Notes under the pieces: model-generated
Seen by the model: the letters and a program-made list of their open reading frames with translations, nothing else
Database searches by the model: none
Told to the model about the DNA's origin: nothing
Made by a program: the position numbers and the translations under genes
Assembly (NCBI GenBank): GCA_963745235.1
Contig: CAVUXE010000045.1
Location: 18,087 to 82,086, forward strand
Direction: 5' to 3'
DNA from: an uncultured Spirochaetota bacterium
GTDB taxonomy: Bacteria; Spirochaetota; Spirochaetia; SZUA-6; Fen-1364
DNA length: 64,000 nt
Part shown: positions 1 through 64,000 of the stretch, one piece after another
Layout of the letters: every line of letters begins with the position of its first letter
Numbering within the stretch: position 1 is the first letter of the stretch

Positions 1-120
1 ATTTGCTGCGAGTGCATTTCCTACCACCGCGGCGCCGGCGAGCTGCCCGCCTGTTATTTCTCCAAAGCGGCAGAGCGCAGTTACGATCGAACCGTGGAGA
101 ACTACGTCCGCACTCGTTAG
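1..120 (+). CDS. 3' end of a small Cys-rich protein (DUF6485-like), truncated by window start
   Basis: Frame +1 reads [39 protein letters not shown]; CCECxxYH...ELPACYF...ERxYDR pattern recalled for DUF6485. Confidence 0.7.
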
Positions 121-144
121 GAGCCGGGCGGGCCGCGCCGGTAT

Positions 145-621
145 TTACTGGGCGGTCCTCATGACGATGAGGACGGCGTTTCCCACCTTCTCGGTGGTAA
201 TGACGAAGGACTGACGGGACGCCGCCCTGTGCGGATAGCTGATGGGTACCGCGCGCAGACCTTCACCCGTCAGCAGGGTGTGCTCCACCGATCTCTTGAG
301 CCTGCACAGAAGGCAGGCAACGGTGTCTCCGCACCTCCCGAGGGTCCCCGCGTACATGCAGTCGAGTGCTTCTCCGACCCTCAGCCCGATGGTCTCGTTC
401 TCCCGCATCATTCCCCGAAAGCGGCTGTTGGAGAAGAGAATGGTCTGGTTGTGGTCCACGAGGGCGGACGGCGCCTCCAGGGACTCGAGGTATTCAGAGA
501 GGTTCCTGTCACGGGAGGAAAGGAGGGCGGTGAAGCACGGACCACAGGTCCTGGTCAGAAGACGAAGGTCGTCTTTCTGGTCCAGACTCTGCCTGCAACG
601 ATAGCAAACCGGCTGACTCAT
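145..621 (-). CDS. Hypothetical protein with N-terminal CxxC..CxxC and PAS-like, Cys-rich C-terminal region
   Basis: 158 aa ORF; CYRC, CGPC, LVDHNQTILFSN (PAS-like), C..A....CG....C..C cluster. Confidence 0.6.
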   Translation of the reverse strand: MSQPVCYRCRQSLDQKDDLRLLTRTCGPCFTALLSSRDRNLSEYLESLEAPSALVDHNQTILFSNSRFRGMMRENETIGLRVGEALDCMYAGTLGRCGDTVACLLCRLKRSVEHTLLTGEGLRAVPISYPHRAASRQSFVITTEKVGNAVLIVMRTAQ

Positions 622-738
622 CCCGCTGTTGGTCCTGCTGCAATGTACCAGCGTGCCCAGAAAATGGTCAAGATGAAACCGCTTCCGTGGACGGCGGCGC
701 GGCCATTGGATACGTTTAAGCCGGACAAGGAGAACCGC

Positions 739-1175
739 ATGAGCTACTGGCTTGCCAAGAGCGATCCTGAGGCGTACGGGTGGTCGGATCTCGTCCGTGA
801 CGGGAAGACTACCTGGGACGGCGTACGCAACTACAAGGCGCGCAACTTCATCCGCTCAATGAAGCCGGGGACATTGCGCTGTTCTATCACTCGGGCAAGG
901 AGAAGTCCGTGGTAGGCGCCATGAAAATCCTTTCGGAGCCCTACCGGGACAACACCGCGGAAGAAGAGATATGGTCCGCCGTGGATGTGGCCCCGGGATG
1001 GACGCTGAAGAATCCAGTCCCGCTGTCCCGCATCAAGAGCGAGCCATCGCTGCGCGGCATCCACCTGGTGCGCGAAGGGCGCCTGTCCGTCATGCCGCTC
1101 GAAAAGGAGGCGTTCCAGACCATCGTCTCCCTGGGCGGAGGAAGCACAGCACTGTCCGTAGACCGTCCCCGCTAG
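739..1175 (+). CDS. EVE domain protein (one frameshift at G-run ~866-870)
   Basis: MSYWLAKSDP..WDGVRNYKARNF..MKPG joins, after a frame change, DIALFYHSG...WSAVDV...RLSVMP; AGGAG RBS upstream of ATG 739. Confidence 0.9.
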
Positions 1176-1188
1176 GATATTAGTCCCC

Positions 1189-1446
1189 ATGGATACCTGC
1201 ACGCATCTCGATCAGATCCGGGAGGTCACCCCGAGCGCCGAGGGGTGTGAAGACTGTCTGAAGATTGGCGACTCCTGGATGCATCTTCGCCTGTGCCTGA
1301 CCTGCGGTCACGTTGGTTGCTGCGACTCTTCGAAGAACAAGCATGCGACGAAGCATTTCCATTCCACGGGCCACCCGATCGTCCAGTCCTACGAGCCAGG
1401 AGAGGACTGGAAGTGGTGCTACGTCGATGAGGTGGCACTCGAGTAG
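1189..1446 (+). CDS. UBP-type zinc finger protein
   Basis: CEDC...WxHLRLCLTCGHVGCCDSS..KHATKHF...HP motif of zf-UBP. Confidence 0.93.
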   Translation: MDTCTHLDQIREVTPSAEGCEDCLKIGDSWMHLRLCLTCGHVGCCDSSKNKHATKHFHSTGHPIVQSYEPGEDWKWCYVDEVALE

Positions 1447-1458
1447 TGCGGGTGCGGG

Positions 1459-1657
1459 CTACTGGCGCATCCACAGCGCAGGCTTCATCACCATGAGAAA
1501 CAGCACGAGGAGCGCGAGCACGCCCACCACCACGCCTTGTCGTGTACCCCCGCGCGCTGCCGCCCCATATGCCTGCGAACCCACCCCGTGAAGTGATGTT
1601 GGCGCCCACGGCGGTGATTGCCGCAACGACGTGCGTCCCTGAATATCGCGTCGTCAT
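1459..1657 (-). pseudogene. Remnant of a DUF2269-like membrane protein, central part missing
   Basis: Minus strand gives HVVAAITAVGANIT (N-terminal-type motif) and, in another frame ~30 codons later, VVVGVLALLVLFLMVMKPALWMRQ* (C-terminal LMVxKP motif). Confidence 0.5.
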
Positions 1658-1667
1658 CTCCGGGGGG

Positions 1668-2543
1668 TCAAGCCGCCGCTTTGCCGCGTGGCGCTCTCCG
1701 CCGGGTTGCCAGGACAGAGCCGGCCAGGACCAGGACGAAGCCGACTCCCATGCCGACGGTAAACGTCTCATGCAGGATGGTGATTCCAACCAGTGCAGCA
1801 ACTGCCGGGTTGATGTAGGTGATCACCGTGGCCCGAACGGGTCCGATTGACGCGATCAGCGCGAAAAAAAGCAGGAAGGCGATGGCTGTGCAGACAACGC
1901 CAAGCACCACGACAGAGACGATCACCGCTCCGCCAGGCATTTCCCGCGGCCAATGCATCGCGGCCAGCGGCGCGTAGACCACGGCGCACGCTGCCAGCGA
2001 AATGCCAGTGACGCTCACCGACGGAACGCCGTTCAGATACCGGCTCAGAATAGCGGGTCCGACCGCATAGCCAACGGCAACCAGCGCCATCTGGATGAGC
2101 GCGGTGGGGCCGGATGCGTGGAAGTCCAGGCCCACGATGGCAGAGACCCCGACCAATCCCAGTGCCAGGCCGCCCAGGCCGAGCGGCCCAATGACCTCCC
2201 GGTTGCCGAAGAGGGGCGCGATGAGAATCCCGACCAGCGGCACGAAGGAGATCAGGAGCCCTGCCAGCGAGCTGGAGATCTGCTGCTCGGCGCTGGAGAG
2301 AAAGAACCACGGTCCGCCGATCTCCGCCGCGGCAAAAGCGAGCAGCGGGATCCATCTCATGCCGATTCCGCGAAGTCCTCCCTTCGCGATGACGATTGGC
2401 ATCAGGATGAGCGCGCCAATGGCGGTGCGGCCGAAGACGAGCACGACCGGGGAGATCTCACCGACTGCGACGCGGATCAGAAAGTACGGGATCCCCCAGA
2501 TGATGCACATTGCGGCGAACACGAGAGTGCTGTTGCGGCTCAT
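1668..2543 (-). CDS. EamA/DMT family transporter
   Basis: 291 aa, ~10 hydrophobic segments, IWG near N-terminus, TYINPAVA..GITILHE in second repeat. Confidence 0.92.
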   Translation of the reverse strand: MSRNSTLVFAAMCIIWGIPYFLIRVAVGEISPVVLVFGRTAIGALILMPIVIAKGGLRGIGMRWIPLLAFAAAEIGGPWFFLSSAEQQISSSLAGLLISFVPLVGILIAPLFGNREVIGPLGLGGLALGLVGVSAIVGLDFHASGPTALIQMALVAVGYAVGPAILSRYLNGVPSVSVTGISLAACAVVYAPLAAMHWPREMPGGAVIVSVVVLGVVCTAIAFLLFFALIASIGPVRATVITYINPAVAALVGITILHETFTVGMGVGFVLVLAGSVLATRRRAPRGKAAA

Positions 2544-2600
2544 CCCCCGTGTATATCAGACCCCGGGCCCTTTGTCTTGCGTATCCGTTATATTTGGAGG

Positions 2601-3131
2601 ATGAGTGACACGGAGAAGGCTCTCGGCGCAGCGTACCTGCAGGATATCAGGTCGACTTTTGGCGCGTACAAGGCGCTCGGCGACAAGTCGTTCGCACAGG
2701 TGGACGGCACGGAGATGCACTGGAAGGCCGACGAGGAGGCCAACAGCATCGCCACCATCATCATGCACCTGAGCGGAAACTTTCTCTCCCGATGGACTGA
2801 CTTCCTGACCACTGACGGCGAGAAGCCGTGGCGAAACAGGGATGGGGAGTTCGAGGAGCCCGCCCTGGGGAAGGAGGAGCTCCTGGCGAGGTGGGAGGCC
2901 GGCTGGGCGTGCGCTTTCGCGGCGCTTGACGCCATCCCGGAGGACGGTCTCCTGCGGGTGATCACGATCCGTGGGGAGCCGCACACCATCGTCAAGGCCC
3001 TGAATCGGAACCTCACCCACTGTGCGTACCACGTCGGCCAGATCGTGTTCATTGCAAAGGGGCTGAAATCGGGGGATTGGAAAACTCTCTCCATGCCCAA
3101 AAGGAAGCCCAGGGGGTCTGAGCCGTCGTGA
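2601..3131 (+). CDS. DUF1572 / DinB superfamily protein
   Basis: NSIATIIMHLSGN.LSRWTDFLTTDGEKPWRNRDGEF...HCAYHVGQIV; GGAGG RBS directly before ATG 2601. Confidence 0.9.
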   Translation: MSDTEKALGAAYLQDIRSTFGAYKALGDKSFAQVDGTEMHWKADEEANSIATIIMHLSGNFLSRWTDFLTTDGEKPWRNRDGEFEEPALGKEELLARWEAGWACAFAALDAIPEDGLLRVITIRGEPHTIVKALNRNLTHCAYHVGQIVFIAKGLKSGDWKTLSMPKRKPRGSEPS

Positions 3132-3147
3132 CCACGGCGGCCTGAGC

Positions 3148-4587
3148 GTGCTACTATACGGCGTGGCAGTGCCTGCTGGAACGCCCCCTGAGCGCAGCGT
3201 CTGGTGCAACAGGACCCTCAACCTGCGCGCCATCAAGGCGGTTGGATACGACATGGATTACACCCTCGTGCATTATCGCACGGGGGAGTGGGAGCGGGCC
3301 GCATTCGAGCGCGCCCTGGGGCCGTTGGAGCGCCGCGGCTGGCCGGTGAAGGACCTCACCTTCGACCCCGCGAGCGTCATCCTGGGGCTCGCCTTCGACC
3401 TGGAGCTCGGCAACCTCGTCAAGGCCACGCGCTTTGGCTACGTCATCAAGGCCCGCCATGGCACACGGCCGCTGTCGTTCGACGAGCAGCGCTCCGCGTA
3501 CTCCAGCACCTTCGTGGATCTCTCGGATCCACGCTGGGACTTCATGAACACGCTGTTCTCCCTGTCCGAGGCGAACCTCTTTGCCCAGCTGGTTGACCTC
3601 CTGGACGCGGACAGGCTGCCGGAGACCCTTGGATACAGGGACCTGCACCATGTTCTCAGAACGGCGCTGGATGAGGCGCACAACCTCAGCGAGCTGAAGC
3701 CCCAGATCATGGCAGACCCGGATCGGTTCGTGGAGCTGGACCCCGAGCTGCCGCTGACCCTCCTTGACCAGAAGATGGCGGGCAAGAGGCTGCTGCTGAT
3801 CACGAACTCCGACTGGGCATACACCCGCGCCATGATGAGCTACACCTTCGACCGCTTCCTCCCGAGCTCAATGAAGTGGCGGGAGCTGTTCGATCTCATC
3901 ATCGTTGAGGCGCGAAAGCCGGGGTTCTTCTCCGGCCGCCAGGCCCTCTACAAGGTGACGGAAGAGGAGCAGGGGCTGCTGCGCCCCTCCCGCGGGCCGC
4001 TGGAGCCGGGGAGCGTCTATGTCGGTGGTGACGCGCAGCTGGTGGAATCCAGCCTGAGCCTCTCCGGAGCAGAGATCCTGTATCTTGGAGATCACCTCTT
4101 CGGTGACGTGCACGTCAGCAAGGAGATGCTGCGCTGGCGTACAGGCCTGATCCTTCGGGAGATGGAGTCCGAGATCCAGGCCCTGGAGAAATCGAGCGAG
4201 ATCGACGCGCAGCTGTGGGAGCTCATGAGCAGAAAGACGGAGGTGGACAGGAGGCTCGCGCAGCTTCGCCTGGAAAGGCAGCGCCTGCAGAAGCGTTACG
4301 GGCCACGGCCCGCCGTGAGCCCCGCGGACCTGGAGACGTCCCTCCGCAGTGTCGCTGAGGAAAGCCAGGATCTGGATGCGCGGATAGCGCCGCTTGCGAA
4401 GTGCCTGGGAGAAATGGGCAACGCTGCATGGGGGCCGCTCATGCGCGCGGGCAATGACAAGAGCCTTTTCGCCCGCCAGGTGGAGCGCTACGCTGATGTG
4501 TACACGTCACGGGTGTCGAACTTTCTTGCGCAAACACCCTTTGCTTACCTGCGGGCAGCGCGAGGCTCGCTCCCTCACGAAGGCTGA
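3148..4587 (+). CDS. HAD-IG family 5'-nucleotidase (cN-II-like)
   Basis: GYDMDYTL motif I, LLITNS, ARKP, YLGDHLFGDV motif, FARQVERYADVYTSRV. Confidence 0.92.
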   Translation: MLLYGVAVPAGTPPERSVWCNRTLNLRAIKAVGYDMDYTLVHYRTGEWERAAFERALGPLERRGWPVKDLTFDPASVILGLAFDLELGNLVKATRFGYVIKARHGTRPLSFDEQRSAYSSTFVDLSDPRWDFMNTLFSLSEANLFAQLVDLLDADRLPETLGYRDLHHVLRTALDEAHNLSELKPQIMADPDRFVELDPELPLTLLDQKMAGKRLLLITNSDWAYTRAMMSYTFDRFLPSSMKWRELFDLIIVEARKPGFFSGRQALYKVTEEEQGLLRPSRGPLEPGSVYVGGDAQLVESSLSLSGAEILYLGDHLFGDVHVSKEMLRWRTGLILREMESEIQALEKSSEIDAQLWELMSRKTEVDRRLAQLRLERQRLQKRYGPRPAVSPADLETSLRSVAEESQDLDARIAPLAKCLGEMGNAAWGPLMRAGNDKSLFARQVERYADVYTSRVSNFLAQTPFAYLRAARGSLPHEG

Positions 4588-4601
4588 CGCGGACCAGCCC
4601 C

Positions 4602-5219
4602 TCATGCCGGCCGTCTGGCCATGACGCAGACTGTCGGGACCGGTTTCATGACCCTGAGCTCGGTATGGACGCCCTCGAACCCGCTTGCCGCGAGCTTTTC
4701 CGCAATTCGGGATGCTGCCTGGATTGAGTCCTTTTCCGTTGCGCCCTGGCTTCGTGGTTGATGGGCAATGGCGATGACCCCGCCCGGACGCAGGCTTTCT
4801 TTCACCCGCTGGAGAACAGAGAGCGGATCCGGCCAGAATTGAAACGAATTGATATCCAGGACCTTGTCGAGCTTGTGCCCAAAGCTCGGCAGCTGAGATA
4901 CCGAGGCCGCCATCAATTTCACATGTCCTGTCCCGACTGAGCTCCTGTTCCGTCGCGAAGCCTGCTTGACCATCAGCGGGGAGTGGTCTATCCCATACAC
5001 CACTCCGTAGGGCGCCAGGTTGCTCAGAATCTGTATGGCGATGCCGGGACCAAACCCTGTCTCCAGGACATGATCGCCCGTGCGCACATCCAGCAGAGAA
5101 ACGGCCCACTGTATTCGTTCCCGGTTGGAAGTGCGATGCGACATGATGAATCCCACAACGTTCCCCACCGCTCCCCGTGGATTGCCGAACTGGCTGACGA
5201 GCTTCTGTCTCAATTCCAT
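4602..5219 (-). CDS. Class I SAM-dependent methyltransferase
   Basis: QFGNPRG N-terminus, VLETGFGPG motif I, GIDHS, LRPGG. Confidence 0.85.
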   Translation of the reverse strand: MELRQKLVSQFGNPRGAVGNVVGFIMSHRTSNRERIQWAVSLLDVRTGDHVLETGFGPGIAIQILSNLAPYGVVYGIDHSPLMVKQASRRNRSSVGTGHVKLMAASVSQLPSFGHKLDKVLDINSFQFWPDPLSVLQRVKESLRPGGVIAIAHQPRSQGATEKDSIQAASRIAEKLAASGFEGVHTELRVMKPVPTVCVMARRPA

Positions 5220-5331
5220 GGCCTTGTCCTCCCGGCATACAGGCAGACGCGAAAGTCCCCTCTTTGTTGCATGACTTCATCGAAAGATTGAATTCCGTGC
5301 GCGTGCAGGGTACTGTTGATACGAAGGCCGC

Positions 5332-5712
5332 ATGCCGGGAAACGATGAGGATCTCAACAAGACTATCTACTCAGACAGCGCGGTGGGCCAGCGGCTTTCC
5401 AAGGTGCGGAAACCGGGCGCCTTGTTCATTGTCTTCCAGGGCAGGAAAATTCCTATTACGACCCGCATCACGGTGGGCAGGGATCCCGACAATATCATTT
5501 CCCTGGATGATGCCCTGGTGTCGCGTCGCCACGCGGTGATCCAGAAAGTGAAAGACGACTTCTTCGTCGAGGACCTCGGGAGCACCAATGGGACTTTCGT
5601 AAATGGCCACCCGGTCCCTTCTGGAAAATACGCGCGCCTGCACCCGGCGGATGTCATCCTGATTGGCCGCACCGAGCTTTCCCTGGAGCAATTCGGGGTA
5701 CAGGGCTCCTAG
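5332..5712 (+). CDS. FHA domain protein
   Basis: VGRD...VSRRHA...[15 protein letters not shown] signature. Confidence 0.93.
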
Positions 5713-5794
5713 CCGTTCACGGCGCGGCAGCGTCGGGCTCTGGCATGGGACAGTTGCCGGCCACAGAGGTGGAGGCACGGAGAGGACCAGGACA

Positions 5795-7555
5795 ATGGGG
5801 TGGTTCCTGAACTTGAAGGTGGGGAGAAAGCTCACCCTCGCATTTCTGATCGTCGCCTCGATCTCCGCGGTCATCGGGGCAATTGGAATCCGCAACATGG
5901 CAATCATCAAGAGCCTCGCTGATGACATGTACCAGAAGGAGCTCCTGGGAGTCCTTCACGCGCAGGACGCCAATCTGGACCTCATCTCCGTGGCACGAGC
6001 GGAAAAGAACATCATCCTCGCGGCCAGCGAGGAGCAGCGAACGAAGTTCCTCTCTGACTACGAGAAGTACCTCAAGCAGCTGGACGATGACATCGAGAAG
6101 ACCCGTCCCCTGGTCTATTCGGACAAGGCCATGCTTGCTCTCTCGCGGGTCGTTGACGCGGAGCAGGACTGGAAAAAGCTCAGCAGGCAGGTGGTCACCG
6201 CCGTCACGAGTGAGCCGCTCGACGCGACGAAGGATTCGGCCCAGCTCTCCATGGGTGAAGCCGAGGTGAAGCTCAACGTCATGGACTACCTGCTCAAGGA
6301 TCTCGTTGTTCAGGAGAGAGACGGCGCGAAAGCCGAAGCGCAACGCACCGCTGCAATCTTTCAGCAGAACCTCATCGTGGCGCTTGCCTGCATCATCGGC
6401 GGTGTTCTTCTCAGCATCATCCTGGGACTGATCATCTCCCGCATGATCAACATCCCCCTGCGCAAAGGCCTCGAGTTTTCCCAGGCCATCGCGGCGGGGG
6501 ATCTCACGCAAAGGATCGACACCGACCGTCGGGACGAGATCGGCAAGCTGGCCCAAAGCCTGAACATCATGAACATGAAGCTGCGGGAGATCGTCAGCGC
6601 CGTCCAGGAGAACGCGGACCACGTTGCCTCCTCCAGCCACGAGATCTCGGCAAGCGCGCAGAAGCTGTCGGAGGGCGCCCAGAACCAGGCTTCGACGCTG
6701 GAGGAGACAAGCGCGTCCGTGGAGGAGCTCACTGCCTCAGTCCAGCAGGTGGCAGAGCACGCCCAGAGCCAGGCCTCCGGCGTGGAGCAGGGTACGGCCT
6801 CCATGACGCAGGTGCAGAAAGCCATGGATGAGGTCTCCCGGAATCTCACGGACATCGCCGCAATCGCCGGTCGATCCCTGGAAAAAGCCGCCGAAGGGGC
6901 GGCGGCCGTAAAGCACGTGGTGGACGGTATCAGCCTGATAGCCGCCAGCTCCGAGAAGATCGGCGGGATCGTGGACGTGATCTCCGACATCGCTGATCAG
7001 ACCAACCTGCTGGCCCTCAACGCCTCCATCGAGGCGGCCCGGGCGGGAGAGCACGGGAGAGGCTTCGCGGTGGTCGCGGCCGAGGTGAGCAAGCTCGCAG
7101 ACAGAAGCGCTTCGTCCACGAAGGAGATTGCCGCTCTCATCAGGGAGAGCGTGAAGAACATCACCGAAGGCGTGGACACCGCCCAGGGCTCGCAAAAAGC
7201 GATGGAAGAGATCCGCGAAGGCGCGCAGAAGGCCAAGGAAATGACAGGGGGCCTCGTGAGCTCCATGGAACAGCAGGTGACGGCAATCCACCAGCTCGCT
7301 TCTGCCCTGCAGGGCATCAACGAGATGAGCTCCAGCATCTCTGCGGCAACGGAGGAGGAGACCACCAACGCGAGGCAGGTTTCCAAGGCGGTTGAGAATG
7401 TGAACGAGCTGACGCAGTCCGCGGCATCCGCTGCTGAGCAGATGTCTGCTGCCACGGAAAAGCTTTCGGAAATGGCGGAGAAGCTGCAGCGAATCATGGG
7501 ACAGTTCAAAGTCGGAGAGGAGTCCACTCCCGCAGAACACATCCTGCCGTCCTGA
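5795..7555 (+). CDS. Methyl-accepting chemotaxis protein (4HB sensor, HAMP, signalling domain)
   Basis: Two TM helices, [42 protein letters not shown] hairpin. Confidence 0.96.
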
Positions 7556-7649
7556 GTCAGGGGTCCGACGCGATTCAGCACCATCCCGCACGCTGTTTCG
7601 CTGATCCATCCGGTGGCCGAGCTTTGCTCGATCGTCCATATTACTATCG

Positions 7650-10363
7650 ATGGCGTTTGAAGAAAGGAAGTTCCAGATGAATCAGCGCAATGATGCCTCC
7701 GCGTATCAGCTTCCCCGGAGCGTGGTGCCCCGTCACTACGACATCATGGTGAGGCCGGACCTCACGTCTTTTCGCTTCAGCGGCCGCGTTGCCGTGGAGG
7801 TGGAGGTCCGCGAGCCGGTGGATCGAATCACGCTGCACGCGCTCGGGCTGAAGATCACGGGGGCGCATGTCATGGATAACCGGGGGAGCAGGCGGAATGC
7901 CGTCTCTACCCACGCAACGGTGAGCTTTGTCGACCCCGCGACGGGAGAGGCTCGCGATGAACAGTTCGCAAGCGCGGCCGCAATGGATGAAAAGTCCCAG
8001 ACCGCCACGTTTGCCTTCTCCGCAACCCTTGAAAAAGGCCTCTGGACGCTCACCGCCGAATACGAGGGCAGCCTCGTGCAGCCAGGCCTCGAGGGCTTCT
8101 ACCGCAGCAAGTGGACTGATGAGAACGGGCGCGACCACTGGGCGGCCACGACGCAATTCGAGGCAACCCATGCGCGCCGCGCGTTTCCCTGCTGGGACGA
8201 GCCAGCTGCAAAGGCAACGTATGCTGTGACGCTCGTCATCGACAGACAGCTGACGGCGCTCTCCAACATGCGCGTCACATCGGAGACGGTGGAGAAGGGT
8301 TGGAAGACCATCGCATTTGCGGCGACTCCCCGGATGTCCACCTATCTGCTCGCCTGGTGCGTCGGGGAGTTCGAAAGCTGTGAACCCGCATGGGCCAACG
8401 GAAAAGAGCTTCGCATCTGGTCGGTGCCGGGAAAGAACGCTGCTCAAAGGCTACGCCCTGAAGTGCGCCGCCTATGGCGTGGAATGGTACGAGCGCACGC
8501 TCGGCGTTCCCTATTTCGGCGGGGACAAGATCGACATGATCGCCATCCCGGAGTTCCGCTCGGGGGCCATGGAGAATACGGGGCTCATCACCTACCGCGC
8601 CACGGCACTCCTCGTGGACGAGCCGCATGCCACCGTCTCGGAGCTGCAGCGCGTTGCCGAGGTGGTCTTCCATGAGCTGGCGCACATGTGGTTCGGTAAT
8701 CTCGTCACCATGGCCTGGTGGGACGGTCTCCCGCTCAACGAGTCGAACGCCACCATATTCGCCTATCTCGTGATGGCGGACTTCCAGCCGGAATGGCGCA
8801 TCTTCAACTCCTTCGGGCTGCATCGCGCGGCGGCGTTCGCCCTGGACTCCCTCAACAGCACGCACCCCTGCTGGGCGCCCGTGGGACACCCCGATGAGGT
8901 GGAGCAGAGGTTCGACAAGATCACCTACGAGAAGGGCGGGAGCCTGGAGTTTCAGATCCAGCAGTTCGTGGGCGCCGCTCCCTTCTACCAGGGCATGCAT
9001 GTCTACCTGATGCGTTACAGCCACGGAAACGCAGAGGTCACGGACTTGTGGGATGCGCTGGAAGAAGGTGTGAAACAGGCCGGTGCGGATGTTCCCGTGC
9101 GGCAGATCATGGACGCGTGGTTCCTCTCCGACGGCCATCCGGTTGTGACGGTCTCCCCGTCCAGCAAGCCCGGATTCGTCAGGCTTTCGCAGGAAAGGTT
9201 TGCCTTCCTGGGACAGGGAGAGCCACGCGGGGCAGCTCTGGCCAATTCCCCTGCAGTTGCGCTATGCCGCGGAGGACGGATCTGTCCACCCGCAGAAGCT
9301 CATCTTCGCGGACAGGGAGCGGGAAGTCCCCCTCCAGAAGGGGTTTCGGTACGCGGCCGTCAACGCAGGCGGCTCGGGCTTCTACCGCGTGCGCTATTCG
9401 CCCGAGCTGCTGTCAGGCCTCCTTTCATCACCATTCGAAAGGCTCGAGGTGATCGAGCGATTCAACCTCGTCAACGATTCGTGGGCCTTTGTGCGCGCGC
9501 AGAAAATGGGCTCGGACTCGTACATCGAGCTTGTGCGAACGCTCTGCGCAGAGAGGGACCCGAGCGTCTGGAGCATCATCGGCGGCTCGCTGCAGACGCT
9601 CCACGGCATAACCTCTGGTGAGGACAGGGCCGCGTTCAAGAAGCTCATCCAAGGCCTCGTCAGGCCGGTGTTCGAGGATCTCGGCTGGGCGCCCAAGGCA
9701 GAGGAGTCAACGGCCGCTCGGGAGCTGCGCGGTTCCCTGGCCGCGCTGCTCGGCACGGTGGGGGAGGATGGGGAAGTCCAGAGCGCGGCAGTTGGTCTCT
9801 TCACATCCTGGAAAAAGGACCGCGACTCGGTTGACCCCAACGTGGTTCCCGCGCTCGTCTCGACCCTTGCGTACACCGGGGACAGGGCGCGTTTCGAAGA
9901 GTTCCTGGCTCTTTCCCGCGCGGCCGCCACGGACCAGGAGAAGCTGCGGTTCCTGAGGGCCCTGGGCGAGTTCCGTCTCCCCGAGCTGTTCAAGGCGGCA
10001 ATCGAAATGATGATGAGCGACGTGAAGACTGACGATGCTCCCTACATCCTCGGCGCCTACCTCGTTACAGAGCATGCCGGTCCAGCAACGTGGGAGGCCA
10101 TCCGTGGGAGCTGGGCAAAGATACTGAGAAGGTTCCCGACATCAGGCACGGTGCGGATGATCGAGGGATGCTCTGCGCTGGACACTCCCGAGCTGGCGGC
10201 AGAGGTGGAGCAGTTCTTTGCCCGGACCCGGGTGCCCCAGGGAGACATGGCCGTGGCCCAGATGCTGGAAAGGCTGAGTGTGAACGTGCGCATGCGCAAG
10301 GAAGAGGCGCCGCGGCTCACCGCGTACCTGAAACGCGCCGTCCAGGGAAGGATGCAGGACTGA
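7650..10363 (+). CDS. M1 family zinc aminopeptidase with ERAP1-like C-terminus (two frameshifts ~8440 and ~9230)
   Basis: TQFEATHARRAFPCWDEP, GAMEN, HELAH-18-E, ITYEKGG across three consecutive overlapping frames (7650-8675, 8317-9621, 9200-10363). Confidence 0.93.
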
Positions 10364-10371
10364 ATGAAGAG

Positions 10372-10959
10372 CTAGAGCTTGCGAGCTTCCTGATTTGATT
10401 CTGCCAGCTCCCGATAGGCAATCTTCAAGCAGTCATCGCACAGACCGTGGCTGAACTCCGCCTCGGAATGACTGGCGATGTAGCTTTCCACCTGGTGCCA
10501 GTACCCTTCGCCATCACGGATCTTCTTGCACCTGGCGCAGATGGGGAGAATGCCTCTCAGGGTTCGCAGCTCGCTCATGGCGGATCGATACTCGGTTGCC
10601 ATTGCGCTGAAATAGCCGATTGTTCCTCCGGTCAGCATGTAGACGAATGTTCCGATGGTCATGACCCACCCGGGAAGCGGGAGCGGAATCCCGACGAGCC
10701 GCAGATAGAGAGCCGAAAGCACCGAGGCCATCAGGCCGGCAAGCACTCCCGGCAACACGCCAAGGGCAAGGCCGACAATGGTAATCGGCAGGAGAAGGAG
10801 CATCCCCGATTCGAACGCCCGCGTGAAATACGAGAGCAGGAAGTACCCGACAAAGCTGACGCCGCAATAGATTGCAATCACCACGAAATGACTCTTGATC
10901 CAGTACGGCTCCGGTCTCCTCGTCATCAGGTGTTTGAAATCTTCCGGAAAGAACCCCAT
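10372..10959 (-). CDS. Membrane protein with C-terminal Cys/His (putative Zn-binding) signalling-associated domain
   Basis: ~4 TM helices then LPICARCKKIRD..YW..VESYI...FSHGLCDDC. Confidence 0.75.
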   Translation of the reverse strand: MGFFPEDFKHLMTRRPEPYWIKSHFVVIAIYCGVSFVGYFLLSYFTRAFESGMLLLLPITIVGLALGVLPGVLAGLMASVLSALYLRLVGIPLPLPGWVMTIGTFVYMLTGGTIGYFSAMATEYRSAMSELRTLRGILPICARCKKIRDGEGYWHQVESYIASHSEAEFSHGLCDDCLKIAYRELAESNQEARKL

Positions 10960-11020
10960 TTCCGTCTCCCTTTCGGCGGCAGACCCGTCTCAGGCCAACC
11001 TAACCGATTATCGGCGGAAA

Positions 11021-11518
11021 CTAAAGTCTCTCCTGGATCTGGGTGATGTGGTTGATGTCATGTCCTGCCAGCATTTCCACCACGCGCAGGACCGTCTCTC
11101 TTCCGCGCTCGGAGTGCATGCCGTACAAGCTCCAGCTCTCCGGGGGAAGGCCTTTCAGCAGGCGAACCAGCCGTTCCCGGGCCGCGCGGAAGGCCTCCAG
11201 TGAAAGCACCGGGTCGTGCTTTGCGTAGTCGGAGAACTTTGCCCACGCGTCCTGGTCAATGCCCGGGATGGGCGGGCTGCCGGCTTCGAGGATGATGCGG
11301 ATGCGAAACCCGTAGACAAGCTCGGAGTCCGCCAGGTGAGCCAGGATCTCCGTGACTGACCACTTGTCAGGGGCGGGGCGCCGCGACAGCTTCTTCCGCG
11401 GCGCACCCTTGATGAGCCGGGCTATCCGGCGCGGACTGGCGGCCAGGATTTCCATCGGATTCTTTCCCTCGATGTAGCCGAGGATTCTCCGCGTGTATTG
11501 CAGGGGTGTTTCCTGCAC
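11021..11518 (-). CDS. DinB family protein
   Basis: KWSVTEILAHLADSE...DQDAW...GHDINH. Confidence 0.88.
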   Translation of the reverse strand: MQETPLQYTRRILGYIEGKNPMEILAASPRRIARLIKGAPRKKLSRRPAPDKWSVTEILAHLADSELVYGFRIRIILEAGSPPIPGIDQDAWAKFSDYAKHDPVLSLEAFRAARERLVRLLKGLPPESWSLYGMHSERGRETVLRVVEMLAGHDINHITQIQERL

Positions 11519-11527
11519 GGCAGAATC

Positions 11528-11854
11528 CTACGGGAAGAGCCCGGCAGGCAGGCGACCCAGGGGAAAAAGAGCGCGCGTCTTCACGCGCGCTGCCTCAAAG
11601 CTCTCGAGGCGCACCGTCGCAGTCCGGAGAGCCTCCACGACGATCCTGCCTCGCCCCGCGAATGTGACCTCGTTCCCGGCGATGAGCAGGGAGTCTTCCT
11701 GACGGCCGCTCGCCGTCACCCACAGCCTTCCCGCCACGCACGAAATACGGCAAGGCCTTCCCGTGAGCCGAAGCGATGCAAGCTCACCCCGCGCCAGGAT
11801 GAAAGTTGATGGATTCATACGGTGAAGAAAGCAAAAGCCGGGGCAGGAAACCAC
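11528..11854 (-). CDS. DUF2917 domain protein
   Basis: ISCVAGRLWVTASG..EDSLL.AG...IVVEAL; true start probably MNPSTF (~11818). Confidence 0.75.
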   Translation of the reverse strand: MVSCPGFCFLHRMNPSTFILARGELASLRLTGRPCRISCVAGRLWVTASGRQEDSLLIAGNEVTFAGRGRIVVEALRTATVRLESFEAARVKTRALFPLGRLPAGLFP

Positions 11855-11903
11855 CCGGTTCTTGCTGACCCGAAAGCCCCGCTAAGGCCCAGAGAATGGC
11901 GAC

Positions 11904-12164
11904 CTACTGCTCATAGCCCTCGACGACTCGCGTCGGGCGCACCTGCGCCACGTCGGGGTCCTGGCCGAACTCGCGCCGGGCCCGGCGTTGCCGCAACAGG
12001 TCCCAGCACTTGTCGAGCTCCACCTGGAGGTTCGCCAGACGCGAACGGTCTTTTTCGTCGAGCTTCCCCTGGCTGTAAAGCTCGTGTTCTTCTGCGACGA
12101 GCCGCTTGATATGGCCAAGAACGGGCTGGTCGCCCTTGTCCTTCATCTTTTCCGTCATACGCAT
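11904..12164 (-). CDS. DUF2630 family protein
   Basis: LVAEEHEL...LDKCWDLLRQRRARRE...RP..VVEGYEQ. Confidence 0.88.
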   Translation of the reverse strand: MRMTEKMKDKGDQPVLGHIKRLVAEEHELYSQGKLDEKDRSRLANLQVELDKCWDLLRQRRARREFGQDPDVAQVRPTRVVEGYEQ

Positions 12165-12240
12165 CCTTCAGTAGAAAATACTCACGGCCCTTTGCATCGG
12201 CGAATCCGTGGCTGGACTGTCCCGGCGCCTGCAGGGCGCG

Positions 12241-13179
12241 CTACACGAGCACGCATACCGTCAGCCAGGCAAAGACCACCAGTGGATAGAAACAGGCCAT
12301 GTTGAAGAACCGAAGCGCCTCATCCGGAGTCTGGTGGCGGAGCCAGCGCGACAGAGGTACGAGGAGCAGCGCGATGCCCGTGGCCGCCGCACCGGGAAGA
12401 TAGGCTGCGGTCTGCGGAATCGGAGCCACGAGGGGGAAGAGCAGGCTGAGGACGATGACCGCGGAGACGAAGGCGAAGGAGATCCATGAGGCCGCCTTCC
12501 GGCCGTAGCGCACGGGGACGGTCCTGATGCCGAGGTGCTTGTCCTCTTCCAGGTCGCTCCAGTCGTTGGGAATGTTCCTGCCGCCGATCTCCCAGGCGAA
12601 GGCCCAGGCGAAGAACACGAGGACCATTGCAGGGCGGGGCGCCGGCGTCACCGCCCAGACGCCGGCCAGGCCGCCCACGCCCACCATGAGCCCCGAGAGC
12701 AGCCCTTTCCAGTGGCTCACGCGAAGCAGCTTGCAATAGGCGGTTTCGAGGATGATGGCCCCCAGGAGAAGGCCGGCGCAGACGGGCCGGAGAAGGAACG
12801 CGAGGATGAGGGAAAGCAGGCCCCAGGAGACGACCCAGGCAATCCCCGCGCCATAGCTCAGGCTGTTCTGGGCCAGGGGATGCCGCTGTCCCATCGAGTC
12901 GAGATCGAAGGTTGCGTGGTCGAATCGATACCGCGCCATCTTCTCACGGTCCACCTTCACGTCGATGGCGTCGTTGAGCGCGAAGACGCAGGTGTAGCCT
13001 GCGAAACCGGCAATCAGTCCCATGATGATGGTGCGCACCGACGGCGCGCCTCCGAGGACCACGGCGGCGAGCGCTCCGCCGACCGCCGGATGAGCCACGT
13101 CAAGCACGGAATGCGTCATCCGCGACAGCCCGAAGAACTTCCTGAGCGTGACGACTTCCCGCAACTGCGCTTCTGCCAT
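12241..13179 (-). CDS. UbiA family prenyltransferase
   Basis: Multi-TM; Asp-rich motifs ALNDAIDVKVD and NDWSDLEED...GIRTVPVRYG; AAGGAG RBS before ATG. Confidence 0.9.
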   Translation of the reverse strand: MAEAQLREVVTLRKFFGLSRMTHSVLDVAHPAVGGALAAVVLGGAPSVRTIIMGLIAGFAGYTCVFALNDAIDVKVDREKMARYRFDHATFDLDSMGQRHPLAQNSLSYGAGIAWVVSWGLLSLILAFLLRPVCAGLLLGAIILETAYCKLLRVSHWKGLLSGLMVGVGGLAGVWAVTPAPRPAMVLVFFAWAFAWEIGGRNIPNDWSDLEEDKHLGIRTVPVRYGRKAASWISFAFVSAVIVLSLLFPLVAPIPQTAAYLPGAAATGIALLLVPLSRWLRHQTPDEALRFFNMACFYPLVVFAWLTVCVLV

Positions 13180-13192
13180 GTGACTCTCCTTT

Positions 13193-14157
13193 CTAAACCG
13201 GGACACCCGAGGCGCGGGCCCCGGCCCTGCGCGCGCGGAACATCCCATAGCGGCACAGCCCCCTGCCGAAGGCGAGGCGCATCAACAGGAAGGTGGGGAC
13301 TTCCCGCAGGGACTTGATCAGGCCCACAAAGCCGAAGCGCACCAGGCCTTCGGGCCGGAGGAGCCCCTGCCATATCGACGCCATCCAGGACGGCAGGGTC
13401 TCCGGGGTCCAGTCTGCCGTCTCCACGCTTCCTTCGACAAGCCCTGTTGCACCCAGGAGCTCGGAGAAGCCCTCGATGCTCGAGAAAGCTGGATGCGACC
13501 ACTGATCCAGGAGCTGCCGCATGACCGGCTTCTCCCAGAAGCTCAAGGGCCTGTGGCGATCGTCCCTTTGATTCCAATCCGAGACAACCAGCAGCCCTCC
13601 GGGCTTGAGAACGCGCATGAGCTCTCTCGCAAACACCGCCTTGTCAGGCATGTGCGGCCCCGCCTCGACCGACCACACTATGTCGAAGGAAGCGTCGGGG
13701 AACGAAAGAGCCATGGCGTCGTCCACGAGGAAACGGACGGGAAGCCCCCGCGGCGTCAGCTCCACGGCACGCCTGATCTGGCTCGGGCTGATAGTGACGC
13801 CGGTCACCTCGCATCCATAGTCCCGTGCCAGGATCCTGCTGCTGCCGCCTATGCCGCACCCCACATCCAGGATTGTCGTCCCGGGCTTGAAGCAGTCACG
13901 GCCCCCCCAACGCACCATCTCGTGCACGAAGTCCTCTTTGGCCTTGAGGAAACCCTTGCGCCGGGGGGGGAGCCGTAATGACCCAGGTGGATATGCTCGC
14001 CCCAATAGAACTCCAGGATACCGTCTTCAGTCCACGAGTCGTAGGAATTGGCGACGGTGCTCGACGATTGATAACGGCGGGCCGTCACCGCGTAGGAGAC
14101 TGTAGCGATGGCCACCAGGGCCACCAGCACACAGAGGACCACAAGGAAGGCGGTCAC
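13193..14157 (-). CDS. Cyanobacterial-type MPBQ/MSBQ methyltransferase-like protein (frameshift in G8 run ~13963-13970)
   Basis: N-terminal TM, YDSWTEDGILEFYWGEHIHLGHY, LDVGCGIGGSSRILA, WSVEAGPHMPDKAVFA, WEKPVMRQLLDQWSHPAFSSIEGF, SLREVPTFLLMRLAFG; matches my recollection of Synechocystis Sll0418. Confidence 0.85.
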
Positions 14158-14296
14158 AACGCTGGCTCCTCGACTGTACGGCGCGCGGAATGGTTGATGG
14201 TCACTGTGCTTCCGTTTCAGAAGCCAGTCTACTGCCATTCGACATAGCGTCAAGGCGGGGTCTTCGGTAGTATGTTAGATCCCTGCGGGAGGAAAG

Positions 14297-15067
14297 ATGG
14301 ACGGATCATCCATGGGTGGCGCGGGAGACAAACGATATCCGCCCGTGTCCACCCTCGACGCGAAGCGCTTGACGATGGTGGTCAAGGAAATCTTCTCTTC
14401 GGTGCCTTCAACCTACGATCGGCTGAACCACCTTCTGAGCTTCCGCCGCGACGTGGCGTGGAGACGGGAGACTGTCAGGCGAATGCGCTTCTTCTCAACA
14501 CACGCCTTTCTGGACGTCGCGACGGGCACCGGAGATCTCGCCATAGAGGCCGCGCTGCGAAATCCAAAGGTTGCCGTCACTGGCGTGGACTTCGTTGAGG
14601 CGATGCTCGAGGTGGGGCGGCAGAAGGTTCAGGCGCGGGGCCTCCAGGAACGAATCAGCCTGCGGTATGGCGATGCGCTCGCGCTGCCTTTTTCTGATGC
14701 GAGCTTCGATGTGACTGCCATTGCCTTCGGCATGCGCAACATACCGGACAGGCTGCGCGCGTTGCGGGAGATGGCCAGGGTGACAGCCCCGGGCGGCCAG
14801 GTCATGATCCTGGAGTTCACCTTCGCTCCGGCGCGCGGATTCCGATCGTTGTATGGGTTCTACCTCAGGAGGGTGCTTCCGGGTTTCGCCAGGCTCGCCG
14901 TCCGCGACACTTCCGCCTATCACTACCTTGCGGACTCCATCATGGCCTACCCGGAGCCTGATGCCTTCGACTCCCTCATGAACCAGGCGGGTCTGGTCCT
15001 GGTCCAGCATTTCCCCATGACTCTGGGCACTGTCTATCTCCACGCAGGTCGCACCCCCGGCCCCTGA
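14297..15067 (+). CDS. ubiE: Ubiquinone/menaquinone biosynthesis C-methyltransferase UbiE/MenG
   Basis: YDRLNHLLSF, LDVATGTGDLA, GDALALPF.D.SFD, AFGMRN, YHYLADSI. Confidence 0.9.
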   Translation: MDGSSMGGAGDKRYPPVSTLDAKRLTMVVKEIFSSVPSTYDRLNHLLSFRRDVAWRRETVRRMRFFSTHAFLDVATGTGDLAIEAALRNPKVAVTGVDFVEAMLEVGRQKVQARGLQERISLRYGDALALPFSDASFDVTAIAFGMRNIPDRLRALREMARVTAPGGQVMILEFTFAPARGFRSLYGFYLRRVLPGFARLAVRDTSAYHYLADSIMAYPEPDAFDSLMNQAGLVLVQHFPMTLGTVYLHAGRTPGP

Positions 15068-15153
15068 CCCCTTTGGATCAACGTCGGCTCGCGCGCGCCC
15101 GTGCGGCCGTGTATGCGCGCCCTTGCCGCACACATCGTTTTGGTGTAAATTAG

Positions 15154-15166
15154 TTTTACTGTAAAA
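15154..15166. promoter_or_regulatory. Palindrome TTTTAC-T-GTAAAA, candidate MarR operator
   Basis: Perfect 6-1-6 inverted repeat in an AT-rich patch abutting the marR ATG. Confidence 0.5.
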
Positions 15167-15630
15167 TGAATGCTCCCGATAGAACCCTGGCGCGAGACCA
15201 GGAGATAGCAAACCGCATCCTGGAGCTTTTCAGAGCGATGAAGCGCTACATCCGCGGCGAGTTCCCGCCCCTTTCCGAGCGGGGAATGAGCGAGGAAAAG
15301 CTTCGCTGCCTGGCGGCCCTTCGGTTTCTCGGGAAGAGCCACCTCAAATCACTGGCCGCCTATGACGGCCTTTCCGCGTCCAGTACCTGCATCATGCTCA
15401 ATCAGCTCGTGCACGAAGGCTTCGTGAGCCGCAGCGATGATGAGGCGGATCGAAGGAACGTCTTCTACGTTCTGACCGACGCCGGCCTCGCGGCCGTGGA
15501 TACGGCGCTTGCCCGGCGAGTCGACTTGCTGTGTGGGAGGCTGGAGAGGTTCGGCGAGACCGAGAAAGCGCGCCTTGCGGGCGCCCTTGCAACGGTCATG
15601 GCGGGAGTCGAGAAGCTCAGAACACCATAG
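15166..15630 (+). CDS. MarR family transcriptional regulator
   Basis: 154 aa; LV.EGFVSR..DEADRR...LTDAG winged-helix signature. Confidence 0.9.
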   Translation: MNAPDRTLARDQEIANRILELFRAMKRYIRGEFPPLSERGMSEEKLRCLAALRFLGKSHLKSLAAYDGLSASSTCIMLNQLVHEGFVSRSDDEADRRNVFYVLTDAGLAAVDTALARRVDLLCGRLERFGETEKARLAGALATVMAGVEKLRTP

Positions 15631-15649
15631 AACGGAGTCAAGCATTCAA

Positions 15650-17140
15650 ATGGGCATGATAAACGACAGATCGACGGGGGAGGGCTACGAATGGGTCGCT
15701 CTCTCCGTCACCACCATCGGCTCGCTCCTGGCATCGATTCAGGGCTCGGCCCTGATCATCGGGCTCCCGGATGTCCTGGTCAACCTGAAGGCGGAGTTTC
15801 TCACGATCATCTGGGTCCTTCTTGCATACCTCCTGGTGACCACGGCCGTCGTCCCGGTGATTGGACGCCTGGCCGACATGTTCGGGCGGAAGAACCTCTA
15901 TAACGCCGGCTTTGCCATCTTCACCCTCGGGTCCCTCCTGGCGGGGCTCGCCCAGGTGCGCTTTCACGGCTGGGACCTGGTGGGCGCGCGGATCGTCCAG
16001 GGGATCGGCGGAGCGCTGCTTTTCGCCAACAGCGCCGCCATCGTCACGGATGCCTTCCGCCACGGGAGGATCGGCCTGGGTCTGGGAGTGAACCAGATCG
16101 CCATTGCGGCGGGGTTCGTCCTCGGACCCGTTGTCGGCGGCCTGCTGACCGCCATCAACTGGCGGTGGATCTTTTTCATCAACGTGCCCCTGGGCGTTGG
16201 CGGAACAATCTGGGGCCTCATGCGCCTGCGGGAGCCGGAGACCCTCCCCGGCGGCCAGCACTTCGACCTCTGGGGAAGCATCACCTTCACGATCGGGATG
16301 GGAGGGCTCCTCATGGGTCTTTCCCTTTTCGCCTTCCCCTCCGGAGCTCCCTTCCTGCCCTACGTGCTGATGGGCGCTTCCATCCTGATCCTCGCCGCCT
16401 TCATCCTCATTGAGCGCCGGGTCCGGGAACCCATGCTGGACTTCGGTCTCTTTCGCCATCGGCTTTTCGCCCTCGCGAACCTCGCCGCGGGGCTGAACGG
16501 GCTTGCGCGCGGGGCCGTGCTCTTTCTTCTGACCTTCTTCCTGCAGGGCCCGTATGGGAAAGACCCCCTCCAGGCCGGCATCCTGACCGCTCCCTTCGGT
16601 CTTGCCTTTCTTGCGGTCGGCCCGTTCTCAGGCTTTCTCTCTGACCGCCACGGCTCGCGGGGCCTGGCCACCGCGGGACTGCTCGTTTCCAGCGTGGGAC
16701 TGCTCGGCCTTGCAACCATCACGTCGAATACCAGCTACCTGCTGCTGGCGGTCTTCATGATCCTGATGGGAGGCGGCTCGGGTCTTTTCAGCTCGCCGAA
16801 TACGAACGCCATCATGTCCTCCGTGGTGGCGGAGCGCCGGGGAATCGCGTCGGCCACGAACATCATGCTGGGGAACACCGGCCAGATGTTCAGCATCGCC
16901 ATCGCTTTCCCCCTGGTCCTGAGCCGAATTCCGCAAAGCGTCATGTACCACGTGTTTCTCTACGGCGGCGGAATGAGCGACTCGCCGGGAGTCCTCCGGG
17001 TCTTCCAGGGCGGGCTGCATGAAGCTTTCATTGTTTCTTTCGCCGTGACGCTGGTTGCCGCGGCCGCATCATTCCTTCGGCCAACACGAGAGACCGCCCC
17101 GGACGCGCGTGATGCGCAGGGTGGATCAGTGCCTTCCTGA
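15650..17140 (+). CDS. MFS efflux transporter (DHA2/EmrB-QacA type)
   Basis: GRLADMFGRK motif A, GARIVQGIGGA, GPVVGG, WRWIFFINVP; ~14 TM. Confidence 0.93.
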   Translation: MGMINDRSTGEGYEWVALSVTTIGSLLASIQGSALIIGLPDVLVNLKAEFLTIIWVLLAYLLVTTAVVPVIGRLADMFGRKNLYNAGFAIFTLGSLLAGLAQVRFHGWDLVGARIVQGIGGALLFANSAAIVTDAFRHGRIGLGLGVNQIAIAAGFVLGPVVGGLLTAINWRWIFFINVPLGVGGTIWGLMRLREPETLPGGQHFDLWGSITFTIGMGGLLMGLSLFAFPSGAPFLPYVLMGASILILAAFILIERRVREPMLDFGLFRHRLFALANLAAGLNGLARGAVLFLLTFFLQGPYGKDPLQAGILTAPFGLAFLAVGPFSGFLSDRHGSRGLATAGLLVSSVGLLGLATITSNTSYLLLAVFMILMGGGSGLFSSPNTNAIMSSVVAERRGIASATNIMLGNTGQMFSIAIAFPLVLSRIPQSVMYHVFLYGGGMSDSPGVLRVFQGGLHEAFIVSFAVTLVAAAASFLRPTRETAPDARDAQGGSVPS

Positions 17141-18097
17141 GAGGCGCGCCTCGATCTCGAAAGCGGTTTTTCTATCGGGCATTCCCCGACAGCCACCCGG
17201 AGCAGTTACAGTGCAGGCTGCAACGATGCTGGCAAAGCGCGCGCACTCTTTCAGCCCTTTTCCTTCCAGGAATGCCGCCAGAAATCCCGCGTCAAAAGCG
17301 TCTCCTGCGCCAATGCTGTCGACCAGCTCACCAATCTTCACGCCCGGTTGATGGAAGTGCTGGTCCTTTTCATAGATATCCGAGCCTGCCTCTCCCCGCT
17401 TGATGATCACGGCACGGACTCCAGTTTCAAGGAGCGAAACGGCCGCCAGCGGAAGGTCCACAGCGCCGGTGAGACCGAGGGCCTCCCGCTCATCGCAGAA
17501 CAGGAAGTCCAGCGCGGGGAGAATCCGGCGCATGGACGCCATCCAGGGCGGCGGAGCTTCGCGCAAGGGGAATTGGGAGTCCACCGAGGTGAAGATCCCG
17601 CGTCTGTGCGCTTCCTCATAGAGCTCGACGATGTCGCTGTCATACATTTGCGCGAAATGAAGGAAGCCGCCGCTATGAAGAGATCGCGTGTCCAGAAGGG
17701 TCTCTCTCTCTCCAGCATCATAACGCTGCGGCCACGGATCATGAGTTGGAAGCTGATAGAACAGGGGCCGCTTGCGGCTGCCGAATGCCAGCACGTATGC
17801 CCCAATGCCTGTCCGCGCCCCCTCGACGACTCGAACGTCATTGGTGTCCACGCCGCTCTCCCGGAGCTGGCGGACGATGACCGGGCCGAAGACATCGCCG
17901 GCAACGTTCGCGCTCACCGAGACTCTCAGCCCCAGTTTTGCCATGTCCTGGATCGCGTATCCCACTGAGCCAGCGACTGCCAGCTCCATTGCGGCGGGTC
18001 CCTCCCAGCTCCTGAGCGCGCCCAGGTCTTCGGGAGCTTCCCCCCGAATGAGGATGTCCACGTTCAGCGGTCCGATAGCGGTGACGTCATTTTTCAT
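17126..18097 (-). CDS. PfkB family carbohydrate kinase
   Basis: IIKRGEAG and DSIGAGDAFDAGF PfkB signature. Confidence 0.92.
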   Translation of the reverse strand: MKNDVTAIGPLNVDILIRGEAPEDLGALRSWEGPAAMELAVAGSVGYAIQDMAKLGLRVSVSANVAGDVFGPVIVRQLRESGVDTNDVRVVEGARTGIGAYVLAFGSRKRPLFYQLPTHDPWPQRYDAGERETLLDTRSLHSGGFLHFAQMYDSDIVELYEEAHRRGIFTSVDSQFPLREAPPPWMASMRRILPALDFLFCDEREALGLTGAVDLPLAAVSLLETGVRAVIIKRGEAGSDIYEKDQHFHQPGVKIGELVDSIGAGDAFDAGFLAAFLEGKGLKECARFASIVAACTVTAPGGCRGMPDRKTAFEIEARLSGRH

Positions 18098-18109
18098 GAC
18101 ATCAGCCGC

Positions 18110-19355
18110 TCAGTGCGTGTCCTTGGGGAACAGCCAATTCCACACGCGGGCGTGTCGGGCGATATTGGCCCGCTGGCAGTCCGGATTGATGTTCCCCTGG
18201 GCCACGCCTGCGAAGTACGCCAGGAGCTGTCCCGGCAGGATGGCGAGGACCGAGAAGAGAATGGGATCACGCTCGGGGAGGCGAAACAGGTCATCAACCT
18301 GGGCGCAGATTTTCTCGTCATCCGAGCTCACAATGCCCATTGAGGGAGACTTGAGCATCATGGTGACCTGGGCAACATCGCGCAGGGCGCTGTAGGCAGG
18401 GTCGTCCAACGGCGCGACGACGATGGTGAGGATGTCGTGTGTCGTCAGTCCGAGGGCGCCGTGGATATGCCTGCCCGGACACATCCCCTTGGCCGGGATG
18501 TGGCTCATCTCATCGTACTTGAGCGCAATCTCCTGAGCGGTTCCCTCATTCGCGCCCCCTCCCACAATGAGAACGCTGCGAATGTGGGCATAGCGCGTCG
18601 AAAGGACGCGGGCCCTTTCGCTTACCCATTCGAACGAGGCTCCCATGCTGCCCGGGCAGTGCGAAGAGCCTGGTCCGAAGGTCCTTCCAGTCTCGGGCCT
18701 GCGGCTGTCGGAGCGCGCCGATTTCCAGCGCCAGCCAGATGGAGGCGGCCAGGCGGGTAGCGTAGTGGAACGTGTCCGATCCACCGGTGTCGAAGCCTCC
18801 CGCGCACAGCACTACCTCGTCGCATTTCTTCGTGATGGGACTGCCGGCGATGCTTGTGAAAGCAACCTGGTAGGCTCCCAGCTCCCGGGCCTTCGCCGCT
18901 GCCCTGTTGCTATCCGTCGTGCTGCCGCTGCCGGAGTAGGAGAAGAAAACCGTCCGCCGGAAATCCAAAGGGTGCGGAAAGTTCACGACCTCCAGCGAGT
19001 CGTAGTCCTTCGCCTCCCAGCCTGCCCATTCCCAGAAAGCCGCGGACGCGGTCTGGGCAACAAACTGAGAGGTCCCCAGTCCGTGTCCGGCCATTCCTGT
19101 AAAGCCTTTCTCCACGAGCCTCTGGGCCAGGGCGGGGATGGTCTTCCTGTTCAGCGCAAACGTATCCTCGAGCGCCTTCGCCTGGCTCTTGATGTCGCCG
19201 TAGAGATTGAACGGGTGCTCCGTACGAGGGCGGGAGCCAAGGCTTCTGTACATGATCGGGTACTCGCCCGTGCCCTCGATCAGCCGCGAGAGGTCACCTT
19301 CCAGCACCCATCTCTGCGCCCGCGTTCCGGTCGTGCGATCGTAACCATCACTCAT
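18110..19355 (-). CDS. Tandem SIS-domain sugar-phosphate isomerase/deglycase-like protein (frameshift ~18640)
   Basis: DIKSQ..AL, GLGTS, SYSGSGSTTD (SIS1); GGGANEGTAQEIALKYDE..H, IHG, GNINPD (SIS2), as in GlmS C-terminal/FrlB family. Confidence 0.85.
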
Positions 19356-20901
19356 GAGAGGACTCCTTTGTACTGTTTGTGTATTCAGACGGCCGGGCGG
19401 TGCCATCCGCCTCCCCCAGGGCCAGGCCGAGGATCTTTTCCTGGCTCATGTGAGCCTTGTCGAGCACCGCCGCCACCCGGCCCCCACGCATCACCATGAC
19501 CGTGTGAGCCAATCTCACGATCTCGGGGAGCTCGGAGGAAATGAGAAGAACGGCGCGACCTCTGCCCGCCTGGTCTACAATGAGCTGGTACAGCTCGGAC
19601 TTCACGGCGATGTCGATCCCCTGCGTCGGTTCGGTCAGGATCAGGACATCGGGGGCAGCGGCAAGACATCGTGCGAGCGCCACTTTCTGCTGGTTGCCGC
19701 CACTCAGGCTGTTCACAGACATTTCGGTGCCCGCGGTCTTGATGCTGAGAGCCTGCACTTGCCGCACAGCGACTGATTTTTCCTCTGCATGGCTCAGAAC
19801 GCCGAACTTTCCAGAGATCCTGGGGAGGATGGACAGGGAGATGTTTCTCCTGATCGTTTCATCATGGAGGATGCTGTCGTTCTTCCTGTCCTCGGGAAGG
19901 TAGATCATTCCCCTCGCGATCCCGCGGGACGGAGTGGGCTCGAGGCGCTTGCCCTTGAGAACGATGCTGCCCCCGTCGATGGGAAGCTCGCCGAACAATG
20001 CCTTGCCCAGCTCAGTCTTGCCGCTTCCCGACAGCCCTGCGACGGCCAGGATTTCTCCGGCGCGGATGCTGAAACTGACCTCCTTCAAAACCGAACCGGA
20101 GCACAGCCCTTTCACATCCAGCAGGACCGCGCCGGGGGGAGGGGCTTGTGTGCCGGTCTGGGCTTCCACATCTCTTCCGACCATGTCGAAGATCAGGGAC
20201 TTCCTCGTGAACTGCGAAAGAGGCGCGGTGCGGATGTGGCGGCCATCTCTCATCACGGTCACGCGGTCTGCAATCTCGAAGACCTCGTCCAGGTGGTGGG
20301 AAATATAGAGGATGGTAACTCCCCGTTTTTTGAGGCGCCGGATGTTCCTGAACAAAGCGTCCACCTCGGAGCGATTCAGGGCGGATGTCGGCTCATCCAT
20401 GATCAGGAGCTCGGTATTGTTGAGGAGGGCCTTTGCGATCTCCACGATCTGCTGCTCGCCGACGCGAAGCTCTCGGATGACTGCCTCAGGAGACACGTCC
20501 GGCGCATCAAGGGTATCCAGGATGGCCCGCGTTCTCTTTCGCATGTCTCCGCCGTTGAGCCAGACGCCGCCCGTGACAGGCTCCTTGCCAAGGAACACGT
20601 TGCGGGCAACCGACTGGTCGGGCAGGAGGTTGAAGATCTGGTAGATGGTCGAAACACCCGCCTTCAGGGCGTCCTTCGGGTCTCGAGGCAGATAGCGGGT
20701 TTCGTTGAGCCAGATGGTCCCGGCTTCCGGCGCCGCCGCCCCCGCCAGAAGCTTGATGAGGGTGGACTTCCCGGCGCCATTCTCGCCTACCAGGGCATGG
20801 AGGTCCCCGCGTTGAATGTCGAAGGACACTTCCTTCAACGCGCGGACTCCCGGGTATGACTTGCTGACATTTTCGAAACGCACGTGGACCGGGCCGTCCA
20901 T
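19348..20901 (-). CDS. Sugar ABC transporter ATP-binding protein (RbsA/MglA type)
   Basis: GENGAGKST Walker A, MDEPT, second NBD LSGGNQQKV. Confidence 0.95.
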   Translation of the reverse strand: MDGPVHVRFENVSKSYPGVRALKEVSFDIQRGDLHALVGENGAGKSTLIKLLAGAAAPEAGTIWLNETRYLPRDPKDALKAGVSTIYQIFNLLPDQSVARNVFLGKEPVTGGVWLNGGDMRKRTRAILDTLDAPDVSPEAVIRELRVGEQQIVEIAKALLNNTELLIMDEPTSALNRSEVDALFRNIRRLKKRGVTILYISHHLDEVFEIADRVTVMRDGRHIRTAPLSQFTRKSLIFDMVGRDVEAQTGTQAPPPGAVLLDVKGLCSGSVLKEVSFSIRAGEILAVAGLSGSGKTELGKALFGELPIDGGSIVLKGKRLEPTPSRGIARGMIYLPEDRKNDSILHDETIRRNISLSILPRISGKFGVLSHAEEKSVAVRQVQALSIKTAGTEMSVNSLSGGNQQKVALARCLAAAPDVLILTEPTQGIDIAVKSELYQLIVDQAGRGRAVLLISSELPEIVRLAHTVMVMRGGRVAAVLDKAHMSQEKILGLALGEADGTARPSEYTNSTKESSHE

Positions 20902-20905
20902 TGCC

Positions 20906-21882
20906 TCAGGCTTTCGCCGTCCGCAGCCGGTCCAGGGAAAGAGCGATAATCAGTATGGAGCCCTGGATGATCTTCTGAATGTAGATGTCGATGCTCATGA
21001 GGATCATTCCGTTCTGGATGGTCATCAGGAACACTGACGCAATGAGAGTGTTGATGATCTTGCCCTTGCCCCCGGACAGGCTCGTTCCACCCAGCACGAC
21101 AGCCGTGAGCACCGGAAAGAGGAAATCCTCTCCCATGCCTCCCGCCGCCGAGCCCTGACGCGCCACTTGCATGATGCCGGCAAACGCTGCGAGCGCTCCG
21201 GCAAGCATGAACGCGTTCTGCTTGACGCGCGAGACGCTGATGCCCGCGAGCCACGACGCTTTCTCGTTGTTGCCGGTGGCGAAGATGCGCGCCCCGAAAG
21301 TGGTGTGGCGCAGTACGAGGTGAAATACGATATAGAGGAAAAACATGATCAGGATGGGGGCGGATACCCCCAGGAACCTTCCGCTGGCAATGAAATTGAT
21401 CGGAGTGATGCCGTCACCGTAAATCGTTTTTCCTTTCGTATAGACAAACGCGAGCCCGGAAAGTATGTACATCGTTCCGATTGTCGTGATGATGGGGTTG
21501 ATTTTCAAACGCGTTACGATGATGCCGTTCCCGAGGCCGATGAGCGCCCCCGCGCCTACCACGACCGCCCCTGCGGCAAGCGGTGGGACGTGGAGGCTCA
21601 CGAGCTGGGCTCCCATCAGGACTCCCCCGACGGTCAGGATTGACGGCAGGGAAATGTCCATGGTTCCCAGCAGGACGATGAAATGTTCGCCAATGGCGAC
21701 GATGGCGATGATGGCCGCCTGCCGCAGAACCGTGGTGATGTTGTTCAGGGAAGCGAAGGATCTGGTGGCGAAGGTGAGAAACAGGATCCAGAGAATGAAA
21801 ATGACGACGAACCCCTGCTCCCCAACGACGGCGGTCCATTTCCGGGAGGTCCTGGTGGCCTCCAGCGCTGCGTCCTGCTCAT
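20906..21882 (-). CDS. Sugar ABC transporter permease (RbsC type); start approximate
   Basis: DISLPS, INPIITTIG, FGARIFATGNN..AS.LAGI, AVVLGGTSLSGGKG. Confidence 0.92.
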
Positions 21883-21927
21883 GATTGCCTGGGCGAAAGG
21901 GGGAGACGGCTGCGTCTCCCCTCCGCT

Positions 21928-22956
21928 CTACTGTCCAGCGTTCTCGCTGGTGACCAGGTGCACGGGCACGCGAACCTTCTGGGGCAGGGTGCTGCCCGCG
22001 AGCAGCTTCACCACGGCGTTGACCGCGAGCACGCCCGTCGCGGCGGGGGCAGTATCGACTGTCCCGCGGTACATGGTGCCCTGCTTGATGTACTCCACTG
22101 CCTGCTTGTCGGCATCTATCCCCACGATAATGGTGTCGGAGGAGGTCCTGCCCGGCATTCTGGAGTGCCTTCATTGCGCCAGGGCTCCGGCGTCGTTGAT
22201 GCTCGCGACGACGTTGATGTCCGGATGGGCCTGCAGTGCGGACTCCATGGAGTTCAGGCCGTTCTGCGGAGTGCCGCCCAGGTAATTGCCGACAATGACG
22301 GCTCCCGGAGCGGCCTTGAGAAGCGCCGCGGCCATGTTCTGCGCGCGCACGACGACGTTCGGCAGGTCGGGGTAGTCCAGGATAGCCACATGCGCGCTCC
22401 CCTGCAGCTCCTTCGCGATGAGCTTGCCGGCGTATTCACCGGCGGCGCTTCCGAGATCCGCGTCTTCAATGCTGATGGAAACACCGCCGAGCTCCGTCAC
22501 GTCTCGGCCCGCGTACTGCACAATCTTGACGCCCTTCTTCGCCGCATCCATAAGGGCGGACCGCACGCTGGGCGGATCGAAGAGACCGATGATGATTGCC
22601 GCGGCCCCGCTTGCGGTGAAGCTTTCGATTGCGCTGATCTGCTTGTCGACCTTGATCTCCGAGTCGAAGGTGCGCACGGGCAGCCCCAGTTTCCTGGCGT
22701 AGCTCACTGCGCTCTCCGCCACAGTGGCGTGGTACTCGGTGGAGTACGTGATGGCAATCACGCCGACGAAGGAGCTCTCTTTCGTCAGGCGAGACCGTGC
22801 GGCAGCCACTTCCCTGTCCGTGGGAGACAGGTCCGCCGCCACGCCCAACCCTGCCGTCAGCAGCGTTGGTTCGGGATACTTCCCACCTTGCGCCTGCGCT
22901 ATTGCAAGCGACGAGCACATCAGCAGCACGACAGCTGCCACTACAAATCGCTTCAT
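21928..22956 (-). CDS. Sugar ABC transporter substrate-binding protein (frameshifts ~22150-22175)
   Basis: Signal peptide MKRFVVAAVVLL..AIA, LQAHPDINVVASIND, IIVGIDAD, VPVHLVTSENA. Confidence 0.9.
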
Positions 22957-22982
22957 TCGCTCCTCCTTGAAAAAGAGAATCT

Positions 22983-23993
22983 TCACGCCGACTTCTCCGG
23001 CTTCAGCTCCCTCGGGTGATTTCCAGAGGACTCGCCCCGGTTTTCCGCCCTCTGCAGGACATTGCGAATGGTAGCCTCGTCCGACACCAGCACGTTGATG
23101 AACCGCCCGCGGAGGGCTCCGAGGATGGGTCCGACCTTGTCCGCGCCGCACGCTACGCCGATGCAGAGGCGCGCCCTGCGGAGATCCGAAAGCTCGATCC
23201 CGATGATCCGCTCCGCGAAGGAAGTCCGGCGCTCCCGACCGTGACTGTCGAAGAAGCGACCGCAGATGTCGCCGACGGCCGAGCTTTTCACCTCGTCCAG
23301 CTCTCTCTGCCGGATCATCCCCGTCCGCACGTACAGCCTGTCGCTCTGCAGGCTGCCGATGCCCACGACATAAATGTCCCCGTGACGGGCCATATCCAGG
23401 ACATGGCGTATGGTCGGGTTCGCTCGAATGATGTCACTTGCCGTGCCGGAGCCGATGCCGAGAATGGCGGGTGAGCTGAGGAAATACGGCCGTGCACCGA
23501 AGGGATGGGCGGCAGCGCGGGTGATCTCGTTATAGTCGATGCCATGGGCCTCATGCCCAAGGTTGCCCATTGCCTGGACGACTGATATCTCGGACACCGT
23601 GCGCGTCAGGAGCGCGTTGGCCAACGAGCGAAGCGTGCGTCCGCATCCAATGACCAGGCGCTGCCCCGGGCGCACGGCGTCATGCAGGTAGTTGGCCGCA
23701 TATCGGCCGACTGTCTCTCTCGTGCTTTCCGGGTCAGCGGTAAGCTCCGGCGCGATCACGGCATCTGTGAGGTGGGGGAAGAGCTTCCGGAGGGACTGGT
23801 CAAGCTCATCGAAGGCCGCAGCCGGATCCACGATGCGAATCTGGACAATACCGCGCTTGCGGACCTCCGTGAGGTACCGGGAGATCTGGCTGGGGGTGAC
23901 CCCTGCGCTGCGGGCAATCTCCGACTGGGTGCGATGCTCGAGGTAGTAAGCCCTGGCAATCTCCATCAGCAGGACGGTCTTCTTGTCCCTCAC
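22983..23993 (-). CDS. SorC/DeoR-type sugar-binding transcriptional regulator
   Basis: ARAYYLEHRTQSEIA HTH, AVGDICGRFFD, KV.PI.GALRG..INVLVSDE. Confidence 0.93.
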   Translation of the reverse strand: MRDKKTVLLMEIARAYYLEHRTQSEIARSAGVTPSQISRYLTEVRKRGIVQIRIVDPAAAFDELDQSLRKLFPHLTDAVIAPELTADPESTRETVGRYAANYLHDAVRPGQRLVIGCGRTLRSLANALLTRTVSEISVVQAMGNLGHEAHGIDYNEITRAAAHPFGARPYFLSSPAILGIGSGTASDIIRANPTIRHVLDMARHGDIYVVGIGSLQSDRLYVRTGMIRQRELDEVKSSAVGDICGRFFDSHGRERRTSFAERIIGIELSDLRRARLCIGVACGADKVGPILGALRGRFINVLVSDEATIRNVLQRAENRGESSGNHPRELKPEKSA

Positions 23994-24007
23994 CCGTTCG
24001 CATCCCC

Positions 24008-24043
24008 GTTGTGCATATTTGTGAATTCACATTTATGCACAAC
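24008..24043. promoter_or_regulatory. 36-bp near-perfect palindrome, candidate SorC operator in divergent promoter region
   Basis: GTTGTGCATA-TT-TGTGAATTCACA-TT-TATGCACAAC; self-complementary except the two TT dinucleotides. Confidence 0.75.
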
Positions 24044-24101
24044 TATGAGAGACTACACCCGGGGGAATGCAAATGCAAGAGCTTTTCTCACGGAGGCCGT
24101 T

Positions 24102-24740
24102 GTGAGGCTGATCCTCGTACGGCACGGGGAAACCGACTGGAACCGCCACGCCCGACTGCAGGGAAGCTCCGATCTGCCTCTCAGCCAGACGGGGAGGGCT
24201 CAGGGCCTGGCCGTCTCCAAGACGTTGAGCCGGGAAAAGATCGATGCTCTGGTGTCCAGCCCCCTCCTCCGGGCCGCGGAAACAGCCCGGATGATCAGCG
24301 ACGCCCGGCCCGCCGGGCCCTCTCCGAGGTTTGAACCGCTTTTGGCGGAGATCCACCTGGGCGCCTGGGAGGGACTGACGCTCGAAGAGCTGCGGGAACG
24401 GTTCCCACGGGAGCTCGATCGGTGGAGAACCGACCCCCGGGCGGTTCCGCCTGGCGGAGAGCCCCGCCGGTCAACGGCTGCGAGGATACGCTCGTTCATA
24501 GGCCGCCTGGCCGGGGACAGCACTGAAACCGTCGTTATCGTGGGGCATCTGCTGGTCTTTCAGGCTTTGATCTGCGCGCTCATGGGGATCTCCCCCCGGT
24601 CGAGGTGGCCCTTCCACCTGTACGCGGCGTCCCTGTCAGAGCTGCGGACCGAGGGAAGCACAACCTCCATCATTCAACTGAACAACCTTTCACATCTGGT
24701 CGCTGCCGGCCTTGACGTCGAGTCAATACGAGACCGTTGA
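24102..24740 (+). CDS. Histidine phosphatase (phosphoglycerate mutase/CobC-like) family protein
   Basis: LVRHGETDWN, SSPLLRA.ETA, EIHLGAWEG, VVIVGH; GGAGG RBS before GTG. Confidence 0.9.
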   Translation: MRLILVRHGETDWNRHARLQGSSDLPLSQTGRAQGLAVSKTLSREKIDALVSSPLLRAAETARMISDARPAGPSPRFEPLLAEIHLGAWEGLTLEELRERFPRELDRWRTDPRAVPPGGEPRRSTAARIRSFIGRLAGDSTETVVIVGHLLVFQALICALMGISPRSRWPFHLYAASLSELRTEGSTTSIIQLNNLSHLVAAGLDVESIRDR

Positions 24741-24771
24741 AATACGCTACCATTCTTCTGAGGGGGTCACC

Positions 24772-25959
24772 ATGACAGAGCAAGGCTTCTCAACCCGCGC
24801 CATTCACAAGGGGGACCATGCGGACAGGTCCATGGTCACCAGGCCCAAGACAATGCCTCTCTACGAGACGTCGGTGTTCGTGTACGAAGACCTGGCGCAG
24901 GTGGACGATTTTCTCAGTGGCAACCGCGACAACTACATGTACACACGCCTGGGAAACCCCAACCAGCGGGCGCTCGAGCTTTGGGGAGCTTCCCTGGAGG
25001 GAGGAGAGGACGCGCACGTCTGCGCCTCCGGTATGGCGGCGCTCCTGGCTCTCCTGGGCTCGGAGTGCGGGGCAGGGGACGGAGTTGCTGCGGCAAGCGA
25101 CATTTACGGCGGGACGCACAGCCTGCTGGAAAAAGAGCTTTCCCGTTTCGGGATCGGGGCTCAGTTCCTTTCCGTGGAAGATCCGCGCGAGGTTGAGCGC
25201 GTCATGCGACCGGGAACGAAAATCCTCCTTGTGGAGACATCCTCCAATCCCCTGGTAAGAGTGGCGGATGTTCCAGCGCTTGCAGAGGCCGCGCACCGCA
25301 GAGGCGCGAAGCTCGTTGTCGACAACACCTTCCTTTCTCCCGTTCTCTTCCAGCCTCTGGCCCACGGGGCAGATGCGGTGGTGCATTCGACCACCAAATA
25401 CATCAACGGTCACAGCGATGCCACCGGAGGCCTCATCGTGTCCGACCCGGAGTGGATTGCGCGGTGTCGGAGGTTCACGCAGAACGGCGGAGGGCTCCTC
25501 AGCCCGTTTGAAGCGTGGCTCACGCTGCGCGGGGCAAAGACGCTGTCGCTGCGCATGGAGCGGCATACGGCCAACGCGAAGGACATTGCGCGGTGGCTGG
25601 AGTCCCGGCCCGGCGTTGCGCGTGTGCATTACCCGAGCCTCCCGAGTCATCCCCATCACGCGCTTGCCGCGCGGCTTTTTCCGCGCGGCGCCGGCGGGAT
25701 GATGGCCTTCGACCTTTCCGGGGGCTTGCAGGCGGCGGATGCGTTCATGAAGGGCCTTTCCTTCATCGCCTTTGCTCCGTCACTGGCCGGGGTTGCAACC
25801 ACCATTTCGCACCCTGCCAAGACTTCCCACCGGGGGCTGTCCGAGGGCGAGCTTCAGAAGCTTGGCATCACGCAGGGCACAATACGTCTGAGCGTCGGCA
25901 TCGAGGACGTGGAGGATATCAGAAGGGACCTCGACCAGGCGCTCGCACACGCCACCTGA
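24772..25959 (+). CDS. Cys/Met metabolism PLP enzyme (methionine gamma-lyase / cystathionine gamma-synthase family)
   Basis: YTRLGNP, SGMAA, VDNTF, HSTTKYINGHSD (PLP Lys), IRLSVGIE. Confidence 0.93.
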   Translation: MTEQGFSTRAIHKGDHADRSMVTRPKTMPLYETSVFVYEDLAQVDDFLSGNRDNYMYTRLGNPNQRALELWGASLEGGEDAHVCASGMAALLALLGSECGAGDGVAAASDIYGGTHSLLEKELSRFGIGAQFLSVEDPREVERVMRPGTKILLVETSSNPLVRVADVPALAEAAHRRGAKLVVDNTFLSPVLFQPLAHGADAVVHSTTKYINGHSDATGGLIVSDPEWIARCRRFTQNGGGLLSPFEAWLTLRGAKTLSLRMERHTANAKDIARWLESRPGVARVHYPSLPSHPHHALAARLFPRGAGGMMAFDLSGGLQAADAFMKGLSFIAFAPSLAGVATTISHPAKTSHRGLSEGELQKLGITQGTIRLSVGIEDVEDIRRDLDQALAHAT

Positions 25960-25994
25960 TTCACCGTTGCGACGGTCCGGCCTTTGCTCAGGCA

Positions 25995-27527
25995 CTATGA
26001 TTGAGCAGGCTGCGCTTCCGGTCGGTCGTCCGGGGCGGAAGGCTGCAGCCAGTTTCTGCCGTCCCGCGCGATGAGGGACGTGGCCGCTTCCGGCCCCCAG
26101 GTGCCCGCCGCGTAGTTGGGCATGTCCACGGGCTCCGCTGCCGCCCACGCCTCGAGGACAGGGGTGATGACCGCCCAGGCGGATTCCACCTGGTCCGCGC
26201 GCATGAACAGCGTGGCGTCTCCCCGCATCACGTCAAGGAGAAGGGTCTCGTAGGCTTCCGGCGGGGAAGCGTTGAAGGCCTCCTGGTAACCGAAGCTCAT
26301 ATCCACAGGGCTGAGCCGCAGCTCGGGCCCGGGATGCTTTGCCTGGAACCGAAGGCTGATCCCCTCTCGGGGCTGGATGCGCATCACCAGCCTGTTGGCC
26401 TGCCAGTCGATGGCCGCGGAGCCGGGGAAAGAGCGGTGGGGAACCGGGCGGAACTGGATGACCGCCTCGGACGACCGGGCGGGGAGGCGCTTGCCCGTGC
26501 GCAGGTAGAACGGCACGTCCTGCCATCGCCAATTGTCCACGAAAAGCTTCACGGCGGCGAATGTCTCCGTCAGGGAGTGCGCCGATACCCCGGGCTCCTC
26601 GCGGTACGCCGCCGCGCGCTCTCCCTCCACCCATCCCCGGCCGTACTGGCCCCGCACGGCGAACTCGTGCACCCGATCTTCCGGGATGGGCCGCACGGCG
26701 CGCAGCACGTCCACCTTCTTGTTCCTGATCTGATCTGCGTCGAAGCTCACCATCGGCTCCATGGCAACGAGGCAGAGGATCTGCAGGAGGTGGTTCTGGA
26801 TCATGTCGCGCAACGCGCCGGCGTGGTCATAGTAGCCACCCCTGTGCTCCACCCCGATCTGCTCGGCCACGGTGACCTGGACGTGGTCCACGTAGCGGCG
26901 GTCCCAGACCGGCTCGAACAGGCCGTTGGCGAACCGGAAGGCCAGGATGTTCTGGACGGTCTCTTTGCCAAGGTAGTGGTCAATGCGGAAGATCTGCTGT
27001 TCCTCGAAGGTCTTCCCGAGGAAGAGGTTCAGCTGCCGCGCAGACTCGAGGTCCCGCCCGAACGGCTTCTCCAGAACCACGCGCGCGCGCGAGCGATCGA
27101 GGCAAAGGCTCGCCTTTCCCAGCCCCTCCACCACGGTAGCCATGACGATGGGCGGCACGGCCAGGTAGAAGATGCGGTCTCCCGCGGCGCCCCACGCCTT
27201 TTCCTGGTCCGTCAGCACGCGGGCCAGGGACGCGAAAGTGCCGGGGTCCTTGAAGTCTCCCGTCACCAGGTGCATCGCGGCGGTGAGGGGCTCCCACACG
27301 GCGCTGTCCACCTTGCCGCGGCGGGAGAAGTGGTCAACGCCGTCGCCGAGGCGCGCGCGGAACGCCGCCTCTTCCATGGGCTTGCCGTCCACGCCTACCA
27401 CCGCGAAGCGCTCAGGCAGCCGGCGGTCCAGCGCCAGGTTGTAAACCGCGGGGCCGAGCTTCCGCCATGCCAGATCGCCGGCCGCCCCGAAGATCACCAG
27501 GATAACGGGCTGATTGTTCCGAGCCAA
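25995..27527 (-). CDS. zwf: Glucose-6-phosphate 1-dehydrogenase
   Basis: IFGAAGDLA, EKPFG, RIDHYLGKETVQN, DMIQNH; TTG start after GGAGGAG. Confidence 0.96.
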   Translation of the reverse strand: MARNNQPVILVIFGAAGDLAWRKLGPAVYNLALDRRLPERFAVVGVDGKPMEEAAFRARLGDGVDHFSRRGKVDSAVWEPLTAAMHLVTGDFKDPGTFASLARVLTDQEKAWGAAGDRIFYLAVPPIVMATVVEGLGKASLCLDRSRARVVLEKPFGRDLESARQLNLFLGKTFEEQQIFRIDHYLGKETVQNILAFRFANGLFEPVWDRRYVDHVQVTVAEQIGVEHRGGYYDHAGALRDMIQNHLLQILCLVAMEPMVSFDADQIRNKKVDVLRAVRPIPEDRVHEFAVRGQYGRGWVEGERAAAYREEPGVSAHSLTETFAAVKLFVDNWRWQDVPFYLRTGKRLPARSSEAVIQFRPVPHRSFPGSAAIDWQANRLVMRIQPREGISLRFQAKHPGPELRLSPVDMSFGYQEAFNASPPEAYETLLLDVMRGDATLFMRADQVESAWAVITPVLEAWAAAEPVDMPNYAAGTWGPEAATSLIARDGRNWLQPSAPDDRPEAQPAQS

Positions 27528-27567
27528 AGGCTCCTCCTTGCCGCCGCTTCCGGGAACGGCCCGCGGT

Positions 27568-28236
27568 TCAAGCGGTGAGCCCAGCGCGGCCCAGCGCCGA
27601 GCGGGTGGTCTCGAAATCCGTGTGGTGGATTCCCAGGATGCCCATCTGTCTGGCCACCTGCACGAACATGCGCCGGTCCTCGACATAGGCAACCTCCGTC
27701 GCGGGGACCTGGGCGATGTCGAGGGCAAGCCGGAAAATGTCGGTGTCCGGCTTTCGGATATGAACGAAGCAGGAGGAGACGAAGAAGTCCACGAACTCAT
27801 TGAGCCTGAATGTGCGGATGCGGTGCTCGGTGAGCTCGCGTCCCTCGTTGCTCACCACCGCGACCTTCAGCCCATGGCGCGCTTTCAAGTTTCGCACGTA
27901 GTCCATCATCGGCGGGAGCGCCGTGGACTGGGCGAACATGAACTCCTTGAACTCAGCCGGAGTGAACGACCGCTGGGTATGGAAGACAACCCGGGAGAGA
28001 TACTCGTCCAGGCTCAGCTTGCCTTCTTCGTAGGTGTCGAAAGTGAGATGGTGCCGCTCGTCCATCTCCTCCCGGTCAAGATGGTACGCCTCCGCCGCTC
28101 GATGCCGCTCTTCCCTTCCCCAGCCGTTGGACAGGAGCACACCGCCGATGTCCAGGAAAAGCGCCCGGATGGAGGCACTCCTCGAAGCGGAACCGGGCCG
28201 TGTTCGTGCTTTGGACATCTCATTGAAAGTAATCAA
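27568..28236 (-). CDS. HAD family phosphatase
   Basis: FLDIGGVLL motif I, VSNE, RKPD, YVEDR. Confidence 0.88.
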   Translation of the reverse strand: MITFNEMSKARTRPGSASRSASIRALFLDIGGVLLSNGWGREERHRAAEAYHLDREEMDERHHLTFDTYEEGKLSLDEYLSRVVFHTQRSFTPAEFKEFMFAQSTALPPMMDYVRNLKARHGLKVAVVSNEGRELTEHRIRTFRLNEFVDFFVSSCFVHIRKPDTDIFRLALDIAQVPATEVAYVEDRRMFVQVARQMGILGIHHTDFETTRSALGRAGLTA

Positions 28237-28361
28237 AAGTGAAAACGTTCGTCATTCTGCGCGTTTTTCAATAAGATAGTCGGGACGCCGCAGCGTCGCA
28301 TCTGCTTGACGGCCGCTGATGAGCAGGCACACAGGAAACAGGAGGTCGTTATGTTGGGCGG

Positions 28362-29129
28362 GTGGAGAAGCGATTCGTGACTGATCCGAAACGGACTCTG
28401 GGTTCCGAGGTGCTCCTGGTTCTCGGCGTTTCCCTGGGATACAGCGCGGCATACTCAGTGACAGACCTCGTCGGAAAGCTTGTCGCAAGGAAGGCCCTTT
28501 CCGCACAGACAAGCACTCTCAACCCGTCCCACGCTTCGGGCCACCCGTGGCTGGACCTGGCCTTTCAGCTTGTCGGCATTTTTTTTGGCGTAATTCCCGC
28601 CCTGCTCGCCCTCTATCTGCTGAGACAGAAAGGGCCTGCTGACCCCATGGGTTTCAGGTCTCGGCGGATCGGTTTTGACGCATGGTCAGGCGTTGGGCTT
28701 GCCGCCGCCATCGGAATACCGGGGCTTGGGCTCTACCTTGCCTCGCGGGCGATTGGGATCAACACCACCGTGATTCCAGAGGCGCTGCCCCTTGTCTGGT
28801 GGACTGTGCCAGTCCTCCTGCTTTCGGCGGTTCAAAACGCCTTCCTGGAGGAAGTGGTTGCAGTAGGGTACCTGGTGAATCGCCTGCGAGAAATGTCTTG
28901 GGGCATTCCGGCGGCCGTTGCGGCAAGCGCCTTGCTTCGAGGTTCCTACCATCTCTACCAGGGTTTCGGCGGGTTCATCGGCAACACCGTCATGGGGGCG
29001 GTGTTCGCATTGTTCTTCATTCGCTTCAGGCGCGTGAGCCCGTTGATCGCTGCCCATTCGATTCTGGATTCCGCAGCTTTCATCGGGTACGCTTTCCTGC
29101 ACGGTCATCTGGGCGCACTTGGCATATGA
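28362..29129 (+). CDS. CPBP/Abi (CAAX protease-like) intramembrane metalloprotease
   Basis: EEVVAVGYL..R, RGSYHLYQG, AHSILD motifs. Confidence 0.9.
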   Translation: MEKRFVTDPKRTLGSEVLLVLGVSLGYSAAYSVTDLVGKLVARKALSAQTSTLNPSHASGHPWLDLAFQLVGIFFGVIPALLALYLLRQKGPADPMGFRSRRIGFDAWSGVGLAAAIGIPGLGLYLASRAIGINTTVIPEALPLVWWTVPVLLLSAVQNAFLEEVVAVGYLVNRLREMSWGIPAAVAASALLRGSYHLYQGFGGFIGNTVMGAVFALFFIRFRRVSPLIAAHSILDSAAFIGYAFLHGHLGALGI

Positions 29130-29177
29130 GCGCCCAGATGACAGCAGATGAAGGGAACAAACTGAAGGGGGCGGATC

Positions 29178-30152
29178 ATGAAGACCATAGCAATTGAGGA
29201 GCATTTTTCCATTCCTGCTTTTGGCGGGAGCGGGACGGGCTCTTCCCGAGGCGGACCAGAAGGACAGTACATGGCGGAGATGAACAGGAAGCTGCTCGAC
29301 CTCGACCAGGGCAGGCTTGCGGACATGGACGCCGCGGGGATCGACATGCAGGTGCTCTCACTTTCGGCAGTCGGGGAGGGCACGGCGGAGGGCGCGCCGG
29401 CCGCCGCCCTCGTTCGCAGCGCGAACGATATTCTGTCCGACGCCATCCGCCGGCAGCCTCGCCGCTACGCCGGATTTGCCGCCCTGTCGTTGCAGGATCC
29501 GCAAGGTGCCGCTGATGAGCTGGAACGGTGCGTCACAAGGCTCGGGCTCGTCGGGGCCATGATCGACGGAACCATTGACGGGCAGTTCCTGGATAACCGA
29601 CGTTTTGAGCCTGTGCTTGCCGCGGCCGAACGGCTCGGGGTCCCCCTCTATCTCCACCCCGCTCCGCCGCCCAAGGCAATCTACCAGGCGTACTACAGCG
29701 GGTTGCCCGAGGCGGTGAGCTTTTCACTTTCCATCGCCGGCTGGGGCTGGCACGTTGAAACGGGCCTTCACAGCCTCAGGATGGTCGTGGCGGGAGTGTT
29801 TGACAGGTTCCCGAACCTGCAGGTCATTATCGGACACATGGGTGAGCTCATTCCCTATTGTCTCGCTCGATCTGACATGATCCTGAGCCGCGCGGCTCCC
29901 CACCTGCAGCGCAGGGTGAGTGACTATTTCCGCACCAATTTCCACTTCACCACCAGCGGGTATTTCACCATACCGCCTCTTCTCTGCGCGCTCATGGTTT
30001 TTGGCGCGGAGAAGATGCTTTTTGCAGTGGACTATCCCTACAGCCCCAATGCCGCGGGCCGTGGGCTGCTCAATACCGCTCCGATAAGCCCGTCGGATCT
30101 GGCAAAGATCTCGCACGAAAACGCGGAGCGGGTGCTGAAGCTTCCCGCGTGA
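29178..30152 (+). CDS. Amidohydrolase_2 family protein (non-oxidative decarboxylase-like)
   Basis: IAIEEH, YLHP, GHMGE, TTSG, FAVDYPY. Confidence 0.9.
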   Translation: MKTIAIEEHFSIPAFGGSGTGSSRGGPEGQYMAEMNRKLLDLDQGRLADMDAAGIDMQVLSLSAVGEGTAEGAPAAALVRSANDILSDAIRRQPRRYAGFAALSLQDPQGAADELERCVTRLGLVGAMIDGTIDGQFLDNRRFEPVLAAAERLGVPLYLHPAPPPKAIYQAYYSGLPEAVSFSLSIAGWGWHVETGLHSLRMVVAGVFDRFPNLQVIIGHMGELIPYCLARSDMILSRAAPHLQRRVSDYFRTNFHFTTSGYFTIPPLLCALMVFGAEKMLFAVDYPYSPNAAGRGLLNTAPISPSDLAKISHENAERVLKLPA

Positions 30153-30187
30153 ATGACCGCGGGGCGCGGAGCCTCAGGATTGCCAGC

Positions 30188-30517
30188 TCAGGGGAAGAGC
30201 TCTTTGAGCGCTTGAGAAGCGGCGTAGATGCTGCCAACACCCGCCAGGTGACAGGTCACCCGCAGTACCTCGGCTATTTCTTCCTTTGTCGCTCCCGCAT
30301 TTACCGCGGACTGCGCCAGAGATCGTACTCCGCTCACGGCGCCGTGGGACGCGTCAAAAGCCATCGCGATGAGCAACTTGATCTTTCTCGGCAGGGCGCC
30401 ATCTGAATAGACCAGGCTATCCCCGCTTTTCATGTGGTCCATGAACACGGGATCGATTTTCATCATCGTCGTGAGAAACGACGATCCCTGGAGCTGGTCT
30501 TTGGGATTTTCCGGCAT
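30188..30517 (-). CDS. Carboxymuconolactone decarboxylase/AhpD-like protein
   Basis: DGALPRKIKLLIAMA...AGATKEEIAEVL. Confidence 0.85.
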   Translation of the reverse strand: MPENPKDQLQGSSFLTTMMKIDPVFMDHMKSGDSLVYSDGALPRKIKLLIAMAFDASHGAVSGVRSLAQSAVNAGATKEEIAEVLRVTCHLAGVGSIYAASQALKELFP

Positions 30518-30592
30518 GGAGAGCCTCCTTTGAGTTGTGCGTGAACGACCAATCCTCACAAGCTCCTCGGCAGATGTCAAGGAGGTTGAAGG

Positions 30593-31300
30593 TCACAGCC
30601 CCAGGTAGGCTTTTCTCACGTTCTCGTTGCCAGCGACGTCCGCGGAGGTGCCGGAAAGCACGATGGTGCCCGTCTGCAGGACGTAGGCGCGGTGCGCGAC
30701 CCTGAGCGCCATCAGCGCGTTCTGCTCCACCAGGAGGATGGTGGTCCCCTTCGCGTTGAGCTCCTTGATGACGTCGAAGATCTGGTCCACGAGCACGGGG
30801 GCAAGCCCCATGGAGGGCTCGTCCATGAGGAGGATCTGCGGATGGGACATGAGGCCGCGGGCGGTTGCGAGCATCTGCTGCTCGCCGCCGGAGAGGGTGC
30901 CGCCCTTCTGATTCTCCCGCTCCTTGAGGCGGGGGAAGAGCGTGAAGGCGTACTCGATACCGTCCTGGATCTCGGCCTTGTCCTTGAGGATGTAGGCGCC
31001 CATCTCGAGGTTCTCCAGCACGGTGAGGCGCGGGAAGATGCTGCGGCCCTCCGGCACCATGCCGATGCCCCTCTGGTGAACCACGTGGGGGGCCAGCTGC
31101 GTGATGTCCGCTCCGTTGAGGAGGACCTTGCCCTCGCCGCGGGTGAAGGAGGCCGGAGATGGAGCGCAGGGTGGTGGTCTTGCCCGCGCCGTTCGCGCCG
31201 ATGAGGGTGACGATCTCGCCCTCCTCAACCGTGAGCGAAACGCCCTTGAGCGCGTGGATGTTGCCGTAGTAGGAGTGGATGCCGTCCAGTTCCAGGAGGC

Positions 31301-31304
<4 letters not shown>
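30593..31304 (-). CDS. livF: Branched-chain amino acid ABC transporter ATP-binding subunit (frameshift ~31140)
   Basis: [42 protein letters not shown]. Confidence 0.92.
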
Positions 31305-32167
<863 letters not shown>

Positions 32168-32200
32168 CCGTTGTCTCGTCCGCCGCGTCTGCCTTCGTCG

Positions 32201-33548
32201 TCATCGGCCCTTGAGCTCGCGCTTGCGCCGCGCCGCGGGAAGGATGCCCGCCGGCCGGTAGATCATCATGAGGACGAGGATGATGCCGAACACCAGGCGC
32301 TGGTACTTGGAGGGGTCGAGCTGGTTGGAGAGGTCCTTCCAGTGGAAGTTGATGATCGGGATCACCGCGTCGCTCTGCCGGAGCTGCGCGAGGAAGAGCG
32401 AGAAGCTCTGCAGCACCTGCAGGTTGAGGAGGGTGACCACCGCCGCGCCGATGATCACTCCGGGGATGCTGCCGATGCCGCCGAGGATGACCATGGTGAG
32501 CACGCTCACCGACTGCGAGGAAGCGTGAAGGATTCGGGGCTGACGAAGGTGCGGCTCGCGGCGAAGAGCACGCCCATGGCCCCGGCGAAGGAGGCGCCGA
32601 CCGCGAAGGCGCCGAGCTTGAGCCTGTTCGCCGGGATGCCCATGGCGGTGGCGGCGAGCTCGTCCTCGCGGATGGCCGCCCAGGCCCGCCCGATCTTGGA
32701 GTCGTCCAGGCGGTACGTGACGATGATCACGGCGACCACCACGAGGACGGCGATGAGGTAGAACAGGATGTTGTAGAACTGGTTGGCCGTCACCGGGTGC
32801 CCGACCAGCGGCTCGAAGAGCGGTTGAAGAAGGCGAGGAGCTCCTGGGCAGGGTCGGCCGCTGGATCGGCGTGATGCCCTGGGGCCCGTTCGTGAGGTTG
32901 AGGGGCTTGTCGAGGTTGTTCGCGAGCTGGCGGACGATCTCGCCGAAGCCCAGGGTGATGATGGCCAGGTAGTCGCCGCGGACGCGCAGCACCGGGCAGG
33001 CCGAGGATGAGGCCGACGATGGCCGCCACGATGATCGCCGAGGAACATGAAGAGGTAGAACCAGTCGGGCGCCAGGAAGAAGGGCGTGCCGGGCGGCGCG
33101 GTGCCGGGTATCGCGTGGAGGAGGAAGGGCTGCTGGGAGCCGAAGAAGCCCCAGAGGTAGGCGCCCACCGCGTAGAAGGCCATGTAGCCGAAGTTGAGCA
33201 GGCCGGAGAAGCCCACCACGATATTGAGGCCCGAGGGCCAGGGCCGAGAAGACCGCGATCTGGAAGATGACCTCCAGGTAGAAGATGTTGCGCGCGCCCG
33301 AGGATCGGCACGAGGACCACCGCGACGAGGACGGCCAGGGCGAGCTGTGCCGGCTTCTTCATGTCGCAGGAAGTAGGCGAGCGACGCTGCCGCCGACGAA
33401 GAGGAGGAAGGCGGGGATGGACCGCGGGCTCAGGTAGACGAGGACGAACCCTGCGGCGATGACAGCGCCGGTCAGCGAGTACGGCGTGGCGCCCCTGTTG
33501 CAGGACGCCGAGGAAGCGGCGCGCCATGTCCCGAAGCGTGGTTCTCAC
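32201..33548 (-). CDS. livM: Branched-chain amino acid ABC transporter permease (multiple frameshifts)
   Basis: [57 protein letters not shown]. Confidence 0.9.
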
Positions 33549-33558
33549 CTCGCACCCC

Positions 33559-34750
33559 CTATGCCTTCTGCGAGACCTGCTCGCCGAGCAGTCCCGAGGG
33601 GCGGAAGATGATGACGATGATCAGCACCAGGAAGGCGATGATATCCTTGTACTCGGACCCGAAGGCGCCCCTGGTGAAAGTTCCGAGGTAGGCGCCCGCG
33701 AAGCTCTCGAGCATGCCAAGGACAATGCCGCCCAGGAGGGCGCCGGTGAGGTTGCCGATGCCGCCGAGGACGGCGGCGGTGAAGGCCTTGATGCCCGGGC
33801 ATGAAGCCGACGAAGGGGTCGATGCGCGTGAACTTGAGGGCGTACAGGACGCCCGCCGCGCCGCCGAGGGCGCCGCCCATGAGGAAGGTGAAGGAGATGA
33901 TCGCGTTGACGCCGATGCCCATGAGGGCGGCGGTGGTGCGGTCCTGGGCCACCGAGCGGATGGCCTTGCCGATCTTGCGTCGCGTTGACGATGTAGTTGA
34001 GGCCGACCAGCATGAGGACGGCCGCGCCGATGACGACGAGCGACTTGACCTGGATGTCGACGCAGGGTGGCGTCCTGCCCGGTCGGGAGGGAGAAGAGGG
34101 GCAGGCGCTTGTCGAAATTGCCGAAGGTCGGGAATGACCCGGTAGAACTGGCCCGTCGTGAGGCTCTCCACGAGGCGGATGATGTCCTGCAGGGCGAAGG
34201 AGACGCCGATGGCCGAGATGAGGGGCACGAGCTGGGGCGAGTTGCGCAGGGGCCGGTAGGCCGTCCGCTCCACGAGCATGGCCATGCCGCCCGCGGCGGC
34301 CATGGCGACCGACGAGGGCGAGGGTGAGATAGAGGTAGGAGCCCATGGGGCCGGCGGCCTTGCAAGCACGCCGAGCTTGTCCATCGCGATGAGGAACTCC
34401 ACGCCCGCGAAGGCGCCGATCGCGAAGATCTCGCTGAATGGGCGAAGTTGATGAACTCGAGGACGCCATAGACCATGGTGTAGCCCAGGGCGATGGCGGC
34501 GTAGACGAAGCCGAGGGTCACGCCGTCGATGAGGACCTGGGGCAGGTTGTTGAGGGTGTAGGCGACGATGCTGACGCCCTGCGTGTCATGGAGGAGCTTG
34601 TCCGCCCCCGAACCCTGCGCAGAGGAGGGCGAGGACGAACATCAGCGCGGAAAAGAGCGCGCCCGCGCCGGCGACGAAGACCGCCATCCTGCCCAGGGGC
34701 AGGAAGATCTCCCGCAGAGCGCGATCCGAGCTCTCATGGATCTTTCGCAT
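33559..34750 (-). CDS. livH: Branched-chain amino acid ABC transporter permease (multiple frameshifts)
   Basis: ALGYTMVYGVLEFINFAH, ERTAYRPLR, KAFTAAVLGGIG, FRPSGLLG. Confidence 0.9.
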
Positions 34751-34810
34751 AGCGAGCCTCCACCCGGAGACCGGGGAACGGAGCGTCTCACCGCATCCTG
34801 GTCCCGAAAG

Positions 34811-34846
34811 GCCCCCGCCCCGCGGAGACTCCGCGGGAGCAGGGGC
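34811..34846. terminator. GC-rich stem-loop between binding-protein gene and livH (terminator or mRNA-stabilising hairpin)
   Basis: gccccc-gc-cccgcggag-a-ctccgcggg-agc-aggggc inverted repeat just 3' of the binding-protein gene. Confidence 0.6.
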
Positions 34847-34861
34847 GAGCAACGGTTGAGA

Positions 34862-36060
34862 TCAGCCACTGCGGAGGAGCGATGTCCAGGGTCTGGTCGA
34901 TCTTGTTGGCCGACCACTTGGCGGGATCTGCCGAGGTGACCTGGATGATGAAGTACTTGGCCTTGGTGAGGTCGCCCTTGGCGTTGAAGTTGATGGTGCC
35001 GGTGATGCCCTTGAAGTCCTTGAGGGCGCGGACCGCCTTGGCGACATCGGCGCGGGCGGGCAGCTTGTTGCCGGCGGCCATCGGCGGCGTTCTCGATGGC
35101 CTTGAGGGCGATGGCCGCGCAGTCGTAGGACTGGGCGGCGAAGGGCTGGGGCTCGGCGCCGAACTTGGCCTTGAAGTCGGTGATGAACTTGGCGGTGCCG
35201 GGGTAGACGCTCGCGGGGCCGGAGACCGTGGAGTAGTAGGTGCCCGCGCCCTTCAGGAGGGCGTCGCCGCCGATCTTGGCGGCGTCGGAGGAATCGAAGC
35301 CGTCGTCGGAGAGGAACATGCCCTTGAAGCCCTTCTGGCGGGCCTGCTTGAAGAGGACGGCGGCCTGGTCGAACATGCCGCCGAAGTAGATGACCTGGGG
35401 CTTGGCGGCGAGGATGGGCGAGAGGATGGAGTCGAAGTTGGCCTTCTCCTCGGTGCCGTCGAAGCCGAGCACCTTGATGCCCGAGCTTCTCGGCCTCGTT
35501 CTTGAAGTACTCGGCGATGCCCTGGCCGTAGGCGGTCTTGTCGTGGAGGACGTAGGCGCGTCTTGATGCCCTTGGTGGCGGCGAACTGGGCGCCCACCGC
35601 GCCCTGGACGTCGTCGCGGCCGCAGACGCGGTTGACTTCCAGCGTAGCCGCGATCGGTGACCTTGGGGTTGGTGTTGGCGGGGGAGACGTTGACGAGGCC
35701 GGCGGCGTGGTACTCCTCGGAGGAGGGGATCTGGACGCCGGAATTGTAGTGGCCGACGACCGCGAGGATGGCCGGGTCGGCGACGATGCTCTTGGCGTTG
35801 GCAACGCCGGTGTCCGGGTTGCCCTGGTCGTCGAAGGGCGCGAGCTCGACCTTGAACCCCATCTTGGCCAGGGGTCCGGAAAGCTGCTCGACGGCGAGCT
35901 GGGCGCCGTTCTTGATGTCGGTGCCGACGGCGGACATGCCGCCGGAGAGCGGGCTCTGGGTGGCGATCTTGATGACCTTGGGAGCGGGGGCTCCGCACCC
36001 GGCGAGCACGAGGCCCGCAAGGGCAAGTATTGCAAGAAAGAGAAAGACGGACTTTCGCAT
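34862..36060 (-). CDS. Branched-chain amino acid ABC transporter substrate-binding lipoprotein (LivJ/K type, frameshifted)
   Basis: Lipobox VLAGC, PLSG, DDQGNP, VVGHYNSG, SPANTNP, HDKTAYGQG, FKGITGTINF. Confidence 0.92.
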
Positions 36061-36399
36061 GGGTTCTTCCTCCTTAGAAGCTGGCTTTGAATCTTGTTTT
36101 TTCAAGACAGGAGCCGCGTGATTCCGGCGCGGATCCCGCTGCGAGGTGGCTGGTCTCTATAGTTCCGGCGCCCCTCCTTCCAGAGTTCGGGCACGTTCCC
36201 TGCCCTGGTCTCATTCACCTGCGCTGCACCGGCGTTCGACGAGCCCGCAGAGGATGCGGGAGTCTAGACGCTGGAGGCCAGGACGTCAAGATTGCGTTCT
36301 ACTCCGCCGCGATGGCCTTCTTTGGACAGCACATTACATTCTTAGAATAATCCCTTCGGGGGCCGAACGGAAAGGATTTTGTCGGGAAGGAGGCGAGCG

Positions 36400-37513
36400 A
36401 TGAGAGAAACCGCGGAACAGGTCATTACCGAAATCGAGATCAGGCGCTTTACCATCCCGTTGCGCGGGTCGGTTCAGATCTCCACCATGAACATGGAACG
36501 CGCGGAGAACCTGCTGGTAAAGCTTGTCAGCAGCGACGGTGTATGCGGCTGGGGAGAAGCATCACCCATGCGGTCCATCACGGGAGAAACGCAGGCGATT
36601 GACCTTGCGGCCGCGGCAGAGCTGAGGACGCTCCTCCTGGGCAGAAACCCGCTGGCCATCGGCGCCTTGTCAGCCTTGATGGCCCGGCATCTCCCTCACA
36701 ATACGACCATCCGAAGCGCGTTCGATATGGCGCTCTATGACATCGCCTCACGGTACGCCTCCATGCCCTTGTACCGGTTCCTTGGAGGGGAGCAACGCGA
36801 CCTGGAAACCGACATTACCATCTATATCGGTGATCCTGGCGAAGCAGGTGCGCGGGCTGAGCAGCTCCTCCGCGCCGGTTTCCGCGTCATCAAGGTCAAG
36901 GTAGGGCTCGATCGGGGAGACGACCTCAAGAGGGTTGATGTGATTCGCCGGGCAATCGGCAAGACGCCGAGACTGCGAATAGACGCGAACCAGGCGTGGG
37001 GCCGGACCGGCCGCCTTGAGCATGCTCCGTTCTCTGGAGGAGCATTCGATCGAGTTCTGCGAGCAGCCCTGCCTTGCCGCTGACCTCAGGACCCTGAAGT
37101 TCCTTTCCGCGAACAGCCCCATCCCGATCATGGCGGATGAATCCCTCTTCAGCCCGCAGGATGCCCTTGCACTGGATCGCGACGATGTCGTGCCCTATTT
37201 CAATATCAAACTGAGCAAATCCGGTGGACTCTACCAGGCCCAGCGGATTGCGCACATTGCTGCCGCGGGCGGACGGGTCTGCATGATAGGAGGCATGTCC
37301 GAGTCCCGCCTGGGAGTGACGGCGGCAGCGCATTTTGCCCTGGCCAACCCGATAGTCGAGTTCTGCGATCTCGATTCTTTCTATGAGCACCGGGACGATC
37401 CGATCCACGGAGGGTTGACCATTCGAGACGGGAAGGTAATTGTCCCCGACGAACCCGGGATAGGCGCCGTGCCGGATGAGTCATATCTTGCATCTCCCCC
37501 CGCCCGCGTATAG
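36400..37513 (+). CDS. Dipeptide (L-Ala-D/L-Glu) epimerase, enolase superfamily (frameshift ~37005)
   Basis: GWGEASP, KVKVG, RIDANQAW, EQP, MADES, NIKLSKSGG, DLDS. Confidence 0.88.
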
Positions 37514-37536
37514 GATCGCCTCCGGGCAGCTGAGTC

Positions 37537-40500
37537 ATGGCGTCCAACAAGAGGAAACACACGCGCGTCGATCACCGCGCAGCCGTGGAGCTCACGTCGG
37601 AGTCCTCCATATTTCCCGGTACGTCTGTCAACGTCAGCGTGAGCGGAATGCAGGTGGTGGTCGGACTGCCGGCGTCGTACGATTCGATCCAACGTATTGC
37701 ATTTCATATCCCTGGCTCTGATAAGCGCGTCGAGCTGCCCTGCCGGCTGATTCGCAACTCGGAGCACGACGGTGAAGGTGACCAGGTCCTGGGCCTGGAG
37801 TTTCTCTATGAAGCCGATGCCCAGCTCCTGCTCATAGAGAAGTTCATCCAGGACAGCCAGCCGGGCCGGGACGATGCGCGCCAGCTTCCTCGAACTTCCT
37901 GCCGCCTTGACGATGTCACGGTCGATACCCCCGCCTTTCACGTCCTCTCAATCGACAATCTCTCCACCGAGGGAATGCTCCTGAGCTTTCGCGGGAACCT
38001 GAAAGAAGGGGACGCGCTCGCCATGAGCGTCGGCATTCCCGGCGACGACCGCCGTCTTGGCCTCTCGGGAACGGTCGTCTACGTTGTCGAGAACGTGTTT
38101 CGCGGCTCCCTGACGGCCGGCGTTCGATTGTCGACCTTGAAAGAGACCGAGGAAAGCCGACTCAGGAATCTCATCGTCGCCTGCTCATCAGGGAGCGCAT
38201 TGCGCGGACTGCACGAGCATCTTCATTCCAAGGAGATGGAACCCGAGTCCCGAATTGTAGATCCGGTCCTGATCGGCGACATCCTGCATTCACTGAAAGT
38301 GGAATGCGTTCGATTGAGCACCCTGGTGGAAGGATCTTTCACCATCATCGAGCACGAGCTCGAAGGCGTTGACCTTGGATTGCAGCGGTTTGCAATCAGA
38401 GCAGGCAGCGAGCTTGCCACACGCAGTCTCGGACCGGGGGCGACGGCGTACTTCAGCTTCTATTGGAAGAAGGCCAGCTACTATTTCAAGGCGGTCGTGG
38501 GCTCCGCCCGTGATGATCTCCTCAGGTTTTCCTTTCCGAGCGTCATGTTCCGCTCGGACAAGAGGTCATACCAGAGAAAGCCGCTGGAGAGCGCCTCCCG
38601 CGCAAGGCTCGCAATACGCGGGCATACGTTCGAGGGGACACTGATCGATATCAGCCGCAGGGGGTTTCTCTGCGAGCTTCACCTTCCTGCCGAATCCCAG
38701 GCATTCTTCCAGAAAGGAAAAAGCCTTCACTACACCGTGGATGACAGGCTCGGGCTGGGAAGCGAAGGCCAGATCCGGCACCTGAGAGTGCTGCCAGCGC
38801 CGGAGGGCGTCGTTCTGCAAGTGGGCGTGGAAGCGGGAATCGGGAGAAACGCGGTGCGCTTCCGGCGCATCCCAGCCGAAAAATGGGAAGAAAGAACCTC
38901 TCGCAGCGGCGGCCTCCCGGGTTCTGAACGACGCATCGAGTCTCATTTCGTGCGGTTTCCCGACCGGGCAGGCCATGAGATCTGCGCCCTGCTCAATGCG
39001 ACCGAGCTGCGAGTCAAAGCCCCGGTCGTCATCATTCCTTCCGCGTACGGGAAAAAGAAGGAAGCATTCTCTCCCCTCGTGGCGACTCTGCTCGCGAGCT
39101 TCTGGAGCGAGGGGAGAAACATAGTCACGCTCCGCTATGATGGCGTCAATCGTCCGGGTGAAAGCCATCGGGACGAGATGAACCCGAAGCGCGGGTACGA
39201 AATGCTCACCTACAGGATCAGTCAGGGGCTCGGTGATCTCGAGGCGGCGTTGGATTTCGCGAACGATAACCCATACTTCGTTGCTGAAAAGGTGATCGTC
39301 ATCTCCTTCAGCATGGCCGCCATCGATGTGCGGCGCTTCCTGAGCCGGGATGAAGGCACGGCAATCGACTACTGGGTCAGCGTCATGGGGGTTCCTTGCG
39401 CGCAAACGACTCTGCGCAACATCCTCGGCGGAATCGATATCGTCAGCAACTATCGCCTGGGAATCCCCAACGGGATCATAGGGCTGTTGGGGCATCTGAT
39501 CGACATGGACATCACGGCCGCTGATTTGGTCGACAGAAGGTACGCCTTCCTGACCGACGCGCGCCTCGACATGTCTCGAATCGCAATTCCCGTGCTGTGG
39601 ATCTACGGCCTGTACGACAGATGGGTCGACATCGATGAGGTGAAGGACCTCATGTCGGTCAAGGCGCCGGGGAGACGCGAGATTGTCGAGATCCCCACCG
39701 GACACAACCTGCGCACCAGCGACGATGCCATCGAGACTTTCAAGCTGATCACGGCCTCCATCCATGAGGAGCTCTACGGCACGCGGATAGTGGCCCGAGA
39801 CCCATGGAAGGAGGAGATGATTCGCCTGCTCACCGAGGAGCGTGAGCGTCTCCAGAACAGGGTCGCTCCCCCTCTGACCGAATACTGGCGCGGGTACCTG
39901 CTCGGAAACGAAAGGAATCGCGTCGGCTACGACTTCTACAGGAACATTCCGGAGTTCACCGACTTCCTCAGAACGCAGGCAAAGTGCCTGGCGCTCGGGG
40001 AAGGGGAGATCATTGCCGACCTGGGTTGCGGGACCGGCATTTTCCTGGAGGCGCTGCTGGACTTCATCGCTGAGGCGGGAGCGCGAATATCGGCAAAGGA
40101 GATCATGGCCGTTGACCTCGTTCCGGATGCCCTGGACAAGGCGCGGCAAAAGTGTGAAGACGCTCTTGCCTTGAACCCCCGCCTGCGGAGCATTCACTTC
40201 CAGTACGCGCAAAAGAACCTGGAGCCCAATCGGCTCATTCCCGTTTCGCGCTTCATCGAGTCGAAGGTGCCTTCCCTCGATTCACTGAGGAACAAAATCG
40301 AGGGCCTTTCAGGAAAAGTGCTGGACAGTCTCATAGAACGCGCATCTCCCGACGTGTACGCCGTGATGCGCGGCGGGACGCCGGAGGGGGAGCCCTTTCT
40401 AAGGTTGAAATCGACGCTGCAAGCCGTCGAGCTTCAGACGGTCCTGGAGTTCAACAGGGCGGCCCGATACCTCTTGCACAGGCTCGAGAAGCATGACTTG

Positions 40501-41036
40501 AGACCTGACCGGATTTCGGAAAATGTTTCCCTGGAATGCCTGCGCACGAGCGATCTGGTGTTCGAGAAGCTCAACTTTGGAGACTATGATTCCAATCTCG
40601 GACTGGGCTTGCCCGGCGAACCATTTCACCAGGATCGTCGCAAGTCTCTTCATCTCGTATCTCCATAACCCTGACTACGCGCTTGCCGAATGCTACAGAA
40701 TGTTGAAACCAGGCGGCATCCTCCTTGTCTCCTCCATGAAGCCTGACAGCGACATCTCAATGATGTTCACCAACTATATCAGGAAGACGCTGACCCCGAA
40801 TTGCTCCGAGGATGACGGGATGGAAAATGGGGTGAGCGGCGCACGGGCCATGCTGAATGAGGCCGCCAGTCTCTTCGAGCTGGAAGAGGACGGCTTTTTC
40901 AGATTCTACACGCTCGAAGAGCTGAAAGACCTGCTGGCTGACGCTGGATTCGTTGAGGTCACCGGTGCTTTCTTCCATGGGAGACCCTCCTCAGGCTTGC
41001 ATCGCAGTTGCAAAAAAGACCTTGACAACATCTTAG
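37537..41036 (+). CDS. Multidomain protein: three PilZ domains + LuxD-like alpha/beta hydrolase + class I SAM methyltransferase (frameshifts ~40610 and ~40975)
   Basis: PilZ motifs RKHTR/NVSVSG, RQLPR/NLSTEG, RSYQR/DISRRG; hydrolase LRYDG, SFSMA, YDRWVD, TGHNL; MTase ADLGCGTG and ..SY..NP...L.E.YRMLKPGG in the next frame; corrected end SMGDPPQA..TTS* at 41036. Confidence 0.85.
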
Positions 41037-41049
41037 ATTACTCTACAAT
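41022..41049 (+). promoter_or_regulatory. Sigma70-type promoter upstream of the AMP-binding gene
   Basis: TTGACA (41022-41027) - 16 nt - TACAAT (41044-41049) in an AT-rich island 40 nt before ATG 41089. Confidence 0.65.
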
Positions 41050-41088
41050 AGCCACTATACCAAAAAACTCCACTAGGAATGAAATCAA

Positions 41089-42483
41089 ATGGTTGGAATA
41101 GGGAGAAAGATAGACGAAGCGTTGCATGACTGGGGCGATTCGCCTGCATTTCTTCAAGTCACCCAGGCGAACGGGGCCACTGTCATCCCCTCCATCGCGT
41201 TCTCGCAGAAGATCTTGGAGATTGCGAGCCAACTCCAGGCATGGGGGATCCGAGAAAAGTATCTCGTTCCGATTTTCCTGGGCAACTCGACAGATTTCAT
41301 TGCCATCTTTCTTGCCCTGATTCGCATCGGCGCGATCCCCGTCCTCGCCAAGCTGGACTACCGAACGCTGGAGCTCGACGAAGTATTCGCCAACGCGCAG
41401 CCGCAGGCGGTGATAGCTGAGAAAGAGCACCTCCGGCACCTGTCGCCATACCTCCACAATTCCATCGTTATCGTTCGATCAGGGGATCAGTTCCTGCTGG
41501 AACAGTCCGTCGAGGGCCTGACGCGCCGGGAGGACATTCCCGACGATATCGCGTCCATCAACTATACCTACCGCGGGTACGGGTATCCGCTGGGGGCCAT
41601 GATCTCCCATGACCAGTACCTTCACGGCGCCAGGGTACTGCAGGACGGGCTGCAGGGGTCTGCGGGAGAGAAGATGCTCATTATCCTGCCGATGGCGCAC
41701 ATTTTCACGATGGTAGGATGCGTCCTGGTCCCCTTGCTCTACCGGATGACCAGCGTCATTGTCGATACGTTGCACCCCCGACTTCTCTTTCAATACATTC
41801 GTGATTTCCGTATCGAGCACATCACATCCGTTCCGGAAGTTTACGAGCTGCTCTACCGGCTCCGCGACCCCGCGGTCGACCTTTCCTCACTGAAGGTCTT
41901 TGTGTCGGGAGGCAGCATCCTGACCCCTGACAGCTACGCGAATCTCAAGAGGGCCTTTTCGATCGACCTGCTTCATGGATACGGCCTGACGGAGTTCACT
42001 CCGGTCAGCCGCAACATGCGAGGTAAGTCCCGGTCGGGAACGGTCGGACCCCTGTGTGACCTCGTGGAGTGCCGAATCGACTCTTGCAGCCCCGGCGGGG
42101 CAGGAGAGATCCTGATCAGGACGCCGCATATGACGGGTACGTACTACCGCAGGCCGCGCGAGTCGGCCGAGGCGCACAACGATGGCTGGTTCAGGACGGG
42201 GGACATGGGCCGTATCGATGCGGGACACCTTGTATTCGTGAAAGAGTTGAAGAATACGCGCAAGATAAATGGAAATCTCGTGGACATCGAAGAGGTCACA
42301 CGCGCCCTCAAGCTGGACCCCGATGTGGCGGACGCACAGGTGGGTTGGGAGAGCAACTCCCTGTTCGCGCGGGTCGCGGTGAGCCAGCGCATCGACTTCG
42401 ATGAGAAGGCGAGACGTATGAAGTCCCTCCTCAGAGAGGTCATAGCGGAGTACAAGGTTCCGAAACGATTCAGCGTGCTTTGA
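41089..42483 (+). CDS. AMP-binding (acyl-CoA/acyl-ACP ligase-like) protein with atypical P-loop
   Basis: LPMAHIF, GYGLTE, GEIL, WFRTGDMG, YKVPK; P-loop reads NYTYRGYGYPLGA instead of YTSGTTGxPKG. Confidence 0.85.
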   Translation: MVGIGRKIDEALHDWGDSPAFLQVTQANGATVIPSIAFSQKILEIASQLQAWGIREKYLVPIFLGNSTDFIAIFLALIRIGAIPVLAKLDYRTLELDEVFANAQPQAVIAEKEHLRHLSPYLHNSIVIVRSGDQFLLEQSVEGLTRREDIPDDIASINYTYRGYGYPLGAMISHDQYLHGARVLQDGLQGSAGEKMLIILPMAHIFTMVGCVLVPLLYRMTSVIVDTLHPRLLFQYIRDFRIEHITSVPEVYELLYRLRDPAVDLSSLKVFVSGGSILTPDSYANLKRAFSIDLLHGYGLTEFTPVSRNMRGKSRSGTVGPLCDLVECRIDSCSPGGAGEILIRTPHMTGTYYRRPRESAEAHNDGWFRTGDMGRIDAGHLVFVKELKNTRKINGNLVDIEEVTRALKLDPDVADAQVGWESNSLFARVAVSQRIDFDEKARRMKSLLREVIAEYKVPKRFSVL

Positions 42484-42516
42484 CGAAAGCACCTGCCCTG
42501 AGGAGGGATACGGCAG

Positions 42517-42792
42517 ATGGGCAATGTGCAGGAAAACTGGAACCCGGATAAGTTCAAGAAGGAAATCAAGCAGATCGTTTCGAAAATTTCCCGAATCGAA
42601 GCAGCGGATCTGGAGGACCACCTTCTGATTCGCGAAGAGCTGGGAATCGACAGCCTGATGGCAATGGAGATTATCGCCACCTGCGAAAAGCTCCTGCGAC
42701 TGAAGATCGACGAAACACTGTTCGGTGAAATACAGACTGTCGGAGACTTTCTTGACCTTCTCGTAACGCTCTCAGGGCGGGCGGATGCGTGA
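42517..42792 (+). CDS. Acyl carrier protein
   Basis: 91 aa, acidic, ELGIDSLMAMEI phosphopantetheine site, IQTVGD; GAGGAGG RBS. Confidence 0.92.
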   Translation: MGNVQENWNPDKFKKEIKQIVSKISRIEAADLEDHLLIREELGIDSLMAMEIIATCEKLLRLKIDETLFGEIQTVGDFLDLLVTLSGRADA

Positions 42793-44104
42793 GTCCCGGA
42801 TCCGCATCCTTCTTGTCTCCCCCAAGGGGGAGTTTCTCTGTCGATCGCCCGAGTTCGGAGAGTTCATGCAGAGCTCACGCGACATGCGGACCATTCTGCA
42901 CTTCTGGAACGGAATTGGTGTCGCGCTACCGACGCTCGCCGCTCTGACACCGCCTTCGTTCGAAGTATTCATCGTTGACGAGAACATGGAGCCCATAGAC
43001 TTCAGTGCTCCGTGTGACATTGTGGGCGTTACCGCCATGACCCAGCAGGCCACACGAGCCTATGAAATCGCGGATGAGTTTCGAAGGAGAGGGCGTCACG
43101 TAGTTCTTGGAGGCATCCACGTGACTGCACTGCCCGGTGAAGCGATGCATCACGCGGACACGGTCATTGCGGGTGAGGCGGAAAACCTGTGGCCCAAGTT
43201 CCTGCAGGACTTTCAATCGGGAACGACACGTCGTATCTACGATCAGGAAGGGATCTCGCCCGTGGACATGACTCGCATCCCTGTGCCCCGCTACGAGTTG
43301 CTCGCGAAGTATCGCTACCCGGTTGTATACGTTCAAGCGACGCGCGGATGTCCGCACGATTGCGAGTTCTGTGTTGCGTCCAACATCTACGGGAAAAGAT
43401 ACAAGCACAAGACCGTTCAGCAAGTCGTGAACGAGGTCACGGAGGCGAAAAGGCTCTGGAAATACGCGCAAATCGGCTTCGCGGATGACAACATGTTCGT
43501 TGATCACGCGTACTCGACTGAGCTCGTCGAAAGGCTGAAGGAGCTGAAAATTGCCTGGTTCGCGATATGCGACATCGCCGTTGCCAAGGACGAAGCATTC
43601 CTCCGCCTGCTCCACGAGAGCGGGTGCCGCACTCTCCTCATTGGATTCGAGAGTGTGTCCAAGACAAGTCTCCACGGCATGAACAAAGACGCGTGGAAAC
43701 AAAAGCGATTCGATTCCTACCCGGAGTATATCCGGAGAATTCAGAGCCAGGGGATCGGCGTCTATGGATCCTTCATTCTCGGGCTGGACGATGACGGTCC
43801 TGAGTCGATCGATGCGACTGTTAATTTTGTCAACGATAATATCCTCTTGGGAACACAGATTACTCTTCTCACCCCCTTCCCGGGCAGCCGTCTGCGCTCC
43901 CGGCTCGAGCGGGAGCGGCGGATCGTTCATGATGATTGGAAGTGGTACACCGTTTGGAACTCAGTGATCCGACATCCCAGGTTCACGTCCGAGGAGCTCG
44001 AGAGGGGGCTTCTGCGAGCGTACGAAGGGGTGTATAATCCCGAGAGCAACGCCAGGCGTGCCCAGTATTTTCGAAAGGTGTGCGAAAATCTCGTCGAAGG
44101 GTAG
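42785..44104 (+). CDS. B12-binding domain radical SAM protein
   Basis: LPTLAALTP, VVLGGIH, GEAE cobalamin-binding region; TRGCPHDCEFC (CxxxCxxC); FADDN, IGFES, TPFPGS; start overlaps ACP stop. Confidence 0.93.
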   Translation: MRESRIRILLVSPKGEFLCRSPEFGEFMQSSRDMRTILHFWNGIGVALPTLAALTPPSFEVFIVDENMEPIDFSAPCDIVGVTAMTQQATRAYEIADEFRRRGRHVVLGGIHVTALPGEAMHHADTVIAGEAENLWPKFLQDFQSGTTRRIYDQEGISPVDMTRIPVPRYELLAKYRYPVVYVQATRGCPHDCEFCVASNIYGKRYKHKTVQQVVNEVTEAKRLWKYAQIGFADDNMFVDHAYSTELVERLKELKIAWFAICDIAVAKDEAFLRLLHESGCRTLLIGFESVSKTSLHGMNKDAWKQKRFDSYPEYIRRIQSQGIGVYGSFILGLDDDGPESIDATVNFVNDNILLGTQITLLTPFPGSRLRSRLERERRIVHDDWKWYTVWNSVIRHPRFTSEELERGLLRAYEGVYNPESNARRAQYFRKVCENLVEG

Positions 44105-44106
44105 CG

Positions 44107-46630
44107 ATGGGCTCTCGGAATCCCGCAATCTCAAGCGACCAACTCTCTTTGCGAGCCGGATTCGAGGCGGAAACCCGAGACAAGGCGGTCCGTGACACCC
44201 GTCTCACCGCGATCGTTGCCAGTATTCTCTTCCTTCTGTTCTGCATTCTCGACTATTTCGCGTATCCGCGTTCGTTCCTTCTTTTTTTCCTGATACGGTG
44301 CGTGGTCGTGCTTGGCAGCGGGCTGATCTTTCTCCTGATGTGGACCCAAGTTGGCACGAGGCATCCCCGGCTTTTTGCCATGCTGGAGTACATGTTGTGC
44401 GGCTCGGGAATCGTGCTCATGGTCCATTTGTCGGATGGGTATGCCAGCCCATACTACGCCGGGGTCAACCTGGTCCTGATGGCGTTCATTTCCATCATTC
44501 CCCTCGACGCAAAAAGAACAGCGCTGATATGCACCATTCTGTATGCAATTTACCTGATTCCGATCCTCGCCCTGCAGAGGATCATCCACTTCCACATTTT
44601 CCTGAACAACAACTTCTTTCTTGTTGCCACTATTGTTCTCGTAGTCCTCAGCTCGCGCCTTGCCACTCAGATGCGATTTCGGGAGTTCAGCGCGAGGTTC
44701 AATCTCGCCCGTGCGAATGAGGAACTGAAGAAGCTGGACATCCTGAAGTCGCAGTTCTTCGCGAACGTGAGTCACGAAGTCCGCACTCCACTCACTTCCA
44801 TCCTGTCTCCCATCCAGAGCCTGTACCAGGGGGACCTCGGACCACTGAATCCCGACCATCAGACGGCTGGTGGGCCAGGTCTATCGCAACTCGCTCAAGC
44901 TGCTCGACATGATCAACCAGATGCTTGACTTCTCGAAGTTCGAGGCCCGCAAGATGCAGCTTCACCTCAGGCACCTGGATATCGACGAGCTCGCCCGAGA
45001 CATCGTCACCACATTCCAGGACGTCACGGAACGAAAGGGATTGAAGCTTCGCTACGTGAGGGAAGGGGAGCTGCGGCCCGCCTATCTCGATGCGGAGAAA
45101 CTGGAGAGGATTCTCACCAACCTCATACGCAATGCCATCAAGTTCACGGAAAGTGGCTCCATCACGGTTCGCGCCGGCGCCAGCCTCAAGCAATCGATTG
45201 GGTCGAAGTCAGGGACACCGGCATCGGCATTCCCTCGCAGCACCTGGCGAACATCTTCAACAGATTCCAGCAGGTGGATTCCTCCAGCACGCGAAAATAT
45301 GAGGGCACGGGGCTTGGGCTTACTATCGTCAAAGGAGTCGGTGGATCTGATGAAGGGAAGCATCAAGGTCCAGAGCGAGGAGAGCACGGGGCACGGCATT
45401 CCGCGTCGAGCTGCCGACCAACCTGGACACAGCTGGTTCCCGACGCATTCATCGACAGGCGGAAGGATCAGCCGCGCCGGCAGACCGCGGACGATTTCGA
45501 CGGAGAAGAGAGAAGAAGACAGGCGCGCCGGGAATCGGACCAGTCGCGAGGATCAGCGTGGACGACCTCGCGCTCATAGAGAAAGAGACCATGGAGCGTC
45601 GGAGCGGGGAGAGGACGGCGTCTTCGCCCACGCCGGGCAACGGCAAGGCGGACCGTGTCCTTCTGGTGGAAGACAACATCGACCTCAGGGCATACATCAG
45701 CAAAATGCTTTCGCGTTTCGGACATGAAGTGGCGACGGCGATCGACGGGCTGGACGGCTGGGAGCACGCGCAGACAGACCTTCCCGACCTCGTGGTCTCG
45801 GACATCATGATGCCCCGCATGGACGGGTACGAGCTGGTCAGCCGCATCAAGTCAACCGACACGACCCGCCACATCCCGGTGATCCTGATCACGGCGAAGC
45901 CGGAGCTGGAATCGAAGCTGGAAGGGCTGCAGAAGGGCGCGGACGACTATCTGCCCAAGCCCATCAACATTCGAGAGCTGGACGCCCGCATCAGGAACCT
46001 CCTCGTGACGCGGAACCTCCAGCAGGCCCTGGCGCGGGAAGCAGAGCTGGGCGCGCGGATGGAAGAGCTCAGCATGAGCTTTTCGCAGTCCCTCGAGATC
46101 CGGGACTTCAATACGGCGGGGCATTCGCGTGACGTCCTGTACCTCGGCACCATCATCGCGGAAGGCATCGGCATCCCCGTGGACCGCATGCTGAAGGACT
46201 CGCTGCTCCTGCACGACATCGGCAAGCTGGGCATTCCGGACCGGATACTCCTCAAGGAATCACCGCTGAACGAGGAAGAGTGGAAGATCATGAAGACGCA
46301 TCCCGAGCTCGGGCGCGAGCCTGCTGGGGCACTTCGAATCCTACCGGGAGATCAGCGGGATCATACTTGCGCACCAGGAGCACCTCGAACGGTTCGGGCT
46401 ATCCCCGGGGGTTGAAGGGCGAAGAGATACCCCTGTTCGCGCGGATCATCGCCATCGCGGACGCCTACCACGCAATGACAAGCAACCGCCCTTATCGGAA
46501 CGCTCTTCCGGCGGGCAAGGCCGTGCAGGAGCTGACGCGCAACCGCGGCACACAGTTCGACGCCCCGCTCGTTGATGCCTTCATTCACGGCCTGATGCAG
46601 CGCAACATAATTTCAGCGGCTGATTTGTGA
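44107..46630 (+). CDS. Hybrid sensor: 6-TM input + HisKA/HATPase + REC + HD-GYP phosphodiesterase (several frameshifts)
   Basis: Six hydrophobic helices; [10 protein letters not shown] (H), [10 protein letters not shown] (N), DTGIGI (G1), GTGLGL (G2); LVEDN..SDIMMP..KP (REC); [28 protein letters not shown] (HD-GYP), read across successive overlapping frames. Confidence 0.88.
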
Positions 46631-46761
46631 AATAGAAGCGAGAGCCGAATCCAGCCGGGCCTCGTTTTCGACAGCGTGATCGGCCTCGCCTCAGCGAGGT
46701 GCCCGATTTGCCAGCGATTGGCTCGATGCTGTACGTTTAGAGGAGAGTTAAGCGACATCGA

Positions 46762-47362
46762 AATGGCAAGGAGGTGCCTCCCTGTGAAGGCTCCTGATGG
46801 CCGGACTCCGGCGCCAGACGCGGTTGCAGGCTCACGCGAGCCCGACCTGGTCAGGTTGTCCAGTCTCTTCAAGGCGTATGGGCCGCACGACGGTGTTTTC
46901 GATCTGCGGATTCCCTGGTCTTGAAGGTATTTCCGCAGGGTCCGCCCCCAGGCGACGACAACGGCGCGGTGTTCGTGGGTCAGGCCAACACGAGCATTTT
47001 GAACGCGGCGGCGCGGTTGCTCGAGCTGATGGCGCACCCTGGTGACGCTGAGCCGCTTGCCCCTCTCATCATGGATGAGATCCTTCTGGCCAGGCTCGCG
47101 AACATGAGCGTTTCCTCATTCCACGTTCACTTCAAGTCCGTCACCGCAGTGAGCCCCTTTGCAGTACCAGAAAGTGCTGCGCCTCCAGGAGGCCAGACGT
47201 CTCATGTTGTCCCCGATGGTGGACGCAGGGACTGCGAGTCGGCACGTGGGGTACACCAGCGCATCGCAGTTCAGCAGAGAGTGCGGCCGCTTTTTCGGAA
47301 GCTCGCCAACCAGGGACATCACCAGGCTGCGCGAACTCGTGGGCGCCGCCGCCGATGAATAG
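46762..47362 (+). pseudogene. AraC family regulator (AraC_N/YqhC type) with internal deletions
   Basis: Short N-terminal piece, then ..LAPLIMDEIL joined directly to [47 protein letters not shown]; total ~200 codons against ~300 expected. Confidence 0.75.
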
Positions 47363-47424
47363 AGACTTCTCGGCTGGCGATTCCCGGTTACTCGAAAACC
47401 AAATCCTGGAGGGGGAGCATTCAT

Positions 47425-48006
47425 ATGGGCAAGATCACTGTCGTCAATAATGTGACTCTGGACGGAGTAATGCAGGCGCCGGCTCGCCCGGACGAAGACA
47501 CGCGCGAAGGCTTCCCGTACGGTGGCTGGGCTATTCCCTACCAGGATTCTGTCATCGCCCGGAAGATGGGCGAAATGATGGCGAGCGCCAGTGGCTCGCT
47601 TCTGCTGGGTCGAAGGACGTATGAGGACTTTTTCTCCGTTTGGCCGAAGCGAACAAACAATCCGTTTACGGAACATCTCAACAAGGTTCAGAAATATGTG
47701 GCCTCGACAACCTTGAAAGAGCCGCTCCCCTGGCAAAACTCGACGCTCCTCAACGGTGACGCGGCAGACGCGGTGGCTTCTCTCAAGCAGCAAGGAGGTC
47801 AAAGTCTCGCCATTCTTGGCAGCGGGGAATTGATCAAGTCCCTCGTGAGACGGAACCTCATTGACGAGTACATACTATTGATCTTTCCGATAGCGCTCGG
47901 TACGGGTCGGCGGCTTTTTCCCGAGGGGGAATCCGTTCATCTTCGGCTCGTTGAGAGCCTCGCGACGACGAAGGGAGTGATCATCGCGACCTATCAGCCC
48001 GCGTAG
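47425..48006 (+). CDS. Dihydrofolate reductase-like (RibD C-terminal) protein
   Basis: VTLDGVMQAP, LLGRRTY, KYVASTTL, GSGEL, LIDEY..P..LG.G.RLF. Confidence 0.9.
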   Translation: MGKITVVNNVTLDGVMQAPARPDEDTREGFPYGGWAIPYQDSVIARKMGEMMASASGSLLLGRRTYEDFFSVWPKRTNNPFTEHLNKVQKYVASTTLKEPLPWQNSTLLNGDAADAVASLKQQGGQSLAILGSGELIKSLVRRNLIDEYILLIFPIALGTGRRLFPEGESVHLRLVESLATTKGVIIATYQPA

Positions 48007-48087
48007 TCGTTTGCAGAGGTTTCGCCGCTGAGCGGGTTTGCGACTCGCGCGAAGATTCGCGCCCGTATTTGACTTTGAAAAGCCACA

Positions 48088-49863
48088 ATGACATGCTCAT
48101 GTCTATTGAAGAGGGCAGATTTTCTCATCGACAAAGACGCTCTTGCAGCGATGACCGACGCACGCACGTTTCGCCGTGGCACAGACTACGCCCGTCTTGG
48201 GTGCGTCGGACCTATCCTCGAGCATGATGACAGCATCGAAGCTGCGGTGCAGGGCACGCGCAGGTACCGGGTGAAGCTCTGGCACGAGGAGAAAAGGCTG
48301 CGCTCCTCTTGCACCTGTCCTCTGGGTGAGGACGGTATTTTCTGCAAGCATTGTGTTGCCTTGGGGCTCGCGTGGATGGGTGAGGGTCCGGCGAAGGAGT
48401 CTGTGGAATCAGGGTCAGAAGTGGAGGCGACCATCGACATGAATGAAATCAAGAGCCACCTCCTCGCTCGCGACAAGTCGGACCTCGTTGATATTATCCT
48501 TTCGCAGGCAGTGGACGACGAGCGTCTCTTGCGGAAGCTTCTTGTTGATTCCGCGCGGACCAAAGGTCATAGCCACGAGACTTCTGTTCTGAGGAGCGTT
48601 ATCGATGACGCCGTTCGCAGTGACGGATACGTCGGATATCGTGAAGCCTATTCGTACGCACGAGGCGTCGAAGAGGCCGTGGATGGGGTTGATCATTTGT
48701 TGAAGTCAGGACAGCCAGTGGCCGCCATCGAGCTTGCGGAGTACGCTTTGAAGGCAGTCGAGGGGCAGATGGAGTCGGTCGATGATTCGGACGGCTCAAT
48801 GCAGCCAATTCTCGATAGGCTGCAGGAAATCCACCACAATGCCTGTGTGAAGGCCAGACCCGATAAGAAGGATCTGGCGCGCCGCCTTTTTGCTTGGGAG
48901 CTCAATTCAGACTGGGAGGTCTTTTTGGGAGCCGTCTCAACGTACAAAGGCGTGCTCGGATCGGAAGGTTTGAGCGTCTATCGTTCTCTCGCTGAAACCG
49001 AGTGGTCAAAGGTCAAGCAGTTGGCACCGGGCCAACACGATGACACAAGGTTCGTCAGCCGGTTTCGAATCACCCACATGATGGAAATGCTGGCCCGTGA
49101 AACTGGCGACATCGAGCGACTCGTTGCTGTAAAGTCCCGTGACCTCTCAATTGCCTACTGTTTTCTGGAGATCGCAGAGGAATACAAGAAGGCTGGGAAA
49201 GCGGACCTCGCGATACAGTGGGCAGAACGAGGAGTACACGCTTTTTCGGAACGGACAGACTCACGGCTACGGGAGTTTCTGGCTGAAGAATACCACCAGC
49301 TGACGCGCCACGATGATGCGATGGCGCTCATGTGGAAAGAGTTCGTGGAATCTCCCGGCCTCGACGGATACCAACAGCTCAAGTCCCACGCTGACCAGTT
49401 CAACGCCTGGTCGGAGTGGCGCGCGAAGGCTTTCGATCATTTGCGCACGGTCCTTGCCGCAAGAAAGGCCACGGCGAAAAAGACCAGATGGGCGTGGGAG
49501 TCACAGGCGGACAGCTCAACAATCGTCAGGATTCTCCTTTGGGAGAAGGACGACGAAGCTGCCTGGCGAGAAGCGCAAGATGGCGGCTGTTCAGAAGACC
49601 TGTGGCTGGAGCTTGCCCAGCGGCGGGAAAAGTCCCATCCGCAGGACGCTCTTCCTATCTACCAGCGGAGGCTCGCTCCGGTGCTGGACAGGAAGAATAT
49701 CGAGGCCTATCGCGAGGCCGTTCGAACGCTTCAGCTTATCCGGCGCCTGATGAAAGCGCTTGGCAGGGATGCCGATTTCACAGCCTATCTGGAAGAAGTC
49801 CGTTCTGCACACAAGCCGAAACGCAATTTCATAAAGCTTCTCGATCAGGTGAGGTGGCGCTGA
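48088..49863 (+). CDS. SWIM zinc finger protein with helical/TPR-like C-terminus (DUF6880-like)
   Basis: FRRG.DY, VQGT..YRV, CTCP....FCKHCVA SWIM motif, VDDSDG, HKPKRNFIKLL terminus. Confidence 0.88.
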   Translation: MTCSCLLKRADFLIDKDALAAMTDARTFRRGTDYARLGCVGPILEHDDSIEAAVQGTRRYRVKLWHEEKRLRSSCTCPLGEDGIFCKHCVALGLAWMGEGPAKESVESGSEVEATIDMNEIKSHLLARDKSDLVDIILSQAVDDERLLRKLLVDSARTKGHSHETSVLRSVIDDAVRSDGYVGYREAYSYARGVEEAVDGVDHLLKSGQPVAAIELAEYALKAVEGQMESVDDSDGSMQPILDRLQEIHHNACVKARPDKKDLARRLFAWELNSDWEVFLGAVSTYKGVLGSEGLSVYRSLAETEWSKVKQLAPGQHDDTRFVSRFRITHMMEMLARETGDIERLVAVKSRDLSIAYCFLEIAEEYKKAGKADLAIQWAERGVHAFSERTDSRLREFLAEEYHQLTRHDDAMALMWKEFVESPGLDGYQQLKSHADQFNAWSEWRAKAFDHLRTVLAARKATAKKTRWAWESQADSSTIVRILLWEKDDEAAWREAQDGGCSEDLWLELAQRREKSHPQDALPIYQRRLAPVLDRKNIEAYREAVRTLQLIRRLMKALGRDADFTAYLEEVRSAHKPKRNFIKLLDQVRWR

Positions 49864-49866
49864 GGC

Positions 49867-49959
49867 TCACGCCCTGTGGGGCGCTTCATGTCGACTTCCG
49901 TGATGATTGAGAAAACATCCCTGCATGCGAAGGTGCCTTTCGAGCGCCCTTCGGTTCAT
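49867..49959 (-). pseudogene. hicA: Truncated HicA-like toxin (30 aa)
   Basis: MNRRALERHLRMQGCFLNHHGSRHE.. resembles a HicA N-terminus (G.RH catalytic His); ATGA overlap with hicB stop; ends early. Confidence 0.65.
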
Positions 49960-50168
49960 GCCTTCACGCCGGCCAACTTCTTGATTAGTTTTCGTCTGGA
50001 GGCTGCCAAAGCAGCCATCGCGTCCCGAGCGTTTTCAAAGGCTTCCTTGACAGTTTCGGCCTCGGTAACGAGTTGCGGATCAAGAGGAGAAGTAAGGAAA
50101 TACCCGCCCTCCTGGGCCTCCTGAAGAGTGAGAACGACTTTCCCCTCGCTCACAGTGTACTGCTTCAT
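49956..50168 (-). CDS. hicB: HicB-like antitoxin (short form)
   Basis: EEGG-like EAQEGGYFLTSP..P.LVTEAETVKEAFENARDA. Confidence 0.8.
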   Translation of the reverse strand: MKQYTVSEGKVVLTLQEAQEGGYFLTSPLDPQLVTEAETVKEAFENARDAMAALAASRRKLIKKLAGVKA

Positions 50169-50245
50169 CCAAACTAGGATATTGCGTCATGCCTGACACG
50201 CCAATCGGTCTCGGCGAGCTTCATCATCGCGAAACCTGGTCGCGG

Positions 50246-51082
50246 TCAGCCACCAATCTCTCTCTCGCGGTGATGCGTGGCTTCCCGCTCAGGCGGGCGT
50301 TTGAACCGGTCCCGCATGAGGGCCCCCCAGTACACGAGACCTGAAAGAGAAGCGACATAGACTCCCGCTGGCACTCTCTTCCAGGGACCGAAAAAGGACA
50401 AAAGGACGCCGCACCACATGATCCCCAGCGCCAGAAGTATTGCAGTAACCAGTGCCCAGCCTGGATGACGTGTCAGCTTGTGGGCTGCGCCCGCCGGAGC
50501 AGAGATGAGAGCGAAGGCAAGAAGCACCCCCATGGACAGGATGCTGACGGCAGTGGTCGCCCCCAGCAGGAGGAGGAAGACAAAGTCCAGGATCCTGGTC
50601 GGGACTCCCCGGGCGCGGGCAGTCCCCGGGTCCACAGAAGCGAAAAGGAGCGGCCGAAAGATCACCGCGAGGACGGCCAGTATTACGACGACCACCAGCC
50701 CGAGAAGGATTATGAAGGAACCCGAGAGGCTCAGGAGCGACCCGAACAGGATGCCGACCCCGGAGCTTGCGTGCGTGGCGCTCGACCGGGCATAGACAGA
50801 GAGGAAAAGGACTCCAAGGCCGAGAGCCAGCGAGAGGACCATGCCCACTTCCCGCATCCCGGCCTTTGAGCCGGCCGCGAAGAGCGCCCATCGCAATGAC
50901 TGCAAGCAGGCCAAAACCAAGCATGCCCAGGAGAGGGTTCCATCCGAGGAGAGCGCTGCCTGTGATCCCCGCGAACCCGATATCTGTCTACGCCTCACTT
51001 GCAAATGCAAGGGCGCGGAGAACCATGAAATATCCCACGGCAGCGCATAGCAGGGCTGTGAGGGTTCCTCCGAGGAGGGCAT
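50246..51082 (-). pseudogene. Zn/Mn ABC transporter permease 2 (ZnuB type), frameshifted and N-terminally incomplete
   Basis: LALGLGVLFL, ILFGSLL, FRPLLFASVDP..ARARGVP, GVLLAFALISAPA. Confidence 0.75.
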
Positions 51083-51762
51083 TCTGAAATATCCCCGATC
51101 TCGATAACGGCCAGGGGACGACGGAAAAGACTTCTGGACGTGGCGGCCGGTCCAACCAGGAGCGTGAAGACGAGGAGAGAGCCGGTGACCTGGACTGCGA
51201 GTGAGACCGTCACGGCCGTCAGGACGAGGAAGACGGCCGCCAGAAACCTGATGGGGACACCTTTCGACAGGGCTGATTCAGGGGATGCGGTGGAAAACAG
51301 CAGTGGCCGAAAGATCACAGCCACGCAAAGGAGCACAAACAGGCTGCTCGCCAGCGTGACGCGGACCTCAGCGGGGCTGATGCCGAGGATGGTCCCGAAC
51401 AGGATTCCGTAAGTCCTCTCCGCGTACCCGCGATACAGAGTGAGGAACAGGAGACCGAGGCCGAGACTGAATGTCATGACGACCCCAATGCCAAGATCCT
51501 TTTCGCGGACCTGCTCCCCGAGGTAGGAGAACACCAGCGCCGCGACGATGGTGAAGCAAAATAGCCCGAACACGGGAGAGACTCCAAGCAAAACGGCCCC
51601 GGCGGCCCCGGCGAACCCGATGTTGGGCAGGGCATGGCCGGCGAATGTCATTCCGCGAGCCACGAGGAAGTAGCCGATCACCGCTGCGCACAGCGCCACG
51701 GAGCAGGCGGCGACAAGTGCGTTTTGGAGGAATGCGTACCTGAGAAGATGCAGAAGGTCCAT
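50995..51762 (-). CDS. Zn/Mn ABC transporter permease 1 (ZnuB type), C-terminus apparently lost
   Basis: IGYFLVARGMTFAGHALPNIGFAGAAGA, ILFGTILG, GSLLVFTLLVGPAA; similarity ends near 51110. Confidence 0.8.
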   Translation of the reverse strand: MDLLHLLRYAFLQNALVAACSVALCAAVIGYFLVARGMTFAGHALPNIGFAGAAGAVLLGVSPVFGLFCFTIVAALVFSYLGEQVREKDLGIGVVMTFSLGLGLLFLTLYRGYAERTYGILFGTILGISPAEVRVTLASSLFVLLCVAVIFRPLLFSTASPESALSKGVPIRFLAAVFLVLTAVTVSLAVQVTGSLLVFTLLVGPAATSRSLFRRPLAVIEIGDISECPPRRNPHSPAMRCRGIFHGSPRPCICK

Positions 51763-52501
51763 CTACGTCTCGGCTCCGATCACGAACCGCCTTCCCTGAG
51801 CAGTCACAACCTCGACACGAGATCCGTACAGTCTGCTGAGGGCATCCGTGGTGATCACCTCATCCGGGCGGCCAAGGGCGCTCCTGCCGTTGGAGAGGTA
51901 GAGGACCTTGTCGATGTGGGGAAGGAGGGGATTCACATCATGGGTGACCAGAAGGACGGTGATTCCTCTGGATCGGCAGATGCGGGCAACGAGGGTGATG
52001 ACCTCTTGGGCATGGGCGATGTCCAGGCTGGCAAGAGGCTCATCCAGCAGAAGGAGCAGGGGATCAGAGATCAGCGCTTGGGCCAGCAGAAGCCGCTGGC
52101 GCTCTCCGCCGGAGAGCTCATCGAAGGCAGCACGGGAGAAATCCAGAGCATCCACTTCCTCCACCCCATCGGTGGCCGTCGAGGCCGAACCCCACGATAT
52201 CCCGGGCACGCAGGGTGTTCATGCTGTCGAGATTCAGGAACTGGGGTAAGTAGCCGACCTGCTGGTTACCTGTCCGCGGGACCTTGCCGAGAACCTTGAC
52301 CTCACCCTCCGAGGGACGCAGCAGCCCGAGAAGCATCTTCAGCAGAGTGCTCTTGCCAGCGCCGTTGGGACCGAGGATTGCGACGAACTCCCCCGGGGGA
52401 AGCCAGAAGCTCATTTCGTTCTGGATCGTCACCCCTCCCAGGCGGATGGAAACGTGGGCAAGGCTGACGGCTGAATCGTATGAGGCTGACGTCTGATTCA
52501 T
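51763..52501 (-). CDS. Zn/Mn ABC transporter ATP-binding protein (ZnuC type), frame-disrupted ~52165
   Basis: [15 protein letters not shown], then [22 protein letters not shown] in second frame. Confidence 0.85.
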
Positions 52502-52574
52502 CTTTCCTCACTGTCGCGGCGTTTGTGAAAGTCGGACACTCCGCGAGGTGAAGCTACAGTGGATGTTGCGCCAA

Positions 52575-52597
52575 TGTCAATGAGACTAAGTCTCATT
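52575..52597 (-). promoter_or_regulatory. Fur/Zur-family box overlapping a -35 element upstream of the metal ABC operon
   Basis: Perfect 9-1-9 palindrome AATGAGACT-A-AGTCTCATT (52579-52597); minus-strand TTGACA at 52580-52575. Confidence 0.75.
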
Positions 52598-52751
52598 TTG
52601 AAACCGCTGTGCCGGCTTCGCAAGATGCCGTGGCGGACTACGGGACCGCTGAAATACTGGTTGCCGCAGTTCTTGGGGTCCTTATCGCGGCCTCGGTAAG
52701 AGGCGCGAATGTCCTCACGCTGCTCGAAGAAGCGTCAAAGTAGGCTGGGGA

Positions 52752-53150
52752 CTACTTGCGTTTGGGTTTCACCTTGGCGAGGTTGCGTTCAACACCGGCG
52801 CGGATGAGTGCCTTCAGGGCGCTCTCGTTCACCTTATCGCCTTCATAAATATCGATTGCCCGCCATTTGCCGCCCTCAAGGCCGGCGTTGAAGAGCTTTT
52901 TCGGGTCGGGGAGGGTCGCGCCTTCGCCAAATGTCAGCTTTACCTTGTCTTTCAGGATGTTGATGTTGCAGACAATCCCGTTGTGCTCCCACACCGGCGT
53001 GCCAGGGCGGTTGGCAGTGACCCATTTCCATTCCTCGGTTATCTCAGGGTCAGCATCGTGGATGATTTTGCGAAGCCTGGTGAAAGTCTCCCCGCGCCAG
53101 TCAGGAGTTTTGGCGATCAGGTCATCGATGATCTCGTTGGGGTTCGGCAT
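52752..53150 (-). CDS. DUF1801 (YdhG-like) protein
   Basis: DWRG....LR.II..ADP.ITEEWKW..GTPVW..G..L.DP..LFNAGLEG..WRAID. Confidence 0.9.
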   Translation of the reverse strand: MPNPNEIIDDLIAKTPDWRGETFTRLRKIIHDADPEITEEWKWVTANRPGTPVWEHNGIVCNINILKDKVKLTFGEGATLPDPKKLFNAGLEGGKWRAIDIYEGDKVNESALKALIRAGVERNLAKVKPKRK

Positions 53151-53154
53151 GATT

Positions 53155-55464
53155 TCAAGATACCCTTACGCGCGTATTTCCAGCAAGCGATGGAGAGGGA
53201 CGAAGATATTGGGCGGTCAAGGAATCTTCGGCCGCTAGGAGGTCCCGGGGCGTTCCCTGGAACAATACGGTCCCGCCCTTGTGACCCCCCTCTGGTCCCA
53301 TGTCGACGATCCAGTCCGCGTTGCGGATGACGTCGAGGTTGTGCTCGATGACAATCATCGTGTTTCCCGCGTCGACTATCCGGTTGACGATCTGCAACAG
53401 ATGGCCGATGTCCGACATGTGCAACCCTGTCGTCGGTTCGTCCAAAACGTAGAGGCTGCCATTCTTGTGCAATTCTCCGGCGAGTTTGATCCTCTGGCAC
53501 TCCCCACCGGACAACGTGCTCAAGGGTTGTCCCAGGGTCAGATAGTCCAGACCGACATCGCGCATGGCCCCCAGGACCGCCAGCACGTCCTTTAGAACGA
53601 AGAACTCCAAGGCCTGGGCCACGGTCATTTCCAACACATCGGAAATGGACTTGCCGTCCAGTCTGTAGCTCAAGACCTCGTCCTTGAATCGCTTGCCGCC
53701 ACAGACCTCGCACGGCAGCTTGACCTCGTCCAGGTACGCCAGGTCCGTGTAGACGACTCCTAATCCCTGGCAGTTCTCGCACGCGCCCTTCGAGTTGAAA
53801 CTGAACAAGCCGGGCGCAACCTTGTTGGCGCTCGCGAATGCCTTGCGCACACTGTCCATGATTCCCGTGTAGGTGGCGGGGTTTGACCGCGAATTGGCGG
53901 CCACTGCGGACTGATCGATGACGATGGCCTCGGGATGCTGAGGGACGAGACACCGATGGACGAGTGAGCTCTTGCCCGATCCGGCGACTCCTGTCACGAC
54001 GGTGAGGACTCCCCTGGGAAAGTCAAGGCTGACATTTTTCAAGTTGTTGACGTTCGCCTTTCGAACCGGGATGGCGCCCTGAGCCCTTCGAAACTCTGCC
54101 TTGATCGGCAGGGCTTGTTTCAGGTGACGACCGGTCAGCGTGGGAGCGTTGAGCAAGGCGTCGAACGGGCCTTCGAAAACCACCTCGCCGCCCTTTCGCC
54201 CGGCACCGGGGCCGAGATCGACCACGTGATCGGCTACCTTGATCACCTCGGGATCGTGCTCGACGACCAGGACTGTGTTTCCTTTATCGCGCAGCTTTTG
54301 AAGCAGCTCGTTGAGGCGGTGTACGTCCCGAGGATGAAGCCCGACGCTTGGCTCGTCGAAAATGTACATTACATCGACCAGGCTTGAGGTCAAATGCTTC
54401 ACCATTTTCACGCGCGCGGACTCTCCTCCGGAGAGGCTGTCGGTCTCCCGGTTGAGACTCAGGTATTCCAGGCCAATATCGCACAGGTGCGTCAGCCCGC
54501 TTTCCAGCGCCTTGAGTATAGGTTTGGTTTTGGGCGCCGAAACGCCGCGGATGACTTCGACCAGATCGTCGACCTCCATCGCCGACAGCTCGGCGATGTT
54601 GTAGCGGCCAACCTTGACGCTCAGCGCCTCCGGGTTGAGTCTCGCGCCTTTGCACCGGTGACACGGCCCCATTGCGATATAGGGCTCCACTGCCTTTTGC
54701 GTTCTCTCGGACATGCCCTTCAGGTCCCGCTTGATGTACTTGGTTATGAACTTTTTGGTCACCCCTTCGTATGTAATGTTGACGGTTCTGGCGCCGATCT
54801 TGAGAGCGACCTTCTGAGCCTTGCCATATAACAAAAGGTCTTTTTCTTCCTTTGTGTAGTCGGCAATCTTCTTGTCCATGTCGAAGAGATGCGACTCGTG
54901 CAGGATGTTCCAGCCCCAGGTTTGGGGCGCGTACTCCGGGAACAGGATCGCCCCCTCGTTGAGCGACTTCGACTCGTCCAGGAACAAGGCCATATTCGCG
55001 CCCATCTGGCGTCCCAGACCATTGCACTCGGGACACATCCCCGCCGGGTCGTTGAAAGAAAAGAGGTGCGCTCCGCCGATGGAAGGTTTGCCGGCCCGGG
55101 AAAACAAGAGGCGCAGGAGGGAATACATGTCAGTGATCGTTCCGACCGTGGAATGGGAACCCCCGCCCAGACGTTTTTGATCTATCACGACAGCCATATT
55201 CAAATTGGCCAGGGAGTCAGCCGCGGGCTGTGGATACTTGGGCATGAATCCGCGAAGAAAGGCGCTGAAATTCTCGGCGAGGAGGCGCTGTGCCTCCATC
55301 GCAATTGTATCAAAAACCAGGGAGGACTTGCCGGACCCGGACACGCCTGTAAAAAGAGTGATCTTCCTTTTGGGAATGTTGAGGGACACATTTTTCAGGT
55401 TGTTTTCGCGTGCGCCTTTGATTTCGATGTATTCCTGCGTCACCTTTTCCTCCGACCGTACCAC
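53155..55464 (-). CDS. UvrA-like ABC ATPase (class II / DrrC type, short form)
   Basis: [28 protein letters not shown] and CENC/CEVC Zn fingers, two LSGGE signatures; 769 aa, shorter than canonical UvrA. Confidence 0.92.
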
Positions 55465-55526
55465 CGCCGACTGCCGGCGAGCTGTTCGCGCCGGCGAGCC
55501 AGCGGTGCCATAGCGAATCCAGGGCT

Positions 55527-55850
55527 TTACGATGGTCCAAAGATCTGCACGAGCTTTGTCTCACCGTCGCCGTAGAGCCGTCTCATGTTCGTGACCCACT
55601 CGATGGCCTTCTCCTTGGTGTCCACCTGGATGACGGTGAAGCCGGGTATGAGCTCCTTCGCCTCCAGAAAGGGGCCGTCGGTGATCGAGACCTTTCCTTC
55701 GGTCAGGTGGATCCTGGTCTCCTTGGGATGGAGTCCGCCGCCCGTAACAAGGATTCCCTTCTTGATGGACTCCTCCATGAACTTCCCCAACTCGGCAGGG
55801 TCCCGAGGCTGCTGCCTCTCCGTTGGGGAACCGTAGACAAAGAATTGCAT
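55527..55850 (-). CDS. YciI/DGPF domain protein
   Basis: GGLHP...TDGPFLEAKELIPGF. Confidence 0.9.
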   Translation of the reverse strand: MQFFVYGSPTERQQPRDPAELGKFMEESIKKGILVTGGGLHPKETRIHLTEGKVSITDGPFLEAKELIPGFTVIQVDTKEKAIEWVTNMRRLYGDGETKLVQIFGPS

Positions 55851-56332
55851 ATCCTTCTCCTTCCGCGAGGCCTCAGCGGCCTCAGTGGCTACTCCGCGTA
55901 GGGCTGGTCCTTGCCCTGAGCGCTGTAGCCGATGTTCCAGGTGTAGCCGTCCGGGTCCGCGAAGGAACCACCGTACCCGCCCCATTGCAAGGTGGCCGCG
56001 GGCTTGAGGATCGTGGCGCCTGCCTTCTTGGCTTCGGCGATGATCTCGTCGACCCGCGCTTCGCTGCGGACTACGTAGTTGAGAACCAGCCCGCTGAAGC
56101 CGCTGCCCTCCGGGCTCGCGCCCACGGAGGCGGCCAGGCCGTCGCGGCCATAGAAGCCGATGAGCGAGCCGCCGTGCTGCACGAAGAATACCGAGATGCG
56201 GTAATCGTGCTGGACCTTCCAGCCGAGACCATCCGTGTAGAACCGCTTGGACCGGTCCATGTCCCGGACGCCGAGGAGGATCGAGCTTACGTGCGCATTC
56301 ATGATATCCTGCTCCTTCCGTGAGGCCTCAGC
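55849..56332. repeat. 29-bp direct repeat pair covering the RBS regions of the VOC and YciI genes
   Basis: ATATCCTTCTCCTTCCGCGAGGCCTCAGC (55849-55877) vs ATATCCTGCTCCTTCCGTGAGGCCTCAGC (56304-56332), 2 mismatches. Confidence 0.8.
55889..56302 (-). CDS. VOC/glyoxalase family protein
   Basis: LGVRDMDRSKRFY..GLG, AGATILKPA...WGGY.GSFADPDG. Confidence 0.92.
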   Translation of the reverse strand: MNAHVSSILLGVRDMDRSKRFYTDGLGWKVQHDYRISVFFVQHGGSLIGFYGRDGLAASVGASPEGSGFSGLVLNYVVRSEARVDEIIAEAKKAGATILKPAATLQWGGYGGSFADPDGYTWNIGYSAQGKDQPYAE

Positions 56333-56383
56333 CCCGGCGATCCTGCCGGGCGCCCGCCTCACTGCATGTGATCTCGCCAAGTA

Positions 56384-56410
56384 GTCGGACGGGGACAGGC
56401 AAAAGGGACA
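56384..56410 (-). promoter_or_regulatory. Candidate ECF42-type promoter upstream of VOC-YciI
   Basis: Minus strand TGTCCC-N-CCCGTCCGAC resembles the TGTCGA...CGA/CGTC motif recalled for ECF42 targets. Confidence 0.45.
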
Positions 56411-56422
56411 ATTTCAAAAAAA

Positions 56423-57670
56423 CTACCCTGAGAATTCCGCGAGCCGTTTCTTTAGAAAGCGGCGCTCAGGCTCCTGCCGTGCAAGCTCCAGGGCACGGCG
56501 ATAGGACCTCATCGCCTCCATCGAACGCCCCAGCCTTCGATTGAGGTCCGCGCGCGCTGCGTGGGCGGGAAGGTAGTCCGCCAGCTCGCCTCGGTCGAGC
56601 AGTGCGTCGATAAGGGCCAATCCCGCCGCCGGGCTGTCCCGCATCGCCACGGCAATCCCTCTGTTGAGCTCCACGACGGGCGTAGGCGCCCTCTCCAGCA
56701 GCATGTCGTAGAGGCGAACGATCTGAGCCCAGTCCGTCGCTTCCACCGATGCTGCTGCGGCATGGACGGCAGCTATGGCTGCCTGGAGCGTGTAGGCCCC
56801 AAACCGTCCCGACTGGAGGGCGCCGACCATGAGACCCATCCCCTCCCTGATCCGCTCCTGATCCCAGAGGGATCTGTCCTGCTGTTCGAGCGGGATCACG
56901 TCACCACTGGCATCGGTGCGCGCGGTCCGACGGGACTCGTGCAGGAGGATCAGCGCGAGCAGGCCGATCGCCTCCGGCTCGGGGAGAAGGTCCACGAGGA
57001 GGCGGCACAGGGAAAGGGCTTCTTCAGCGAGGTCTCGCCGAACGAGCGTCTCTCCCGCCGTGGCGACATACCCCTCGTTGTAGACGAGATACACGACCTG
57101 GAGGACGGTCTCCAAGCGTTTCCCAAGCTCGGTACGCGAGGGAATCTCGTAGGGGATTCGCTCTTCGCGGATCCGTTCCTTGGCACGAGAGATGCGTCTC
57201 TTCATGGCCTGCGGAGCGATAAGAAAGGCGCGCGCGATCTCTTCGGTGGTGAGGCCACAGACCTCGCGGAGCGCGAGGGCAATTCGTGCGTCCTGAGGCA
57301 GCACGGGGTGGCAACAGGTGAAGATGAGCCGAAGCTGATCGTCCTGGATCGTCTCATCGTCCGACGCCTCGGGGTCCGCGAACGGCTCGCTATAATCACG
57401 GGCAGCGGCGGCGAGCACGACACCGTCGCGACCACGCCGTCGAAGGGCGTCGATGCCCTTGAACCTGCCGACCGATACGAGCCAGGCGCGGGGACTCCGA
57501 GGCACACCGTCGCGCGGCCACTGCTCCAACGCGGCCTGGAATGCTTCCTGGAGGGCCTCCTCGGCCGTGTCGAAGTCGCCGAGAAGACGTATCAACGTGG
57601 CCAGGACTCTTCGCGACTCGTCGCGATAGAGATCGGCCACCTGTTCGCTCAACGCTCGAGTCGGGTCCAC
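56423..57670 (-). CDS. ECF sigma factor with C-terminal TPR extension (ECF42 type)
   Basis: DFDTAEEALQEAF..A..QWP..G.P..P.AWL, DDQLRLIFTCCHP, NEGY, L.QQDRS.W, LQAAIAAVH; DGPF gene neighbour. Confidence 0.92.
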   Translation of the reverse strand: MDPTRALSEQVADLYRDESRRVLATLIRLLGDFDTAEEALQEAFQAALEQWPRDGVPRSPRAWLVSVGRFKGIDALRRRGRDGVVLAAAARDYSEPFADPEASDDETIQDDQLRLIFTCCHPVLPQDARIALALREVCGLTTEEIARAFLIAPQAMKRRISRAKERIREERIPYEIPSRTELGKRLETVLQVVYLVYNEGYVATAGETLVRRDLAEEALSLCRLLVDLLPEPEAIGLLALILLHESRRTARTDASGDVIPLEQQDRSLWDQERIREGMGLMVGALQSGRFGAYTLQAAIAAVHAAAASVEATDWAQIVRLYDMLLERAPTPVVELNRGIAVAMRDSPAAGLALIDALLDRGELADYLPAHAARADLNRRLGRSMEAMRSYRRALELARQEPERRFLKKRLAEFSG

Positions 57671-57867
57671 CTTGGCTCAATGATACTAGGCGGCCTTGCA
57701 AGCGACTATCGCGTCGACGCCAACACCGCGGTTCATAGTTCTCAGAACCGCCGCGTTACAAATTGCCGCGGGCGCTTTGAGAGATATTCTCTTTTGCTGC
57801 TGCCCGGGTGATTTCACCTGTACGATGTTTATCCGGTTGCCGTCCGGGTCCTCAAGATCAAACCATT

Positions 57868-57960
57868 TTACTCCAGAGCCCGCTCCATTGGCACAATGGT
57901 TGGCGACAAGTACCTTTGCGTAGTGGTCAAAATCATGGGCGAGGAGTATCGAATGAAGAG
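57868..57960 (+). pseudogene. Fragment of the toxin-like gene that usually precedes DUF2283
   Basis: Reads ..GTMVGDKYLCVVVKI.. with no convincing start or normal C-terminus. Confidence 0.4.
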
Positions 57961-57972
57961 AGGAGTTCTCCT

Positions 57973-58173
57973 ATGGCCGAAAAGAACGTGAAAATTTGGT
58001 TTGATGCTGAAGGAGACTACTTGGAGGTTGTTTTCGACAAGAAACCTGGATACTTCAGAGAGACGCCGAACGATCAGGTCATGGAAAAGGTCGATGAGCA
58101 AGGGAACATTCTTGGCTTTTCAGTGCTCAGGGTTAGTGCGCTGAGGGAAAAGCCCCTCGAAGTTGCACTCTGA
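57973..58173 (+). CDS. DUF2283 domain protein (putative antitoxin)
   Basis: VKIWFD.EGDYLEV.F...GYFRET..D.VMEKVD..G.ILGFSV; GAGGAG RBS. Confidence 0.85.
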   Translation: MAEKNVKIWFDAEGDYLEVVFDKKPGYFRETPNDQVMEKVDEQGNILGFSVLRVSALREKPLEVAL

Positions 58174-58210
58174 GAGTCACCCCGATCTCTGATGGTCGAA
58201 CGCACCCCGT

Positions 58211-59422
58211 GTGATGAAGGCTGACGCGCACATCTGGGAGTTCAAGGCACGTTTCCGCCGCCATGCGTATGGCTGGAGGTCCCAGCCGGCCATCCAGCGC
58301 GTCAAGCAGGCGGTGAGCGAGATCAAGAAAGCTGCGCGGAAGGATCTGGTACTGGCGGCAGACGGCGCGGTGACGCTGATCGAGCGCCTCTCGCCGGCGC
58401 TTGAACACGTCGACAGCTCCTCCGGCGCGATCGGAACAGCAGTCAACAACGCGATCGCCGAGCTGGTTCCGATCATTGCCGGTGCTCCGTCCGATCCTGA
58501 AACGCGCGGAAAGTGGCTCGAGCGCCTCTGGGAGGCGCACGGGGCAGACCAGATCCCGTACATCGAGACGCTGGCTGATTTCTGGGGCGAGCTCTGCGCC
58601 TCGAAGGAGGCCGCCTCGGCGTGGGCAGATCGTCTGGTCGGCATCACGCGCGGGGCGCTGAGCGCCGATGAGGACCTCCACAGCTACTTCCATGGAACGT
58701 CCGCTTGCTTCAGCGCGCTCTACCGTGCGGAACGCTGCGAGGAGATCGTGGACATCCTCCATGTCGACACCATTTGGCCATACAAGAAATGGGCCGTAAG
58801 GGCCCTTGCCGCCATGGGGAGGAAGTCAGAGGCGATCCAGTACGCCGAGTCGGCCCGTGGACCGTGGACACCTGACGGGCAGGTCGACGCGATATGCGAG
58901 GAGATTCTCCTCTCCTCCGGGTCGATCGACGACGCCTACGAGCGGTACGGTCTTCGGGCGAACCGCGGCGGCACCTACCTGGCAACCTTCCGTGCTGTGG
59001 CAAGGAAATACCCGCATAAATCCGCAGGCCAGATTCTTGCTGACCTCGTAGAGACTACGCCAGGCGATGAGGGCAAGTGGTTCGCCGCTGCCAAGGAGGC
59101 CGGGCTCTACGATGAAGCGCTCGCACTCGCGAAGCGCACCCCGTGTGATCCGAAAACCCTCGCGCGCGCCGCGCGGGATTTCGCTGAGCAGCAGCCGGCC
59201 TTTGCACTTGGCGCCGGGCTGCTGGCGCTCCAATGGCTCGTCCAAGGCTACGGCTACGAGATCACGGGCGCCGACGTCTGGGCGGCCTACTCCAGCACGA
59301 TGAAAGCCGCGGAGAAGAGCGGGACCGTCACGGAGACCCGCGAAAGGGTGAAGGCGCTCGTCGCGGGCGAACCTCCTGGAGGGTTCGTCCGCGGGATTCT
59401 CGGAAAGGACGTTGGGCTGTGA
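58211..59422 (+). CDS. Conserved hypothetical alpha-helical protein
   Basis: 403 aa, coding-like composition; WEFKARFRR.A.GW.S, VDSSSGAIG, GKWFAAAK, G.GYEIT motifs. Confidence 0.75.
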   Translation: MMKADAHIWEFKARFRRHAYGWRSQPAIQRVKQAVSEIKKAARKDLVLAADGAVTLIERLSPALEHVDSSSGAIGTAVNNAIAELVPIIAGAPSDPETRGKWLERLWEAHGADQIPYIETLADFWGELCASKEAASAWADRLVGITRGALSADEDLHSYFHGTSACFSALYRAERCEEIVDILHVDTIWPYKKWAVRALAAMGRKSEAIQYAESARGPWTPDGQVDAICEEILLSSGSIDDAYERYGLRANRGGTYLATFRAVARKYPHKSAGQILADLVETTPGDEGKWFAAAKEAGLYDEALALAKRTPCDPKTLARAARDFAEQQPAFALGAGLLALQWLVQGYGYEITGADVWAAYSSTMKAAEKSGTVTETRERVKALVAGEPPGGFVRGILGKDVGL

Positions 59423-59500
59423 CGTCGCACCAGGTGGCCGGGCGCCCGGACCGTGAGCCCCGATCGTGAGGGAACGGGCCGCTGTCCACTTTGGATCATT

Positions 59501-62200
59501 CTATGTACGCATGGCGAGCCGGGCCAGGACATCCGCCACCGAATCCAGCGCGGATGCATCGGCGAACTTCACGCTCATCCGCCATCCGCCGTCGTCGGTT
59601 CGTTCCATGCATTCTGAGAGGAGCGCCTTCATTCGCTCGCGCATCTGGTTGCCGGCAGAAGTAGCGGTCTGGCTGCCCGGCGCCGACTGAGGGCCACCCG
59701 CTTCCCCCAGGAGCTCCCCGATGAATCGAAACGCGGCGCCCAGCATTTCTCCTCCGGCACGCGCAACCGTCTCGCTGCGCGCTTTGGCCTGCGCGCGAAC
59801 CTCCCTGGCCCCGGTCTCATCGATTGGCGCGGCCGGTTTCTCGCCTATGAGAACCTCCAGCCTGCGCTTCAGCTCATCGATACTTCCCGTCAGCGAGACT
59901 TCCTTCACGGTCGAGTCTGGGTCAAGGGCGGCGAGGGCGAGGGTCTGCTTGGCCGAGAGAGTTGAGAGCATGCCTTCCTCGATCGTTGCTTCGGTCACGA
60001 GGATGTACACGTGCACGGGCCTTTTCTGGCCCATCCTGTGCGCGCGGGCGATCCTCTGCTCGAGCACCGCGGGGTTCCATGGCAGATCGACATTGACCAC
60101 CGTGTCGGCGGCCTGCAGGTTCAGTCCCGTGGCGCCCGCGTTCGTCGCCATGAAGAGCACGCACCGAGGATCGCGCTGGAACCGATTGACCAGCGCCTGC
60201 CTTTTGCCCTGCGGCACCGAGCCGTCCAGCCTGACAAACCCGATTTTGCGCTTCTCTACGAGCGGCTCGATGAGGTCAAGCATCGTGGTCCATTCGGAGA
60301 AGAGGATGATCTTTCTTCCCGCCTCGCCGGCGAGCCTGTCCAGCAGCAAGTCGAGCTCGGCGAGTTTCGTCGAGTGCCCCGGCGGCTGCTTGTCCACCAG
60401 GAAGGTGCTGTCCGCGGCCATGCGGCACATCAGGAGCGCCTTCTGCAGCCTGAGCAGGTCCATCTCGCTGATGTACCGCTTGGCCAGGATGGTCATCACT
60501 GTCCTTTTGTGGCCGTCGTGGATTTCAGCCTGCTGCGCAGTCGGGGCGATACGCAGAATTTCCGTGCTACGCGGCGGCAGCTGCCGCAGCACCATGGCGC
60601 GGGTCCTGCGCAGGAGGATGGGACCCAGAACACGGCGCAACTCGTCAAGGTTCTTATATCCCAGCACGCGGCCCTTTTCGTCCACGAGCCGGTGCCTGTG
60701 GAAGAAGCGGAACGCCGGTCCCAGCTGCCGGGCATTGATGAACTGGACCACCGAATACAGCTCATCCAGCCTGTTTTCAAGAGGAGTGCCCGAGAGCACG
60801 AGGGCGAAAGGCGAGGAGAGGCCTTTGATAACGCGCGAAGTCTTGGCCTGCCAGTTCTTGATTCTCTGCCCCTCGTCCAGGATGATGAGGTCCCAGCGCG
60901 CCCGCTCGACGGAGGGGAGGTCTCGGAGCACCTGCTCGTAGTTGCAGACCGTGTAGAGCTGGTCACCTTGGTACATCTCGGCGCGCTCGCGCGCCCCGCC
61001 CGCCACCAACCGGGCTGTCCTGCCGGCAGCCCGCACGATCTCCGATGCCCACTGCGACTTGACCGACGCGGGACAGACCACGAGCACGCGGGAGATCCCC
61101 ACCTCCCGGGCGAGAAGCTCCGCGATCCCGATGCCCTGCATGGTCTTGCCCAAGCCCATGTCGTCCGCGATGATCGCTCTCCCCGCGCCCACGGCAAACG
61201 CAATCCCGTCCATCTGGTAGGGCAGGAGCTCGACCTTGAGCAGCGACTTTCGCAGCGGATGCGCGGCAGGGTCTCGGCGGATTGCTTCCACCAACGTGTC
61301 CAGCCGCTTTTTCAAGAGGAGTCCGTTCACCATCTCCTCGGCGTCGGGGTAGATGTGGACGGGATGGCCGAGGCGCTCGAGCTGCTGAATCCGCGAGAGC
61401 AGGTCAGCCAAGTCCGTCACGGCCGAGCCCGCAAGCGGCGCGGCGACCGCACGCGCCCGCCGCTCCAGCGTCTCGGGAAGCGCCAGCCGCAGCTCGGTGG
61501 TCTCGCCGTAGCGGACGTGCAGGCTGATGCGCGTGCGTCGGTAGCTGTTCTCCCGTTCGCGCCTTGGGAAGCGCCGCTTTGCGGCACCGAGGGCGAAGAT
61601 GATATGCTTGCAGGTGCCGAGTGTGTTCGTCTTGAAGTCGGGGCAGGAGCAGTACGACTCGCCCCGCTCCCATCCACGGAGCGCGACTCTGTAGGTCTTT
61701 CCGGACACGGAGCTCGTGACCGCGTAGTCACTCCAGATCCCCTTGCCGTTCAGGGAGGAGAGTGACATTTTCTCTTTCCGTGCCCTTTCGTTCCGGTCCG
61801 CAAGGGCCCGCTCGACGAGCTGCTCCTCGGTGAGGGTCTCCAGGGGAACATCATCAGGGGGAGGCGCCGAGAGCCCGAGGGCGAGCTTCTCTTCAAGAAC
61901 CAGGGAGAATGCCGCCCCGACGTGCTCGCATCCTGCGCCGCAGGTCGTGCAAAAAGCCGCGATTCGCCCGGCGCGATCCTCGGCCAGTCGGATGGTGGCC
62001 TTGCTCCTACCCAGGTCGAGGGTCAGGCGGCTGGCATCCAGCGAAACCTGTGATTCCAGATCGATTTCGAAGAGACCTCCCTCGCGAAGGAGCCTATCGC
62101 AGGAGGGGCCCAGGATCTTCTTGACATCCGCGTATTTCAGATGGGAGAGCACGTCGGACAGCTTCCGGCCGGTAGGAATCCGGGAGGATCGAGTTTGCAT
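59501..62200 (-). CDS. SNF2-family helicase/ATPase with N-terminal SWIM zinc finger(s)
   Basis: CTTC..CEH and CSCPDF....GTCKH; ADDMGLGKT, DEGQRIKN, LSGTPLEN, GLNLQAAD, QRIARAHRMGQ. Confidence 0.93.
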   Translation of the reverse strand: MQTRSSRIPTGRKLSDVLSHLKYADVKKILGPSCDRLLREGGLFEIDLESQVSLDASRLTLDLGRSKATIRLAEDRAGRIAAFCTTCGAGCEHVGAAFSLVLEEKLALGLSAPPPDDVPLETLTEEQLVERALADRNERARKEKMSLSSLNGKGIWSDYAVTSSVSGKTYRVALRGWERGESYCSCPDFKTNTLGTCKHIIFALGAAKRRFPRRERENSYRRTRISLHVRYGETTELRLALPETLERRARAVAAPLAGSAVTDLADLLSRIQQLERLGHPVHIYPDAEEMVNGLLLKKRLDTLVEAIRRDPAAHPLRKSLLKVELLPYQMDGIAFAVGAGRAIIADDMGLGKTMQGIGIAELLAREVGISRVLVVCPASVKSQWASEIVRAAGRTARLVAGGARERAEMYQGDQLYTVCNYEQVLRDLPSVERARWDLIILDEGQRIKNWQAKTSRVIKGLSSPFALVLSGTPLENRLDELYSVVQFINARQLGPAFRFFHRHRLVDEKGRVLGYKNLDELRRVLGPILLRRTRAMVLRQLPPRSTEILRIAPTAQQAEIHDGHKRTVMTILAKRYISEMDLLRLQKALLMCRMAADSTFLVDKQPPGHSTKLAELDLLLDRLAGEAGRKIILFSEWTTMLDLIEPLVEKRKIGFVRLDGSVPQGKRQALVNRFQRDPRCVLFMATNAGATGLNLQAADTVVNVDLPWNPAVLEQRIARAHRMGQKRPVHVYILVTEATIEEGMLSTLSAKQTLALAALDPDSTVKEVSLTGSIDELKRRLEVLIGEKPAAPIDETGAREVRAQAKARSETVARAGGEMLGAAFRFIGELLGEAGGPQSAPGSQTATSAGNQMRERMKALLSECMERTDDGGWRMSVKFADASALDSVADVLARLAMRT

Positions 62201-62517
62201 GGTGGGATTCTACGCAATGGGCCGTGCGTGATCAATGCGGAGGGGCGCATATGGCGAAGCTGCAGGAGGTGCGATGTTCAGGTGAACCCTCGAAATGATG
62301 TCGCACTCGCCCGTGCCGAGGCACACAACGGCCAGGAAAGTAGCGAACAGCCGACCAGGAGGCTAACAGGCCCTCAACGCATTCAGAACACTATTCAAGA
62401 CTGCGGTGCCGGCTACGCTGCCAAAGGCCGTGGCCAGGAACAAAGACGCCACCACTCTTACCGTTCCGGTATGAGATTTCATGCGCCGTGTTCTGCTCCT
62501 GGCCTGCCGCCCTTAGT

Positions 62518-63174
62518 TTAGTACGCGACATCGAACCCCATGAAACCGATTCCTATGCGCGGCGTGAACTTCACGGATCCTGAGTCGACTTGCCGTGTCG
62601 CCCCCTGACCGGCAGCCTGCGAGGACCACCACCTGATGATCCCATCGATGATGGCTCCGCCTAGAAGAACCCCGCATGCAGGCAGGTAGTCCGCAATGCT
62701 GTGCCCGTTCCAGGCGTCGCTGATCGAGGAAAAGGAGCTCCTGAAGTAGTCGATCCTGTCGAACCGAAGATCGCCGGGCAGAGAATAGTAGACGCCCACC
62801 AGAGTCCCGGCGATGACCGCCAGGTTGAGGGCCATGAATCCCAGGCCGCTTGCCGTGTCCCCTGTCTCGAACTGCCCAATCCCGGGCAGGACCGCGGAGT
62901 GAAGGGAGATCGACCCGACGTACTCGTCCTTCTGCTGGGCAATGCTGAGCCGCTCCCGGAGGGAGGCCAGCGCCGCGACGTCGAGATCCCCGAGCTTCTG
63001 CTGACCAAGCTCGGTCTGAATCTTGAGGATCTCCGCCGCGAGATAGGGACCAGCCTCAAGGGGTCGAATGCCGGCCAACTGGCCGGATTGAGGTCCGGAC
63101 CAGAGACCATTCGGCGCCGCGAAGACGGCACCCGGCAGGGTGCAGACGATAAGAACGATGAAAAAGCGTTTCAT
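62518..63174 (-). CDS. Hypothetical exported/membrane protein
   Basis: Signal peptide MKRFFIVL..VFA, S.VLPG.GQF motif followed by hydrophobic helices, aromatic C-terminus. Confidence 0.7.
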   Translation of the reverse strand: MKRFFIVLIVCTLPGAVFAAPNGLWSGPQSGQLAGIRPLEAGPYLAAEILKIQTELGQQKLGDLDVAALASLRERLSIAQQKDEYVGSISLHSAVLPGIGQFETGDTASGLGFMALNLAVIAGTLVGVYYSLPGDLRFDRIDYFRSSFSSISDAWNGHSIADYLPACGVLLGGAIIDGIIRWWSSQAAGQGATRQVDSGSVKFTPRIGIGFMGFDVAY

Positions 63175-63243
63175 GTGTATTCCCCTTTCGGAAAGTTGTC
63201 ATCGACGGCAATATGCCTTCACTTCAGTGTTGGCACAAAGAGA

Positions 63244-63318
63244 CTAAAGTATTGTTCGGGGTATTGTTTGGAACGTGGCCTTGGGCAGCCCAAAACGATA
63301 CCCGGAACAGTACTTTGG
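63244..63318. promoter_or_regulatory. Long imperfect inverted repeat in a divergent intergenic region
   Basis: Left arm CTAAAGTATTGTTCGGGGTATTGTTTGG vs reverse complement of right arm CCAAAGTACTGTTCCGGGTATCGTTTTGG. Confidence 0.6.
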
Positions 63319-63358
63319 TATCTTTGCGTCATTCATCCGCCTGCATAGAGTGGCTCAT

Positions 63359-63625
63359 GTGAGCTGCAATGACTTGCCCAACGCGGAAACCTATCCGGAT
63401 CAACCCATAGGCTACCAGATCAGGCTCCAGGGTCTTCTAAGACGCGAATGGTCGGACTGGTTCGAGGGTCTGACCATCACCTGGGAGGACAACGGGGACA
63501 CCCTCCTGACGGGGCTCATTGTCGACCAGGCCTTGCTGCATGGGTTGCTCAGAAAGATCCGTGACCTGGGAATGCCGTTGCTCTCCGTTACTCGACTTCA
63601 GACGCCCAAGGAGGAAGAGAAATGA
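63359..63625 (+). CDS. Small conserved hypothetical protein (ferredoxin/ACT-like fold suspected)
   Basis: YQIRLQG.L...WSDWFEGLTI...T.LTG..DQA.LHGLL.KIRDLG.PLLSV. Confidence 0.75.
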   Translation: MSCNDLPNAETYPDQPIGYQIRLQGLLRREWSDWFEGLTITWEDNGDTLLTGLIVDQALLHGLLRKIRDLGMPLLSVTRLQTPKEEEK

Positions 63626-64000
63626 CAAACGAAGAGGCTATCGGTGTGGACATGAAGGTAAGACTCTCAACCTTATGGATTTTTGCAATCCTCAACTACT
63701 TGTACTGTGACGTTGTTTCACTCTTCGATCCCTCAAACCTCAAGAACCTGATGGCGGGATACGCGGGGCCCATGTCCATCACGCCGGGATTTCTGTTGGG
63801 CACCGCAATCATGATGGAGATTCCGATTGCAATGGTTCTCCTGTCCCGTGTTTTGAACCATCCGGTCAATCGCTGGGCAAACATTATTGCGGGAACGATC
63901 ATGACCGTGATTCAATTCTCGTCACTTTTCATTGGGAAGATGCCGACGCCCTTCTACCTCTTTTTCAGCGTCATGGAAATCCCTTGCACGGTATTCATTG
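63622..64000 (+). CDS. DUF6326-like membrane protein, truncated by window end
   Basis: ATGA overlap with upstream stop; RLSTLWIF..LNYLYCD, MEIPIAMVLLSRVL...NRWANII. Confidence 0.8.
   Translation, partial: MTNEEAIGVDMKVRLSTLWIFAILNYLYCDVVSLFDPSNLKNLMAGYAGPMSITPGFLLGTAIMMEIPIAMVLLSRVLNHPVNRWANIIAGTIMTVIQFSSLFIGKMPTPFYLFFSVMEIPCTVFI

Follow-up and report, generated by a model that had tools for sequence, protein, structure and literature searches.

The 64-kb stretch of spirochaete DNA analyzed here (the window) contains a methyltransferase gene of the Sll0418/PlqQ type beside genes for a UbiA-superfamily prenyltransferase and a UbiE-type methyltransferase. We consider it reasonably probable that this laterally acquired PlqQ-type enzyme (hereafter MT) works together with the spirochaete UbiA and UbiE to make a plastoquinone (PQ)- or methyl-plastoquinone (mPQ)-like respiratory quinone, and that a break in the MT reading frame is an assembly error. 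According to this view, MT would be translationally coupled to a spirochaete-specific UbiA, and the divergent gene would encode a C2-methyltransferase of the UbiE type. UbiA, whose substrate is likewise a prediction, would put a polyprenyl tail on an aromatic head group, the PlqQ-type enzyme would methylate the ring, UbiE would contribute a further methyl group, and the resulting PQ- or mPQ-like quinone would serve the respiratory chain. The features concerned are as follows.

12241..13182, minus strand: UbiA-superfamily prenyltransferase of 313 aa, lineage-specific (PF01040)
13193..14157, minus strand: PlqQ/MpqQ (Sll0418)-type class I SAM C-methyltransferase, MT (assigned from open reading frames, Pfam, identity and dN/dS)
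13963..13970, no strand assigned: homopolymer, G8 on the plus strand and C8 on the coding strand; the frameshift site, with 1 base missing relative to intact relatives
14226..14253, minus strand: promoter-like site TTGACG-16-TAGACT upstream of the GTG at 14157, a consensus match only
14297..15067, plus strand: UbiE/MenG-family C-methyltransferase (PF01209, 197.8 bits; TIGR01934, 227.8 bits, above the cut-off of 158.35)
15166-15630, plus strand: MarR regulator (Pfam), downstream of UbiE
15647-17140, plus strand: MFS transporter (Pfam), downstream of UbiE

The first-pass annotation of this DNA had described MT with the coordinates and anatomy given above, and both proved correct. Two overlapping minus-strand frames cover the gene in the list of open reading frames: frame A (13849-14253), which contains SWTEDGILEFYWGEHIHLGHYGSPP, and frame B (13193-14005), which contains RRKGFLKAKEDF, IVWSVEAGPHMPDKAVFA, WEKPVMRQLLDQWSHPAFSSIEGF and REVPTFLLMRLAFG; the four motifs quoted in that annotation are all present in their translations. 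As assembled, the protein is divided between an N part (13967-14157) and a C part (13193-13966), and restoring the frame yields 321 aa, a length that, like the hydrophobic N-terminus, matches cyanobacterial orthologues. The translation includes the SAM-binding motif DVGCGIGG and a Methyltransf_11 domain (Pfam, 84.8 bits). The GTG at 14157 that had been chosen as the start codon also stands, with residues 1-63 of the N part aligning to residues 1-63 of an intact 321-aa relative (P0001) and 60/63 of them identical. A scan for promoter consensus sequences found 2 sites where 0.6 were expected, and a terminator scan found no more sites than in shuffled sequences.

By its sequence, MT belongs to the PlqQ/MpqQ cluster, which is set clearly apart from the next methyltransferase families. 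A search with the C part (257 aa) returned 3496 proteins at E<=1e-10; the best 120 of the 3496 are 77-95% identical to the query and include 27 named "MPBQ/MSBQ methyltransferase" by JGI, 30 that are cyanobacterial by NCBI organism and 1 from Nitrospira sp. The cyanobacterial proteins bearing the MPBQ/MSBQ name (Sll0418/PlqQ-type) are 77-82% identical to MT. Neither Synechocystis Sll0418 itself nor N. inopinata MpqQ figured among the matches. Against the 30 named cyanobacterial orthologues, the median identity of MT is 78.0% (range 76.8-80.3), which is in the same range as the identity of these orthologues among themselves (median 78.7%, range 73.8-99.4). Of the alignment columns invariant in all 30 rows, MT retains 144 of the 151 that it covers. 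Membership in a generic methyltransferase family, the alternative raised in the first-pass annotation, is at odds with the fall in identity beyond this cluster: among full-length 50%-identity representatives, the next ones have 59% and then 44-46% identity to MT. A search of the PDB with MT returned generic methyltransferases only. As a lead from an Atlas look-up, the 59% outgroup (P0242) falls among Cyanobacteriota-dominated clusters.

In the phylogenetic analysis, the split between the outgroups and the ingroup containing MT has support of 100/100. The spirochaete enzymes (n=22) form one clade (support 100/98) that is either nested in or adjacent to the cyanobacterial sequences, with the Nitrospira match placed elsewhere. 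Acquisition by horizontal transfer, as first proposed, is supported by this placement. The more specific expectation of nesting within Cyanobacteria was borne out in the maximum-likelihood tree and is left undecided by the AU test, in which the tree constrained to the non-nested alternative was 1.03 log-likelihood units better and was not rejected (p 0.53). A tree in which the single Nitrospira-labelled match is forced to group with the spirochaete enzymes is 38 log-likelihood units worse (AU p 0.047, a borderline value for a group chosen post hoc). Because the spirochaete clade lies inside or beside Cyanobacteria and apart from the Nitrospira match, the tree points to a lateral acquisition separate from that in Nitrospira.

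In this assembly the reading frame of MT is broken. When the DNA is aligned with that of four intact relatives (L001, L003, L010 and L011 of the related loci), the window is short by exactly one base at 13963-13970. The missing base could mean that MT is a true pseudogene here, part of a decaying module that no longer methylates anything. We think this somewhat unlikely. In its favor, the homologue in L002 has really decayed, having lost ~130 residues including the SAM motif, and adjoins IS66 genes, and in L007 a stop codon interrupts UbiA and a mere remnant of the radical SAM gene is left. Against decay in the window, the single break falls precisely in the C8 run, its longest G/C homopolymer, neither half contains an in-frame stop, and an intact protein 95% identical to MT exists (P0001). 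The retention of cyanobacteria-invariant residues noted above likewise speaks for a working enzyme, as does dN/dS, which is 0.11-0.18 for the C part, no higher than for the neighboring UbiA (0.15-0.26) and UbiE (0.15-0.21), and 0.23-0.37 for the N part. Both halves of MT are thus under purifying selection. The assembly itself appears error-prone, with at least 6 other frame breaks across 5 unrelated genes of the window (an M1 aminopeptidase gene in three frames, an enolase-family gene, livG, livM and livH). At those sites there are only runs of 4-5 or none; homopolymers were therefore rejected as the cause of the other breaks, and the homopolymer argument is limited to MT. The UvrA-like gene at 53158-55560, once considered N-terminally truncated, is a complete paralogue of ~750-762 aa and was therefore left out of the count. 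Since at least 5 other genes in the window are frame-broken and selection has acted on both halves of MT, the missing base is most likely an assembly error.

The linkage of MT to its two partners is as previously described. The MT stop codon (TAG, 13193-13195) is followed by AAAGGAGAG and then by the UbiA ATG at 13182, so that the prenyltransferase gene starts on the same strand 10 nt past the stop; UbiE is divergent from this pair, with 139 bp between it and the MT start. The same arrangement recurs in the related spirochaete loci. MT and UbiA are adjacent in 5 further loci from metagenome-assembled genomes, or MAGs (L001, L003, L010, L011 and L004), and in degenerate form in L002; in three of them (L003, L010 and L011) a UbiE orthologue 68-80% identical to that of the window is likewise placed divergently. 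Genes for a polyprenyl synthetase, NuoB and NuoCD come after UbiE in L003 and L010, and a NuoL-type gene comes after UbiA in L008. No nuo genes lie downstream of UbiE in the window, where the MarR and MFS genes are found instead, and neither of the latter has a match in any of the related loci.

What the spirochaete UbiA prenylates is less readily read from its sequence. It scores 101 bits on PF01040 (threshold 34.2) and has both Asp-rich motifs, NDAIDVKVD and DWSDLEED, and it reaches the cut-off of no NCBIfam model, the best score being 63 against a cut-off of 269. On TIGR01474 it scores 48.8 against a cut-off of 275.45. The PDB gave one weak match, to DGGGP synthase (E 3.6e-7). All 4 organism-named matches to UbiA (4/4) come from Rectinemataceae or Spirochaetia; in the Atlas look-up, which offers a lead only, the clusters nearest to it are commonest in Thermodesulfobacteriota. 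UbiE, for its part, scores 180.4 on the MpqE model NF052510, below the cut-off of 335, and is thus not recognized as an MpqE. Elsewhere in the 64-kb window, we found no gene for UbiD/UbiX, UbiB, UbiC, a UbiH-like protein, a ring hydroxylase, a decarboxylase, HppD or tocopherol cyclase, and of the Plq proteins only the Q-type enzyme is present.

Taken together, the enzyme family and the module suggest that the product would most likely be a PQ- or mPQ-like quinone. The plastoquinone-like product suggested by the first-pass annotation is consistent with both, and we infer it rather than assert it because neither a decarboxylase nor a hydroxylase gene was seen in the window. One alternative is that the substrate of the module is not a plastoquinone-type benzoquinol but a naphthoquinone or some other prenylated aromatic compound, with UbiA, UbiE and a polyprenyl synthase carrying out the late steps of menaquinone synthesis and MT having taken on a new substrate. 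Those steps (MenA or MqnP, MenG/UbiE and a polyprenyl synthase) show a similar clustering, with the synthase present in L003 and L010, demethylmenaquinone methyltransferase models give UbiE scores similar to those from other models, and UbiA falls outside every characterized subfamily model. We nonetheless regard this alternative as unlikely. Menaquinone synthesis has no role for an extra PlqQ-type methylase, and a change of substrate class is improbable for an enzyme that has ~78% identity to its cyanobacterial orthologues and keeps nearly all of their invariant residues. The MenA models give UbiA no match, and the MqnP models only 25-38 bits. That UbiA is not a MenA is also borne out by one relative, L002, in which a distinct MenA-like gene (157.5 bits on NF004749) and a second UbiE lie beside the module and separate from it. 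As a matter of general chemistry, moreover, the ring of a prenylated naphthoquinol is not known to offer a class I SAM methylase any free activated carbon.

Alternatively, the product may be a non-respiratory methylated prenyl-hydroquinone made from homogentisate, such as an antioxidant that resembles tocopherol precursors and acts in the membrane. In vitro, Sll0418 is reported to methylate MPBQ, a precursor of tocopherol, as well (PMC12998194), and synthesis from homogentisate would need neither the decarboxylase nor the hydroxylase that the window lacks. We judge this quite improbable, given that hppD and tocopherol cyclase are likewise missing from the window, that the homogentisate phytyltransferase model gives UbiA just 25 bits, and that complex I genes adjoin the module in L003, L010 and L008, which indicates a respiratory role.

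The host is a soil member of the Spirochaetota. Of the 11 related loci, 10 are titled Spirochaetota, Spirochaetia or Rectinemataceae, and the named best matches of a UvrA-like marker 40 kb from MT are from Spirochaetia at 90% and 84% identity, with the next named match at 71% or below. These titles, the UbiA matches and the marker also led us to reject Nitrospirota as the host. The GC3 of MT (0.80) is like that of its neighbors, and the regional GC (0.64) is like that of the rest of the window; the gene is now fully adapted to the base composition of the host. An assembly chimera or cyanobacterial contamination at MT, a concern raised at the outset and prompted by its high identity to cyanobacterial proteins, is extremely improbable given this base composition, the spirochaete marker and the recurrence of the identical junction between MT and the spirochaete UbiA in the 5 further MAG loci, which come from several assembly projects.

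Several known systems resemble the module in part. Enzymes of the Sll0418 family methylate prenyl-benzoquinol at C5 and C6 during the synthesis of PQ and mPQ (PMC11874023), and in ubiIF mutants of E. coli, PQ8 and mPQ8 are formed by N. inopinata MpqQ and Synechocystis Sll0418 (PMC11874023; PMC12998194). The PlqQ of Synechocystis and other cyanobacteria belongs to the same protein family as MT, as judged from the 30 named orthologues, and differs in its host, MT being found in a non-phototrophic spirochaete. MT is also in an operon with UbiA and faces UbiE, whereas cyanobacteria are described as not methylating PQ at C2 (PMC11874023). MpqQ of Nitrospira sublineage II is another parallel. This C5/C6 methyltransferase is likewise of cyanobacterial type and came by lateral transfer to a non-phototrophic host that also has a C2 methylase of the UbiE type (PMC11874023). 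It has the same predicted product class (PQ/mPQ) as MT and differs in phylum and clade. Both that analogous transfer and the C5/C6 activity of the enzyme are already published (PMC11874023). In Nitrospirota outside Leptospirillum these genes are reported not to be colocalized (PMC11874023), in contrast to their clustering in the spirochaete. In Leptospirillum, the mpqA-mpqC-LFE_2124-mpqE cluster likewise combines a UbiA-type prenyltransferase with ring methyltransferases, LFE_2124 being a B12 radical SAM protein ~40% identical to slr0320 (PMC11874023); three sister spirochaete loci (L005, L006 and L009) resemble it further in pairing an slr0320-like gene with UbiA. The window differs in having a class I methyltransferase in place of the radical SAM protein, no ubiC homologue and a UbiA that is not recognizable as a 4-hydroxybenzoate prenyltransferase.

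If our interpretation is correct, the conserved PlqQ-UbiA-UbiE module beside complex I genes would add a third phylum with a PQ-type quinone and would mean that the cyanobacterial methylase was independently transferred a second time, with a bearing on the spread of high-potential quinones with aerobic life. PQ-type quinones have been reported solely from Cyanobacteria and, as mPQ, from Nitrospirota (PMC13386864, PMC11874023). As summarized in PMC13386864, a survey of 26,264 genomes placed the PQ pathway in Cyanobacteriia only, a result that counts against our main reading; similarly, among the 482 genomes covered in PMC11874023, mPQ was not found beyond Nitrospirota. The sole spirochaete in the supplementary information of the latter is one surveyed genome, classed as UBP6 in GTDB, and the main texts of PMC11874023 and PMC12998194 make no mention of spirochaetes. 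In the literature searched, we found no prior report of plastoquinone or an Sll0418-type enzyme in Spirochaetota, or of any quinone in Rectinemataceae; one paper that mentions plastoquinone names Spirochaetota in a figure legend alone.

The relatives may also bear on a broader question, as the identity of the C5/C6 methyltransferase is described as unresolved in most PQ and mPQ producers (PMC11874023, PMC12998194). Published puzzles include the retention of plastoquinone by sll0418 knock-outs and the lack of MpqQ in most mPQ-producing Nitrospirota. In L005, L006 and L009, the gene immediately upstream of UbiA encodes an slr0320-like B12 radical SAM protein, of which L007 keeps a remnant. L004 has a PlqQ-type MT in that position, and its UbiA belongs to the same well-supported subclade as those of these four loci. 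L004 and L006/L007 moreover share a common locus, X-UbiA-LacI-iolG-iolG-iolD-iolE. This in-place swap upstream of UbiA suggests a shared function for the two enzymes, which would explain both puzzles, and the alternation thus bears on the question of an alternative C5/C6 methylase. As a tentative and rather speculative extension, soil Spirochaetota could be the third phylum with a PQ/mPQ-type high-potential quinone, and these loci may identify the alternative ring methylase. The window has a B12 radical SAM gene of its own at 42785-44104, which we rejected as slr0320-like (30-32% identity over ~120 residues) and whose best NCBIfam match is HpnJ-like.

The interval of the finding holds three genes, encoding a PlqQ/Sll0418-type methyltransferase (here MT), a UbiA prenyltransferase and, on the opposite strand 139 bp from MT, a UbiE/MenG-family protein:

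12241-13182, minus strand: UbiA-superfamily prenyltransferase (PF01040, 101 bits)
13193-14157, minus strand: class I SAM methyltransferase, split over two frames (ORFs, Pfam)
14253-14226, minus strand: promoter-like site (consensus match only; fits a start at 14157)
14297-15067, plus strand: UbiE/MenG-family methyltransferase (TIGR01934, 227.8 bits; cut-off 158.35)

The ATG of UbiA lies 10 bases past the MT stop codon (13193-13195), after AAAGGAGAG. Downstream of UbiE are a MarR regulator and then an MFS transporter, neither of which is shared by any of the related loci.

The C-terminal part (13193-13966; 257 aa) of the METHYLTRANSFERASE, used as the query, retrieved 3496 proteins at E<=1e-10 from 5681 candidates, the best 120 being 77-95% identical to it. 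Of these 120, JGI names 27 "MPBQ/MSBQ methyltransferase", and 31 come with an NCBI organism name, of which 30 are cyanobacterial (Nostoc, Anabaena, Calothrix, Leptolyngbya, Limnospira, Gloeomargarita and others, with one Candidatus Caenarcaniphilales) and one is "Nitrospira sp." MT is 76.8-80.3% identical to the 30 named cyanobacterial proteins (median 78.0), which are 73.8-99.4% identical to each other (median 78.7). The family stands alone: when a set with a single representative of each 50%-identity cluster (1.84 billion proteins clustered) was searched, some fragments and a lone full-length protein at 59% were followed directly by relatives of 44-46% identity. MT reached the cut-off of no NCBIfam model, and a PDB search returned only generic relatives. 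The Caenarcaniphilales match (P0056, PlqQ-type, 79% identical) comes from a 1.8-kb contig, for which mis-binning is possible; this non-photosynthetic cyanobacterial lineage was described in one report as lacking Plq homologues (PMC12998194).

The genome carrying MT is neither cyanobacterial nor from the Nitrospirota. Of the 120 UbiA matches listed, the four that name an organism all come from MAGs of Rectinemataceae or Spirochaetia. A scan of species-representative genomes with UbiA gave 12 loci, of which 11 are real relatives (L001-L011), ten with Spirochaetota, Spirochaetia or Rectinemataceae in their titles and one called "uncultured bacterium"; the twelfth, from an Aminicenantes MAG, was rejected as a 46-residue chance-level match. 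The UvrA-like gene at 53158-55560, which lies 40 kb away and serves as an independent marker, finds its best named matches in Spirochaetia MAGs (90% and 84%), every other named match being at most 71%. UvrA models match its product of about 760 aa only from position 266 on; truncation was rejected on the strength of hundreds of homologues of 747-776 aa, which point to a short UvrA paralogue. The first-pass annotation had allowed for a contig that is cyanobacterial or chimeric at this point; we found it to be neither, the GC (0.64) and GC3 (0.80) of MT matching those of its neighbours in a window whose GC ranges from 0.56 to 0.67. No photosynthesis genes were seen among the window ORFs scanned.

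The reading frame of MT is interrupted once. Frame A, which opens at 14253 or, better, at the GTG at 14157, includes SWTEDGILEFYWGEHIHLGHYGSPP and meets a stop 38 codons further on; frame B (13193-14005) resumes with RRKGFLKAKEDF and holds the entire Methyltransf_11 domain (84.8 bits), along with all three of the other motifs quoted in the first-pass annotation. That annotation was also right about the GTG start and the 321-aa product, since the first 63 residues align with residues 1-63 of the 321-aa match P0001 (60/63 identical). The switch falls in an eight-C run of the coding strand (13963-13970), the longest G/C homopolymer of the 64 kb, and a DNA alignment with L001, L003, L010 and L011, all four of which have the gene in one frame, puts a one-base gap of the window exactly there. 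As the cause of the break, assembly error is likelier than true decay into a pseudogene. Decay does occur in the family, as the L002 homologue, which adjoins IS66 genes, lies in three frames and has lost about 130 residues, the SAM motif among them. In the window, however, neither half of MT contains a stop codon, and MT retains 144 of the 151 covered columns that do not vary among the 30 named cyanobacterial proteins. Measured against the four relatives, the C part has a dN/dS of 0.11-0.18 and the N part (13967-14157) one of 0.23-0.37, compared with 0.15-0.26 for UbiA and 0.15-0.21 for UbiE. Moreover, P0001 is an intact protein 95% identical to MT. At least six more frame breaks affect five other window genes:

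7650-8675, 8254-9618 and 9149-10360: M1 aminopeptidase, three domains in three frames
within 31304-34641: livG, livM and livH, each split over frames
36346-37080 and 36983-37510: enolase-superfamily gene, split

No long homopolymers were found at these other sites, and they therefore show only that breaks arise easily in this assembly, or in this genome. Among the related long-read MAG loci, L011 has a like defect, its UbiA being broken into two frames. Across 32001-36000, where the broken liv-type ABC transporter operon lies, GC reaches 0.67 and GC skew up to about +0.15, compared with about +/-0.09 elsewhere.

The linkage of MT to UbiA is conserved. Six relatives, searched by tblastn, have MT directly upstream of UbiA:

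L001: MT 84% identical, UbiA 82%
L002: MT degenerate, UbiA 80%
L003: MT 80%, UbiA 74%
L004: MT 84% over 159 aa (contig end), UbiA 58%
L010: MT 76%, UbiA 71%
L011: MT 86%, UbiA 84% and 81%, in two pieces

L003 (73%), L010 (68%) and L011 (80%) also have the divergent UbiE. Past it on the same strand, L003 and L010 share genes for a polyprenyl synthetase (best NCBIfam match solanesyl diphosphate synthase, 142 bits, below cut-off), NuoB and a fused NuoCD, and in L008 a NuoL-type gene follows UbiA. L002 (594-6936) carries a polyprenyl synthetase, a second UbiE (45% identical to that of the window), a MenA-like prenyltransferase (157.5 bits on NF004749; cut-off 277), the decayed PlqQ-type gene, UbiA and IS66 genes; given this separate MenA-like gene, the module's UbiA is not just the menaquinone prenyltransferase. 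In three MAGs the module is bordered by transposase genes (Mutator, IS66 and IS91 families; L001:525-1760, L002:8359-10542, L011:7447-8940), and it may move within the lineage.

As to the origin of MT, a quick tree of 136 rows (the window C part, five locus proteins, 120 matches, the 59%-identity outgroup P0242 and 9 outgroups) grouped the window and all five spirochaete locus proteins in a 22-row clade (SH-aLRT 99). This group was defined after that tree was seen, and its members of known origin are the window and the five locus proteins only. A careful search on 58 of the 136 rows (the 22, the 30 named cyanobacterial proteins, the Nitrospira row and five outgroups), which omits 73 ingroup rows without an organism name and five long-branched outgroups, recovered the clade (100/98) beside a Synechococcales sequence (92/74), within a group (92/97) to which Phormidium, Limnospira, Gloeomargarita and the Nitrospira row do not belong. 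This placement agrees with the nesting in Cyanobacteria that the first-pass annotation predicted, but the nesting is not established, because an AU test did not reject a tree uniting the 30 cyanobacterial rows and Nitrospira with the spirochaete clade outside (p 0.53); the constrained tree was in fact 1.03 log-likelihood units better. The spirochaete clade may thus be sister to the sampled cyanobacterial sequences, which are the best matches of the query only and therefore lack deep lineages. A tree constrained to unite the spirochaete clade and the Nitrospira row is 38.4 units worse (p 0.047, borderline). Transfer from Cyanobacteria is favoured by the identity range, the published spread of PlqQ (40 of 71 cyanobacterial genomes, Gloeobacterales included; PMC11874023, SI part 7) and the patchy presence in spirochaetes. 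One lead on origin is that P0242 resembles Cyanobacteriota-dominated clusters.

A second methyltransferase type appears to alternate with MT. In a quick UbiA tree (35 rows, rooted on the MenA-like protein of L002), the relatives form group A (at least 71% identity, window and L002 included) and group B (55-60% identity, clade support 100). In L005, L006 and L009 the group B UbiA has immediately upstream of it a B12-binding radical SAM protein, which among NCBIfam models scores by far the highest on that of the slr0320 family, NF045585 (301-325 bits, cut-off 775; next family about 115 bits); L007 keeps a remnant, the last ~100 residues. The radical SAM-UbiA or MT-UbiA loci are:

L004:1-1624
L005:4481-6891
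L006:4521-6894
L007:5640-6888
L009:4438-6927

L006 reads histidine kinase, radical SAM, UbiA, LacI, iolG, iolG, iolD, iolE. L004 belongs to the same UbiA subclade (support 95) and has the same downstream LacI-iol genes (LacI 83% identical), yet a PlqQ-type methyltransferase replaces the radical SAM gene, and from the sequences the two types therefore look like in-place replacements of each other. The Nitrospirota study describes MpqQ/PlqQ as absent from most mPQ and PQ producers and notes that the Leptospirillum B12 radical SAM gene LFE_2124, about 40% identical to slr0320, adjoins mpqA and mpqE, although it gave no product when tried in E. coli as an alternative methylase (PMC11874023 SI). 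An slr0320 mutant was reported to be impaired in QA-to-QB transfer, in a paper that hints at plastoquinone methylation (PMC8065906). The spirochaete loci provide independent synteny support for the hypothesis of an slr0320-like alternative methylase. L009 lies about 130 kb from L002 on the same contig.

The analysis shows the family assignments, the host, the conserved linkage and, in relatives, the nuo and polyprenyl context. By analogy with the Nitrospirota and Synechocystis work, the module would act in three steps: UbiA would prenylate an aromatic head group, the PlqQ-type enzyme would methylate C5 and C6, and UbiE would methylate C2. The product would be a quinone resembling PQ or mPQ that serves a chain containing complex I. 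Nitrospirota are reported as methyl-plastoquinone producers, and 7 of 62 Nitrospira genomes encode MpqQ, a homologue of PlqQ that falls within the cyanobacterial sequences; N. inopinata MpqQ and, weakly, Synechocystis Sll0418 gave PQ8 when expressed in E. coli ubiIF mutants, and mPQ8 when combined with UbiE (PMC11874023). Because UbiA matches no characterised subfamily in NCBIfam or PDB searches, we infer its substrate, as we do the absent decarboxylation and hydroxylation steps and the product; no ubiD, ubiX, ubiB, ubiC, hydroxylase or hppD gene was found within the 64-kb window.

The enzyme family, its activity and its transfer from cyanobacteria to Nitrospira are already in print. The PQ pathway was reported only in Cyanobacteriia in a survey of 26,264 genomes (PMC13386864), and mPQ only in Nitrospirota in a comparison with 482 other genomes (PMC11874023). 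What appears to be new is the spirochaete host of a PlqQ-type MT, its tight operon with UbiA and divergent UbiE, the UbiA family of no known subtype, and the alternation of MT with an slr0320-like radical SAM gene.

Elsewhere in the window, 41089-44104 encodes, one after another, an acyl-CoA/AMP ligase, a small PP-binding carrier protein and a B12-binding radical SAM protein, which may form a cassette for lipid or natural-product modification; the radical SAM protein is HpnJ-like (115 bits) and not of the slr0320-like type. A 1043-aa protein (37537-40668) combines PilZ domains with a weak methyltransferase-like stretch, and an 899-aa SNF2-family helicase (59501-62200) has sub-threshold matches to the defence-system helicases DrmD and ZorD.

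Follow-up and report, generated by a model that had tools for sequence, protein, structure and literature searches.

Gene content and organisation of the locus

The window analysed here spans 64,000 nucleotides of a metagenome-assembled genome (MAG) whose host is a soil spirochaete; this host has 19 GGDEF matches above cut-off. Five co-oriented genes occupy positions 37537 to 46630 on the forward strand, where all features given below also lie. This is the gene set that an earlier note on this DNA had described, and Pfam backs every one of its domains. Gene 1 (37537..41036) encodes a fusion of three PilZ domains, a hydrolase and a methyltransferase, and is followed by genes for an intact 464-aa acyl-AMP ligase of the ANL superfamily (41089..42483; AMP-binding, 2.1e-50), a dedicated 91-aa acyl carrier protein (ACP) with a DSL serine (42517..42792; PP-binding, 6.6e-10), an intact 439-aa B12-binding radical SAM enzyme, hereafter rSAM (42785..44104; Radical_SAM and B12-binding, cluster motif CPHDCEFC), and a hybrid sensor kinase combining a 6-TM kinase, REC and HD-GYP (44107..46630). 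The tight packing claimed previously is borne out: the ACP and rSAM genes share 8 nt (42785 vs 42792), and the kinase ATG (44107) comes 2 nt after the rSAM stop (44104). Neither an exporter nor a DNA-binding output is encoded among the operon's genes.

A predicted promoter-like element (CTTGCA, ~16 nt, TATAGG; 37488..37516), a consensus-type match, precedes gene 1. It is kept in the window and in the related loci L002 and L042 despite their differing upstream genes, and conservation begins at the element. A putative internal sigma-70-like promoter (TTGACA-16-TACAAT; 41022..41049) lies ahead of the ligase gene, after gene 1, and agrees with the consensus at 11 of 12 positions; across L001, L002 and L042 its TTGACA is invariant and TAYAAT is kept.

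Reading-frame breaks stem from the assembly

Both gene 1 and the kinase gene are broken in the present assembly, with at least ten frame breaks in total. Gene 1 is interrupted at least twice, by frameshifts near 40607-40632 and 40955-40965, and its true stop lies at ~41034-41036, which rules out an overlap with the ligase gene. The kinase gene contains eight frame-changing insertions of 1-2 nt (44862, 45183, 45334, 45385, 45429, 45542, 46314 and 46386), as well as a compensating 2+1 pair at 45604/45638. So many breaks could mark the window copy as a decaying pseudogene cluster, an explanation that we find barely credible: the kinase breaks are all 1-2 nt insertions, amino-acid identity to relatives holds at 93-97% throughout, frame breaks included, and rpoB of the same MAG is likewise broken, into three frame pieces. 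Logan short-read contigs from 4/4 soil runs (three studies) were compared at sites 45330, 45432, 45549/45552, 46310/46314 and 46388, and the extra bases are absent wherever the site is covered. The frameshifts, which the earlier note had already flagged, are therefore assembly errors, not decay.

The operon is conserved as a unit and patchily distributed

Synteny elsewhere, on which the earlier proposal had been staked, was found: all parts co-occur in 26 of 79 loci identified via the rSAM, 24 of these 26 complete loci sharing the same gene order. Ten further rSAM-anchored loci are partial, nine being cut by contig ends (L010, L013, L015, L019, L021, L022, L032, L033 and L040) and one lying next after an IS-like ORF (L031). 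With gene 1 as the anchor, gene 1, ligase, ACP and kinase genes were found together in 21/21 loci from 21 genomes. A kinase gene lies within 7 kb of the rSAM gene in 36/40 loci of the window's clade and 3/3 of a second clade, vs 2/33 among other relatives. Flanking genes are never conserved among loci, and with its recurrence across dozens of species whose flanks are unrelated, the arrangement exceeds chance. These observations support the operon as a conserved, self-contained unit.

Gene 1 is patchy (25/92 genomes of the order, 7/20 other genomes of the genus and 8/401 sampled in the phylum), and this distribution fits an accessory trait. The carriers found are all MAGs or metagenome contigs, except for the RefSeq protein record WP_457552436.1 (Desulfobacula sp.). 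Comparison of the close relatives L002 and L042 revealed a mosaic in which tailoring enzyme and sensor input diverge together: hydrolase and REC-HD are 94-96% identical, vs 64% for the ACP, 42% for the rSAM and 61% for the sensor TM part.

Gene 1 joins three PilZ domains to a LuxD-like hydrolase and a methyltransferase

Gene 1 is a single frame in 27/27 relatives. Its domains, with approximate borders, are PilZ-1 (~37546-37848), PilZ-2 (~37870-38211), a PilZN-like region with PilZ-3 (~38224-38886), a LuxD-like alpha/beta hydrolase (~38989-39846) and a class I SAM methyltransferase with a ~150-aa insert (~39904-41036). Pfam recognises PilZ in three stretches (E 8.6e-24) and the class I methyltransferase; the hydrolase domain of the window copy has no Pfam match, and that of the intact ortholog P0001 exceeds the Pfam cut-off for Acyl_transf_2/LuxD (21.6 vs 20.3 bits). 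Across 24 orthologs of 39-51% identity, none of the three PilZ domains departs from the c-di-GMP-binding motifs RxxxR and (D/N)xSxxG, in agreement with the triple-PilZ fusion proposed before; hydrolase Ser597/Asp699/His728 and methyltransferase DxGCGTG are likewise invariant.

In the predicted model of gene 1 (pLDDT 87.2), LuxD (1tht) ranks first among solved structures for the hydrolase with each of two independent aligners, Foldseek (E 1.4e-14, TM 0.81) and VIA (Z 28.0, rmsd 2.8, 277 aligned); it surfaces by sequence too. The hydrolase-methyltransferase fusion of the earlier note can hence be specified as a LuxD-type acyl-ACP hydrolase, the presumed release enzyme, fused to a SAM methyltransferase. 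LuxD serves the lux fatty-acid reductase as myristoyl-ACP thioesterase/acyltransferase; its fold is the nearest one solved, over 277/293 residues, and its Ser/Asp/His spacing is like that of the gene 1 hydrolase. The two nevertheless share only 17% identity, the NCBIfam LuxD equivalog cut-off is far off (20 vs 420 bits), and in gene 1 the domain stands between PilZ domains and a methyltransferase within one protein, with no LuxC/LuxE partners. Carboxyl methylation by the methyltransferase would be a guess, as the domain resembles only generic small-molecule class I enzymes, its weak matches including phospholipid N-methyltransferases and a cyclopropane synthase.

Ligase, ACP and the B12-radical SAM enzyme

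The best NCBIfam matches of the ligase are long-chain fatty-acid-CoA ligase models, each under its cut-off. The protein ends ~5 aa past YKVPK and solved relatives extend 25-46 aa more, a stretch that harbours the A10 lysine. The adjacent ACP, presumably loaded by the ligase, scores under all AcpP cut-offs.

No NCBIfam equivalog was reached by the rSAM, the best being HpnJ (115 bits vs a 577-bit cut-off). The folds nearest its predicted model (pLDDT 91.9) are AprD4, MgmA, TsrM, OxsB, CysS and TokK, of which CysS and TokK were solved with pantetheinylated substrates. Sister rSAM branches are found in FAS-like clusters that also contain KAS, FabA-like genes, ACP and an acyl-ACP thioesterase, which speaks for a fatty-acyl substrate bound to ACP. 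Within the B12-radical SAM class, C-methylation is the most frequent reaction, other chemistry being possible. Among the 21 gene-1-anchored clusters, the rSAM is absent, remnant or truncated in three and occupies five different positions in the remaining 18; it is therefore a dispensable tailoring step. The radical modification envisaged in the earlier note is weakened as a step of the pathway by these losses.

The sensor kinase carries a variant HD-GYP motif

The kinase gene encodes a 6-TM MASE8-like input (~44107-44670), HisKA-HATPase (~44720-45400), REC (~45655-46000; Response_reg, 1e-27) and HD-GYP (~46050-46630; HD/HD_5, 7.7e-19), with Pfam matches to HisKA, HATPase_c, Response_reg and HD/HD_5. 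Six hydrophobic segments fall within residues 33-182, and an Atlas structural match links the protein to MASE8 kinases (TM 0.88). The fusion of kinase, REC and HD-GYP is confirmed by 30/31 relatives, in which the three make up a single intact protein. Alignment of these 30 single-frame orthologs shows conservation of the H-box, N, G1, F and G2 boxes, of the REC Asp, and of HD and GYP. In the window and 24/30 orthologs the HD-GYP motif reads AHQEH, with Gln where the canonical metal-binding HHE has its second His. Phosphodiesterase activity is consequently not assured, and this HQE domain may be weakly active or act through protein contacts.

Variants in other phyla exchange the release enzyme

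In other phyla, ligase, ACP and rSAM still stand beside a membrane kinase and the release enzyme is exchanged: for a thioester reductase in loci L027, L030 and L037, an AAR-like reductase in L038, and an alpha-oxoamine synthase in L075 and L088, where the accompanying sensors are a PAS kinase and a 7TM-GAF kinase, respectively. The L075 synthase scores best with the BioF/SPT-like subfamily (267 bits), and the synthase of these two variants matches the CqsA-type NCBIfam model weakly (65 bits vs a 428-bit cut-off). Parts connected with c-di-GMP recur as a PilZ-ACP fusion family (38 clusters), as REC-HD-GYP or GAF-HD-GYP genes in L027, L031 and L088, and as a stand-alone PilZ in L093; the PilZ-ACP fusion and the separate REC-HD-GYP genes support an independent origin of the link between c-di-GMP and the acyl pathway elsewhere.

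The L027, L030 and L037 variants start with FadL-type outer-membrane channels (FadL/TodX), importers of hydrophobic compounds. These raise the idea of a kinase that detects a fatty or aromatic acid taken up from outside, which ligase, ACP and rSAM would activate and convert for detoxification, scavenging or foreign-signal conversion. Entry into the pathway through a ligase acting on free acid, not a ketosynthase, would suit such a role, as would the recycling of free fatty acids by RpfB-type ligases (PMC4504480). We consider it quite improbable, however, as the spirochaete version has neither FadL nor another transporter, no beta-oxidation genes are linked, and methylation or reduction after release leads to more hydrophobic end products, not catabolic intermediates.

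Comparison with known systems

The DSF/Rpf system of Xanthomonas (PMC4504480) is similar in deriving a fatty-acid product from acyl-ACP, in the multi-TM hybrid kinase nearby and in a REC-HD-GYP output that connects it to c-di-GMP. It differs in that none of the operon's five genes has a crotonase-type RpfF domain, an absence reported correctly before, that kinase and REC-HD-GYP are one polypeptide here, and that a B12-rSAM enzyme, an ACP of its own and PilZ receptors belong to the present synthase side. The analogy drawn earlier with RpfB is weakened: RpfB recycles fatty acids to CoA rather than making the signal (PMC4504480), whereas the present ligase adjoins its own ACP.

Phc of Ralstonia is alike in function: the SAM methyltransferase PhcB makes a fatty-acid methyl ester signal and PhcS is a membrane histidine kinase. 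Phc is not known to have c-di-GMP parts, a LuxD-like domain or ligase/ACP/rSAM, and its output is the transcription factor PhcA. CqsA/CqsS and LqsA/LqsS use a six-TM membrane sensor kinase as receptor; the L075 and L088 variants carry an alpha-oxoamine synthase, whereas the window, as the earlier note had it, lacks such a synthase.

Like gene 1, BcsA cellulose synthase fuses PilZ to a biosynthetic enzyme under post-translational c-di-GMP control, with PilZ packing against the catalytic domain (bioRxiv 10.1101/814665). Known PilZ-gated synthases make polysaccharides, whereas gene 1 has three PilZ domains and is predicted to handle acyl-ACP; no PilZ-hydrolase-methyltransferase fusion is mentioned in the accessible parts of two PilZ surveys. 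The class B fold and an ACP association are shared with B12-radical SAM enzymes that modify lipids (ladderane-type clusters, HpnJ/HpnP/HpnR and GrsA/B among others), but the present rSAM reaches no curated family, and none of the cases compiled in the available part of PMC13459092 has c-di-GMP parts together with a sensor kinase, a ligase and an ACP of its own. No paper on the cluster was found in the literature searched, in keeping with the earlier suggestion that the combination might be undescribed. The cassette is real, widespread and, in that literature, undescribed.

Proposed function

Our model builds on observed domain identities, intact motifs, gene-set conservation and recurrence in other phyla with exchanged parts; its reactions, the direction of the c-di-GMP effect and the sensor input are what we infer. 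With moderate confidence, we propose a self-contained accessory operon for a small tailored fatty-acyl derivative, whose last step is controlled by c-di-GMP via the operon's own membrane sensor. The ligase would adenylate a fatty acid and load it onto the dedicated ACP, where the B12-radical SAM enzyme would modify the acyl chain; the LuxD-like domain of gene 1 would then remove the acyl group from the ACP and the fused methyltransferase would methylate it, a fatty-acid methyl ester being the simplest product. Release and methylation would be gated by c-di-GMP through the three PilZ domains. The 6-TM MASE8-like kinase would phosphorylate its own REC domain, setting HD-GYP activity or partner binding and thereby local c-di-GMP at the PilZ domains. 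Weighing against this proposal are the generic character of the methyltransferase, the HQE motif, the dispensable rSAM, the C-terminal stretch missing from the ligase, and an operon with neither exporter nor DNA-binding output.

The same genes might instead remodel envelope lipids, with the kinase sensing the physical or chemical state of the membrane rather than the product; sensor kinase adjacency is also known for membrane-homeostasis enzymes (DesK/Des). We judge such sensing unlikely, and hold it equally unlikely that c-di-GMP and PilZ tune a modified acyl chain for an envelope lipid, the LuxD-like domain acting as an acyltransferase. The LuxD family name does cover acyltransferases as well as thioesterases, lipid-biosynthesis clusters house the sister rSAM branches, the weak methyltransferase matches include lipid enzymes, and the ligase-ACP-alpha-oxoamine synthase set of L075/L088 mirrors the ACS-ACP-SPT module of bacterial sphingolipid synthesis (PMC9386255). 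Against this, gene 1 is patchy even within one genus, the rSAM has been lost repeatedly, and the operon has no glycerol-3-phosphate or lyso-lipid acyltransferase and no head-group genes. Release enzymes such as the thioester reductases, moreover, yield free aldehydes or alcohols. For the product of the accessory operon we consider the role of a signal-type lipid, either released or associated with the envelope, more likely than that of a bulk membrane lipid.

That the kinase also senses the cluster product, which would close the loop, is more doubtful, and we put it forward tentatively. A closed signalling loop is plausible, and would be the accessory-operon explanation in a stronger form, the two not being mutually exclusive: the released acyl methyl ester could possibly diffuse out and bind the 6-TM input of the adjacent kinase, and its HD-GYP could, as tentatively, lower c-di-GMP and so feed back on the PilZ-gated synthase. 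The release chemistries across phyla, of methyl-ester-, aldehyde/alcohol- and alpha-oxoamine-synthase type, presumably correspond to known signal chemotypes, and both the FadL-type channels and the L002/L042 mosaic are consistent with a loop. As a rule, known systems also place a lipid-signal synthase beside a membrane kinase (phcB/phcS; rpfF/rpfC with the RpfG HD-GYP, PMC4504480). Other observations weigh against it: neighbourhood in the operon can account for the way ACP, rSAM and sensor covary (r 0.65-0.78), cluster L169 has no rSAM and retains an ordinary sensor, sensor type is not one-to-one with release enzyme (L075, L088), the HQE variant makes phosphodiesterase activity doubtful, and the literature searched, available in part, names no ligand for MASE8-type inputs. 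If true, the closed loop would make this locus a quorum-sensing-type system with new synthase chemistry.

Five head-to-tail genes with frames broken by assembly errors

Gene positions, Pfam matches and a hydropathy scan bear out the description of five head-to-tail genes on the + strand at 37537-46630. Gene 1 (37537-41036, +) encodes three PilZ stretches, a LuxD-like hydrolase and a split class I methyltransferase, and is followed by an AMP-binding enzyme (the ligase; 41089-42483, +), a phosphopantetheine-binding carrier (the ACP; 42517-42792, +), a B12-binding radical SAM enzyme (rSAM; 42785-44104, +) and a kinase with HisKA, HATPase_c, Response_reg and HD/HD_5 matches, which is split over four frame pieces spanning 44080-46630 (+). 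An overlap of 8 nt links the ACP and rSAM genes, the rSAM stop is 2 nt from the kinase ATG (44107), and the six-TM input of the kinase appears as six hydrophobic segments within residues 33-182, all as the earlier note had described. The overlap between gene 1 and the ligase gene was not recovered: gene 1 ends at about 41034-41036, leaving a gap of about 52 nt.

Besides a frameshift near 40607-40632, gene 1 carries a second near 40955-40965, and comparison with the intact loci of two relatives, L001 and L002, revealed eight insertions of 1-2 nt in the kinase gene that change its frame, together with one compensating pair. The REC-HD protein is 93-97% identical to its relatives despite these breaks. 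We ruled out that these are pseudogenes, since the insertions measure 1-2 nt, the essential rpoB gene of the same MAG (G000:C73:99187-102555) is likewise in three frame pieces, and short-read contigs do not contain the extra bases: contigs of 90-100% similarity to the window, drawn from four soil runs in three studies, are without them at 45330, 45432, 45549/45552, 46310/46314 and 46388 wherever these positions are covered. The frameshifts in the cluster are assembly errors, and its genes were therefore read via orthologs. The MAG comprises 104 contigs and is 85.7% complete. At least ten insertion errors of 1-2 nt fall within the 9-kb cluster (44862-46386; 40607-40965), and the upstream enolase-superfamily gene (36379-37513) is also split; with errors this frequent, frames must be repaired for any gene called in this MAG.

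The cluster is conserved as a unit and patchily distributed

Synteny in other genomes, which the earlier note had set as a check, was found in a sample anchored on the rSAM (one genome per species; the best 80 of 201 relatives, corresponding to 79 distinct loci): all cluster parts co-occur in 26 of the 79 loci, 24 of them in the gene order of the window. Ten further loci are partial, of which nine end at a contig edge and one, L031, follows an IS-like ORF. A second sample, anchored on gene 1 and hence blind to the rSAM, gave 21 loci in 21 genomes, nine of them new places, and gene 1, ligase, ACP and kinase stand together in the same order in every one (21/21). Gene 1 is a single unbroken frame in all 27 relatives, and for the kinase-REC-HD-GYP this holds in 30 of 31.

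None of the genes flanking the cluster in the window (the enolase-superfamily gene, a RibD_C gene, DUF6880 and ABC-3 transporters) is conserved alongside it, which rules out a wider operon. The DUF6880 protein, encoded downstream at 48088-49863, is 591 aa long. Two promoter-like elements are conserved: one at about 37488-37516, upstream of gene 1, is kept though the upstream genes differ, and the other (TTGACA-16-TACAAT, 41022-41049) lies between gene 1 and the ligase gene. Riboswitch control was rejected, as no Rfam family reached threshold across 30000-52000 of the window. As to transcription, no RNA run was among 13 runs listed. The GC content of the cluster is 57.9%, that of the genome 61.2%, and values this low occur in 12% of genome windows; horizontal transfer was therefore dropped as a conclusion from base composition, which is not distinctive. 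Distribution is patchy: gene 1 occurs in 8 of the 401 genomes sampled across the phylum, in 25 of 92 from the order, in 7 of 20 others from the genus, and in 17 of 21 genomes of one sister family and none of 24 of another.

Gene 1 joins putative c-di-GMP receptors to a distant LuxD relative

[quoted passage not shown] The well-studied PilZ-gated enzymes are polysaccharide synthases; by analogy, the PilZ gate of gene 1 may work similarly to that of BcsA.

In P0001, an intact ortholog of gene 1, the hydrolase matches Acyl_transf_2/LuxD (PF02273) with 21.6 bits, over the 20.3-bit cut-off. A model of the hydrolase and methyltransferase (pLDDT 87.2, pTM 0.83) has as its closest solved structure Vibrio harveyi LuxD, a myristoyl-ACP thioesterase (1tht; Foldseek E 1.4e-14, TM 0.81), and an exhaustive VIA search again placed 1tht at the top (Z 28.0), the next hydrolase scoring three units lower. 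The Ser597/Asp699/His728 triad is invariant among orthologs. The NCBIfam LuxD equivalog cut-off was not reached, so the domain is a distant LuxD relative and not a LuxD orthologue. For the methyltransferase, both sequence profile and fold match generic class I small-molecule enzymes only. At E <= 1e-30, a set of 1.84 billion proteins contains 502 representatives of the LuxD-methyltransferase (LuxD-MT) core; ten sampled members carry zero to one Pfam-detected PilZ domain each, and relatives of gene 1 bear generic public names such as 'PilZ domain-containing protein' or 'methyltransferase'.

A ligase with a short C-terminus and a specialised carrier

The AMP-binding core of the ligase is present, and its best NCBIfam scores are to long-chain fatty-acid ligase models, under their cut-offs. 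The protein stops 2-19 aa past YK(I/V)P in all 18 relatives displayed, mostly within about 5 aa, and solved relatives run 25-46 aa beyond the end of the cluster ligase (window 42460-42483); the absent stretch presumably holds the last conserved ANL motif (A10 lysine). An early stop past YK(I/V)PK is common to the family ligases in every phylum sampled. The ACP scores under all AcpP cut-offs, which points to a specialised carrier.

The B12-radical SAM enzyme is a movable and dispensable part

The rSAM has the invariant CPHDCEFC (CxxxCxxC) and Pfam B12-binding and Radical_SAM domains of a class B radical SAM enzyme, and no curated or named family was reached. Its model (pLDDT 91.9) adopts the class B fold with AprD4, MgmA, TsrM, OxsB, CysS and TokK as neighbours; as these comprise both methylases and non-methylases, the reaction cannot be named from the fold. 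Sister rSAM branches sit in FAS-like lipid clusters, a setting in favour of a fatty chain carried by an ACP as the substrate.

Within the 21 gene-1-anchored loci, the rSAM is full-length between ACP and kinase in 12, between ligase and ACP in two, between gene 1 and ligase in one, inverted in place in one, and upstream of gene 1 and divergent in two. The remaining three have lost it to differing extents: it is absent from L169 (5726-6755), reduced to a 31-residue remnant in L168 (6323-6415) and to its first (N-terminal) 191 residues in L174 (6170-6763). The rSAM is thus a movable, dispensable cluster part. These three loci, without a working rSAM, retain gene 1, ligase, ACP and kinase, and shifts of place and strand in an otherwise fixed operon are seen in L042, L035, L170 and L180. 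At L042:10001-11326 (the same place as L167:6713-8038) the rSAM is replaced by an inverted, 42%-identical homolog. The enzyme seems to behave as a swappable cassette.

Between L042 and L002, the hydrolase and REC-HD are 94-96% identical, vs 64% for the ACP, 42% for the rSAM and 61% for the sensor TM part. Such a mosaic, seen in a single case, is what a co-diverging signal and receptor would look like. Identity matrices fall into two blocks, hydrolase-methyltransferase-ligase (r 0.79-0.87) and ACP-rSAM-sensor-REC/HD (r 0.45-0.83). We rejected this covariation as evidence of co-adaptation, because one block matches the left half of the operon and the other its right half, and linkage of adjacent genes is enough to explain them.

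A hybrid kinase with a putative MASE8-like input and an HD-GYP domain

An alignment of 30 single-frame kinase orthologs (of 31 examined) displays the H-box, N, G1, F and G2 motifs and the REC Asp of a hybrid histidine kinase, in agreement with the Pfam matches to HisKA, HATPase_c and Response_reg. Over the 6-TM input, MASE8 (PF20968) scores 14.3 bits (E 0.048), below its 26.2-bit cut-off, and an Atlas structural search matched the input at TM 0.88 to a cluster of kinases, 93% of them MASE8; from this structural match, the input is predicted to be MASE8-like.

The HD-GYP domain, a candidate c-di-GMP phosphodiesterase, retains HD, GYP and RPYRK/R (RxY[K/R]). At 46370-46400 of the window its motif reads AHQEH, as in 24 of 30 orthologs, the other six having AHHEH. 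The canonical motif is HHExh(D/N)GxGYP, with both His residues binding metal (bioRxiv 10.1101/2021.11.05.467447). HQE is a family-wide variant of the HHE metal-binding motif. The host genome has 19 GGDEF matches over cut-off and hence makes c-di-GMP.

Relatives in other phyla exchange the release enzyme

From 77 rSAM relatives, a quick maximum-likelihood tree placed the window rSAM in a clade of 41 rows (SH-aLRT 98). A histidine kinase lies within 7 kb of the rSAM in 36 of the 40 other loci of this clade, three of the four kinase-less loci having at most 2.0 kb of downstream flank; the same holds for 3/3 loci of a second small clade and 2/33 of the remaining relatives.

In members of other phyla the ligase, ACP and rSAM stay next to a membrane kinase, and it is the release enzyme, which would take the acyl group off the ACP, that is exchanged. 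A locus from Planctomycetia (L027) encodes FadL, ACP, ligase, thioester reductase, rSAM, a 7TM-GAF kinase and REC-HD-GYP, and one from Omnitrophota (L030) has the same content up to the contig end. In Pseudomonadota (L037), FadL, a PilZ-ACP fusion, reductase, ligase and rSAM accompany a 7TM-GAF hybrid kinase; in Polyangiaceae (L038), an AAR-like acyl-ACP reductase, ligase and rSAM accompany a hybrid kinase. An alpha-oxoamine synthase occurs in KSB1 (L075) with ligase, rSAM, ACP and a PAS hybrid kinase, and in a metagenome locus (L088) with ligase, rSAM, a 7TM-GAF kinase, two REC and a GAF-HD-GYP; with these two pairings, the idea that sensor type follows release enzyme was dropped. Another metagenome locus (L093) combines a ketosynthase, three rSAMs, an ICMT-type methyltransferase, a 7TM kinase and PilZ. 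Two or three B12-rSAM genes stand beside a 7TM-GAF kinase at L028:7023-18076 and L093:4086-14137, the latter also with PilZ, and the extra genes there are amine-oxidase/desaturase-like, or a ketosynthase and an ICMT-type membrane methyltransferase.

The PilZ-ACP fusion family (L037:1877-2665; proteins P0125 and P0158) numbers 38 clusters. One relative carries this PilZ domain joined to a class I methyltransferase, and the PilZ of P0125 has DIGTGG in place of DxSxxG. In a Desulfobacula genome (G492), the L031 contig holds ACP, rSAM, hybrid kinase and REC-HD-GYP, and gene 1 and the ligase gene lie at the end of another contig. An IS256-like ORF (E 4e-10) sits just upstream of this ACP gene (L031:4-1881, - strand); either an interruption of the Desulfobacula cluster or an assembly break at a repeat may account for this layout.

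A proposed c-di-GMP-gated acyl-tailoring pathway and its possible role in signalling

Given the domains and conservation observed, the best-supported reading is a c-di-GMP-gated acyl-tailoring pathway, for which we infer the reactions and the sign of regulation. The ligase would load the ACP, the rSAM would tailor the acyl chain, the LuxD-like domain would offload it and the methyltransferase would finish the product. The PilZ domains would gate the offloading and methyltransferase steps in response to a c-di-GMP signal set by the operon's own kinase-REC-HD-GYP. The closed loop of the earlier note, with the kinase sensing the product, agrees with all observations, and we hold it tentatively, at less than even probability. 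The same parts could serve to tune an envelope lipid through c-di-GMP, which we consider unlikely, or to process an external hydrophobic acid, which we hold to be quite improbable.

Extending the acyl-tailoring pathway to its relatives, the ligase-ACP-B12-rSAM set with its adjoining sensor kinase, found in at least eight phyla, may possibly, though we would not favour it at even odds, be a new and widespread class of lipid-type cell-cell signalling. The 'dialect' of a signal read by the adjoining kinase would be set by the rSAM together with a release enzyme open to exchange (a methyl-ester-forming LuxD-MT, a thioester reductase, an AAR-like reductase or an alpha-oxoamine synthase), c-di-GMP output and feedback would run via the sensor HD-GYP and PilZ on the synthase or ACP, and rSAM swaps and losses among close relatives would be dialect changes.

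Known systems share parts of this architecture. Pfam found no enoyl-CoA hydratase/crotonase domain in any of the five genes, in line with the RpfF absence noted earlier; missing this crotonase-type synthase, the cluster is not a DSF/Rpf system, and its likeness is limited to the kinase and REC-HD-GYP half, as in RpfC/RpfG (PMC4504480). PhcB/PhcS, compared by architecture only, also has a methyltransferase beside a kinase, and the alpha-oxoamine synthase variants recall CqsA/CqsS. A Pfam search of the genome for LuxI gave no match, and none in control genomes either, and is hence uninformative. The available portion of a 2026 review of lipid-modifying radical SAM enzymes covers Tes, Mss, Gms, GrsA/B, Gmm, Cds, HpnH/J/P/R, Jaw5 and the ladderane enzymes, and contains nothing resembling the cassette (PMC13459092); nor do the accessible parts of two PilZ surveys and an HD-GYP survey mention it. 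Full-text searches of openly accessible articles found no paper on the cluster.

Taken together, we read the cassette as a lipid-linked sensor system with c-di-GMP output, and there is a real chance that it represents a new class of signalling system. If the model is true, c-di-GMP would directly gate a lipid or small-molecule synthase, and the LuxD-MT family, so far without a functional name, would be opened up. It would also give a first job to a large unnamed B12-radical SAM clade and to a MASE8-type sensor, and the natural variants, with or without the rSAM and with differing release enzymes, are ready comparisons for what the sensor reads. The carriers are soil, peat and sediment bacteria that have not been cultured, from habitats in which chemical communication is poorly understood.
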